64,000 bases of DNA from Chiloscyllium plagiosum (Eukaryota): the NCBI RefSeq assembly GCF_004010195.1, contig NC_057752.1, positions 2,251,750-2,315,749 on the forward strand. The letters are read 5' to 3'. Shown piece after piece: positions 1 to 64,000 of this stretch (its first letter is position 1; each line of letters opens with the position of its first letter). A program made the position numbers and the translations under genes. The notes beneath the pieces were generated by a model. That model did not search any database and was not told where the DNA came from. It saw nothing but the letters and a program-made list of their open reading frames with translations.

Positions 1-32
1 CAGTGCTAATCACTGAATCACTGTGCCACCCC
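1..32 (-). mobile_element. 5' end of HE1/V-SINE cut by window edge
   Basis: Reverse complement GGTGGCACAGTGATTCAGTGATTAGCACTG resembles the tRNA-derived head of the copy at 27809-28110. Confidence 0.6.
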
Positions 33-69
33 AATGTCTGGAAGTTCGTTGCATGAAAAGCAGTCACTC

Positions 70-148
70 AAAGAACAAAGAAAATTTACAGCCCAGGAAA
101 AGGCCCTTCAGCCGTCCAACCCTGAGCTGATCCAAATCTACTGTCTAG
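70..148 (-). mobile_element. CR1 LINE 3' tail fragment
   Basis: AAGAACAAAGAA...ACAG...GGCCCTTCAGCC pattern shared with other CR1 3' ends in the window. Confidence 0.55.
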
Positions 149-425
149 ATTAGAGTGGTGCTGGAAAAGCACAGTAGGTCAGACAGCATCCGAGGAGCAG
201 GAAAATTGATGTTTCGGGCAAAAGCCCTTCATCAGGAATAGAGGCAGGGTGCCTGCGGTGGAGAGAGAAATGAGAGGGGCGTGGAGGTGGGGAGAAAGTA
301 GCATAGAGTACAATAGGTGAATGTGTGTGGGGATGGAGGTGATAGGTCAGGGAGGAGGGTGGGGAAAGGTAGAAAAGAGTACAATGGATGAATGGGAAGG
401 AATATAGGCAGGTAGGACAGGTCAC
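149..425 (-). mobile_element. Penelope-like element terminal (pLTR) fragment
   Basis: Reverse complement closely matches 37510-37785, which follows a GIY-YIG coding stretch; contains CTGATGA-stem-GAAA. Confidence 0.85.
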
Positions 426-519
426 TATTTATTTCCCCACATTGTATATCTTCCATATCCTTCTCCACGTAAACACTGATGCATAAAATTCATTTAGTAT
501 TTCCCTGGTGATAGTGAAA

Positions 520-2200
520 GCAAGTGAGAAAGTGTGCTTGTGTAGCCACTAAAGCCACTTAACCAAGCTTCTGTCAGTGGTGAAATCTCTTAATCAATGA
601 AAGTGAAGACATGCACAAGTTGGCACAATGAAGATTTTTGGGGGTTTTGGGGGCATATTGTGTTTGATAAATTGGACCTGCTACTATTTTCCCCACACCG
701 TTTAAATGGTGCAAATGATTGGATGTACCATTTGAAATCGAAGCAGCTCATGAGGAATTTCTACAAGACTCCATGAGGTTCTTGAAACTGAGAAAAAACA
801 GTGTAGCAGTTGCAGTTTAGCCAATGGTAGAAATGGATGACTGCAAGAGAAGCCAGGAGCTTATTGTTGATACATTATGTAGAGCTTGTTTACAGCACTG
901 GCTTGGAAGAGCTAGCAGACCGGTGTCAATTGACAAACGTTCAGAAGCAAAGATTTGAAATCTGCAATATTAGAATAGAATATAAGTTTGTTTTCACCTG
1001 TGCATGAAAAATACAGGGGAAAAAATTTATAACTTATCAACCCACCATGGCACCCACATCAGTGACATGTTACCAATGTAAATAAGGAAAGTGAATGCAT
1101 CCAGAGCGCTTCGCAGTTGGAGAAGTGAATTTACTAGCCTTTGCTGAACAAGGACATAGAAAAAAAACATGACGTGCACCAATTGCTCAAAGACAAACAG
1201 CAAATACCGCAAAAGCCCTGGGAGAAATGACACCTTTTGTTTTTGACTTGAAGGAAATGAACTATTTCATGTTCTGGCTATTATTCAGATTCCTTCAGAA
1301 TAAGACAGGTTTCAAAAAAAAAGATACTCAAGAAGTTCCACTGAAGGTGAGAGCATATCCCAAATGAATTTCTATCAAATAATGGTTCCTGCCCCCCATT
1401 TGATTTGAGAAAATTGCAACAGTTTGCAGTCATTCCACCAGCTCACAAGCCAGACAGAAAGGTAGAGAGTATTCCAAATTGCAAAGGTTTAATCCAGCTC
1501 CTTACTTCAATCCTCCTGGCAATACAATACAGCAAGTGAAACACCAGACAGTTCATTTACTGGATGCTCTAGCCAGATCAAAGACTATTTGACCCTTTCC
1601 CATGAAACTAACAGTGGTAAGTGATATAAAAAGCAAGCTATTCTTCAGGAGCATGAAGGTCCAGCTCCACAGGAAAGGCACCGAAGACCTTACTGAGCTT
1701 TGAGAAGGAGTCATTAGAGTTGTACCAAACAGTGGGAATCAGTTTAGTTCAGTTGGCTGGATTGTTGGTTTACAAAGCAGTGTAATGCCAACAGTGTGGG
1801 TTCAATTCCCATCACCAGTTTGAGGTTACCATGAAGAACTCTCTTTCTCAACCTGTTCCCTTGCCTGAGATCTGGTGGCCCTCAGGTTAAATCACCACCA
1901 ATTGCTTCTCTCTAATGAGGGAGCAGTCCCTATGGTCTGGTCAGACTATGGCGACACCACAAGAATCAGACAGTGGAGGAAGTGGATGGGGATGAATGCA
2001 GTCGACCAGTGTCAGGCCCAAGGATGGAAAGATCTTTAAGAGGAATCGAAGAGCCTCACAAGAATTGGAGCCATTCTTTGTGGATCAACCAGACTACACA
2101 CTCCATAGCACAGATGGTGTGATCCAGGCAGTTCAGAGTTAACGAGCCACAGCAACAGAAACGAAGACTGTGTCTGATCACAACAAAATGGTGAGTTAGA
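520..2200 (+). mobile_element. Highly decayed Gypsy-type pol (RNase H end and integrase)
   Basis: Fragmentary translations KRSQELIVDTLCRA (cf. ADTLSRA), IPQKPWEK, HIPNEFLSNNG (cf. GIPxxLxSDNG), KIFKRNRR; many stops and frameshifts. Confidence 0.6.
1738..1960 (+). mobile_element. tRNA-derived SINE nested in the Gypsy relic
   Basis: A-box-like TAGTTCAGTTGG and B-box-like GGTTCAATTCCC at tRNA-like spacing. Confidence 0.55.
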
Positions 2201-5013
2201 ACATCAACTCATCTCCTGAGAGGAGAAGCTGCAACGAAACCTTGATGAAGAGGCACAGTAGAGTCTTGCAAAAATTCCAGTGATTTTATGGATGAGGGAT
2301 TGGCTTTCAACTGGATGTATATTGTTGTATTATTGTGCCACAGTCAAGTGCAGCACATGCTCAAACTCTTCCCTCTGATCTGGGGTGTGGGAAGGGGTAC
2401 AGGACGTTTATGACTGGCAGCTGCAGATAATTAGCTGACCAGCCAATACCACAGCCCCAAATTCCCTCTGCTCTGCATTTCCAAGTGTGCCTTCTTTTTA
2501 AAGTAAAGATACCAATATGTAGTTCTCTGTTAATTTTGTACTTGTCCTGAAATCACATTGAGTGCATCATGAGGGATGCATAGCCTCTCAGAGGTTTTTA
2601 ATGGAGCTAGCACTGTTTCATACCTTTGTGCTGTTACTAACTCAAGCTTCAGAGGTATTTAGCAGTCAAAGAGGTATACCAGTTGCTATATCGCATTATG
2701 TCCATTTGAAACTTCAAATCTGCAACTGCAGAATGAGGTTCCTGTTTAAATTTTCCTTTTATATGATGTAGAAGAGGGTGGAGGTGCTTTTGGAAGCCAG
2801 GAAGATGAATTATTAGTTGATGGTTTTGCCTTGTGTATGTGTATGTAAACTAATGTGCTTTGCCGATATAGGTAAAGGCATAACAACTACTCAGTTTTCC
2901 AGTTCAGATCACCCTTTTTTAAAAAAAAATCAAATACCTCCAGCTAGCCACGGGAACATAGTTCATTTGGATATGTAAGTGTTAATAGGATCCAAGCTGG
3001 TTGGTGAGATAGAAACCACGACTCATCGCCATTACTTTGTGGAGAGAGTTTATCGACTTGCTCAATCTTACCGCTCTCATCCAACAACCTCAGTGTCCCA
3101 GTTGTTCCTTATTTATGTGTGGATATTTTCTAACCAACCTGTTCAGAGAGGTTATTGCACAGCTCCGGAGCAGGTGTGACTTGAATCTAGGCCTATTGGT
3201 TCAGATGTAGGGATACTACCACTGCACCACAAAAGGCTTTCTTATTTATAAGTGCTTAAAGAAAATTCATACCAACCACCTGTTTCTGCTAACCTTAACA
3301 ATTACATCAAGAAATCTCAACAGTGTGATTGGTTAGACATTGATACAGTATATCGATAACACTTTTCCAAATGCGTCTGTAACAGAAGGGGAAGATTAGC
3401 TCTGGTCATTGTGTGTAGTGACATAGTAAAATGTTGTTTACAATTCTGTAACACTTCATGATCAAAGGTTTGTGGCCTGATTCTTAATGGAATCACTTCC
3501 CAAGTGACACAGCATACAAATTCTTTGGGGTACATTTATAAACAGCACTTCAGAATGTTCAATTTTGTGTTCAATAATTTGATCAATTCAGAAGGGAAGA
3601 CAAAAAGCTTCTTTTGAGAAAACTATGACATCAACTCCATCAGTAAAATGCACTGATTACTTTCATTTCACCTTATTGATGATCAGTCTCTCTCAATGCA
3701 CATTATCTTTGTTTTGCATATCTGATGAAGTTCATTGGATATGTTTTGAACTTCAGGTGGCATAGTAGGTTTGAGCACCGCTGTTGTGGATTTCTAAAAT
3801 GGCAAGATTCAGGGTTAGTTGTAAGTCTGCCCTCTTGGCCAGGCTGCTATGGCTGGATGCCAAGCCGAGGATGGGCATCTCTTTGCAGAGAAGGGAATGA
3901 AGAACATGGATCTAATCTTTTGACACTTGACTCAAGAGTAAGAAGGCAAAAATGCCTGGTATAAGGTTGTCTGGTCAAGCTCTTAGCTTGAAGAAATCTA
4001 TGGTACAGGAAAGTTAGGAAGATGTTTTATAAATGAAATAAATGGTAAAATAATGAAAACCTTTATTGTATTGAATGTTGAGTTTTCTAAATATGAATTT
4101 TGAAAAATGGCACAGCATGGGGAAGGTCAACCTTGTGTTCATGCCTGTGATTTTGTTTTACATGTGTGTTCCCTGTCTTCCTGGAAAGTTGTCCAGTTAA
4201 AAGATCAGGCAGATCTCGAGAAGGGACATGGGGAGGACTGGAGGCAGTCACCCCCAGCGCTGCCTGAGAGCACCTTCAAGTGGCCAGTAATGGTACAGCA
4301 ATGGAATAGAGGCCTCTCAGCCAGAGTATGATGTGTAGTCCTGCAAAATCTAAGGGAGAGAAAACTGGGAAATTCAAACTATACGGCAGAAAAATCTATC
4401 CAACAATCATTTGACTCTTTATCCTTAACAATCTACTAATATTCGCAATCTAATAAAGGAGAAAGTATCTATCTATTCTTGGAATTTGTTTCAAAACTTG
4501 ATTCCACTCCAAGCTGTGCTTTTGCCTACTATCTTGTGATATGCATTGCAAAGAGCTTGTAAAACCCCTTGTATATGCAGGAAATGGCATAAAGATGCTG
4601 TTCTGTAACTTGCATGCGTGCCTCAAATCACCACTGCCTGCTTCCAAACAGCTTATAAGACTGCACGCTCAGCTGTTAACTTGCCCATTGGCCCCGCTTA
4701 TTCACAAACAAAAGTTGGAATGACAGGGTTTAAGCTGAGCAGCAGGAGGATGTGAGATAACTTGTTTAAGAAAATACTGTCACTTGTTTCAAAGATCAAA
4801 ATAGCAGGATCAGAAATATCTGTATGGATTGCTGGATCAATCACTCAAGCAGTTTTATAATATTCATCAGCCAAAGCTCATGACCCTACAGTATAGTACT
4901 TGACTATGCAGTAAGGCGACAGCAGCTTAAACCCTGACCTAAAATTCCTGGTGTATGGTCTCAAAGGCGTTTCTTGTCACACTGATCTTCTTTCTTTCTG
5001 CGTCCTGGTGCAG

Positions 5014-5298
5014 GTTGTCGTCAACGCTTTGGTGGGTGCCATTCCTTCCATTATGAATGTACTGCTGGTCTGTCTCATCTTCTGGCTCATTTTCAGCATA
5101 ATGGGAGTGAACCTTTTTGCTGGAAAGTATTATTATTGTTTTAATGAAACCTCCGAATATAGGTTTCTCCCCTCGGAAATAAACAACAAGACAGATTGTG
5201 AGGCCTTTATAAACCAGACCAGTGATGAAATTCGATGGAAGAATGTGAAGATTAACTTTGACAATGTCGGAGCAGGATATCTGGCTTTGCTGCAAGTG
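5014..5298 (+). CDS. SCN8A: Nav1.6-like sodium channel internal exon (DIII S4-S5 linker, S5, extracellular loop, start of P-loop)
   Basis: Pyrimidine tract and CAG acceptor (5011-5013), GTACGT donor (5299). 285 nt, phase 0/0. Translates [48 protein letters not shown]...[29 protein letters not shown] and NNKT are Nav1.6-like. Confidence 0.93.
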
Positions 5299-5599
5299 GT
5301 ACGTTTCTTTCCTATTTTGGCACTGCTAATAGACTTTTATGTATGTGTTGATGCCCAACACCAAATTACGTTGATGTAGTGCCTTTAATATCCCATCAAG
5401 GTAAGGGAAGATAGCCCTGGGAATGGAGTATTTTCCAACTCTGGCACCCAGGCATCCAGGTACACACATGTGCATGGATGTGTTCTTTTGTGCATCTGTA
5501 CATTTATTTTTATTTCCACTCTGACCACTCATCTCAGACTCATGTGGATCTCGTTGCAAATTTGAGATACACTGGCAATAATATTCCTTCTATAATCTG

Positions 5600-6830
5600 G
5601 GAATGGGATACATGGCACAGAAACAGGCCATTCAGCCCAACTAGTCCCTGCCAATGCAGCCCCCTCCTATCTTTATTCATCTGAATTCTTTTCGTGAGGA
5701 GCTTTCTGTTCCCTTCTCTCTCATATGCTCGTCTGGCTTTCCCTTAGATGAATCTATCCTACTTCCCTGTAGCCATTCCGTATGGGAGGGTGTTCTACAT
5801 CCTCACCACTCTCTGGGTGAAGACACTTCTTCTGAATTCCCTATGGGAATTTCTCAGTGACTGTCTTATATTAATGACCTCCAATTCTGCTGTTCCCCAC
5901 AAAAACAGAAAATTGAATCCGGAGTAGGCCATTTGGCCCTTTGAGCCTTCTTGAAAACATTCAGTGGTTTGGTCTTAACCATTTTCTGTGGTAGAGAATT
6001 CCACAGGCTCCTCTGGGTGAAGACATCTCTCCTCATCTCAGTCCGAAATGGCCTACCCTGTATCCTTAGACTGTGACGCCCTGGTTCTGGACTCCCCGGT
6101 CATCGGGAACATCCATCCTGCACCAACTCTGTCTAGTCCTGTTAGAATTTTATAGCTTTCTATGAGATTTCCCCCCCTCATTCTTTTAAACTCCAGTGAA
6201 TATATTCCTCACTGATTCAGTCCCTCTACATACATCAGTCCTGCCATTGCAGGAATCAGTCTGGTAAACTGCACTCCCTCCATTGCCAGAACATCCTTCC
6301 TCAGATAAGGAGATCAAAACTGCACGCAGTACTCCAGGGGTGGTCTCACCAAGGCCCTGCACAATAGCAGCAAGACCTTCCTGCTCCTGTACTCAAATCC
6401 TCTCGCTATGAAGGCCAACCTACCATTTGCTTTCTTCACTGCCTGCTGTACTTGCAATAATTACTTTCTGCATTTGGTGTTCAAGGACACCCAGGTCTCA
6501 TTCCCCCTTTCCCAATCTATCACCATTCAGATAATGATATGCCTTCCTGTTTTTGCTCCCAAAGTCAGTACCTTCACATTTATTCATGTTATACTGCATC
6601 TGCCATGCATGTGCCCAGTCAGCCTGTCCAAGTCACTCACAGCTCACCCTCTCACCCAGCTTTGTGGAAGCACTCTCTCTGCGTCCACTCAACCAAAAAT
6701 CTTTCATCATTTTAAAGACCTCCTGTTAGATCAGTCCTCAGCTGCTTTTTTATAAGAAAGGTGGCACCCAGCCTGACAATCCTTTCCTGATAGGTGTACC
6801 CACACATTCCTGGGCTCACCCTTGTGAATC
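5600..6830 (-). mobile_element. Nested CR1 LINE 3' fragments
   Basis: Two CR1 3' ends (~5605, ~5915); minus-strand LYRALVRPPLEYCVQF-type RT C-terminus near 6320-6360. Confidence 0.75.
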
Positions 6831-7432
6831 TGCAGGAGTTAGGGGACTGGAATGGAAATGAGGCAACATTGCTCAAGATTTTATTAGGAGATTAAAGTGG
6901 ATCGGGTGGTAACTCTGACCAAATTGTCACGTGAATTATAGAAAGGGACAAGTGTTCTTTTCTTCAGCACATCTTGTGATACTTTGAGAAATTGAAGAGG
7001 GCAAATCCACCAATGTCACTCTCCCAGCAGAGAGAGAGAGGTCAAGCAAGGAAAAATGCAATTAAAATGTGGAAATGACACTTTGCAGTCTGAACTGGTT
7101 TTGTGTACTGAAAACAGAACTCCAGTTTGGACCACTATCAGTTCTTTCCGCATTTTGTGGTTTTCTTTTTACCCTCTTCTTTCAGAATTGTTGCAGTGTT
7201 GTTGTGACCTTCTCCTCCAAAACATGTTCACTTCAAGCCACTGGAGTGCAGGACTGATGAATTTGATTTCTAATAACATTTCTTGAGTGAAATAAACAAG
7301 ATTTCATTGAACATGTGGGAGTACTTGGCATAGATTCATGTCCTGTGTTGGTGAAATGCTAAATTCTGGTCATAGTGCAAAAGAGTTGAATGCAGCACAT
7401 TATTCACTGGGTGTTCATTTGATCATTTTCAG

Positions 7433-7486
7433 GCTACCTTCAAAGGTTGGATGGAAATCATGTATGCAGCTGTTGATTCACGAAAG
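7433..7486 (+). CDS. SCN8A: Nav1.6-like 54-nt exon with the DIII selectivity-filter Lys (ATFKGWMEIMYAAVDSRK)
   Basis: TTTTCAG acceptor, GTAAGT donor, in frame with the previous exon; matches the conserved 54-nt Nav exon. Not in the supplied ORF track. Confidence 0.93.
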
Positions 7487-8639
7487 GTAAGTGCAACAAG
7501 ATGGATGGTGTGTTTTCCATGATGTTGAGGCATCAGTGATATCCTAAGTGACCCAGTATAAGGCAAGCAGCAGCTTGCAACTCTCCTCTGTTCCAGAAAT
7601 GTTGCAATGCCAAAAGGAAAATAGAGATGGAACTTCTCAACATGGTTTGGGTAAAGCCATTTTGCCATACAAGGCAGAAATACCTAGGTTTGATGCCAGG
7701 TCTGTGCTGAGTTAGCAAGGTGCCAGCCTGGGCACCATATTCTGCCACCTGTGTATTCTAGGCAAGAGGTACATGATAGCGGCTAGCATTTCTGCTTCTG
7801 CTCACTGTCAGGTCTCCTGCTGGAAAATGCACTTGGCTAGCCATGAGGTGAAACCACAGTTGGCAGCCACCTCAGACCTGCTCGGTGGTCAGTTGGCCGT
7901 CCATTGAAGAGGTTGACTGCTCTTCACTTGCAAATCTGCCCAGCCAAAACATCAGCACCTACTGGGGTAGAAGCAAAAGGTGACAGTGCATTCTGTTTAC
8001 ATGATCAAAGCAATTCCTAATTTAAAAATCCAGGCATGACCAGAGATGTGTGCCTGGACCTTGCAGAAGTCCTGGTAGCGTAACCTCCCAATGGAATGAG
8101 CTGGGAAGTTTGAACTTCTGGTGTTGCAATTTCCCTGTTCCTTGGAACTCTCTGAAAAAGTCTCTAAGTCCTGAGTTCAAGCAGAAAACCTGCAACAGTT
8201 CTGATGTACTTACCCAGATAGTGAGAGAGAAACCTTCAGCTAAGTCCTGGGCAATGACACAACTGTCTCCTTCCCTCCCAAACCCACCAACCAAACATTC
8301 ACATTTTCCCCTCAATCCCTCCTGTCCTCCCTCCTCCTCCTTCCCTGCCCCCAGCCACACGACTACAACGCTAACCCCACTGGACTAGAAGATAACTCAA
8401 GAACCCCTCGTGTCCTGATCCAACTACCTCAAACCAACCTCACTCACCTCACCGCCCTATCCCTCTCCACACTACCCACCTGCCTATGATCCATCTTTCA
8501 CCTTACTCTCTGGTGGGCTTGTACCTGGAATTATGGCCCCCAGCGTGATGGTCCTACTTACTGAGAGTCACCAGCCTCTGATGTTGGGGATTCCCAAGTG
8601 CCCAGCGATTTGGAGGACCCAAGAAATTTGTGGATGTTA

Positions 8640-8960
8640 TCTGTTTTCAAATTCCTCCTTGACCTAACTCTGTATTCCCCTCCAGTCCCATGACTCTCTG
8701 ACATCTCTGCACACCTCTCGTCCTAGACTCTGGAGCTTCCCTGGTTTGAATCACTTCACAATTGGTGATCTTGCCTTCAACCAGCCAAGTCCCAGAGCTC
8801 TGGAACTCCTGCCCTAAACCACCCTCTCATACATTAAGGGGTTCATTTGAAACTATCACTTTGGGCAAGCTTTTAATCAACTGTCCTGCAATATTCTCAT
8901 GCAGTTTGTGTCAAATGTTGCAACATAATACTCTGTTGAAACTGCTTCAATGTTTTATTG
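8640..8960 (+). mobile_element. Decayed L2-like LINE 3' end
   Basis: ...GCCTTCAAC...CTCTGGAACTCCTGCCCT (AF...LWNSLP-like) C-terminal motif. Confidence 0.4.
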
Positions 8961-9489
8961 CGATGAGGGCGCCTGTGGAAGTTTTAGTTGTTGTTGTAGG
9001 GTGCGTAGATACGTCGGATGACAGGGAGGTCTTTCTGAACCCTGCTCAGGAGTTTGCTGCCCTGGACTTTCTGCGTCCTGCATCCCAGTCAGCTGTAGCA
9101 GGGTGGTGGGGTCTCTGGATGAAAGCATAAATAAAAAATTGGGAATCTGTCAAAAGGCCAGGCTAGTTGGTTAGCAATATTGATAAAGTAGCTGTTGACA
9201 GGAGAGACTTCGGTAACAGTGCTCACAGACCGTGAAACCACAGTGGGGTGAGTAAAGCAGCAACATGGGAAACAGCACTCTGACTGAGGTAGGCGACAAA
9301 TAGTGTGCTAACAGTGAAAAGGTAATCAGGGTGTGTAAAAGCAGAGATTAGCAAAACATCGCCAAGGCAACATGGTTTTAACAGGAGACTTTAGTTCCTG
9401 CATTGACTGAGAGAGAAGCAGCTTCACTCAAGTCGTGATGAAGTGAATAAATTTGTAGCAGTTTTCCAGGACAATCCGAGCTGTAGCTG

Positions 9490-10370
9490 CAACAAAAACA
9501 GAAATTGCTGGAGAAACTCAGCAGCATCTGTGTAGAGAGAAACAGAGTTGACATTTCGAGCCTGGTGTGACTCTACTTCAAATCAAATAACATACGGGGG
9601 TGAGGGTGAGGGAGGGAGAGAGAAGAAAGAGTGAGCAGATAAATGGAGACAGAGTCCAGAGAGAGAGAGACCAAAAAGGATAGTAGACTACAGAAGAATA
9701 AAAGCTTGATGGGTAATGATGGGGACCATGAGTGGGTGAGAATGGGCTGGCTGTGCTGAAAGCAGTTGAGAGTCAGTAGTGCTGGAAATGCACAGCAGGT
9801 CAGGCAGCAGCCGAGGAGCAAGAGAGTCAACATTTCAGGCATAAGCCCTTCATCAGGAATGCTAAAAGCAGCTCATGTGATAACAGGATCTGGATGTGGG
9901 GCTGGGGAAAGGACATGGAAGAAGGTGCTCAGGCTCTAAAATGCTTGAGCTCAATATTGAGAAGGCTGCAGGGTCCACAAGTGGAAAACGAGATGCTGTT
10001 CTTCCAGTCTGCGCTGAGCTTAATTGAAGCCCTGCAGTCGGCGTGACATTGAAATGTTGTCATGGGAACAGGCTGGTATCTTGAAGTAACAGGCAACTAG
10101 AAGCTCAGGGTTATTTTTGTGGACAGAGCGTAGGTGTTCTGCGAACTGGTCACCCAGTCTATACTTCATTTCCCCAATATAGAGGAGACCACATTGTGAG
10201 CAGTGAATACAGTAGATTAAATTGTATGAAGTGCAGGTAAAGTGCTGCTTCAGCTGGAAGGTATGTTTGGGCCCTTCAATATTGAGGAGGTAAACAGGCA
10301 GGTGTCACACCTTCTGCGATTGCATGGGAAGGTGCCTTGGGGCTGTGGGGAGGTGTTGGGAGTGGAGTGT
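9490..10370 (-). mobile_element. Penelope-like element (GIY-YIG end plus pLTR) with a second pLTR fragment nested at ~9770-9862
   Basis: Minus strand reads IEGPKHTFQLKQHFTCTSYNLIYCIHCSQCGLLYIGEMKYRLGDQFAEH at ~10135-10282. Confidence 0.85.
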
Positions 10371-10684
10371 GAATGATTAATTGGATGTCCGTTGTTGTTT
10401 GCATGCTTACTGACCTGGATAATCCATTACACATGCCATGACACAGCTGGTGGGTGATTTAAGTGATGCTCACTGGTACCTGATTCCGAAAGGATCCTCT
10501 TTGGGGAGATACATGACCACCAATCCGACTTATTAGTACTAGTTTTGTGTACTTTCTAATAGGAAGTGGTGAAAGGTGACTGTATGAAGTATTGGCTGAC
10601 GAGGCTCATTCTTGAGTAACAAGAACAGTTTATTACACACCAGTAAGATAACAAATTATATAGAGTATCTCCTAAGAGATTCCA

Positions 10685-13600
10685 CCTGCCATGTTATGGT
10701 TACAGAGCTGGTGTGTTGTGGCTACAGAGAGGGAGTGTTGTATTTACAGTGCCAGTGTATTGTGATTATGGAGCTAGCATGTTGTGGTTACAGTGCTGGT
10801 GTGTTGTGGTTACAGTAGTGTGTTGTGGTTATGGAACTGGCATGTTGTGCTTACACTACTGATGTATTTTGGTTATGGAGTTGACACATTGTGCTTACAG
10901 TGGCGTGTTGTGGTTATAGAGCTGGTGTGTTGTGGATATGAAGCTGGTGTGTTGTAATTATGGGGCTATCATATTGTGGATAGGAAGATGGGGTGTTGTG
11001 GTTATAGAGCTGGTGTGTTGTAGTTATGGAGCTGGCATGTTGTATTTACAGTGTCATGTTGTGGTTACAGTGCTGGTGTGTTGTGGTTATGGAGCTGGCA
11101 TGTTGCAGTTACAATGCTGGAGTGTTGTGGTTATGTGGCTGGCATGTTGTGGTTACGGTGCTGGTGTGTTGTGGTTATGGAGCTGGCATGTTGCAGTTAC
11201 AGTGCTGGAGTGTTGTGGTTATGTGGCTGGCATGTTGTGGTTACGGTGCTGGTGTGTTGTGGTTATGGAGCTGGCATGTTGCAGTTACAGTGCTGGAGTG
11301 TTGTGGTTATGTGGCTGGCATGTTGTGGTTACGGTGCTGGTGTGTTGTGGTTATGGAGCTGGCATGTTGCAGTTACAGTGCTGGAGTGTTGTGGTTATGT
11401 GGCTGGCATGTTGTGGTTACGGTGCTGGTGTGTTGTGGTTATGGAGCTGGCATGTTGCAGTTACAGTGCTGGAGTGTTGTGGTTATGTGGCTGGCATGTT
11501 GTGGTTACGGTGCTGGTGTGTTGTGGTTATGGAGCTGGCATGTTGCAGTTACAGTGCTGGAGTGTTGTGGTTATGTGGCTGGCATGTTGTGGTTACGGTG
11601 CTGGTGTGTTGTGGTTATGGAGCTGGCATGTTGCAGTTACAGTGCTGGAGTGTTGTGGTTATGTGGCTGGCATGTTGTGGTTACGGTGCTGGTGTGTTGT
11701 GGTTATGGAGCTGGCATGTTGCAGTTACAGTGCTGGAGTGTTGTGGTTATGTGGCTGGCATGTTGTGGTTACGGTGCTGGTGTGTTGTGGTTATGGAGCT
11801 GGCATGTTGCAGTTACAGTGCTGGAGTGTTGTGGTTATGTGGCTGGCATGTTGTGGTTACGGTGCTGGTGTGTTGTGGTTATGGAGCTGGCATGTTGCAG
11901 TTACAGTGCTGGAGTGTTGTGGTTATGTGGCTGGCATGTTGTGGTTACGGTGCTGGTGTGTTGTGGTTATGGAGCTGGCATGTTGCAGTTACAGTGCTGG
12001 AGTGTTGTGGTTATGTGGCTGGCATGTTGTGGTTACGGTGCTGGTGTGTTGTGGTTATGGAGCTGGCATGTTGCAGTTACAGTGCTGGAGTGTTGTGGTT
12101 ATGTGGCTGGCATGTTGTGGTTACGGTGCTGGTGTGTTGTGGTTATGGAGCTGGCATGTTGCAGTTACAGTGCTGGAGTGTTGTGGTTATGTGGCTGGCA
12201 TGTTGTGGTTACGGTGCTGGTGTGTTGTGGTTATGGAGCTGGCATGTTGCAGTTACAGTGCTGGAGTGTTGTGGTTATGTGGCTGGCATGTTGTGGTTAC
12301 GGTGCTGGTGTGTTGTGGTTATGGAGCTGGCATGTTGCAGTTACAGTGCTGGAGTGTTGTGGTTATGTGGCTGGCATGTTGTGGTTACGGTGCTGGTGTG
12401 TTGTGGTTAAGCTGGTGTGTTGTGGATATGCAGCTGGTGTGTTCTGTGTATGAATCTGGCGTGTTGTGGGTATGTAGCTGGTGTGTTGTGGATATGCAGC
12501 TGGTGTGTTGTGGGTATGTAGCTGGTATGTTGTGGATATGCAGCTGGTGTGTTCTGTGTATGAATCTGGCGTGTTGTGGGTATGACGCTGGCGTGTTGTG
12601 GGTATGAATCTGGCGTGTTGTGGATATAAAGCTGATGTGTTGTGGGTATGAAGCTGGCGTTTTGTGGATATGTAGCTGGTGTGTTGTGGATATGCAGCTC
12701 GTGTGTTGTGGGTATGAAGCTGGCGTGTTGGGGATACGAAGCTGGCGTGTTGTGGTTATGAAGCTGGCGTGTTGTGGATACGAAGCTGGCGTGTTGTGGG
12801 TATGAAGCTGGCATGTTGTGGATATGAAGCTGGTGTATTGTGGATATGACGCTGGTCTGTTGTGGGTATGAAGCTGGCATGTTGTGGATATAGAGCTGGT
12901 GTTGTGGATCTGAAGCTGGTGTGTTATGGAACTGGCATGTTGTGGTTACAGTGCTGGCATATTGTGCTTACACTACTGATGTATTTTGGTTATGGAGTTG
13001 ACACATTGTGCTTACAGTGGTGTGTTGTAATTATGGGGCTGTCATATTGTGGATATGAAGCTGGGGTGTTGTGGTTATAGAGCTGGTGCGTTGTGGATAT
13101 GAAGCTGGTGTGTTGTAATTATGGGGCTGTCATATTGTGGATATGAAGCTGGGGTGTTGTGGTTATAGAGCTGGTGTGTTGTAGTTATGGAGCTGGCATG
13201 TTGTATTTACAGTGTCATGTTGTGGTTACAGTGCTGGTGTGTTGTGGTTATGGAGCTGGCGTGTTGTGGTTACGGTGCTGGTGTGTTGTGGTTATGGAGC
13301 TGGCATGTTGTATATACAGTGTCGTGTTGTGGTTACAGTGCTGGTGTGTTGTGGGTATGGAGCTAGCATTTTGCAGTTACAGTGCTGGTGTGTTGTGGTT
13401 ATGGAGTTGGCATGTTGTAGTTACGATGCTGGCGTGTTGTGGTTACAGTGGTGTGTTGTGGTTATGGAGCTGGCACGTTGTGGTTATGGAGCTGGCATGT
13501 TGTGGTTGTGGTTACGGTGCTGGTGTGTTTTGGTAATGTAGCTGGCATGTTGTGGATACTGTGTCATGTTGTGGTTACAGTGCTGGTGTTTTGTGGTTAT

Positions 13601-14946
13601 GAAACTGGCATGGTTTGGTTACAGTGCCGGTGTGTTTTGGTAATGGAGCTGGCATGTTGCAGTTACAGTGCTGGTATGTTGTGGTTCGGGAGGTAGCATA
13701 TTGTGATTACAGTGCTGGTGTGTTTTGGGTATGGAGCTGGAGTGTTGCATTTGCAGTGCTGGTGTGGTGGTTATGGAGCTGGCATGTTGTGGTTACAGTG
13801 CTGGTGTGTTGTGGATATAGAGCTGGCATGTTGTGTTCATAGTGGTGTATTGCTGTTACGGTGCTGGTGTGTTTTGGTAATGGTGCTGGCATGTTGTGGT
13901 TACAGTGCTGGTGTGTTGCGGTTATGGAGCAGGTATGTGGTTACAGTGCTGGAGTGTTGTGGTTACAATGTTGGTGTGTTGTGATTATGAAACTGGTATA
14001 TTGTGGTTACAGAGCTGGTGTGTTGTGGTTATGGAACTGGCATGTTGCATTTACAGTGCTGGTGTATTGTGGTTATGGAACTGATATGTTGTGATTACAG
14101 TGCTGGTGTGTTGTGGTTACGGAGCTGGCATGTTGTGGTTATGGAGCTGACATGTTGTAGTTACAATGCTGGTGTGCTGTGGTTATGGAACTGGTATGTT
14201 GTGGCTACAGTGCTGGTGTGTTGTGGTTATGGAGCTGGCATATTGTATTTACAGTGCCGGTGTATTGTGATTATGGAGCTAGCATGTTGTGGTTACAGTG
14301 CTGGTGTGTTGTGGTTATGGAACTGACATGTTGTATTTACAGTGGCGTATTGCTGTTACAGTGCCGGTGTGTTTTGGTAATGGAGCTGGCATTTTGTGGT
14401 TACAGTGTTGGTGTGTTGTGGTTATGAAACTGGCATGTTGTATTTACAGTGCTGGTGTGTTGCGGTTATGGAGCTGGCATGTTGTGGTTACGGTGATGGA
14501 GTGTTGTGGTTATGTGGCCGGCATGTTGTGGTTACAGAGCTGGTGTGTTGTGGTTACAATGCTGGTGTGTTGTGATTATGGAACTGGTATGTTGGGGCTA
14601 CAGTGCTGGTGTATTGTGGTTATGGAGCTAGCATGTTGTGGTTACAGTGGTGTGTTGTGGTTATGGAACTGGCAAGTTGTGGTTACAGTGCTGGTGTGTT
14701 TTGGTTATGGAGTTGGCACATTGCGCTTACAGTGGTGTGTTGTGGTTATGAAGCTGGCATGTTGTAGTTATGGGGCTGTCGTTTTGTGGATATAAAGCGG
14801 CTGTGTTGTGGTTATGAAGCTAATACGTTGTGGTTATAGAGCTGGCACACTGTGGATCAGAAGCTGGTGTGTTGTGGTTATAGAGCTGGTGTGTTGTGGA
14901 TATGAAGCTGGTGTGTTGTGGTTATGTGGCTGGCATATTGTGGTTG
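10685..14946. repeat. Intronic 22-bp minisatellite running into an assembly gap
   Basis: Units such as TGTTGTGGTTATGGAGCTGGCA and TGTTGTGGTTACAGTGCTGGTG; homogeneous 88-bp (4x22) block at ~11080-12408. Confidence 0.97.
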
Positions 14947-15446
14947 NNNNNNNNNNNNNNNNNNNNNNNNNNNNNNNNNNNNNNNNNNNNNNNNNNNNNN
15001 NNNNNNNNNNNNNNNNNNNNNNNNNNNNNNNNNNNNNNNNNNNNNNNNNNNNNNNNNNNNNNNNNNNNNNNNNNNNNNNNNNNNNNNNNNNNNNNNNNNN
15101 NNNNNNNNNNNNNNNNNNNNNNNNNNNNNNNNNNNNNNNNNNNNNNNNNNNNNNNNNNNNNNNNNNNNNNNNNNNNNNNNNNNNNNNNNNNNNNNNNNNN
15201 NNNNNNNNNNNNNNNNNNNNNNNNNNNNNNNNNNNNNNNNNNNNNNNNNNNNNNNNNNNNNNNNNNNNNNNNNNNNNNNNNNNNNNNNNNNNNNNNNNNN
15301 NNNNNNNNNNNNNNNNNNNNNNNNNNNNNNNNNNNNNNNNNNNNNNNNNNNNNNNNNNNNNNNNNNNNNNNNNNNNNNNNNNNNNNNNNNNNNNNNNNNN
15401 NNNNNNNNNNNNNNNNNNNNNNNNNNNNNNNNNNNNNNNNNNNNNN
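14947..15446. other. Assembly gap (500 N, probably unsized)
   Basis: Run of N of round length joining unrelated sequences. Confidence 0.99.
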
Positions 15447-17530
15447 CCTCACACTTTCCCACGTTGTATTCCATCTGCCATGTCTTTGCCCATTCTCCTA
15501 ACCCGTCCAAATCCTTCTGCAGTCTCCCCGCCTCCTCAATGCTACCTGTCCCTCTACCTGTCTTTGTATTGTCTGCAAACTTAGCCAGAACATCCTCAGT
15601 CCCTTCATCTCGATTGTTAATATATAAAATGAAAAGTTGTGGTCCCAACACTGAGCCTTGTGGAGCACCACGTCACTGGCTGCCATCCTGAGAAGGACCC
15701 TTTTATCCCTACTCGCTGCTTTCTGCCAGACAGCCAGGCTTCTATCCATGCCAGCACCTTGCCTCTGACACCATGGGCCCTTATCTTACTCTGTAGCCTC
15801 CTGTGTGGCACTTTGCCAAAGGCCTTCTTGAAATCCAGGTAGGTAACACCCATTGGCTTTCTTTGGTCTAACCTGTTTGTAACTTCCTTAAAGAATTCTA
15901 ACAGATTTGTCAGGTATGACCTCCCTTTGATGAAACCACGCTGACTTTGCCCTATTTTACCATACACTTCCAAGCATTCAGAAATCTCATCCTTCACAAT
16001 GCATTCCAAAATCTTACCCATAACTGAGGTTAGGCTAATCGGCCTGTAATTTTCCAGGAGTGTCATGTTAGTGATTTTCCAGTCCTCTGGGACCCTATCT
16101 GACTTGAGTGATTCCTGAAGTATCACTACTAATGCCTCCACTATCTCTTCAGATATCTCCTTTAGAACTCTGGGGTGTAGTCCATCTGGTCCAGGTGATT
16201 TATCCACTTTCAGGTCATTCAGTTTTTCGAGCACCTTCTCTTTGGTGGTGGCCACCATAGTCAGCTCTGTCCCCTCACTCTCTTGAATGTTTGGAATATT
16301 ACTCATGTCTTCCACCATGAAGACTGACATGAAGTAATTATTCAGTTCTTCAGCCATTTCCTTGTTCCCCATTACTATCTCTCCAGCATCATTTTCCAGT
16401 GGCCCAGTGTCCACAATCTCTGTGTCTCCTGAATTACTCCCAGAAACTCCAGCCATTGCTGTTCCACTGTCTTTCCTGCTAGGCTCTCCTCCCAATCAAT
16501 TCTACCCAGCTCCTCCCTCATGCCTCTGTAGTTGCCTTTTTATTCAGCTATAATACGGTTACCTGATTCTATCTTCTCCCTCTCAAATTGCAGAGTAAAT
16601 TCAATCATATTATGATTACTGCCTCCTAAGTGTTCCTTCACTTTAAGCTTCCTTATCAAGTCTGCCTCATTGCACAACACTAAATCCAGTGTTGCCTGTT
16701 CCCCAGTGGGCTCCACCACAAGCTGCTCCAAAAAGCCATCTCATAGACATTCCGCAGATTCCTTTTCTTGTAATCCACTACCAACCTGATTTTCCCAGTC
16801 CATCTGCATATTGAAATCCCCCAAGATCACTGTAACATTGCCTTTCTTACATACCCTGTTCTATCACCGGGTGTATCTTGTTCCCCAGCTCCTGCCTACT
16901 TTTGGAGGCCTGTACATAATTCCAACTATGGCTTTTTCACCTTTGTGGTTCCTCAATTCTACCCACACAGATTCTACACCATCTGACCCTACTTCATTTC
17001 TTCCTATTGATTTAATTTCATTTCTTACGAAGAAAGGCAACCCCATCCCCTCTGCCCACCTGCCTATCTTTTTGATAGGATGTGTCTCTCTGCACATTCA
17101 GCTCCCAATCCTGATCCCTTTGAAGCCACATGATGCCCACCACATCATACCTGCTCATTTCAAGCTGCGCCGCAAACTCATTTACTTTATTCCTTATACT
17201 GCGTGCATTCAGATATAACCTCTTCAGTCCTGTATTAACCGTCCCTCTTCTCATTGTCATTTGTTTGTCCGGTGTGCTTGAAGTTTGATTACTAACCCTT
17301 TCCATACACTTTGTCCTATTTGTGTCTGTGCTGGAGATTTTAATAACCTCTCCTGAGTTCTCTTTCCTTGTCATTTCTTTCATATTTTTCCACAGAGTTG
17401 AAGCCACCCTTACATATGTAAACCTACTGATTTGTTTCCCACTGGGGGAGGTTTTACCCTTCCTTCTGCCCGCCCGCCCCCCCTTTCAAGTTTAAAGTTG
17501 TGTTGACCAGCCTATTTACCCTTTTCGCTA
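15447..17530 (-). mobile_element. CR1 LINE ORF2 relic (APE endonuclease and RT, internal deletions)
   Basis: LYLNARSIRNK, GIMYRPP, LDLVLCN, KSPGPDGLHPRVLKE, NYRPISLTS, YLDFKKAFGKVPH, KFADNTK. Confidence 0.95.
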
Positions 17531-19423
17531 GAACATATCAGTCAGTGCAGACCAGAAACTTGGTACCCATTCTAATCTGTGTCTCTCATCAAGGATTGTC
17601 ACTAATCAAATAAAAATTGTGAGTATGATCAGACCTTTTGAGTTTATGTTCCAGGATATAACCCATTCCAAACCATTGTGATCCAGGAAAATTACACAGA
17701 TGCATTTCAGCATTTAGAGTCCATAGAGTCATACAGCGTGGAAACAGAACATTCGGTCCAACTAGTCCACGCTAAACTAGTCCAAACTAAACTTAGTCCA
17801 ACTTGCCTGTGATTGGCCCATATTCCCTCCAAACCTTTCCTATTTATGTACTTATCTTTTAAATGTTGTAACTGTACACATCCACCACTCCCTCTGGCAG
17901 TTTATTCCACATGTAAACCACTCTCTGTGTAAAAACGTTGCCCCTCTTGTCCTTTTTAAATCTTTCTCCTCTCACCTTAAAAATATGCTCCCTATTTTTC
18001 AACTCCCCACGCTAGGAAAAAGACCCCTAACTATTCACCTTATCTATGCCCCTCATGATTTTATAAACCCCTATAAGGTCACCCCTCAATCTCCTACACT
18101 CCAGTGAAAAATGTTCCAGCCTACCTTTATAATTCAAACTCTCTATACCCAGCAACATTCTGGTAAATCTTTTCTGAATCCACTCCAGGTTAATAATATC
18201 CTTCCTATAACAGGGCGACCAGAACTGGACACAGTATTCCAGAAGAGGCATCACCAATGTCCTGTACAACCTCAACATGACATCCTAATTCCTATACTCA
18301 AAGGTCTGAGCAATGAAGGCAAGCGTGCTAAATGCCTTCTGAACTACCCTACCTATATGTGACACAAATTTCAAAGAATTATGTATCTGAAACCCCGGGT
18401 CTCTCTGTTCTACACCTCTATCTAAGGCCCCATCATTAATTATATAAGTCCTGTCCTTGTTTACCAAAGTACTATCCCTCACGTTTATCCAAATTAAACT
18501 TCATTTGCCACTCTTCAGCCATTGGCCCAATTGATCAAGATTTCTTTGGAATCTTAGATAACCTTTTTCACTGTCCACTATACCCTATACTCCCAATTTT
18601 GGTGTCATCTGCAAACTTACTAACCATGCCTCTTCTATTCTCATCTAAATCATTTATATAAATGACAAGCAAAAGTGGACCCAGCCCTGATCACAGGCCT
18701 CCAGCCTGAAAGACAACCCTCCACCCCCACCCTCTGTCTCCTACTGTTGAGCTAATTTTGTATCCAATTGGCAAGCTCTCCCTGAATCCCATGTAACCTA
18801 ATTTTATTAATTAGTCTACCATGCAGAACCTTGTCAAAGGCTTTACCAAAGTTCATGTAAACGACGTCTACCACTCCGCCCTCTTCAAGCTTTTTTGTTA
18901 CGTCCTCAACAAACTCAATCAAGTTTGTGTGACATAATGTCCCTCATAGAAAGCTATGTTGACTATCCCTAATCAACCCTTGCCTCTCCAAATGCATATA
19001 AATCCTATCTTTTAGAATCACCTCCAACAGCTTGCCCACCACCGATGTCAGACTCTCAGGTCTATAGTTCCCCGGCTTCTCCTTCCAGCCTTACCTAAAT
19101 AAAGTCACGTTAGCCACCCTCCAGTCCTCCAGCACCTCACCCATGGTTATAGATGATACAAATACCTCTGCTAGCTGCCCCGCAATTTCTTCCCTAACTT
19201 ACCACAACTACATTACTTGATTAGGTCCTGGAGGTTTATCTACCTTTATGTTTTCTAAGACGTCCAGCATTTCTTCTTTTATAATGTGAACAGTTTTCAA
19301 AACATCAATATTTATTTCCCTGAGTTCTCTAGCCTCCATTTCTTTCTCTACAGTAAAAGCTAGTGCAAAATATTCATTTAGTATCTCTCCCATTTCCTGA
19401 AGTTCAACACATAGACACCTCTT

Positions 19424-19545
19424 GGATGTAGGTTTGCTCACTGAGCTGAAAGGTTCATTTCGTTACCTTACTAGGTAAGTGGATTTCAGTGGATTTCATG
19501 CAAAGCAATGTTGAAAATTCCTGCTTTCTATTTATATGTTTGTTG
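19424..19545. mobile_element. Small insert in CR1, possibly a different Penelope-type terminal fragment
   Basis: Interrupts the CR1 reading frame; sequence recalled as PLE-terminus-like, not verified. Confidence 0.35.
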
Positions 19546-20514
19546 ATCATTAAGGGGCCATATTCTCTCCCTGGTTGCACTTTTGCTCTTAATGTACTTG
19601 TAGTATCTCTTTGGATTATCCTTAACATTACCTGCCAAGGCTATTTCATATCCGCTTCTTGCCCTGCTGATTTCCTTCTTAAGAATGCCCCTACACCCCT
19701 TATACTCTTCAAGAGATTCATTTGATCCCAGTTGACTACATCTAACATAGGAGGCTTTCTTATTCTTAACCAGAGCTTCGATATCTCTATTCATTCATTG
19801 TTCCCTGATCTTACCAGCATTACCTTTCATTCTAACTGGAATATAATGCCTCTGAATTCTCGTTATCTCACTTTTGAAAGCCTCCCACTCCCTTTACCTG
19901 TGAACTGTCTACTCCAATCAACTTTGAAAGCTCCTGTCTCAAACCATTAAAATTTACCTTACTCCAATGAGGAATTTTAACTTTTATACAAGGCCCCTCC
20001 TTTCCATAACTTTTAAAACTAATAGAATTATGATCACAAGTCCCAAAGTGTTCCCCTGCAAACTCCTCAGTCACTTGCCCTGCCATATTTCCCAACAGAA
20101 GGTCAGGTTTTGCCCTTTCTCTAGTAAGTAAATTTACATATGGATAAAGAAAGTTTTCTTGAACACATTTAACAAATTCCTCACCATCCAACCCCTTAAC
20201 ATTTTGGCAGGTGCACTCAATGTTTAAAAAATTAAAATCCCCTAGTATTACAACCCTATTATTCTTACATATATTTGAGATCTCTCTACATATTTGCTCC
20301 TCAATTTCCCTCTGACTGTTGTGGGGGCAGGGGGGTGGGGTGAGGGGGTTGCAAATAGTACAATCTCATCACCCCCTTCTTCTTTCTGAGTTACACCCAT
20401 ATAGCTTCACATGGTCGAACCCTCAGAAATATCCTAAGTACTGCAGTAGTATTTTCCTAAATCAAAAGCACCACTCCTCCTCCTCCTCTGTCGGCTCTCT
20501 TTCTATCCTTCCTA

Positions 20515-20708
20515 ATGATACCTTTAGGGAGAGGCTGAACAGGCTCTTTCCATGGAGAGTTGGATGCTGAGGGGTGACTTTATAGAGGTTTACAAAATCA
20601 TGAGGGGCATGGATAGGATAAATAGGCAAAGTCTTTTCCCTGGGGTGGGGGAGTCCAGAACTAGAGGGCATAGGTTTAGGGTGAGAGGGGAAAGATATAA
20701 AAGACCTA
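20515..20708 (+). mobile_element. Sense CR1 fragment nested in antisense CR1
   Basis: LRGDFIEVYKIMRGMDR...FPGVGESRTRGHRFRVRGE. Confidence 0.85.
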
Positions 20709-21399
20709 AAAGCTGAAATATTGAGCTGTCAGTCCTGTCCTTTCCCCAGCCAAGTTTCTGTAATAGCTGTGATATCCCAGCCCCATGTTCCCATCCATGC
20801 CCTTTGTTCATCAGCCTGACCTGTAAAGCCCTTTACATCGAAATAAATGCTGTTTAATTCTTCAGAGTTACCTTGTTCTCTGACTTGCTCCTGTCTGTCT
20901 TTTGAAATGAATCTGTTGGTTTTATTTGATCTAGAACTATCCTCCTCTTTTTTTCCTATTTTCAATACTACTTAGGAAACCACACACCCCCAAAAACATT
21001 TAGAGGCTCCTGAAATAGAATTAGCAAATCTCCCCACCAGGATATTGGTTCCTTTCCAGTTCAGGTGAAACCCATCCCTTTTGAACAGGTCTTTCCTGCC
21101 CCAGAAGAGATTCCAGTGATCCAAAAATCTGAATCCTTGCACATTGCACCATCTCTGCAGCCATTGATTTACTTGCCCTATCTTTCTATTCCTACTCTCA
21201 TTAGAACGTGTTACAGAGTATAGACAACTGAAAAGTTAGGAAGAAAAGAATCTAGCAAAGATTTTACGTTTTTCTCAAGCATCAGGTTACATACAAAAGA
21301 AAATCGAAGTACGAAGAGCACATGCAATCTGGAAATGCTCCACATTTCCATGCAAGAATGTCCTCAGCACCAAATAGGTGCTGCTTTGGGCGAAACACT

Positions 21400-22326
21400 T
21401 AGAGATGTACAGCACGGAAACAGACCCTTCAGTCCAACCCGTCCATGCTGACCAGATATCCCAACCCAATCTAGTCCCATTTACCAGCACTTGGCCCATA
21501 TCCCTCCAAACCCTTCCTATTCATATACCCATCCAAATGCCTCTTAAATGTTGCAATTGTACCAGCCTCCGCCACATCCTCTGGCAGCTTATTCCATACA
21601 CGTACCACCCTCTGCGTGAAAAAGTTGCCCCTGAGGTCTCTTTTATATCTTTCCCCTCTCACCCTAAACCTATGCCCTCTAGTTCTGGACTCCCCCACCC
21701 CAGGGAAAAGACTTTGCCTATTTATCCTATCCATGCCCCTCATGNNNNNNNNNNNNNNNNNNNNNNNNNNNNNNNNNNNNNNNNNNNNNNNNNNNNNNNN
21801 NNNNNNNNNNNNNNNNNNNNNNNNNNNNNNNNNNNNNNNNNNNNNNNNNNNNNNNNNNNNNNNNNNNNNNNNNNNNNNNNNNNNNNNNNNNNNNNNNNNN
21901 NNNNNNNNNNNNNNNNNNNNNNNNNNNNNNNNNNNNNNNNNNNNNNNNNNNNNNNNNNNNNNNNNNNNNNNNNNNNNNNNNNNNNNNNNNNNNNNNNNNN
22001 NNNNNNNNNNNNNNNNNNNNNNNNNNNNNNNNNNNNNNNNNNNNNNNNNNNNNNNNNNNNNNNNNNNNNNNNNNNNNNNNNNNNNNNNNNNNNNNNNNNN
22101 NNNNNNNNNNNNNNNNNNNNNNNNNNNNCAACCCTCCACCACCACCCTCTGTCTTCTACCTTTGAGCCAGTTCTGTACCCAAATGGCTAGTTCTCTCTGT
22201 ATTCCATGAGATCTAACCTTGCTAATCAGTCTCCCATGGGGAACCTTGTCGAACGCCTTACTGAAGTCCATATAGATCACATCTACTGCTCTGCCCTCAT
22301 AAATCTTCTTTGTTCCTTCTTCAAAC
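21400..22326 (-). mobile_element. Young 5'-truncated CR1 spanning a 384-N gap (21745-22128)
   Basis: YMDFSKAFDKVPH on one side, FFTQRVVRVWNKLP and 3'UTR on the other, collinear. Confidence 0.92.
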
Positions 22327-22594
22327 ATTATAACATGTTTGACTGCGTGTTAATCACCAACAATTGTGCAATACTCCGTGTCAAGGGCACTTCAAAACTG
22401 GTAGGTTTTTTGAAGTTTACAGTTCTATCTGTGCAGTTCATAAAGTGTGATATGACATATTGTTTTTGCAAGGTACTTCTGCATAATTTAATCTTCTCGT
22501 TTTCTTTGACAGTTACAGTTCCATGATTCATCTATGGCAGATGAATTGTTTTACAGCAAAAACATTAACAATGAACTATCTTCTGTTTCCCTAG

Positions 22595-23754
22595 GAATGT
22601 TCCTGGCTGATATCATTGAGAAATACTTTGTGTCACCGACCCTTTTCAGAGTAATTCGATTGGCCCGAATTGGCCGTATCTTGCGTCTGATCAAAGGAGC
22701 CAAAGGAATCCGAACGCTATTGTTTGCCTTAATGATGTCTTTGCCTGCCTTGTTCAACATCGGGCTGCTTTTGTTCCTGGTCATGTTCATCTTTTCCATA
22801 TTTGGGATGTCTAATTTTGCATATGTCAAGAAAGATGGCGGTATCGACGACATGTTTAACTTTGAAACATTTGGTAACAGCATGATCTGCTTGTTCCAGG
22901 TCACTACATCTGCAGGTTGGGATGGTTTGCTCTTGCCGATCTTAAACAGACCACCAGATTGTGACCTTGAAAAGGAGAATCCAGGCACTGCTGTTAAAGG
23001 AGACTGCGGCAATCCCAGTGTGGGAATATTTTTCTTTGTCAGTTACATCATCATATCATTTTTGATTGTAGTCAACATGTACATTGCCATTATTCTGGAG
23101 AATTTCAGCGTGGCGACCGAGGAGAGCGCAGAACCACTGAGTGAGGATGACTTTGAGACATTCTACGAGATCTGGGAGAAATTTGACCCTGACGCCACGC
23201 AGTTCATTGAATATAACAAGTTGTCTGACTTTGCTGATACCTTGGAAGCTCCTCTTCGAGTTCCTAAACCCAATCACATTGAACTCATTGCCATGGACCT
23301 GCCCATGGTGAGCGGTGATAGGATTCACTGCTTGGATATCTTGTTTGCATTCACCAAGCGTGTGCTTGGCGAGGGCGGTGAAATGGATGTCCTCCGGCAG
23401 CAGATGGAGGAGCGATTTGTGGCGTCCAACCCCTCCAAGGTGTCCTACGAGCCAATCACGACCACTCTTCGGCGCAAGCACGAGGAGGTTTGTGCCATCA
23501 TTATTCAGCAAGCGTATAGGGCACACTTGGCAAGGCGAAAAATCACCATCAAAGGAAGAGTTCCCTGTACTAAGTCGGGAGGGCATGCGAATGAGAATGG
23601 CAACACCAATCAAGAGAAAAAGGAAGGCTCTCCCTCCACTGCATCGCTGCCTTCGTATGACAGTGTAACTAAGCCTGAGAAACAAGAGAAGGATCGAAAA
23701 GGCAATGATAAAGGCAGAAACAACCAAAAAGACATCAGGGAATCTAAGTTGTGA
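22595..23754 (+). CDS. SCN8A: Nav1.6-like terminal coding exon (DIV S3 end to S6, EF-hand-like region, IQ, PY motif)
   Basis: TTCTGTTTCCCTAG acceptor (AG 22593-22594), phase 1, TGA at 23752-23754. S4 [16 protein letters not shown], filter TTSAGWDG, and Nav1.6-type [27 protein letters not shown] tail. The ORF start at 22534 is intronic read-through. Confidence 0.95.
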
Positions 23755-25630
23755 AAACAAATTCCATTTGCAAGCAAATGTTGTTTACAGACTTAAAAAA
23801 GTATATAGATATATATATATATAAATAAATATATATATCATTGCAGAACAGTGACACAATTTCTAGAACAAAAAGAACTCTCATCTAGAGATCTATACCA
23901 AACATAATCTGCTTACAATATAATGTTGTTGCCTAGACGGCAGTGACCTTCCCCTGTCATGACACTAGGACCCTGTACAGCAAAGGGGATTCAATAGACT
24001 CCAACAGGTGGTTACTGCATCTACAGTACTTTAGCAGCCACTGAGACAAAGGACAAACAAAATGGCTGCTAGGATCAGTACATTGCCACGGGGGTCAGAC
24101 AGACAGATTTTATTTTCTCATTTTATTTCACTCTTTCAGACAAAAAAAAACCAAGGTTTGTTTGACCATGCAAAATTATGGTTGCCTCCTTCCATTATCT
24201 GTTCAGCAATTGTAACATGTAGCCCATGTCATTTTTAGTCACAGTTCCTTTCTTATATCCTGCATATTTTTCTACATGGGCTTCATGTTGTTTGGGGATA
24301 AAGGGAGGTAAGTGGGGTGGGGGGGGGGTGGGGTTTCGGACTGAGGGGGACTTGCTCAGGCCGATTCCAAAAAAATGTGCTTGTTCAATGCATAGAAATG
24401 ATTTGCATGATAGCATGCTGTGATCAGAAATCATGCATGTAGAGTCATAGACCACAGACACAAGTACTTTGTCCACCCAGTGGCTTCGTCTGATGGCTGA
24501 GGCGATTCACTGTAAAACATACACTATATTGGGGGACAGCCTAATATCATGCCCTTCACAAGTAGTTACAAACTCTTTAATGAATCATTCATTCAACCTC
24601 AGTAGAAGTAAAACAAAAGGGGGTTGTGTGTATGTTTAATAGCTAATGTTCTGAACATACAGCCATTGTTGCACATAAATTGCTGCTCTGTATCCTCTTT
24701 AAAGGGGAAAATTAAAATACAAGAATGGCTTGTTGTATTTAAATTTCAATGTAAACCAAAACTAGGGCTTTAAAGATCGTTCATTTGTATCTTGCAGTAT
24801 TGATTAATCACCTTCACATTGCAGAGTAGACATTTTATACAGAGGTAAGGAATGCTGTGTACATGGCAATTTATCTCTGTGGTGCAATTTTTGGGTACTG
24901 GATAATAGGGTATATGCAGCACCAAGATGTGTATTAATCAGAGTTGATACTGTTTTTGAATTTCTAATATCCTTTCAAAAAAAAAGAAAATGAACATTTA
25001 CACCTTCATCAGTGATGGTTTGCAGTTGGCACTTTGATGCATGTTTTCTTGCTTCTGTAGTCACATATAATGTTTTTTCTCTAATACTCACATTTGTTTA
25101 AAAAAATGAATTAAAAAAAGAAAGAAATCTAAATAGCACGACAGGCCACCGTGCTGAGTGCAAGTGGTAGACCGTGCAGCTTCATTTCATTTCATTTCTT
25201 GTCATCTGCTGACAGATGACAACCAAATGAGGAGTCATGTTTTTTCCCCTCGTTAACCTCCCCAATTAGAATATGATGTATAAAAAAAGTCATACATATA
25301 TGTACAGGCTATATTGTAAGCAGCACAAACGAATGCTGAAAGGTGTGGTTGGAATTTTTAAGAGAATATTATAAATATTGTAATATATCATTTTATTTTA
25401 TCAGCATGCATTTTTTGTAAATACAACAAAAAAAAATTACAAAATTAAACCGAATGGCTTCAGGCTGATGCCATTGTCACAATTGTTATTTTGAATCCAT
25501 GGATACTTTTTCATTTGTTAACATCCCGATTCTAGAAGCAGAATGGCAAATTGTAAAGATGATAAATTTGAAAAAAAACCCACTGTTCTCTGGTTCTCTG
25601 TGCAATAAACCCATTTAAGACCAAATCTGT
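23755..25630 (+). other. Probable SCN8A 3'UTR (end uncertain)
   Basis: Repeat-free AU-rich stretch after the stop; candidate AATAAA at 25604-25609, alternatives near 23824 and 26051. Confidence 0.6.
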
Positions 25631-26544
25631 TCAGAATTAGATTTTTCGCGCTAATTTGCAGAGATCCAAAAACTGGCAAACAAAAGAGTAGGCGGCAAAA
25701 GAAAATAGTGCAATTAGAAAGCAGCAGCATATTGTGGATGCATTTTGTTCTCATTTTTGTTTTGCAGCAAGATCCTTGATGTTGTCCAGCGTCAATTCCA
25801 GGGCTCATAGGCTCACAGTAATTGCCTGTCCTTACCTAACTCTGCTTTGAATGGAATGAATAGAATGGGGTCATAAGAGCAAAGAACCAAGCCACATCCT
25901 GGTTTTCATTTTCTGCTACACAGATGTGAACTGTAATTTTAAAATCTTAGTAGTAAACTTGACTAGTAATGTGTTAGTGAAATGCATGGTGGATGATGCT
26001 ATTACCCAAACAATGATGGTTAAAGCTACATTATTAATACAAGTCTAAAGAATAAATATTACACTTTTTACTCTACCAGGTTGAGGCTGTCTTGGTGTGG
26101 ATTTTTGTGTTTAGTTCTTTTTCTCAGGGGTCTTGTTTCAAGGGGGTACTGTCTTCAGCGAAGCGTGCATTTCCCTCGGCGCAAACCCCTCCAATCCCAA
26201 AGAAAAGCAAAATCACACTTTGAAAATATGAGCAGCTCATCGCAAAACTGGTGCAGTGCTCTTGTGCCTGTTAACCCTGCTCCCCTTCCTGCAATGAAGA
26301 CAGTGCCCCTTCACACCTCCAAAGCCCATGCTGCATCACTGGTTACCATTCTGCATCGAGGTTTGCTCTGCCTCTTTCAAAACATCAGTCGACTGAAGTG
26401 TATTATTTCACAGATCTCCAAAAGGCACTGTAACTTTAAGACAGCTAGATGATATGACGTGTGATGATGTAGTATAAAAGGTCTCCATCTTATTCTTAGT
26501 TAAACAAGCAGCAGTCAATTATGCATATAATGTAACAGTAACAT

Positions 26545-26635
26545 GAGTAGAGTCATAGAGATGTACAGCATGGAAACAGACCCTTCGGTCTGACCCGTCC
26601 ATGCCGACCAGATGTCCCAACCCAATCTAGTCCCA
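26545..26635 (-). mobile_element. Short CR1 3' end
   Basis: TAGAGTCATAGAGATGTACAGCATGGAAACAGACCC, as at 21400 and 46790. Confidence 0.85.
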
Positions 26636-27024
26636 AAAAAACGGAACCTAGACTACATACAAGTCTGAGACATCACATCAGTGCACATAGCATTGTTGAT
26701 AAACTTCAAGATGTGCATCAAGATGAACCAGTCTTTGTGGTGTATATTACATGGGCTAATGCATAGGAAAGCACTCAGCCCATATCTTTCTACCAGTGCT
26801 GTTTTACTCTAAGTAAACCACATCAGACTGCTACTATTACCTTTTCTGTTTCAGAGGCAGAAGTATACAAAATGTGCCAATACGATATTGACATGATCTA
26901 AAGTGAAGAAAACAAAGTACATATTACATTGGTCCCATCTTCGCAAATAATTTCTGTTCAACTCATATGAGGAATTCTGTCTCAAAAGTATTGCTAAAAC
27001 AAACTCTCTTTAATGCCACCTAAA

Positions 27025-27236
27025 AACCAAAAGAATTGCGGATGTTCTAAATCAAAAACAGAAATTGCTGGAAAAGCTCAGCAGGTCTGACAGCATCTGT
27101 GAAGAGAAATCAGAGTGAATGTTTCGAGTCCGATGACATTCTGAGGAAGGGTCACTGGACCCGAAATGTTAAATCTGATTTCTCTGCACAGATGCTGCCA
27201 GACCTGCTGAGCTTTTCCAGCAATTTCTGTTTTTGT
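27025..27236. mobile_element. Fold-back element made of two inverted Penelope pLTR arms
   Basis: ~80-bp arms (AAAAACAGAAATTGCTGGAAAAGCTCAGCAGGTCTG... / ...CAGACCTGCTGAGCTTTTCCAGCAATTTCTGTTTTT); TCTTTAATGCCAC occurs on both sides (~27007 and ~27238), possible TSD. Confidence 0.8.
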
Positions 27237-27808
27237 CTCTTTAATGCCACAGTGGGTTAATATAACTGCTGTGACTGGATTTAGGTTTAATCTAGATCAA
27301 TGAAACAAAGGTCACCTCTGCTGGTTAGAAGTGTCCTGTGTGAAATGGGTTTGAGAAGTAGTCACCTATTGATTCAATCGCACAAGCATGACATCAATCG
27401 CCAAATAGGGCGATCATAGGTTTCTAAGTGGAAGCAAATCTCAAGTGTAATGGGAGGTGCTTTGGAGCTAAGGATGGGGCCATTATATTGGCAGAAGAGA
27501 GGGAACTTTGCTGTGCATGTTGCTGTGATTATTGGTAGCTTTAATCAACCAATTTAGACATGCTATGACACCTTTGGGACAGGTGGGACTCGAATCCAGG
27601 CTTCCTGGCTCCAAGGCTATGCGAGAACTTAATATTAAAATGCTTGATGCTGACACTAAATGACCAAACTCACTTCCACTGCTCACAACTGGCTGTTTAC
27701 CCACTTCCATTAAAGGGTGAGTTTTGCCAATCTTCACGCTTCAAATTGTTGCCAAAAATGCTGGAGATAGTGGGAACTGCAGATGCTGGAGGATCAGAGT
27801 GGACAAAG

Positions 27809-28110
27809 AATAGATTAGATTACATTACAGTGTGGAAACAGGCCCTTCGGCCCAACAAGTCCACACCGACCCGCCACCCACCCATACCCCTACATTTTCC
27901 CCATACCTAACACTACGGGCAATTTAGCATGGCCAATTCACCTGACCTGAACATCTTTGGACTGTGGGAGGAAACCGGAGCACCCGGAGGAAACTCACGC
28001 AGACACGGGGAGAATGTGCAAACTCCACACAGTCAGTCGCCTGAGGCGGGAAATGAACCTGGGTCTCTGGCGCTGTGAGGCAGCAGTGCTAACCACTGTG
28101 CCACCGTGCC
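27809..28110 (-). mobile_element. HE1-type V-SINE, near full length, inserted in a pLTR fragment
   Basis: tRNA head GGCACGGTGGCACAGTGGTTAGCACTGCTGCC, V-domain TTTCCTCCGGGTGCTCCGGTTTCCTCCCAC, CR1-like tail with (AATCT)n. Confidence 0.92.
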
Positions 28111-28439
28111 GGAGCTGAAAAAAAGCACCGCAGGTCAAGCAGCCTCAGAGCAGAAGGGGAGTCCAGCTGTAAAATGCTGTAAAGGATTCCAAGTCAAGAA
28201 TGGAAAAGAAAATAAAAGCAAAAGAAAATTAACAAAAATGTGACTCTGCAACTCAGTTCCAGAAGGAAGCTGTTGTGGTTTATGGGATGGGGCTTGGCCT
28301 GCAGCTTAACACAGTAAGCAGGACTCCCAACTTCGCATGAGAGATTGCAGAGTCACCCCCTAATGGCACTAATGAACTTGAATTGATCCATTTTATTTCA
28401 CACATTCGGCTCTGCATCATGGCAACATTGGTATAAAAT

Positions 28440-28870
28440 AGTTAAGCTGAACTTGAGGTTCAGTTGATAGGGCTGATGCCTGTTGAGTCAAAAGGTTATG
28501 GTGCCTTGTTCCAAGACCTGTACTCGGTACTGAGGCTGTTAGTCCATCATAGAAGGTATGCTGTGTAATCAGAGGTGCTAACTATTGCTGGTGGTGTAAA
28601 GGACCTTCTGCTTTTTTAGCTGGAGTGAATTACCCCATGACAATATTTGAAGAGGACGAGGGAGTTTCTCCCCCCACCTCCCAGAGTGCCAATCAACAGT
28701 CCTACCTCCAATCAGACTAAGAAAGGCAATTGGTGTGTCACTGCTTGTGAGGTCTTGTGCGCAAAATGGCTGGTATGTGCTCGTGCATAGCAACAAGCAC
28801 TGCAATTCAAAGTGACCCATTGCACACCGGCGTTGAGGTGCAAGCAGGCACTATAAAATGCAAGCTTCCC
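28440..28870 (+). mobile_element. Old Deu-domain SINE (SacSINE1/AmnSINE-like)
   Basis: TTTGAAGAGGACGAGGGAGTTTCTCC and TTGTGCGCAAAATGGCTG motifs; related fragments at ~29545-29660 and ~59395-59540 (minus). Confidence 0.55.
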
Positions 28871-31800
28871 TTTGTCCTTTCGCTCCATCCCTTCCATAGT
28901 GATGTTCTGAAACTCAGTCAGTTTCTCTCGTTCTGTGTATGAGATGGTTTCCCAAAGTTGCCTCTGCTTGTTCGCATGGTTGAGGAGAATGTTAGGAGAA
29001 AAAAGCAAAGAATTCACCTTCAAGTGCCTTTCTTCAATCAATCCCTTAACACCAAAAGCAGATTAGCTAGCTAAGTTATCGAGAGCAGTGGGACCCTACT
29101 GTGCTCAAAATGCAGCATTAGGTTCCAAGTAATTCATTGCTTCTGAAGCACTTTAAGAGATTTCCAAGAGGTTGATAAGGTGCAATATTCATGCATTTTT
29201 TTCTTCCTATCCCAAAATGCATACTTCATGTGACACTGCATTTCCTATAGTTTCTGAAGCATGGTCAGAGTCCACACTTGTGAGGGCAACCAGTCAGCAA
29301 TTTAGACTGATGTTTTGAGGATGATTTGCCCCCAGAGGAAACCTAGCAGTGTGCCCCATATTGTTTTTGAAGAATGTTTTTGTGATACTTGGCAATGCTC
29401 CTGGCCATGAGGCAGGAGGTTTTTCAAATCCCACTCCAGGTTTCAGGTCAGCCCTCCCAGTGGAGTACTGAGAGAACACACTGTCTCACAATCCTACCTC
29501 TCAGAAGAGGCGGTGAGCCTGGCTGTCTCTTTCGATCACCTGGCCTGTCATTGCTTTGCTATTTGTGGAATCTTGCTGTGCGCAAAGTGGTGGCTGCACC
29601 TGCCCGCAAAACAATAGTTGTTGCATCCGAACTGGTTTTTGAGACATCTGGGAATTGTTACAGGCGCACTTAAGTTCCCTCTGTTCTGCAAAGTTGCAAA
29701 TCCTTTGACGTGTAAGATTAGTGATTGGTATCATCGCATGCAATTCTTAAAGGGATTTGCGATGCTAAGTTTTCATGCCCGGATGATAAACTTAATGGTA
29801 CTGATGATTGGGTTAGCTGATCAATTATAGTGCAAGTCTACGTGTCATAACCTATCAGTGAATGTTGGGTTTTAATTACAATTTACTCTGTTATGTCTCC
29901 ACTTTTGCTTTTAATTTTTGTTTCTCTTTAATAACTCTGTCTTAAAATTTCCCCTGTATTAGTGAAAACACTGTCTTCAATGGCTCTGCATCATACAGAC
30001 TGAGTAGGGTGTCTGGGTTTCATCAGCCTGTGCACAGTCAGTTTATCTCAGCTGGCCATTCACAGTGGCACCAACATTGGCTTCAGTACACTTAGGAAAG
30101 GGAGAGGAATGACTACTCTGGTTCCAGCTGCTGGTTATTATCTGCTAACTCCTTCCACTCTGTAGAAACCGAGTGACACCGAGATAGAGATTGCTTATGG
30201 TGATGCTGCTGCAGTCAAATAGCCCAGTAGTAATCATTAAGCCGAATCTTGAAGCTTGACAACTTGATGCGAGTAGTAGACGGTACTTGCCATTTGTAAA
30301 ACAATAAGCCAATATAATTTAAACCTTTGGTAGAGCCAGAGATGGAAAAATGGAGTTTCTTCTGTTCTATCGGCTTTCTTCTCTGAGTTATCGATCTAGC
30401 CATCTTGGGATTGGACTGATCACATTGATGATCAACAGGTATGTCATCGATTTTTCAGGACCATTTGATCAGTCTAAGTTTTTGGAGGTGGCATTTCCTC
30501 TGGTAGTTGGTTTGTCTATCTCCCAAATATAGGACACAGTATGAATCACAGTTGCATGAAACATAAAATAATTTAATGGAACAACTGGAGAGGAACAAAG
30601 TTTGTATGTGCCTCAAGAGAGGACAACACTTGGACAATGTTGCAAAAAAATGGTACTCTCCTTGTGTTAACACCCTGATGTCATAGCAAAGAAACAAAAC
30701 TGGTATTGAGCAAATGAACTATTCCCCCTCAGTGATGCTCAGCACCACTGGCTTTAAATCTATGTGGGGCAGGAAAGGTAATACTACAAATGTATCATTT
30801 TCCTCTTTTTTTAAAAAAAACAAGTCAATATTTTCCTCTCTGACAGCCATATGGCTTCTGGCCAGGACAAATCCGTGTGAGGTCAGAGGTGTTTTGAAAC
30901 GAGCTAATTTGGGGGGAGGGTGGGAGAAGAGGTTTAGTAGATTCTTTAAAAAAGCTTTACAGTTTCTGAATCTGAATCCAGTCCAGTAAGCGAGCTGAAA
31001 GTCTCCTCCCTGATATTTCTAAGACTCTGAAGAGAAATACATTTCCACAAAGTGAGCTTTTCAGAATAGTTTACCAGCTCGCACCATTTGTGGAGAAACT
31101 GAAGGAGCTAGGGACAGCAACCTCCTAAATCTGAGCAATGCAGCAGACAGAATGGAGTTAGTCTTGACTTTGCGTGATAATGTGTAGCATGATGGATGGT
31201 AAGGTCAACAGCTCTCGAGTGGAAATAAAAAGGTGCGCCAAAGAGATGTACAGAAGGATGCTTATTTTACAAAAGTCTCAATATCTCGTTAGTTGAGGTC
31301 ATCTCCCAGGTGTTCAAAGTGACAGAGCGTGGAAATGGCAGTGCATACTCTTGCTATTTGCAAAATGTCTGCTTGCAGCAATCTGAGAGAGTCCTTGCAT
31401 TTAGTTGTAAATCAAACAGTAAGGTGCAGGGCGAATGCAAGTCTTTCTGAGTTAGTTACGTTCAGTCTCCTTCAATTAACAAAAAAGATTGGTATTCACC
31501 ACGTTGCTTAAGTATGAGGGGTGTTGCTCAAGGTATATGGGCATCCTTTGATGAAAGCCTACATCCTCTCTGGTTTTGGTTGGCCACCAACACAGCAGGT
31601 GAACTTGATGACTACATTCCCCTGTGCTATTGATATTGATAAACTTTTGTTAGTAACTTTCAAGGTTATGGGAATGGAGAGGATTAAGTATTTGTAATGG
31701 GTAGCAAACTGTGGTTCAGAACTAAATTTGACCAAATAGACAAAACTATTTTCTCCATTTATAAGCTGGAGAAAAATCCCTTCTAGAATAACAGGAAAAT

Positions 31801-31967
31801 CTTTCCTGATTGTATGCCACATTCTGTGCATGACAGAATGATACCTTCTGTGGGATATAGGTAAAGTAGTGTTACTTCTGCAATCATAATTACTTTGCAA
31901 GGTAAATGAACTCACGCCAGTGTATAATTGTTTCAACCAAGAGCTGAGTCAACAAGAATGAAAACTA

Positions 31968-32515
31968 TGTGAAGGAAATATATAATTGTTTTTGTATGAG
32001 CTAAAATGTACATGCAAGAATGAAACGTGCCTGCAAACAATGGTAGATGTTACAGACAAATAGATAAGGTGCTGTGAGGATGTAGGTTAAGCCAGATTTG
32101 CTTGTACAAGCAGTAGTTATAAGCATCTGTTTCCCACTTCTGCAAAAACAAAAAACAAACCACAATTAAAAGGTCCTAAGGTTCATTATGGTTGAGGAAT
32201 GGGAGGAAATGTCACAAGTAAGGGAAATAGATGGCAGTGAAGGAGGATATACCTAACAACGGACCACAGCAGGATGTGGTGAAATGGCCAAGTAAAACTT
32301 GTACTTTGTTATGCACAAGGCCAGATAAGGCAAGAGATAAACAATAGTAATGGGCACCGGGTTTGAAGTAGTGAATCCTATATACGATATGTACTTGCTA
32401 AACTCTGCGTGTCTATTTTAGGCACCACATTTGCAAGCATATAATAAACATACTGATTGCTTCAGATCTTGTCTTGGACTGAAATTATTGAAGTGAGTGA
32501 GCTTCGTTTCTCACA
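31968..32515 (+). mobile_element. Possible solo LTR
   Basis: TGTGA...TCACA termini, AATAAA ~70 nt from the 3' end; no clear TSD. Confidence 0.45.
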
Positions 32516-33029
32516 CTTCTAATTCAAGGAGATTCAGTGAGATACCCAGAGAATGAGATAGGACATGCGCTTCTGGGAGTCAGTGGAGAGAGATAATTTC
32601 TTCAGCATAATTTTGATAGTCTGATGAAGCATTTTTTTTCTGTGGAGATGGGATCTTGGTATTCTCCCAGAAACCTGTTCATTGTTGCATTACATTAATC
32701 CAAGGGAAAGGGATAGGATTAGACCCTTTTGGAAGGAAGTATGGGCTATAGTGATCTCGAGTAGTTAGGAAATTGGAGAAAGAATCAGGTTCTGAAGTTG
32801 CACAATTTAGCTGCAACTCAGAAATCATGGCCACGTCTCTTCCAATACTCTTGAGAGGGTGAGGTTGAAATGATCTGTCAAAGACAAGCTAATACATTTT
32901 CTCCAATTGCTTACTTGTTTTCAAATGTGCTAAACGTATAGTAAAGTAGCTTTATTCCACTGTTTGATGACTGGCATTTGAGAGTCAAAAGGAAAAGAAG
33001 GGACCCCTTGAAGAATTTATGAGAGTTTG

Positions 33030-33330
33030 TTTCACTCTGTCTCTCCCTCCATCTCTATGCCTCTTGCTCTTTCAATTTCTTTGCGCTGTCTCTCCCTCTG
33101 TCTCTCTCCCTGCATGTGTGCCTCTCCCTCTCCCTATGTTCGCCTATCTCTGTCTCTCTCCCTCTGTTTATCTCCCTGCCTTGCTCTCTGTCCCCTTCTC
33201 TCTCCGTCTCATTCTCTGTAAATCTCTCCTTGTGTGTGTCCTTCTTCCTGCATGCATCTGTCTCCTATGTTACTCCCTCTCCTTATGTCTGTGTTTCTCT
33301 CTTTCTCTGCGTTTCTCTGTCTCTCTCCTC
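33030..33330. repeat. Degenerate CT-rich simple repeat
   Basis: Polypyrimidine (CT/CTGT)n tract. Confidence 0.9.
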
Positions 33331-33875
33331 CACCCCACCCCCTCCTTTTGAACAAATATATGTACCTATATCTGAACCTGAGGTGCTTTCAAAGTCCAAG
33401 AAAAACAGCTCTCCACGTTTTCCACCCACTTGGTCTGTGTGAATCTTTCAGAAGTGTAAGGTCAGTGCCATAGCATTGCTAGTTACTTTTAGGAAAGAAA
33501 AATCTTAATAACTCATGTTAAACAACAAGCCTTGCATTTATTTCAATGTCTGTCTCCACTAGGATCCAATCAAGGTTATACTTGGTTTGGCGACTCCGGT
33601 GGACAAGTTGCCCAGCTAGTGGTTGCACTGAAGAGGTAATCCAGATATGGTTACTCCCAAAAAGGCCTGACTTCCTCCTCCTCCATTTACTCAAGAATTT
33701 GGAATAGTTGCACCCAAAGCTGTGAGTGGTTATGTCTATATCATGTTCAAGTCTCTGCGAATTATACTTAGTGTTTGCCAGCATGGGCCATGTTGGGAAG
33801 AGCCAATAACAAAGAAGGGCTTCTCACTGACAAAGCTCAAGGTTCAAGGGTCAAGTTGAAAGGGCCACACAGAAA

Positions 33876-36800
33876 TGAAATAACTCCACAGAGGCCGGTA
33901 TCCTGTCACCCTTTCTTTACACGTGGAGAGTCCTTGACACTGATCCAGCTCCCTCAGAGTGAACAGAACCTCTGACCCTCCTGTTTATTTTTTCCCCCTC
34001 CTGTTTTTTTTTCCTTCTTCTAACTCAAAAACAAACAATCAAAATAAAAGGAAACCAGAAATCAAAAATGTCTCTCTCTCAAAGAACTCTCTTGTCCTTC
34101 TTCTTAATACACTGGCTGTGGGCCAGCTAGCTCACAGTCAGTCCCCTCCTTTGACACAAAAAGGAGAGTCCTTCACACACTGATCCAACTCCCTCAGAGG
34201 CAGCTCTCAAAGTGATCAGAACCTCTGACCCTCCTGTTTATTTTTTCCCCCCTCCTGTTTATATCTGTAAGCCAGGGCTCCCTGACTGGTGCTGTTAATC
34301 TGGTCCAATCACGGCATTCATATTCTATGAGGTCCACCTGGCTGACCTCATTGCGATCACTACATTCCTCCCCCTCTGAGTCCAAGGACATAGGCTGGTT
34401 CTTTTTCTTATAACCCCTCCTGTGGCTTTTTAGCGGGTCAGGTTCCCCTGACTCTGCCTCTGATATGAGCGTTGTGTAACAAAAAGCAGCTCATCTCTTG
34501 CACCCGGAGTGTCTCGGAAGAAATTAATTCTCCTCTTCAGGCAGCAAAGGCATCAAGGCAGTGACGTCCACCATGTCCATTTCAGATTCTGAGGTATCTT
34601 CAATGCTTGATGGAGAGGGAGAACCCATGGGTTCTCGAACAGTCAGAAAGCCCATTGCGTAGCCGGGCCTGTTTTGCTCCTGCCCATTTTGCAAGTTTGC
34701 AGCTTTTATATGGCCCACATTCTTGTTCAGGACTATCGCACCTACCCGAACGTTATATATCACGAGACCTGACCTCATACCAACCATGCCTTTTACCCAT
34801 GCAGGGCCATTCCCATGGCTGCTGCACCAAACTTCATTCCATGAAGTAAACTGTCTCTCTTATTTAGCAGAATCTTGGGTCTGGTATTGGCGTTCCCGAT
34901 GCCATTTCACCACTGCCATCCCCCAGGTCCAGGAAGATCAGATTTAATCTGGTGTGGAGCGTTTTCCCCATTAGTAACTCTGCTTGAGCTATCACTGTAG
35001 TTACATGGGGGTTGGTCCGATAATCAAATAGGAACTGCAACAGTTTGGTATCTAATTTGGCTGTAGGCTGTTTCTTCAAGCCTGCCTTCAAAGTTTAGAC
35101 TGCTCTTTCTGCCAGACCATTGAATGGTATGGAGCTGTCCTTATATGGCAAATCCCATTCAACTGTACGAAATACTCAAACTCCCTACTGGTAAATGATA
35201 GCCTGTTATCTGTGACCAACACTTCTGGGAGTCCATGTATTGCAAACGATTTGTGCAGTTTTTCTATCGTTGTCCCCATGTTGATAAATGAACCATATGC
35301 ATGTCCAGCCCTTTTGAGTGGGCATGCACAGTGACTGAGAGCATTGAGCCCATGGAAGGACCTGCATAATCGGCATGTAACCAAGTCCAGGGTTTACCCG
35401 GCCATTCCCACAAATGTGGGGGAGCTGCTGGAAGTAGTTTCTGTCCTTGATGGCACTCTGGGCACTGCCCACCAATGCAGCTATGTCTGCATCCAATCCT
35501 GGCCACCAGATGTAATTTCATGCCAACATGTTCATTTTGGATACCCCTGGCTGACCCTAGTGGAGTTTAGCCAATATTTTATGGCGACCTTTGCTTGAGA
35601 CAATCACTCTTGCTCCCCATAATAATATGCTGTCCTCTACTCTACCCTAACCCTGGTCTGGTCTCTCTGGGTCCAGAAAGGTTTCACTTCTGGCTGTGAT
35701 GGCCCTTTGGTTTCCCCCATCCCCACCAGCTGTTTCAGTTTTGCCAGGACTGGATCTTTATGCGTCCAAAGTCTGATATTGTCAGCTGTGACTGGAAGTG
35801 TGTCCAGAAAATTTAAAGCCATTACCGACTCTTCCAGTGGTGGTAGCACCGGTGGTGTATCTGCCAGTGGGAGGCACCTCAGTGCATCTGCATTTGCTAC
35901 TTGGCCTCCCGGACAGTGTTCCAACATGTAATTGTACGCATGGAGAACGAGAGCCCGCTGCTGAATTAAAGCTGAAGCTATGGGCGGCACTGCCTTGGTC
36001 CTCTTTACGTAGACCTAGCAGGGGTTTGTGGTCCGTTATAGTTACAGATTTATGTCCGTAAAGGTATTGGTGGAACTTGCTGACTCCAAATATGACCGCC
36101 AAACCTTCCTTCTCTGTCTGGGTGTATTTTACACTCTGCAAAAGCCAAAGTCCTGGATGCATACGCTATTGAGCGTTCCTCTCCATTGGGCCACCTGTGA
36201 GCTAATACTACCCTGATGCCGTGCAGGGAGACATCGCATGTCAACACCAGATCTCACTGAGGATCATAGTGTGTCAACACCTTAGAGGATGATAGAGGTT
36301 TCTTCACTTCCCTGAAAATTTTGGCATGGCCAATGGATCCTTTCCAAGGCTGACCCTTTTATAAAAGTTAGAAGATGGATGGAGGCCAGGTTATGTATGA
36401 ACTTTCTGTAAAAATTCACCAGTCCAAGGAAAATCTTAAGTTCTGGTACAGATGTGGGAGCCAGGGCACCTTTGACCACCCTCATTTTATCTTCCAATGG
36501 GTGTAACCCAGTCTTGTCGACTCTGTAGCCCAAGTAGGTCACTTGGGGTGCCTGGAACACACATTTTTCCCTTCTCAGGTGAACCTCTGCCTGGGAGAAT
36601 CTAAGGACAATGGCCAGGTTCTCTAAGTGTTCCTAATTGGTCTTCCCTGTTATTCCAGGTCATCCAGATGAATGGCAATCTGGGGTAGACCTTATAAAAT
36701 GTTCTCCATCGTCCACTAAAAAAAACTGCGCAGGCTGACGATACCCAAATGGCAGTCTCGTTTATTGGTACAAACCCTTTTGGGTATTAATTGTAGCATA

Positions 36801-37048
36801 CTTCTGGGAATCCTCATCTAACTGCAATTGCAAGTATGCATAGCTCATGTCCAGCCTCGTGAAGGACAATCCTCCTGCTATCTTTGCATATAAACCCTCT
36901 GTGTGAGGGATTGGGTATTCATCCAGGTGTAAAAAACGGTTTACTGTTTGTATAAAATCCTCACAAAGGGGAACCGACCTCCCAGGCTTCACAATCAGTA
37001 CGACCGGTGCTGCCCATTCCACAACCTGGACTGGTTTGATTAGATTCC
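33876..37048 (-). mobile_element. Decayed Gypsy LTR retrotransposon (RT, RNase H, integrase, PPT, 3' LTR 33876-34364)
   Basis: EWAAPVV, FTRLDMSYAYLQ, VTYLGY, LTCDVS, YTQTEKEGLAV, TDHKPL, NADAL, PWTWLHADYAGP, HGLPEVLVTDN; PPT GAGGGGGAGGAA abutting TGTAG; LTR ends TTTCA. Confidence 0.93.
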
Positions 37049-37170
37049 CTACAGTGTGGAAACAGGCCCTGCAGCCCAACCAGTCCACACCAACCCTCTG
37101 AAGCGTAACCCACCCAGACTCATTTCCCTCTGACTAATGCACCTAACACTATGGGCAATTTAGCATGGCA
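37049..37170 (-). mobile_element. HE1 SINE 3' fragment
   Basis: CTACAGTGTGGAAACAGGCCC...GGGCAATTTAGCATGGC. Confidence 0.85.
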
Positions 37171-37785
37171 TGGTAAAACCTGTGCCCACACCTCCTCCCT
37201 CACCTCTATCCAAGGCCCTAAAGGAGCCTTCCACATCCATCAAAGTTTTACCTGCACATCCACTAATATCATTTATTGTATCCGTTACTCCCGATGCGGT
37301 CTCCTCTACATTGGGGAGACTGGGCACCTCCTAGCAGAGCACTTTAGGGGACATCTCCGGGACACCCGCACCAATCAACCANNNNNNNNNNNNNNNNNNN
37401 NNNNNNNNNNNNNNNNNNNNNNNNNNNNNNNNNNNNNNNNNNNNNNNNNNNNNNNNNNNNNNNNNNNNNNNNNNNNNNNNNNNNNNNNNNNNNNNNNNNN
37501 NNNNNNCCCCATGACTTGTCCGGACTTGTCCTACCTGCCTATCTCCTTTTCCACCTATCCACTCCACCCTCTCCTCCCTGACCTATCACCTTCATCCCCT
37601 CCCCCACTCACCCATTGTACTCTATGCTACTTTCTCCCCACCCCCACCCTCCTCTAGCTTATCTCTCCACGCTTCAGGCTCTCTGCATTTATTCCTAATG
37701 AAGGGCTTTTGCCCGAAACGTCGATTTCGAAGCTCCTTGGATGCTGCCTGAACTGCTGTGCTCTTCCAGCACCACTAATCCAGAA
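37171..37785 (+). mobile_element. Penelope-like element 3' part (GIY-YIG plus pLTR), 125-N gap inside
   Basis: FTCTSTNIIYCIRYSRCGLLYIGETG. Confidence 0.9.
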
Positions 37786-38788
37786 AGGAGTTTAGAGCGA
37801 CAGTTCTAGGCACAGGCTTTGATGGAAATGAAATAGGGCCTTTTAATAATGGGCAGCCAATCTACTATGCCAGTTTTGCATCCAGTGATGAGTTGGTAAT
37901 CTAACTGAATACATGAGTGCCAACGGTCTGGCTGGAACCGAAAGAATGGCAGAGGTTTCGGGTAATCAATTCATGTGGGCCACAGACAATCAGGGAAAGT
38001 CAAGCAAGGTGGCACGATCTGAGTGACAATGTTGCAAGAACTTGCATGGTTAATAATATTGCAAGAGTGAATGACTACAGTGTTATGAAGATGTGGGTGT
38101 ATCTTTAAGAGAGTTAAAAGCAGCAGAACTACTGGACACAGCACCAAGTGTTCTCAATAAGGCAACAATGGGTCAAACAACTCGAGTAGTTTGTTGCCTG
38201 GAGACAAAAACAAATTTGAATTTGGCCAATCAGTTTAAATTATACCCCTACAAAAATGTCAATTTCCAATCCTGTTTGAATTCAGTATATTGACAATCTT
38301 AAAAGCCAATGACACAATCCAATGCTCTGGGGTGTAAGAAAAGAGGAAAATTGAACAGTTGAGAGGAGACCTGGCAAGCCTAACATGTACCAGACTGCTT
38401 GAAAAAACATCTCTCTTAAAGGTACCTTTTTGATTAGTAACCTATGATGCAGAAATTCCTAACAAGGAGAAAAGAAGACACAGGAAGATCCGAAGATAGG
38501 AACCTACAGCTGCCTGGTTTTGAGATAAGAAGTGTTGTTTTGTAAATCTTAATTGGAAGTTTTATCGGGCTAGTATTATAGAAGGAAAGGTAAAAGATAG
38601 GTTAGAGAAAGAAATTGTAAATAGTTGTTAGTTAATTACTCTCTGTTATACTTTAAGAAATAAAGTTGTTAATTTTCACTTTACATAGTTCTTGGCCTCT
38701 CAAATGTTTACAGATTACTGCATGGGATAAATCATTTCTGTGGTGCTGGATTAAATTAAGCAGGAGGGTTTATCCCTGTGTCGTAACA
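37786..38788 (+). mobile_element. Probable long LTR, left end lost
   Basis: AATAAA ~38659 and terminus ...GTCGTAACA. Confidence 0.5.
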
Positions 38789-39424
38789 ATATGCAACCCA
38801 ATATTACTTCCTTATGCCCAAGTGGAGGTTGTGGTGACAGAATCTGAGGTGATCCATGTTTGGTCCAAGACTCCCCCTTCAGGGAAAATTCACCTCGAGA
38901 TATTCTTAATCAACCTGTTCAGATGTGTTAATGTGCACCTCTGGAGCAGGAGGACTTGAGCACAAGTCTCCTGTCCCAGAGGCAGAAATACTGCCACTGC
39001 ACCACAAGAGTCCTTGCCTCTTCGCCTAGTGGTAACATGCAGGCAATCAAGAGAGAATCTACAGCTTGGGTGGTAAATGCAGGAACCCTTAAGCCATTTA
39101 AGAAGTATTGAAGTGAGCGTTTGAAAAATCACAGCATACAAGGCTTTAGGCCAAGTGTTGAGAAATGGGGTGAGAATAGATAGGCGCTTGATGACTGATA
39201 CATACACAATCAGTCAAAGGGCCTCATTCTGTGCTGTAAAATCCCTCTCTGTCCCCAAGAAAGTTCTGGGACATGGATTAGTGTCATAAAAGATTCATTC
39301 AGTGCTGGAAAGGTGTAACTTGGTTACAAAGTTACTCCCTCATTTAAAAGGAGGAGGTAATTCTGACCCAGATAACCTCAGATACAATAAGACATTTTTA
39401 GTCAGCTTTTTGTGACACACATAC

Positions 39425-40845
39425 AACATAGAACATTCCAGCACAGTACAGGCCCTTCGGCCCTCAATGTTACGCCGAACTGTGGAACCAATCTGAAGCC
39501 CATCTAATCTACACTATTCTATTCTCATCCATATGTTTACCCAATGACCATTTAAATGCCCTTAAAGTTGGTGAGTCTACTACTGTTGCAGGCAGGGCGT
39601 TCCATGCCCCTACTACTCTCTGAGTAAAGAAACTACCTCTAACATCTGTCCTGTATTTATCACCCCTCAATTTAAAGCTATGTCCCCTCATGCTAGCCAT
39701 CTCCATCCGAGGAAAAAGGCTCTCACTGTCCAACCTAACCCTTTGATTATCTTATGTGTTTCAATAAAGTCGCCTCTCAACCTTCTTCTCTCGAACGAAA
39801 ACAGCTCAAGTCCCTCAAACTTTCCTCGTAAGACCTTCCCTCCATACCAGGCACCATCCTAGTAAATCTCCTCTGAACCTTTTCCAAAGCTTTCACATCA
39901 TTCCTATAATGCGCTGATCAGAACTGTACGCAATACTCCAGATGTGGCCGCATCAGGGTTTTGTACAGCTGCAGCATGATCTCATGGTTCCAAATCTCAA
40001 TCCCTCTACTAATAAAAGCTAACACACCATATACCTTCTTAACAACCCTATCAACGTGGGTGGCAACTTTCAAGGATCTATGTACCTGGACACCGAGATC
40101 TCTCTGTTCATCTACACTACCAAGAATCTTACCATTAGCCCAGTACTCTGCATTCCTGTTACTCCTTCCAAAGTGAATCACCTCACACTTTTCTGCATTA
40201 ACTTCCATTGGCCATCTCTCAGCCCAGCTCTGCAGCTTATCTATGTCTCTCTGTAACCTACAACATTCTTCATCACTATCCACAACTTTACCAACCTTAG
40301 TGTCATCTGCAAATTTACTAACCCATCCTTCTGTGCCCTCATCCAGGTCATTTATATAAATTATGAACAACAGTGGACTCAAAACAGATCCTTGCGGTAC
40401 CCCACTAGTAACTGATCTCCAGGATGAACATTTCCCATCAACCTCCACTCTCTGTCTTCTTTCAGCTAGCCAATTTCTGATCCAAACCACTAAATCATCC
40501 TCAATCCCATGACTCCATATTTTGTGCAATAGCCTACCATAGGAAACCTTATCGACCGCCTTACTGAAATCCATACATACCACACATCAACCACTTTACC
40601 CTCATCCACCTGTTTGGTCACCTTCTCAAAGAACTCAATAAGGTTTGTGAGGCACGACCTACACTTCACAAAATCATGTTGCTTACCCTAATCAACTTAT
40701 TCCTCTCTAGTTGATTATAAATCCTATCTCTTATAACCTTTTCCAACACTACCCACAACCAAAGTAAGGCTAACTGGTCTATAATTACCAGGGTTGTCTC
40801 TCCTCCCCTTCTTGAACAAGGGAACAACATTTGCTATCCTCCAGA
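39425..40845 (-). mobile_element. CR1 LINE RT region and 3' end
   Basis: NYRPVSLT, GVPQGSVLSPLLF, SKFADDTK, RPHLEYCVQF, FFTQRVVGAWNALP. Confidence 0.95.
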
Positions 40846-41049
40846 ACGTCTGGAGCATGTGGGACTTGAACCTGAATCTTAAAACCAAGAAGTAGAGACA
40901 CTGCCACTGTACCACAGGATCCTGAATGCTGGGTGAATAATAAAAGCTGTCTTAAAGAGATTGTAAGAGGACTTTGTCAGCAGCATCTCAATAAGCAAAA
41001 GTGGCAGGCATCTGAAACAGGGGATGTCTGACTTGACAAATCTCCTTTC

Positions 41050-41300
41050 AGAGAAAGTGAGGACTGCAGATGCTGGAGATCAGAGTCAAAAAGTGTGGTG
41101 TTTGAAAAGTACAGCCAGTCAGGTAGCATCTGAGGAGCAGGAAAGTTGACGTTTCGAGCATGAGCTCTTCATCCATGCTGTACATCTCTATGACTCTATG
41201 ACTCTTAGAACTTATGCCTGAAACGTCGACTCTCTTGCTCCTCAGCTGCTACCTGACATGCTGTGCTTTTCCAGCACCACACTTTTTGACTCTGATCTCC
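41050..41300. mobile_element. Inverted pLTR pair with a ~35-bp CR1 tail in the centre
   Basis: Arms ~41074-41165 and ~41211-41300 are reverse complements; centre CCATGCTGTACATCTCTATGACTCTATGACTCT. Confidence 0.8.
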
Positions 41301-41834
41301 TTTAAGGCCCTCTCAAGGAATTGCAAACCCATTGAAAGGTCGCAAAATAAGCTTTATTTGGATTCCCAGATAGCCTTTCCACAACGACATACATGAAAAA
41401 TTGCGAATTAAAGTGGATTGCATTTTATTCCAGTTAACCAGTCTGTTAGCTCCTCTAATCTCATTGTAAACCGGAATTGGAATATTACTTTTATATCTTA
41501 GATGAAAAGCGAATGTTAAAATATAATTGGTATGTTCAAATTTAAATTGGATAACTAACCAAGTATGTCTTCAACTATTATTTCAACTGGAATTGGTTTG
41601 ACGAAGGAATGTTTCCTGTGATATTTAAAATGAGGTTTATGGTGCCTGATGATACAGACCTACTTATTCTGTTTGATATGTTGTAGAATTGGGTAAAAGA
41701 TTGAATAAATCAAAAATGAAGATCACAGAGAGATCTCGTGACAGGTGCAGTGTCAGATGCAGCCAGGTGGGGAGCTAGTGAGCCAAGAACAGTGAGAATG
41801 GATGCTTTGTTCCCTTGGAGTTTCTCTTTTGAGA

Positions 41835-42045
41835 TCTCCTACAGTGTGGAAACAGGCCCTTCGGCCCAACAAGTCCACACCGACCCTCTGAAGAGTTACC
41901 CACCCAGACCCATTTCCCTCTGACTAATGCACCAAACACTATGGGCAATTTAGCATGGCCAATCCACCTAACCTGCACATCTTTGGACTGTGGGAGGAAA
42001 CTGGAGCACCCGGAGGAAACCCACGCAGACACTGGGAGAATGTGC
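41835..42045 (-). mobile_element. HE1 V-SINE, 5'-truncated
   Basis: V-domain and tail as at 27809-28110. Confidence 0.88.
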
Positions 42046-44069
42046 TGTCTCTCTACTTGACCCAAATAGGCCTCTTGTTGCATAGTGGTAGTGACTTTAC
42101 CTTTGAGTGTTGGGTTTAAATCTGACCTGCCCCTACGCTCTGTCATAACATCTCCAAGCTGTTTGATTTAGGTAAAAATATTTAAATGAATGCCTAACAA
42201 TAGTAAGTGGAGTCAATGTAAAGGATACAGTTAATGATCCCTGGAAGGATTTAGATCTGTTATACCTTATGCAAGAAATAGGGTATTAAACTTAACACTG
42301 GCAGCTTTCTTTTTCATTCTAAGATGGAATGTGGACATCACTAGAAAGGCCAATTACCTGTCCCTTGAACTGAGTAACTTGCTGGGCCATTTCAGAGTCA
42401 ACCACATTACTGTGGGTCTGGAGTCACATGTAGCTCAGACTGGGTAAGGACAGAGATTTCCCTCCCTGAAGGGCATTAGGGAACCAGGTGGATTTTCTTT
42501 TTGAATAACTGATCATGTTTGCCACAATCACCACTGCTGAGAAACTAGCTTTCGATTCCATTTTTGTTACAAATTGAAATTAAACTTCACCAGCTGGTGA
42601 AGGTGATATTTCAACTCGTGTCCCTATAGCACTAGCTTGGTTTCTGGATTAGTGGTCCAGTGACATTACCACTGTCCCACCTTCTCCCTAAATACCAAGC
42701 ATTGCAAAAGGAATAGCAACATGGACAATGAAAGAAATCAGAATGCCACTGGGGGACTTGGAGTAGACATATGGATGATATCAGTAAATCTCATATCAAC
42801 ATGCGGCTGAGGAATGTGTAAAAGCAGATAGTTTACTGGGGTACCTAGTCAAAACATCATATCAAAACGTACAGCAATTATGCAAGGGTTTATGACAAAC
42901 TAGTCAGAGAACACATCCTTCTGAAATAAAAACAAAAACAAGAATAGGAGCAGATATAAAACCCCAGCTGGAGCCCAATGTCCAGAGTCCAGGGAAATGG
43001 TCTGTAAATGGTCAGTTAAAAGGTCTGAGATCTGTACAGCATTAAATCTATTATTACACAAAGGAAATCCAGCATGTCACCTTTAAGACCAGTGAAGCTA
43101 ATAAACGAGGCATAACTGTTAACAAGTGACAAGTAAGTTTCAAGTATGTTTAAAAATTGTCTTTACTTTGACTGATTAATGTTGGTAATGATCTACCAGG
43201 TAAGCTAAAAAAAGAGATTGGCAAATGTATGTTGAGCTGGGTGGAGAGATCTTTGATGACCCACGAAAGCCTTTCCTATCTCTTTTACTTCCTAATGTTT
43301 TTATGGATCTTGATAACCTGGTCTGTCCCCAGTGTGACCATTTGGATTAATTCACCCTTATAGTGCGCCTAAGCCATGATCTTACCAGAATGTATCCGAT
43401 TAAATGTAACTTTGCCTCAGCAGTGACACATCATAGCCGTGCTCCAGACCTGAGACAGTCTGGAACAGTGTGGAAGCTCAGCTGCCATTGATTATTTATC
43501 CCTCGTCCAAGTTTTGCCATGCTGTATGGCTTGTGGATGGAGAATGAACGACATGTCCTTGGGAACGTGTGATTTTTGTCACAAGAGTTCATGTCATTGC
43601 CAATCGAAGCCAGATCCCTTTCCATCTGCATTTGACTTACTTGAGCTAGCTGCCAGTCCCCACTATTCAGTATGTATGGGATTCAGAGTAAACTGGTGCA
43701 TTAGGTTTGGTTGGTTCAGGGAAAGAAAGGCCTCACAGTTCTATTTCTTTTTCTCCTTATCTTGCTCTGTCTTTGTAGGACATTTCAGTCAGAAACCATG
43801 TTTGAATGAAGGTTTTTTGCATCATTTCTGCTGCTTTGATTCAATGCCTCCATATTTCACAAGTTTCAATCACTCCTGCAGTAGATGCTCAAAGATTTGG
43901 AAGCAGCTGGACTGTCCACTGATGGGTTCTGGAGCTCCCATCATAGAGCTACGTCTTATCTTTGGTCTTCCTATCTTAAAGTCTAGGTGAAATGACTTTG
44001 GATTGTGAGGGATGGGAACACGAAAGAAACATTTGCAGGTGAGCAAATGGTATCCTTTAAAATTCAAAC

Positions 44070-44295
44070 CCTGCAGATGCTGGGAATCTGAACTAAAAAC
44101 AGAAAGTGCTGGAGAAACTCAGCAGGTCTGGCGGCATCTGTGGGGACAGAAACAGAATTAATGTTTTGAGAACAGATCGGAAGAACATTCAGAATGTCCT
44201 GAAGAAGACTCCTATCAGACTTGAAACGCTAACTCTGCTTTCTCTCCACAGGTGCTGCCAGACCTGATGAGTTTCTCCAGCATTTTCTGTTTTTA
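44070..44295. mobile_element. Fold-back pLTR-derived element
   Basis: AAAAACAGAAAGTGCTGGAGAAACTCAGCAGGTCTGGC / GCCAGACCTGATGAGTTTCTCCAGCATTTTCTGTTTTT. Confidence 0.8.
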
Positions 44296-44419
44296 TGAAT
44301 GATATCCTTTGTTTGAATTCCACCTTTTCTCTTTCATTAATTTATAATTCTTTGTTCTTATCTCTTCTTTAAAATCATTAGTTGAAGAAGCCAAAATGAA
44401 ACAAGGGAAGTCTTTCACA

Positions 44420-45505
44420 GAAACTTGGAGCATGAGTAGGCCATTCAGCCATTTGAGTCTGCTGCACCATTCAAGAGGACCATGACTGATCCTGTATCTC
44501 AACACCATGTTCCCACTTTCTCCCCATCCCCTTGATGTCTTTAAAAATCTAAAAATGTATCTACCTCTTTATTGAATATATTCAGTGACTTGACCTCCAC
44601 AGCCTTTTGTGTTAGAGAATTTCACATAGTGTAAACCCTTTGAGTGAAGAAATGTTTCCTCACCTCCATCCTAAAGGGCTATCCTGTTTCCTGACACTGT
44701 GACCCTGGTTCTAGACTCCCTAAGGAGGAGAAACATCCTCATTCCATCTGGTCTTTCCAGACCCTGTTAGAATTTTACACATTTCAATCAGAGCCCCTCT
44801 CATCCTTCTAAACTCGAGTGAATACAGGCCCAGTCGAACCAATCTCTCCTGATATGGCAGTCCTGCCATCCCCAGTACCCACCTAGTAACCCTCCACTGC
44901 ATTCCCTTTATGGCAAGGATATCCTTTCGTAGGTAAGGAGACCCAAACTAATGACCCATGTGTAGTCTCACTAAGGCCCTGCATAACTGCAGTAAGACAT
45001 CCATATGTCTGAACTCTAGTCCTTTGCATTGAAGGCCAATATATCATTTACCTTCCTAATTGACTTGATGGACCTGCCTATCTATTTTAATTGTCTGCTG
45101 CACAAGGGCACCCAGAACTCTCTGCACACCCACACTTCCCAGTAGCTCACCATTTAAATAATACTGTGGCTTTCTGTTTTTCACATTAATGTGTATAACT
45201 TCCCATTTCACCATGTTGTGTTATATCTGCCATGTGTTTGCCCCATCACTCAACTTGTCTAAGTCATCTTGACGCCTCCTTGCCTCCTCTTCATAACTCA
45301 CAATCCCATTAAGATCTATAATGCACTGCCTGAGAGTGTGGTTGAGGAAGGCTCAATTGAAGGAGTCATAAAGGATTTGACAGTTATTTAAAAAGGAGCA
45401 ATGTGCAGGGTCACAGGAGAATGACACTAGGTGAGGTACTCGTCTGGAGACTAGCACAAGCACAATGGGCTGAGTGACCGTCCTTTACAATGTAACCATT
45501 CTGAA
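44420..45505 (-). mobile_element. CR1 3' fragment, followed by an opposite-strand CR1 end at ~45310-45505
   Basis: GLPYQERLVRLGLYSLEFRRMRG. Confidence 0.8.
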
Positions 45506-46371
45506 ATTCTTTTTCCTTCAAAGGGCAGTTCCTATCAGCTTGGCATTGCAGGTAATGTGAAAGGTCATTGTTTCTGGGACTCGCTCCCTGTGTGCAAAAG
45601 GCAAAAACTACCACGAACAAATTCTGGCTTCATTGAGAAGCTTGGTTCAAATGGGCACCACATACAACCGTGTTGTGAAGAATTCTTCATTTTGTTGTTG
45701 ATTCCAATCTGGGTCGATTTGTCTTTCAGGCAGCCATACTTTTTTCTTGGACACCCTAAGCTTTTTCTTCATTGCTGAGAAAAGCAGCATGTTGCGAAAG
45801 CATCTTCCCTTGCCTCTGTCAGGACTAATGCAAGAATGCCAATTTTCAAACACTCACAACTGTTTATACCACAGGAAAAAAAGGTGTTGATTAGTTAACA
45901 AATCAACTCTGGCTGAGATGTTGCCATGGAGAAAGCAATGGGGAAATATAGGCTGTCCAAGCTCCCGGGTGATTGGAAGATGGTGCAAGGCTTGAACATA
46001 TCCCTTTTGTTTGCAGAAAATGGTATGAATGTGTGTCAGTTCTAGCAAGCATAAATGAGCCACATTATCACCCTAACTGATTGATAGTGCAGCTGTTAAC
46101 ACCCTCAGGATTATTCATCAAGTATTGTCCAATCATACAAATACATTTCACTGTAAACATTTTGTCTCTGATTTTGCAAGTGACAGTTGGTTGAGAGGAA
46201 GATGGGAAACCTCAACAGTGCAACTCTGTGTCGAGCAGCATTCACATTTTATTTTACCATATTCCTTGCATCATCTTTTCATTCCATTTCAATCTGCTCG
46301 CTCATCTGTTTTAACTTCCTTCTTTCTCTCTCCTGTTCCTCCAGTCGTCATGGTTTGATGTTCATGTAGCT

Positions 46372-46792
46372 TCTGGGGCTGTTTTCCCTGGAGCGTCAGA
46401 GGCAGAGGGGTGACCTTATAGAGGTTTATAAAATCATGAGGGGCATGGATAGGGTAAATAGACCAGGTCTTTTCCCTGGGGATGGGGCAGTCAAGAACTA
46501 GAGGGCATAGATTTAGGGTGAGAGGGGAAAGATATAAAAGAGACCTAAGGGGCAACTTTTTCACGCAGAGGGTAGTATGTGTATGGAATGAGCTGCCAGA
46601 GGAAGTGGTGGAGACTGGTACAATTGCAACATTTAAGAGGCATCTGGATGGGTATATGAATAGGAAGGGTTTGGAGGGTTATGGGCCGGGTGCTGGCAAG
46701 TGGGACTAGATTGGGTTGGGATATCTGGTCAGCATGGATGGGTTGGACCAAAGGGTCTGTTTCCATGCTGTACATCTCTCTGACTCTATGAC
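46372..46792 (+). mobile_element. CR1 3' end
   Basis: FFTQRVVCVWNELP and CTCTATGA-type tail. Confidence 0.92.
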
Positions 46793-49196
46793 AACAACAG
46801 TTGAAACTGCATTCCTGTCCATTAATGGAAGCAGTTTCAAATAGTGCAGTATCTGTATAGAACTGTGGAGAAAATCTTCAAATCTGCTTGAATTGTAAAG
46901 AAACACATTTACTGATTGGAATGATTGGAACGAGGTTGGCCAGGTGGATCCTGTTGAGTATGAGTTCCCTGACTGGGGCTGTTAACCTGGGGCCAGTAAG
47001 GTCGTCCTGGTTGACAGATATAAACAGGAGTGAACACTACTGCAGTTAGGTGGTAGTGTGGGGGTAAAATAAATAGAAAAGACAAAGTATATGTAAACAG
47101 GAGTATGAGAGAATCTCCTCACTTGAGGGACTGCCTCTGAGCTGGCTGGTCAGAGTCCATGTAGTGTGCATGTGTAAATAAAGGGTGAGGTGGTGACGGG
47201 ATACTGGTCTCTTGTGCTGTTCTTTCAGTGGCAGTGAGAGAAAACAGTACACTCCCGAAGAAAATTCACTCGCAACAGTCGTTGATCTGAAGTGAGATGT
47301 GGTGCTGACGTGCAATGCCTCCCTGTTTGGTACCAGGGTAGGCTTGGCTCATTGGTGACCCAACAGAGAGGAACAGACAGGAAGGCTTCCCGGTTTTTGG
47401 CTAATGCTGAATGCAAGTACACCCAGATAGAGAAGACCAGTTTGGCGGTCATCTTTGATGTGAGTTCCACCAATACTTTTACGAGCGTAAATTTGTAATA
47501 GTAACAGACCGCACACCCGTACTAGGCATACTCAGACTGACATGGCAGTGCCACCTATAGTTTCTGTTCAAATTCAGCAGTGGGTCCTTATTCTCAGTGA
47601 GTACAAGTACAAGTCGGAATACTGTCAAGTGGCAGATGCAAATGCTTTGAGCAGCCTCCCACTGGCAGATACACCACCGGTGGTGCTGTCCTGGAAGAGT
47701 CCATTCTGATTTTAAACTTTCTGGACACTCTTTCTGGTCACCACTGACTGGACACAAAAGGATCCAGTCCTGGCAGAACTGAAACAGCTGGTGCTAATGG
47801 AGGGAACAAAAGGGCCATCACAACAGGAATTGACCCCGTGAGACCAGATCACCATCGAGGGTGGCATATTATTATGGGGAGTAAGTGAGACTGTCCCAAG
47901 TAAAGGTCACCTGCATCAGGATCATCCAGGGGTTCCCAAAATGAAGATGTTGGCAAGAAGCTATGTCTGGGGACAAGGACTGGATGTCGACATAGCTACA
48001 TTGGTGAGGCAATGCCCAGAGTGCCAACAAGAACAAAGATTGCTACCAGCAGCTCCCCCACATTGGTGGGAATGGCCGGGTAAACCCTGGATTCGGTTAC
48101 ACGTTGACTATGCAGGTCCTTTCACGGGCTCAATGTTCCTGGTCATTTTGGACTCTCATTCAAAGTGGTTGGGTGTGCATAGAGTGCATTTTGCAAACTC
48201 AGTGATGACAATGGAGAAGCTGTGAGCATCCTTCACAATACATGGACTCCCAGAAGCACTGGTCACAGACAACGGAATATCATTTGCCAGAAGGGGATTT
48301 GAGTATTTCCTAAATTCGAATGGCATTCAGCACATAAGGGCAGCTCCATACTATCCATTGTCCAATAGTCCGGTGGAAAGAGCAGTCAGTACATTGAAGA
48401 CAGACTTAAAGGAGCAGCCTACCAAACTGTCCCGGTTCCTGTTTGATTATAGGATCACCCTCACACAATAACAGGGATGGCTCTAGCAGAGTTGCTGTGG
48501 GGAGAAGGGTCTGTGCCAGATTAAACCTGATATTCCCAAAACTGAGAGGGGAAGGTGAAACAGCAGCAAGAACTCCAATGCTGGCCACATGCCTCCTCTA
48601 AGCGAGAGAGACGATTTAATTCAGGAGTGACGTTTGGTACCAGAACCATGGAAATGGCTCTGTATGGGTCTGAAGTGAGGTTGACAAAGGTTCGGGTCCT
48701 GTCACTTACAAAGTTCAGGTAGGTGAGCTGGCCCTAAACAAACATGTGCATCACCTGAAAGCTGAAAACACACCTGCCCCCTCCAAACAGCCAGAGGCCT
48801 GTCGGAAACTGTAGGTTCTCTCCCTCCATCTAGTGTCGAGGAGACCTCAGAGTCTGAGATGGATGTAGCCTCAATACCGCTACCACTGGAAGAAGAGGAG
48901 GAAATTCTCCCGAGACATTCTGGACGCAAGAGACAGGCTATTGTCTGGTACACGCCAGAGTCAGAGTCAGAGGAACCAGACTTGGCAGGAAAAGTTACAA
49001 GAGAAAGACCAGGCCTACATCCCTGGACTTAGGAGGGGAGGGATGTAGCGATTGGAAACAGATTGGCCAGGTAGATCTCATCAAGTGTGAGATCCCTGAT
49101 TGGGGTTGTTAACCTTGGCCAATCAGTGAGCCCTGGCTGACAGATATAGCCAGGAGATTTAGAATCTCCTCAATTTAGGGGACTGACTCTGTGCTG

Positions 49197-51780
49197 CAGT
49201 CAGTGTGTTCCTGCTGCTGTTGGTTTCTGTTTGCTTTTGGAGGAAACCTGATTCCTGAACTGGCTGAACCATATCGCCAGTTTGTTAACTGGTATTCCTT
49301 TCTATTGAGGACTGACTTTTAAACTGACTGATTTAAGCAGTCAATGTGTTATAGGTGTAACTCGGTTCTCATTCAGGAACTGTTGTTTCACTGACTGGTT
49401 ACAGCATGTGTGTTACTCTTTTCTCCTTTATTTTGAGAAAAGGACTATGCTGATTTTGTGGCAGGGCTTAGCCCTTGCACTCTTTTTTTTTTAAATGTGT
49501 TTCATTTTTTTGGTGCTTGGACTGAGCCCTTGTGAGAAAATACACCTTTCCAGATAAGCTGTTCCTGTGGGTAGGCCTGGCCCTTGTCAGTGGACTGGGT
49601 CTCTGTAAAGACTGAACACGTGTGTGTGTGTGTGTGTGTGTGCCGGGAGGTGAGCATGCGTCCTGGAGTGTGGGAGTGGACTCTGCCTTTGGGAGTGGAC
49701 CAAATCCCTGTGAGTTAACTGCACCTTTACAATGTACTGTGTTCCTGTGAGTGGACCTGGTCCTCTGGATAAACCAGGCCTCTATGGAAACTGAACACCT
49801 GTGTGTGTGCTGTGGGGTGTGCATTTGCTGCCTTCAGGAGTGGACTCTGCCTTTGCTTGTGGACTATGTTTCTGACAATGCATTCTGTAAACTGGAGTGG
49901 ACTCTGTTCCTGGGAATGGATTCTGCATTCTGAAGAGAATTGTTTATAGTAATGGACTCTGTGTACCAGAAAAGACTCTGTTTGTTGGTAATTGACTCTG
50001 TCTTATTGCTTGTTGGGATTATCACCTGCACTGTCTTGTGTGTCCCTGGGTCTGGCAGGCCTTACTGTGAGCTGGGAGGATCATAGGTCATCCTGAAAGC
50101 TGTCACCCCGAGAGCCGGAGGGTGGGTAGGCTATCCTGTGAACCTGAAGGTGGGTAGGCTCCCCAAGAGCTGGAAGGTGGGTAGGCTGTTCTGAGTGCTG
50201 TCACCCCGGGAAGGGGTAATCCTAATGGGCTGTCTTAGAGGTGGCCAGGAAGTGTGTCGGAGTGGCTGAGAGTCAGAAGCTGCGCAGGGACAGGCCAAGA
50301 TCCAGAAGGCTTGTGGGCTGCCCTGTGCGCCGCCATCCCAGGGAAGGGAATGGGCTGTGCTAAGTTATGGATCAGGCCAGACAAGTCAAAACATCCTTAA
50401 GCAGACAGCCCAGATCATAACTTTGCAATTTGTTTCGGTAAGTGTACAGTGAAAATTACCCGGAGTAAACTAGCTAGGTTGACTACCAGGTTTAAAACAG
50501 ACAAAACGTTTATTCACAAAATTACACAAAGAACAGAATAAAGAACCCCTACAGAACTCAGTCTATCCAAACGAGACTTCGGTATGCTATTCCAAATATA
50601 CACAACAGTCCCAATAAGCAAACCCCCTTTAAAATACAGTACAAAAAAGGTCAAGTGCTTACAGGTTGAAGTTAGAAGGGCAGAAGAGAGAGTTTCCACA
50701 CAGCTCACTATTGAACTCCCAACCAGTTCTGGACTGAACTGCTCAGCTAGAGAGCTGACCACTCCCCTTTCTTTATACAGGTCACTTCTAAAACATGACC
50801 GCTTTGGCCAGAAGTATCATCTGTTTACATATAAACAAAAAGGCCTCACAAAACCCTTTTCATCTCTGTACCAAACTAGTCTGATCAGAGCCAGTTTATC
50901 ACACCTCTAAAAAAAAAGTCAATAACAGAGTATCCTTGAGCCAAGGATCAGCTTTTTTTAAAAAAAGGACTAGCTTTGTGACACCCAGAGGTGGCCGCAA
51001 GGCGTGTCAGGGCAGTCCACAGGCTGGATGGTGCATCGGGGTGGGTGAGAGCGCAATGGTATGTAGGGGCAGACAGAGAGCCAGAAGGTGGGTAGGCCGT
51101 CCTCACCGCTGTCACCCCGGGCATGTTCCGGGGCAGGCTGTCCTAGAGGTGGTCAGAAGGTGTGTCAGGGCAGTCCACGGGCTGGATGGCGCATTGGGGT
51201 GGGTGAGAGTCAGATGGTACATAAGGGCAGACAGAGAGCCAGAAGGCGGGTAGTCCGTCCTCAGCGCTGTCACCCCGGGTGGGTACCGGGGCAGGCTGTC
51301 CTAGAGGTGGGTGGAAAGTGCGAAGGGTGATTAGGGAAGCCGGAAGGTGGGCAGGCTGTCCTGATCACTGTCGTTCTGCGGCAGTTGGGGAAGCAGGACA
51401 GGCTGTCCTAGAGGTGGCTGGAAGGTCTGTCAGGGCAGAACGAGAGCTGGAAGGGGCGTAGGGGTGGGCTGCCTTAGAGTGGCCAGAAGATGGGAGGGAT
51501 GGGGCTTGCTGATTTGCTGGGGTGGGGGGGTCTGTATTCGATGCACTGTTTTTATCTAATTGGACTGCCTTATATGTATTTGTTACTGTTACTCTAGTGA
51601 TGCTCGAAAGTGGGATATTGAGGTTTGTCCTCATTTCCCTGAAAACTGGTTGAAAGGTAGGGTTTGGGGCCTGGCTTTGCCATTCCTCTTCCTTGTAAAA
51701 TTGCTGTTTCTTGTATACGGCTGTTCATGTTAATTGTTTGTAAACTGTATTGTTTACTAAAATTTTAAAAAAGAAAAAAA
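49197..51780 (+). mobile_element. Unclassified non-coding A-tailed insertion with internal tandem arrays
   Basis: Between 50-bp direct repeats; T-rich 3' region then AAAAAAGAAAAAAA; GTGGACTCTG-type and GGTGGGTAGGCTGTCC-type arrays. Confidence 0.65.
50363..50983 (-). mobile_element. Solo LTR nested in that insertion
   Basis: Ends (a)GTTATG...TGTGACA, minus-strand AATAAA ~50509, splits a GGCTGTCCTAGAGGTGG unit with degenerate 4-bp flanks (GCTA/CCCA). Confidence 0.7.
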
Positions 51781-52534
51781 TAACTAGGAGATTTAGAATC
51801 TCTTCAGTTCAGCGGACTGACTCTGAGCTGGCTGGCCACAGCCAGTGTACTCTGCACGAATGAATAAAGGGAGATTTGGTGGCAGGATATCATTTCACTG
51901 ATTTCTCCCCACTCCTTGTTTGCTTGCAACAGGGATTTTAGAAAGATATGCTTGCTAATTCAGCAAGTGGTCAACTGTTCATGTGCTATGGCGCTGGAAG
52001 ACAAACACAGACAAGTCCTTTGTAACCTCTTCTCCAAGAGAATAATATTTATTGTACTTAATCAAGTTTAAATGAGATAATTAAAATGCTCCAAATTTCC
52101 TGCACATTTACACTCCAGGTTTTACACACACACACACTACACACTCACGCAAGCATACAATCATACTCGCATGCACTCACACACACACATAAGTTGCAGA
52201 GTGGGAGGACAAATGAAACAATATTTTGTTAGAATCCAATAACAGTTAAAGGTACATAGGTAAGGGGCTTGCAGATTAATAACATAAAGGGTTTTTGGGC
52301 TGAACTCAATAGTCCCTCTGGATTCGGCATTGAGGTGATTCAAGTGTGTGAAGAGATGTTTCATCTGTTCTTGTGGGGCAGGGATCCTGTTCCCTCATCA
52401 TCCCTTGTATTTCTGTCTTGTGTTGTGGAAAAAGGACAGTTTCTCAAACACAAAAGAGAGCTAGCTGCCTTGTAACATAATCCACTCTTTCCAAATGACC
52501 AGTGATCCCAATATGGTGATGGCAAGTGGATTCC

Positions 52535-53892
52535 ACTGGCACCATTCCCCATCTTTTCCTCTGCTACATCGATGACTATTCCAGTGCCACCTTGTGTCCC
52601 CACGAGGAGGTTGAACAGTTCATCAACTTCATGAACACCTTCCAGCCTGACCTCCAAGTTCAGGACCATCTCGGACACCTCCCTCCCCTTCCTGGACCTC
52701 TCCATGTCCATCTCCAGCGACCGGCTCAACACAGACATCTACTTCAAACCCATCAACTCCCACAGCTACCTAGACTACATCTCCTCCCACCCTGGCTCCG
52801 CTGTAAAATCATTATCCCTCACTCCCACTTCCTCCGCCTCTGCTGTATCTGCTCCCAGGAGGAGCAATTCCACTCCAGAACATCACAGATGGCCTCCTAT
52901 TTCAAGGACCCCAATTTCTCCTCCCACGTGGACAACAATGCCTCCAGAACATCTCCTCTACTTCCCACACCTCTGCCCTTGAACCCCATCCCTCTAACCA
53001 CAACAAGGACAGAACTCCCCTGGTCCTCACCTTCCACCCCACTAATCTCTGGACACAGCGCATCATCCTCCACATTTCTACCATCTATAATCAAACCCCC
53101 ACCACCAGAGATATATTTCCCTCCCCACCCCTACCAGCATTCTGCAGAGACCATTGCCTCCATGACTCCCTTGTTAGGTCCACACTCCCCCCACCAACCC
53201 ACCCTCCACTCCCAGCACCTTAACTTGCCGCTGCAAGAGGTGTAAAACCTGTGCCTCCCTCACCTCCCCCCTCACCTCTGTCCAAGGCCCCAAAGGATCC
53301 TTTCACATCCGGCAGAGATTTTCCTGCACACCCAAACACCTCACCTATTGTATCCGTTGCTCTCGATGTGGTCTCCTCTATATTGGGGAGACAGGACGCC
53401 AACTCGCAGAGCATTTCAGGGAACATCTCCAGGACACACGCACCAAACAACCCCACCACCCTGTGGCCAACCACTTCAACTCCCCCTCCCACTCCACCAA
53501 GGACATGCAAGTCCTGGGCCTCCTCCACCACTAAATCCAAGCCACCTGATGCCTGGAGGAAGAACGCCTCATCTTTCACCCTGGGATCCTCCAACCACAC
53601 GGCATCAATGTCGATTTCACCAGTTTCCTTACTTCCCATCCCCCCACCTTATCCCATATCCAAACTTCTAGGCCAGCACCACCTTCTTGAACTGTCCTTC
53701 CTGTCAATCTTCCTTCCCACCTATCCGCTCCACCCTCCTCTGCGACCTATCATCACACATATTCCTGATGAAGGGCTTATGCTCGAAATGTCAACTCTCC
53801 TGCTTCTCGGATGCTGCCTGACCTGCTGTGCTTTTCCAGCGCCACACTTTTCGACTCTGATTTCCCCAGCATCTGCAGTCCTCACTTTCTCC
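52535..53892 (+). mobile_element. Penelope-like retroelement: RT C-terminus, Cys-rich linker, GIY-YIG, pLTR; frameshifted
   Basis: CYIDD, LPFLDL, DIYFKPINSHSYLDY, CKRCKTC, YCIRCSRCGLLYIGETG. Confidence 0.93.
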
Positions 53893-54699
53893 AAGTGGAT
53901 TCTGGGAATTCCATTGTAAACCAGTTGGATTATAACTGGATGAATTCTTTTCTCAATCAGAGTTCATTGCCTGAGATGATTACATTTAATGCTTAGCTCT
54001 CACCCAGGTGTTGTCCATGGGTCAGGAGATGTAGTTCATTCATTTTCCTGACAGGAAATAATCTTTAATGACAAGTTGACTCCATTTTAATGACTTTGGA
54101 ATTTGTGATATATGTTCATGCAAATATTCAGCCATCTCAGTAATTGCTGTTTCAGTCTCTTAAAGCTCCATTAGTGGTTGTCAGGCTGTAAGTACGTAGT
54201 CATTTTTTGATATAAAGCATGGTTTTAAGAAAATACTCTTAGTTAGGGGTCAAAACAATGTAAGCTATTATGAGGACAAGGGGAATCACAGTCATTGAGG
54301 AGCTGAATTATATCTGGTTAATGTTTTACAGATGTCAATAAATCCTAATATTGGTGGGGCCTAATAATTACTACTTCAGGTATAACAATATGTTACTGAT
54401 GCAGATGGTTTCGGAATAGAGTCTTAAAATTGTCAGTTACAGGTGTTGCAAACTTTGTTTTTCATCAGTTTGTAATTGGGATATTAGGCCCAGAAACTCA
54501 TTATCGTTGTAAGTCTTGCCATCCATATTGTGAGAATCAAGAAGTGGAATCGTCAAGAGATGTAAAAGAGTCCTTGCAGTCTGATGCTCGTTGTCCAAAC
54601 GACTCATTGGGGGTGAAATTGAGTAATGGCAGCAGTGCAGAAAGGGCTGATAGCCAATCAGGAAATGGCCATTGAAGCCACACAGATAAAAAATATATC

Positions 54700-54933
54700 A
54701 AATCCCTACAGTATGGAAGCAGGCTGTTCAGCCCATCAGACCCACACCAACCCCCTGAAGAGTATCCCACCCCCCCATCTCTACATTTCCTATGGCCAGT
54801 CCACTTGGCCTGCACATCTTTGGACTGTGTGATGAAACCGGAACACTCAGAGGAAACCCACACAGACACGGTGACAGATAGTCACCCGAGGGTGTAATTG
54901 AACCCAGGTCAATTGCTAACCACTGAGCCACCC
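54700..54933 (-). mobile_element. Diverged HE1 V-SINE
   Basis: CCTGCACATCTTTGGACTGTG...GAGGAAACCCACACAGACACGG. Confidence 0.8.
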
Positions 54934-56049
54934 TAAAATTTAGCTTGACATTCTACTAGCACATGTGGAGCCCATGCAGCTTATGAGTGGATCTTAATCC
55001 AGCACTTTAGACAGCTTGGTTGCGCAACATGTTTGATTCACCTTTTGCTGCTAAGCTGGATGACTAGGACAACTAGGGAGTATGGGTGTTATAATTGCGT
55101 TGAACATGGGAAGATTAGTCCCAGCTCCCACCCCTGTTTGCTTTCAAGGATCTGTAATGAGGGTGCTGGGAGTTGGTATTTATTTGGCAAGGAGACTGAG
55201 GGGCCATGGCTAGGTGGGGACAGAGGCCATTAAGTTGGCATTGAGAATATGAGGAGACAGGAGGGGTGGGGAGTGGAGTTGGGGGAGGACCTAACTGTTT
55301 CTCAAACAACTGGGAATCAAGGTGGAGCTTTTAAACAGCATTCGGGAGCCCCAGTGGCTAGCTGCACTGAGTTTCTGGGATCACCAAGTCTGACTGCATC
55401 CAATATTGAAACAACCCCCTGAGTGAAGTTGCATGAAGTTTTCTAACCCATGTTACCCTTGCTAATACAAATCCAGTCCTTGAAAAGTATTCAATAGCAT
55501 CCCTGCACTTCTGCCATCTTCCTCTACTCCTTAGAAACTTCTCTTGTTTCTCCTGAACACTCTGTCCTTCGTTCATTTAAAATCAAAACTCACTGCATCA
55601 TTTGGTATATACAGTATCTTTTGTGGAACTGTAAATGTCGCATTCATTTTGTCTCCCTGTCTGTCCTTCCTCCTGTAGTGTGCAGACCTTTAAGAAGAAG
55701 TTTTCCATTTCTTGGCTCCCAGTGCTGTGCCTTGCCCATGAAGGGCCTGAGCATCGCAAGTGGGAAATGCCCAATTCCTTGATAGATGCTTGCATTGGCA
55801 CAGTTCAGTGTCATGCCAAAATAATTGCTTCTTCGGAACCCAAACTTGACATCAAGTAACCAATGATCTTCATTCATTTATTCTTTTTCTCCCATTCTTT
55901 ATGACTTTCACGGTAGCCCATGCTATAATTCTGGTCCTTTACCTCCAGTTTTCAGTTGAAATCCGCATCCTTATTTTCTTGTATCAAAATGACACTGTAA
56001 GCTTTTAATTTGTGGGCTCATGCAAGAATACAAAGCAGGTAGACATAAT

Positions 56050-57030
56050 TAGAAAAAGGAGCAAAAGTGGCCATTCAGCCCACTGAATCTGCTGTGCCAT
56101 TCAAAGAGATCGTGGTTTATCTGATAATCCTCAATTTGACTCTCCTGCCTTTCCCCCATTACCCTTGATTCCCTTCCTGATTAAAAATGTCTACCTAAGC
56201 CTTGAATATACTTAACAACCCTCTGCGGTAAAGAATTCCACAGATTCACTATCCTCTGAGAGAAGACATTCCTCATCTTTGCCATAAATGTTTATTCTGA
56301 GAAGATGGTCCCAGACTCTCCCACAAGGGAGAACAACCTCTCCACATCTCCTCTGTCAAGTGCCTAAAGAATCTTAACAGAAATTGCTGGAGAAAATCAG
56401 CATACCTGGCATCATTTGTGGAGGGAAAGCAGAGTTACTCTTCTGAAGGGTCACTAGACCCAAAATGTGGACTTTGTCTCTCTTTCTTCACAGATGCTGT
56501 TAGACCTGCTGGGTTTCTCCAATAATTTCTGTTTTTGTTTCAGAACTTCTGCATCTGCCGTTTTTTGTTTTATACTCCTTAGAATATTGTAGGTTTCAAT
56601 GAGGTCACCTCTCATTCTCCTAGACTCCAATGAGTACAGGCCCAACCTACTCAGCCTCTCCTCATAAGACAGTCCCTCTGTACCTGGTATCAGTTGAGTG
56701 AACCTTCTCTGGACTGCCTCCAATGCCAGTCTATCTTTCTTTTGATCAGGGGCCCAGAACTGTTCACAGTGTTCAAGCTGTGATCTGACTAATGCCTTGT
56801 ATAGTTTTAGCAAAATATCCCAACCTTTACTCCATTCCCTTTGAAATAAAAACCAACATTCCATTTGCTTTCCCTATTAACCACTGAACCAGCTTTTTGT
56901 GATTCATGGACGAGGATTCTCAAATCCCCTGTTTTGTAGCTTTCTACAGTCTTTCTCCATTTTTAATAATATTCAGCTCCTCTATTCCTGACAAAGAGCA
57001 TAAGCTCATATTTCGTTATCTTCCATCTGC
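56050..57030 (-). mobile_element. CR1 3' fragment with a fold-back pLTR element inserted at ~56377-56570
   Basis: LYKALVRSQLEHCEQFWAP, GLSYEERLSRLGLYSLE. Confidence 0.85.
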
Positions 57031-57419
57031 AACCAAGGAGGTCATGCTAAACATTTCTAAACCGCTGCTTAGGCCCCACTTGTAGAGTTCTGTCCTATTA
57101 TGGGCACTAGGCTGTAGGACATACAGCAAGGCCTAGGCAGGGTGTAAGGAGATTTAGTTGGATGGTATCCAGGCTGTGGAGAGACTGGAGAATCTCGAAT
57201 CATCGGCCTGGGGCTTCTTGAGGGGTTATGCATAAGTAAATAAGGAGAAACTGTTTCCAGTGGCAGAAGGGTTGGTAACCAAAATGGGACACACCTTTTT
57301 TGTTTTTTTTATTCATTCATGGAATGCAGGTGTTGTTGGCTGGGCCCTGTTGCTCTGGAGAAGGTGGTGGTGCTGAGCTGCCTTCTTGAATCGCTGCAGT
57401 CCACCTTGTACTTGAACAT

Positions 57420-58200
57420 GGACTGCTTTAGTATCTGAGGAGTTGGGAATGGTGCTGAACACTGTGCAATCATCAGCGAACATCCCCACTTCTGACCTTA
57501 CAATGGAGGGAAGATCATTGATGAAGCAACTGAAGATGGTTGAGCCAAGGACACTGCCCTGAGGGACTCCTTAGATGACCAACCTCCAACAACCATAACC
57601 ATCCTCCTATGTGTCAGGTATGACTCCAACCACTGGAGAGTTTGCCCCACATATACCCATTGATTTCAGTTTTGCTCGGGCTCCTTGATGCCACACTCAG
57701 TCGAATGCAGCCTTGATGTCAAGGGCTGTCCCTCTCCCCTCCCCTCTGGAATTCAGCTCTTTTGGCCATGTTTGAGCCAGGGCTGTAATGAGGTCAGGAG
57801 CTGAGTGACCCTGGTGGAACCCAAACTGGGTGTCACTGAGCAGGTTATTGCTGAGCAGGTGCTGCTTGATAGCACTGTGGATGGCACCTTCCATCACTTT
57901 ACTGATGATCGAGAGTAGACTGATGCGGTGGTAATTGATCGGTTGGGCTTGTGTACCGGACATACCTGGGCAATTTCCCACATTGTCGGTTGGATGTCAG
58001 TGTTGTAACTGAACTGGACCAGCTTGGCTAGGGGAGCGGCAAGGTTGGGAGCACAAGCCTTCAGTACACTTGCTGGAATGTTGTCAGGGCCCTTAGCCCT
58101 TGCAGTATCCAGTGTCTCCAACTGTTTCTTGGTATCATGTGGAGTGAATCAGATTGGCTGAAGACTGGTATCTGTGATTTTGGGGACCACGGGAGGAGGC
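57420..58200 (-). mobile_element. LINE RT fragment (CR1/L2 superfamily, distinct family)
   Basis: KGPDNIP, NYHRISLLSIISKVME, QFGFHQGHS, ALDIKAAFD. Confidence 0.85.
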
Positions 58201-59117
58201 CTACATAAGGTAGAAGAATCAGCAACAAAGACAAGGAGTTGCTTTATGCAGTGGTGTTTCTGGTTTTTCTATGTTCAAATGACTTTGGAAGCTTTTAATT
58301 CCAGGGTGCACCGTGAGAATACAAAACAGGCAGACATAAGTGCGAACAGGTATTGGATGCAAATTCCATTGTAACATTCAAAAGGGAAACATTTGCTCGG
58401 TTATGGAGAAAGGCCAGGGGAGTGGAGCTGCCTGAGTTGCTCAGAGGATGGCAGGCAGAGTTACTCCTTCCTGCAGTGTAGCACTCCATGATTCTAAATC
58501 AAATAAATGGTGATTTTCAGATTTGAATGGTGCACATCAACTGACAGCTTGTGATACATTTTGAAGCCCTTTATTTGGATTAAGGCCTTACTATTGTATT
58601 TATTATCTTTGATAACACACTCCTCATCCTGCCTCCTCAAAGTAAAAGTATTTTAGCAACAAAACAGGAACATACTGTACAATCAGCACCACTCTTATTA
58701 TGCTGCTCATGTACTATTTGTTTTTTGGACATCTTTGCATCATACAGTTGCTAAAAATAAGCTGCCATGGCAACAGGACACAACACAGTGAGACAGCAGA
58801 AATGCTTCTCATATTAGTTCTTATTGATTGAGATAGAGGATGGATTATACAGGCAGGAGATCTACTTAAGATACAACATTTACCTCATTGTCAGTATTTT
58901 TCTTGTGGTCTTTGCTTTACAAGCTTCTGATCCTGTGCTTTAATTCCATCACCTCATTGCTATTTTTGTTGCTTTGTGAACTGTTGCGTCTCTTCAGTGT
59001 TTCACTGACCAATTCTGCATCGGAGTCAAAGATACACTTTCCCAAAATACAGCAGCTTATCTTTGTCACCTTGAGGGCTGCATTGTTCAAATTTGCTGCT
59101 TCAGATCTTAAACTGAA

Positions 59118-59326
59118 GTGTGTGTGTTTGTGTTTGTACCTCTCAGTGAGCTGTGTGTGTGTCTGTGTATGTGTATGTGTCTGACTGTGTGTGTCTGTGT
59201 CTGTGTGTGTGTCTGTGTCTCTCTGTGTGTGTTTGTGTGTGTTATGTGTCTGTGTGGGTGTGTGTGTGTGCCTGTGTCTCGCTGTGTGTGTTGTGTGTCT
59301 GTGTGGGTGTGTCTGTGTGTGTGTGT
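59118..59326. repeat. Degenerate (TG)n microsatellite
   Basis: Directly visible. Confidence 0.95.
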
Positions 59327-60459
59327 TGATTCATGGCTGATATTTCCAGCACCCTGATGTGTGAAACATGGTTTCTCAAGTAACATTGTGAAAGAAAGAC
59401 TTGTACGTGTCGAGTGCTTTTTCTAACCATACGATTTCTTAAAGCACTTTATAGCTGATGCAATACTGTCAAAGTCAAGTCATTGTAATGCAGGAAATGT
59501 GGCAACCAATTTTGTACACAATGAGCTCCCACAAACTGCGATTATTTTCTTTCTTCCTTCATGAGATGTGGGCATCACTGGCAAGGCCTAGTATTTATTG
59601 TTCACCCCGAATTGCCCATGAACTGAAGGACTTACTAAGCAATTTCAGAGGCCAGTTAAGAGTCATTGCTGTCAGGGCCAGTATTTATTGCCTATGTCTG
59701 ATTGTCCTCAAACTCAGAGCAGTTAACAGTTAGCCACTTCGCTGTGGGTCTGTAGTCACATGTAGGCCAAACCAGGGAAGGGTGGCAGGTTTTGCTCCCT
59801 AAAGGGGCATTAATGAACCAGATAGGTTTTTAGATTTTTATTGAATTTGTTTCATTGAATTTGTTTTATTGAATTAGTATGTGGCTCGGTGTTGATCACT
59901 ATGCACAATGCCTTTTGGGATACGTTAGTATGTTAAGGGTGTTATATAAATGTTAGTTGTTGGTTTAGACATTTTGGAATTGAAATAACAGGGCTGATTA
60001 AACATATCAGCACCAGATTAATGCAATCGGGTTTCTTTCTTAAAGCTGACAGTTAACTTTCATTGGAAGATGCAGTGAAAAATATTTGGTTTTATGTTTA
60101 ATTAGTTCATGCCTCACTTAGGGACACAGGTCCTGAAGGCAACTGCTGAAAGTCTTTTGGACAGAAGAATGGGAGAACAGATTTTCACTTAAATCAAGCA
60201 GAGTGGGAGCACATCCTTCCTCAAATGGGCTGCACATTTGGAAGGTCAATTAACACTTTTTTTCCAAAACCTGATCTTACTTCCTGGTATTGAAATTGAT
60301 TTGAAACCTTTTCGCATTCTGACATCGTTGGTCAAGAGATTTGGTCAGGCAGGGGATTTTTTTTTGAGAGCTTCAATAGTTTCCCAGCATCCCAGTGTGG
60401 TGGGTGGGATGCAGGCGCATACTTTGTTATTGCACTGCTATTGGCTGCCTGAGAGACGG

Positions 60460-60812
60460 TGCCCTCAACGTTAACCCATGCTGTGAAAGAGAGCTGGAGG
60501 CTCTGCGAGAGAAATGATTTTCCCAGCATGCCTTGTGGGCCAGAGGGTCTCCTGAGTGAGGTGTTTCTTCACCTCTCCATTCACACCCAGCCTATGTCTT
60601 ACTCACAACTGCTGCGGGGCCTTTCCATGTTCTATACAATATCGAATGCTCTGTTGGGAATTGACAGAAATGAGTATCTTGTGCCCTCTGGCAATGGCAA
60701 AACACGAAGTAGCCAACCACATGAGCTACAAAAACCATTTGTTTCTGACACAGTGCTTCAACAATCCTTCTTCCCAAAAACAATCCCACAATGGGACTAG
60801 CTGCCAGAACAG
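60460..60812 (+). mobile_element. Old LINE ORF2 C-terminal relic
   Basis: LSMFYTI...SFFPKTIPQWD resembles the SFFPRTxxxWN terminal motif. Confidence 0.5.
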
Positions 60813-60814
60813 TG

Positions 60815-61232
60815 AAGTGAGGGAACAGCGATATATTTCCAAGTCAGGATGGTGAGTGGCTTGGAGGTTGTGGGTTTCGAAGGTGCTGTCAAAGACCTTT
60901 AGTGAATTTCTGCAGTGCATCTTATAGATAGTACACACTGCTGCTACTGTGCATTGGTGGTGAGGGAAATGAATGTTGAAGGTGTTGGACATGGTAACAA
61001 TGAAGCAAGCAGCTTTGTCCTGGATGGTGGTGAGCTTCTTGAGTGTTGTTGGAGCTGCCCCCATCCAGGTAAGTGGGGAGTATTCCATCACACTCCTGAC
61101 TTGTGCCTTGTAGATGGTGGACAGGCTTTGGGAAGTGAGGAGGTGAGTTACTCGCTGCAGTATTCTTGGCCTCTGACCTGCTCTTGTCACCACTGTATTT
61201 ATATGGCTGGTCCAATTCAGTTTCCAGTCAAA
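60815..61232 (-). mobile_element. LINE ORF2 C-terminal fragment, likely same family as 57420-58200
   Basis: TIYKAQVRSVMEYSPLTW, KKLTTIQDKA. Confidence 0.8.
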
Positions 61233-61239
61233 GACAAAT

Positions 61240-61435
61240 TCCTGCAGATTCCAGAAATCAGAAACAAGCAGAGAATGCTGGAGAGACTCAATAGGTCTGG
61301 CAGCTTTTATAGAGAGAGAAACAAATTCAATGTTCTGAATCTGGTACGACTCTTCTTCAGAAACATTAACACTGTTTCTGCACAGAAGCTGCCAGACCTG
61401 CTGAGTTTCTCCAGCATTCTGTGCATTTGTTTTAG
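61240..61435. mobile_element. Fold-back pLTR-derived element
   Basis: CAGAGAATGCTGGAGAGACTCAATAGGTCTGGCAGC / GCTGCCAGACCTGCTGAGTTTCTCCAGCATTCTGTG. Confidence 0.75.
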
Positions 61436-62595
61436 TGTCTGGTCAGCTTCCTAGCTGCACTGTGGGTGTCCTGACACTGCATGGACTGCAGCCATCATGA
61501 CGGCAGCTCAAAGCTTCTCCAGGGGTAATTAGGGACAGGCAATAAATGCTGGCTTGTCCAGGTGATGCCATACCCCATGAAAGAATTTTTGAAAATACAC
61601 AGTTGCTAATAGAATACAGTGACAAGAGGCAAATAAATGGCAACAAGGAGAGACTAAGAAAGCAACAGCAGCATGCAGCAATTTCTCTGGGGAGAAAGTT
61701 CTCTGTGATACACAATCACAGTTGCTGCAATTGCAAGTCTGAAGCTTGTGCCCAAAATCAATATCATAAAGCAAAAAGCCTCCTGTGATTCTCTCTTTTT
61801 ATAAAGAAAATCACAGACACCATCTCTAAGTTCTCACAAGGAATGTACCTACTTCGCTTCATGGTTCTGACTGAGCCGATGGAGCTGGGGGTGTTGGTTC
61901 AGAATCTTTTGGAGGAAACACTGCACTGCAGATATACTGATGCAGAGGCAGTGGCTGACTCAGCACAATAGGGCAGGAGTATCCATTCAAAGCCACGTTC
62001 TCTGCTTTATTATGTTTATTTATGTTTTGCTGGGAGTTGGGAAGGGGGAGCGTTAGGGAAGAAATGCAGTATGGAAAAAGGAAAGGGGAATTTTTTTTAA
62101 AACAAAAGGCATGCACTCTGGTGAAAAATTAAGGATTAAGTGGACGTAACTGTGATGCAGAAAGCTTATTCAGCTCACTGCACAAGGAAAGTAATCAGTC
62201 ATCAAAGCGGGTTGAAAGTCAATATAAGGCTGAGCAGCCGAACAATTAAGTCAGCAGTCTGGGAGACAGCTATGAATCAAACATGTGGGAGAAGTCAAGC
62301 CCTGCATTGCAAACTCGAGTGCCATGTCTGTTAAGGAGGAGAGGCACTTAGTCACAAAAGACAAGAGCTCAGGTGACTACAGTGCAGAGATGATGCCAAC
62401 ACCGAGGCCCAACCCAGAGAGGAATGCTTAGGCGCTCTGCGATGTTTAGGACAATCATATTCTCCTGCTTCATGCTGGGGCACTGCTCCTATACAATGGC
62501 CTGCTCCTCCCTCTTCAGTCCTGACTCACTGCATCTCCTCCTCAGGCTGATACAGTGCAGCACTGCTGCAGTGCCATCTTTTACGTGAGGTGGAA

Positions 62596-62835
62596 AGACC
62601 ATCAGACATAAGAACAGAAGAAGGCCATTCAGCCCATCAAATCTGCACCACCATTCAATGAGATCGTGGCTGATCTGATGATCCTCAACTCCAATTTCCT
62701 GCTTTTCCCCCATAACCCTTGATTCCCTCATTGATTAAAAATCTATCTCAGCTTTGAATGTACTTAATGACCCAGGCTTGACAGCCCTCTGTGGTAAAGA
62801 ATTCCACAGATTCACTCCCCTCTGAGAGAAGAAAG
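62596..62835 (-). mobile_element. CR1 3' end
   Basis: Similar to 56050-56270 and 44420-44660. Confidence 0.8.
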
Positions 62836-63089
62836 GTGCTATATAAATGCAGTTTGATTGGCTTGTATTTTGATTTCCTAGCTGTGCTCAATCCTAAACT
62901 TGTTTCACAATGGATGCCAGTTTTTGCCAGTCTAGGATCAGTGAGACTGGTTTTACCAGCTTATTTACCCATCAAATACATCTTTAATATAATTTGCACA
63001 TATTAAAATGTATTTAATATCCCATTATCAGATTATAACAGAATATTCACTGTCCAATTAGTTTTCCTCTTGCTGTTCATGATGAAAGC

Positions 63090-64000
63090 CATTTACATCA
63101 ATGATTTGGATGAGAATATAGGAAGCATGGTGAGTAAGTCTGCGGACAACACCAAAATTGATGGCATAGCAGAAAGTGACAAAGGTTTCCTAAGATTACA
63201 AAGGCACCTTGATCAAATGGGTCAATGGGCTGAGAAATGGCAGATGGAGTTCAGTCTGGATAAATGTGAGGTATTGCATTTTGGTACAACTAACAAGGGT
63301 AGGGCTTATACAATTAATGGTAGGGCCTTGGGTAGTGTTGTAGAACAGAGGGACCTAGGGGTTCCGGTACATAATTCGTTGATGTTTGCCTCACATATCG
63401 ACAGGGTAGTAAAGAAGGTGTTTACCACGCCTGCCTTCATTCTGAGTATAGGAGTTGGGACGTGTTGTTGAGGTTGTACAGGACATTGGTGAGGCCTCTT
63501 CTGGAATACTGTGTCCAGTTCTGGTCGCCCTGTTATAGGAAGGATATTATTCAGCTGGAGTGGATTCAGAAGAGATTTACCAGGATGTTGCCAGATCTGG
63601 AAGGTTTGAGTTATAAAGAAAGGCTGGATAGGCTGGGACTTCTTTCACTGGAGCATAGGATGTTGAGAGGTGACCTTATAGAGGTTTATAAAATCATGAG
63701 GGGTATAGATAAGGTTAATGGTAGGTGTCTTTTCCCTAGGATGGGGGCTTTCAAGACTCGGGGCACATTTTTAAGGTGAGAGGAGAGAGATTTAAAAAAA
63801 TACTTTTTTTTTAAACAGAGGGTGGTTCACGTGTGGAATGGACTTCCTGAGGAAGTGGTGGATGTGTGGGCAATTGCAAAGTTTAAAAGGTATTTGGATA
63901 AGTTCATGAGTAGGAAAGGTTTGGAGGGATATGGGCCAGGAGCAGGCAGGTGGGAATAGTTTAGTTTGGGATTATGGACTGGTTGGACCGAAGGGTCTGT
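63090..64000 (+). mobile_element. CR1 RT C-terminus and 3'UTR
   Basis: YINDLDE, SKSADNTK, RPLLEYCVQFWSP; same family as 17715-18660. Confidence 0.93.

Follow-up and report, generated by a model that had tools for sequence, protein, structure and literature searches.

Why should all three LTRs of one Gypsy-type family within a single window (the whole 64-kb stretch of Chiloscyllium plagiosum DNA analysed here) carry inserts at the same TATA-proximal motif? The original prediction was that a site-specific system working through target-primed reverse transcription (TPRT) parasitises this LTR next to its promoter. Our analysis supports a version of that reading: the four inserts found were likely placed by TPRT with a LINE endonuclease that prefers certain sequences and probably belongs to the Tx1 clade.

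Host elements and their LTRs

The host sequences comprise the following features.

46917..51897, + strand: element 2, an internally deleted Gypsy-type LTR retrotransposon remnant and host of inserts, recognised by its TSD and Pfam domains
46917..47227, + strand: LTR A, the 5' LTR of element 2, interrupted by a short insert; 77-78% identity to the halves of LTR B
49044-51897, + strand: LTR B, the 3' LTR of element 2, whole, including its insert
49044..49146, + strand: U3 part of LTR B, up to the TATA-like GATATA at 49143 ('TATA box' is a reading of the motif)
51781..51897, + strand: remainder of LTR B, with the right duplication copy (51781-51848), AATAAA at 51863 and the LTR end
33876..34364, - strand: LTR C, the 3' LTR of a second Gypsy remnant, with RT, RNase H and integrase remnants upstream at about 37030-34365

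Element 2 is bounded by a 5-bp TSD, CTGAT (46912-46916 and 51898-51902), and contains the Pfam domains Integrase_H2C2 and rve when stops are read through as X; element 1 shows RVT_1, RT_RNaseH, Integrase_H2C2 and rve, in that order. Judged from this domain order, the LTRs, the short TSD and the integrase of element 2, the host elements fit Ty3/Gypsy. Identity between the LTRs is 73-78%, and all five exact matches to TAAACAGGAG and all six matches to AAACAGGAG in the 64-kb window fall within them. The two halves of LTR B match LTR A in both U3 (87/113) and R-U5 (90/116), and a run of A at 51767-51780, preceded by a T-rich stretch, closes the intervening DNA, so that the 3' LTR is indeed split, as had been proposed, by a 2.6-kb insert with a T-rich region and an A tail. 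Since the two LTRs of this one TSD-sharing element hold different inserts, the inserts are later than the Gypsy insertion and separate. Because, in addition, every insert differs from the others, they lie outside the LTR consensus, and the alternative that they belong to it fails.

Four insertion events at one motif beside a TATA-like box

The inserts and duplications in LTRs A and C are as follows.

47032..47093, + strand: 62-bp insert in LTR A, consisting of a hairpin, a G run and a decayed A-rich run, with an 11-bp duplication at 47021-47031 / 47094-47104
34241..34251, - strand: micro-insert in LTR C, made of a G run and an A run and separating two copies of TAAACAGGAG; the older event
34163..34260, - strand: left copy of LTR C's 98-bp duplication, with the right copy at 34006-33925; 79/83 aligned columns identical
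34007..34162, - strand: 156-bp insert in LTR C, with a 40-bp piece (34147-34108) followed by a T-rich end and A tail

The hairpin of the LTR A insert has a z score of -3.58, equally stable folds arising in 1 of 200 shuffles. This insert terminates in GTATATG, and its junction can be placed only to within about 8 nt; the description 'A-ending' is only loosely true of it, because the A-rich run stops 7 nt before the motif. The claim that the other two LTRs carry A-ending inserts at the same motif and in the same orientation thus holds for LTR C, which has two of them, and not strictly for LTR A. In LTR C, the micro-insert is present in both copies of the 98-bp duplication; since these copies are 95% identical, compared with 73-78% between LTRs, and the micro-insert was copied too, the duplication is local. 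The 40-bp piece of the longer LTR C insert resembles the R region of LTR B (36/39 identical to 51811-51849, a score attained by none of 2000 shuffles), while the T-rich part weakly resembles the LTR B tail (19/2000 shuffles) and the insert folds no better than shuffles (z -1.71). The insert sequences differ among the LTRs, as first described. The longer insert of LTR C opens with 40 bp of LTR sequence and is therefore only in part foreign to its host.

All four insertion events lie at the motif in one orientation, and the duplications measure about 10, 11, 50-68 and 98 bp, two of them above the usual 10-20 bp. An A-rich 3' tail adjoins the target cleanly in three events (LTR B and both in LTR C) and in decayed form in LTR A. 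The shared site and orientation, the long and variable duplications and the hallmarks of TPRT, namely a tail at the motif and a target duplication, accordingly stand. What does not stand is the notion of one single family: the tails are of the kinds hairpin-G run-A and T-rich-A, and at least three unlike tails occur at the site.

These unlike tails at one place, together with the form of the site, a T followed by a purine run, are what would be expected of an ordinary hot spot, at which promiscuous, abundant L1-type LINEs and their passengers nick a TATA stretch that is AT-rich, flexible and exposed in the open chromatin of a promoter, so that different families accumulate without any dedicated specificity. 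We regard this as improbable. Each LTR offers 5-8 other T/purine-run sites over the two strands, including the AATAAA signal, and these are vacant in all three LTRs; the odds of three LTRs picking the same such site are ~0.01-0.03 by arithmetic, and far less against all positions. The single orientation of all events also speaks against a hot spot, as does the T retained between tail and AAAC at three of the four junctions, which deviates from the L1 target consensus 5'-TTTT/AA-3' (PMC1950540).

Under the favoured reading, a sequence-preferring enzyme would nick the bottom strand opposite the GATA/TAAAC stretch and the A tail of the RNA would prime at the nick. The second-strand nick, or the 5' joining point, would be loose, which would yield usually short and sometimes long duplications. 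The likely gain for the element would be a landing site that does no harm, exists in many copies and has a promoter immediately upstream. A second nick at an inverted target copy near 51849 was dropped, as that stretch lies outside the 12 best-scoring windows of the LTR halves. When metagenome contigs were scanned with a 19-base motif, three loci emerged, all matching in the motif alone, which we treated as chance. Other parts of the window hold remnants of RT and endonuclease, which we take to be CR1-like; they terminate in short tandem repeats and show no link to these tails.

The multi-copy insert in LTR B

Three features make up the split of LTR B.

49147..49206, + strand: left copy of the long duplication; it spans 50 bp without gaps and probably 60 bp if an 8-bp gap is allowed
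49207..51780, + strand: non-coding multi-copy retroposon, ~1.95 kb after subtracting the nested repeat
50363..50983, - strand: nested solo-LTR-like repeat of another family within the GC-rich repeats of the insert, 621 bp

The 2.6-kb insert combines degenerate repeats rich in GT with GC-rich tandem repeats of 28 and 158 bp and closes with a T-rich 3' end and the A tail; beyond its first 60 bp it has no LTR similarity. The flanking repeat had been counted by hand as 43 of 50, which we reproduced for 49147-49196 against 51781-51830 (self-BLAST: 51 bp, E 2e-9). It is probably longer: the extension of the left copy to 49206 rests on a 10-mer matching at 9/10 beyond an 8-bp gap, a match of a quality found in 3 of 2097 30-nt bins of the window, and since the left copy probably continues to that point, we give the duplication as 50-68 bp. 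Its divergence does not differ significantly from that between LTRs (7/50 vs 52/229, P 0.25). The first description did not mention the 621 bp of the nested repeat, which arrived later; this repeat has TG...CA-like ends (one changed), a degenerate 4-bp duplication (by eye) and a depth profile of its own, much higher.

No Pfam family was found in any of the six frames of 49197-51781, and no APE or RT remnant; the open frames are not longer than in shuffles, and none of the inserts holds an ORF. The LTR B insert itself is thus not an autonomous Tx1, and because it holds no APE/RT remnant, the enzyme is only a probable member of the Tx1 clade. An Rfam scan of 46800-52000 gave four matches, all with E of 1 or worse and far under the gathering score, and showed no SINE-type head (tRNA, 5S, 7SL, snRNA); neither the tail (z -0.16) nor the 5' end (z -1.03) has a better fold than its shuffles.

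The segment 49645-51780 is deeply covered by contigs in all three DNA runs (X1, X9 and X15). For the parts that lie outside the nested repeat, the contig depth summed over each bin, which is not the same as copy number, is 2175-56464 in X1, 683-30309 in X9 and 1947-66078 in X15, against flank-bin depths of 9.7, 8.1 and 0, respectively. The insert is therefore multi-copy in three organisms, and it has the traits of a non-autonomous composite retroposon: it is non-coding, multi-copy, A-tailed and flanked by a target duplication. It may be a non-coding passenger of LINE machinery or a long non-coding LINE end, which would later have received the solo LTR of another family.

In X1 and X9, depth in the tail bins is ~2.5-3x that in the LTR R-U5 bins; in X15 the factor is ~2x. 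This excess is one of the points in favour of a hot spot; it is compatible either with stacked arrays or with many tail copies outside the LTR. Contig ends did not pile up at the insert junction. Among the 15 joints listed, out of 1954, two connect tail copies elsewhere to the LTR R segment. The first, 51710 to 51809, is carried by one contig of X1 and one of X15; the second, 51667 to 51786, by a single X15 contig. With sides of only 22-27 letters these three contigs are weak, and they supply no denominator for the criterion of a target-specific family, >20% of copies flanked by the same target, stated in PMC4494074.

For 46900-49600, no RNA run with matching reads was listed. In the RNA run X21, of which about 2% was read, 433 reads matched, 290 of them below 90% alike; they pile up at 51595-51750, with first mates mostly on the minus strand (66 and 52, against 3 and 2). 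We do not take this as transcription, because it may reflect priming on genomic A runs and the reads come mostly from other copies.

Long duplications, a possible leader and known systems

The long repeats might have been made by DNA-level events, that is, tandem LTR duplication, break repair or LTR recombination that also brought in foreign DNA. Such events would account for the LTR sequence inside the LTR C insert and the microhomology at its 5' junction, and 50-98 bp exceeds the 10-20 bp usual for APE LINEs (PMC6895275). We nevertheless hold them to be very unlikely, given that the A tail lies exactly at the motif in both long-duplication inserts, that the insert in LTR B is a repeat dispersed in many copies and shows no LTR similarity past its first 60 bp, and that long LINE duplications have been published (R9, 126 bp; ZfL2-2, 1/25 wild-type-cell insertions).

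A further reading alters nothing but the 5' step and can stand alongside target-primed insertion by a LINE enzyme. The long left LTR copies may be partly an inherited leader, as opposed to a wide stagger, if donor copies located in an LTR were transcribed from its promoter and gave a cDNA ending in LTR R that annealed to the new target. The LTR C insert holds 40 bp from another LTR subfamily; this piece begins at the equivalent of 49177, 32 nt past the first T of the TATA-like box, a plausible transcription start site, and it stops at the same word as the LTR B left copy. The two inserts hint in this way at an LTR-derived leader in some inserts. Precedents include the 5' extension of SINEU-2B from its target Mariner-N4_AMi (PMC4494074) and, in earwig R2, a 22-bp downstream 28S duplication with substitutions (PMC3774820). 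Yet there are two cases only, and in LTR B divergence in the distal part of the duplication does not exceed that in the proximal part (5/37 vs 2/13). Moreover, the sequences past the common end point are unalike in LTRs B and C, and the local 98-bp duplication in LTR C means that long true duplications occur anyway. We thus view the leader as possible but doubtful.

Equally tentative is promoter piracy as a life cycle, in which LTR-headed insert transcripts would be copied by the same enzyme into the next LTR. An insertion at the TATA box that duplicates a long stretch downstream would spare the TATA box, the start site and the first 30-40 nt of R, so that an intact LTR promoter would front any insert, even a truncated tail. 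If true, new non-coding retroposons with the target as their only promoter would arise continually, candidates being the 2-kb tandem-repeat element and the 140-nt unit in LTR C.

The composite build of the LTR B insert recalls SVA, which has a VNTR; SVA is not site-specific and a sequence relation is not expected, so the comparison is an analogy only. The likeness lies in an about 2-kb composite, non-autonomous, A-tailed retroposon of which some copies are driven by an upstream promoter (PMC4494074). Closer in habit are the crocodilian elements Tx1-8_Crp and Tx1-4_AMi, which prefer LTR retrotransposons (Kojima 2015, PMC4494074), although these bear ORFs and are placed by RT phylogeny, whereas the inserts here have no ORF. 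The SINEU-2 and -3 families of the same source are non-coding passengers that share the target Mariner-N4_AMi of the site-preferring Tx1-Mar, with stacked insertions, a 5' extension from the target transposon and proposed transcription from the target. SINEU elements, however, are short and snRNA-headed, while the LTR B insert is ~2 kb long with no Rfam head, has tandem repeats and sits in an LTR promoter. Tx1L in Tx1D of Xenopus is likewise a sequence-specific APE-type insertion into another transposon (PMC1950540); its target is a DNA transposon, and its endonuclease specificity was shown in vitro. R9 (126-bp duplication; cited in PMC6895275) and earwig R2 (PMC3774820) make long downstream-target duplications at the 5' junction, as here, but are rDNA-specific with fixed lengths, in contrast to the about 10 to 98 bp seen at this site.

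Literature listings that lacked Repbase Reports and most subscription papers showed no Tx1 or composite retroposon of sharks that targets LTRs. The locus is a new but mostly ordinary example of a known targeting habit, of a kind already published in PMC4494074; its one odd feature is the unusually long duplications, to which it adds the hint of an LTR-derived leader. Site-specific LINEs illustrate how genome parasites can live on each other, and the enzymes with which they cut attract interest as a means of targeted insertion. A Tx1-type system directed at the promoter of an LTR would extend the targets of a known group and may inactivate or take over Gypsy LTRs at scale. The locus is also relevant to a point that PMC4494074 leaves unsettled for SINEU, namely whether the target drives the transcription of the inserts. 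Second-strand cutting in APE LINEs is described as poorly understood in PMC6895275, and the spread of duplication lengths seen here bears on it.

The split LTR of a Gypsy remnant

The insert of about 2.6 kb that had been predicted to split the 3' LTR of a Gypsy element was located within the following features.

46917..51897 (+): Gypsy remnant (element 2), starting at 46917, with the 5-bp duplication CTGAT at both bounds
49044-51897: LTR B, 3' LTR of element 2, split by the insert (B insert) between the repeat copies

The 50-bp direct repeat lies exactly as claimed (49147-49196 versus 51781-51830, 43/50 bases identical), and the B insert, 2584 bp between the repeat copies, does close with T-rich sequence followed by an A run. 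Since the left copy continues past an 8-bp gap with 10 further LTR-matching bases to 49206, the duplication (49147-49206 versus 51781-51848) spans 50-68 bp. The interior of element 2 keeps integrase remnants. Directly behind the 5' LTR the element passes into RNase H-like sequence (47228-47330); gag, protease and RT have been deleted, and both LTRs and the target site duplication are retained.

A shared insertion site in three LTRs

The TAAACAGGAG motif, a TATA-proximal sequence abutted by the inserts, occurs five times in the window, every time inside these LTRs. We compared LTR B with LTR A, the 5' LTR of element 2, and LTR C (33876..34364, minus strand), the 3' LTR of a second Gypsy remnant bearing RT, RNase H and integrase remnants.

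LTR A insert (within 46917..47227): 62 bp between 11-bp repeats, consisting of a hairpin of high stability (z -3.58), a run of Gs and an A-rich run that has decayed

LTR C records two insertion events, the earlier one a G-plus-A micro-insert between 10-bp repeats. The later insert is 156 bp long, bears an A tail and is accompanied by a duplication of 98 bp. The two duplicated copies, each including the micro-insert, match at 79/83 positions; as identity among the LTRs is only 73-78%, the duplication is local and younger. All four events, in all three LTRs, share site and orientation. The original prediction of A-ending inserts abutting one motif in one orientation thus holds for motif and orientation, but in LTR A the A-rich run is decayed and ends 7 nt before the motif. 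Each LTR offers 5-8 other T/purine-run sites left unused, from which we calculate a chance of about 0.01-0.03 that three LTRs would choose the same one. The insertion pattern is real and no artefact. In the LTR C insert, copies of a 10-bp direct repeat (AGAAGAAGGA) flank the unique part (34107-34013, minus strand), which may reflect chance or another nested insertion.

Within the LTR C insert, 40 bp resemble the R region of LTR B (36/39 identical) and not that of their own LTR. This piece starts 32 nt past the first T of the TATA-like box (LTR B coordinates) and shares its end word with the left copy in LTR B. Both ends would fit a transcript of a filled LTR, so that inserts might carry an LTR leader transcribed from its promoter, much as with the target-derived 5' extensions of SINEU-2B (PMC4494074) and earwig R2 (PMC3774820). 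We nevertheless consider such promoter capture unlikely, since there are only two cases, the sequences beyond the common end point are dissimilar, and the B duplication is no more diverged in its distal half than in its proximal half.

Insertion mechanism and nature of the B insert

In target-primed reverse transcription, the tail is laid down at the first nick and the second nick sets the target duplication. The anatomy of the inserts is that of this process, and we think it probable that a sequence-preferring LINE enzyme, likely of the Tx1 clade, placed them in this way. A T is retained between tail and AAAC in 3/4 junctions, in departure from the L1 target consensus given in PMC1950540, which suggests an enzyme with a preference of its own. 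No enzyme gene is present at these inserts, and the likely Tx1 assignment follows precedent, Tx1 being the clade known for such targeting. According to PMC4494074, Tx1-8_Crp and Tx1-4_AMi prefer LTR retrotransposons and SINEU rides as a passenger of Tx1-Mar. The general phenomenon is already known, and the present inserts add an example; among the papers listed by a literature search outside Repbase Reports, none was seen to describe such a system for sharks. The long duplications are atypical of APE LINEs, whose duplications usually measure 10-20 bp (PMC6895275), yet have precedents among LINEs in the 126 bp of R9 (same paper) and in 1/25 ZfL2-2 insertions (PMC2666801).

The B insert gave no Pfam match in any of its six frames, no open frame longer than in shuffles and no Rfam match of weight. 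It contains one nested repeat.

50363-50983 (-): nested repeat; its ends look LTR-like by eye, and its depth profile is separate

Without this repeat, about 1.95 kb remain, comprising GT-rich degenerate repeats, GC-rich tandem units (28 and 158 bp) and the T-rich end. We placed public contigs from three DNA runs, of three organisms, on 49645-51960. Across all insert bins in each of the three runs, depths ranged from the hundreds up to the tens of thousands, against 0-10 in the flank, and the longest contig pieces differ at roughly 12-22% of sites, indicating a dispersed family that is abundant and old. In two of the 15 rows listed (of 1954 joint rows), other tail copies connect to the LTR R segment; these three contigs with short sides hint at a genome-wide target preference. 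No pile-up of contig ends appeared among the results listed for this interval. The B insert qualifies neither as an autonomous Tx1 element nor as a SINE; its behaviour is like that of a non-coding passenger mobilised by a LINE with a site preference.

The solo-LTR-like nested repeat is very abundant, with the deepest contig coverage in all three DNA runs and RNA reads on both strands. Another repeat (~38785-38170) has a similar layout by eye; no match between the two was found among the BLAST matches listed.

Other features of the window

22510-23754 (+), 4915-5379 (+): voltage-gated sodium channel exons (Ion_trans, IQ_SCN5A_C)
10692-14945: minisatellite, ~195 copies of a 22-bp unit, that reaches the assembly gap 14947-15446
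15450-17300, 17715-20500, 39430-40830, 46373-46790, 63000-64000: decayed LINE fragments, with traces of RT or endonuclease

The exon at 22510-23754 looks like the last coding exon of the sodium channel gene, which would place both Gypsy remnants downstream of it. The many decayed LINE pieces have short tandem-repeat ends, and we take them to be CR1-like.
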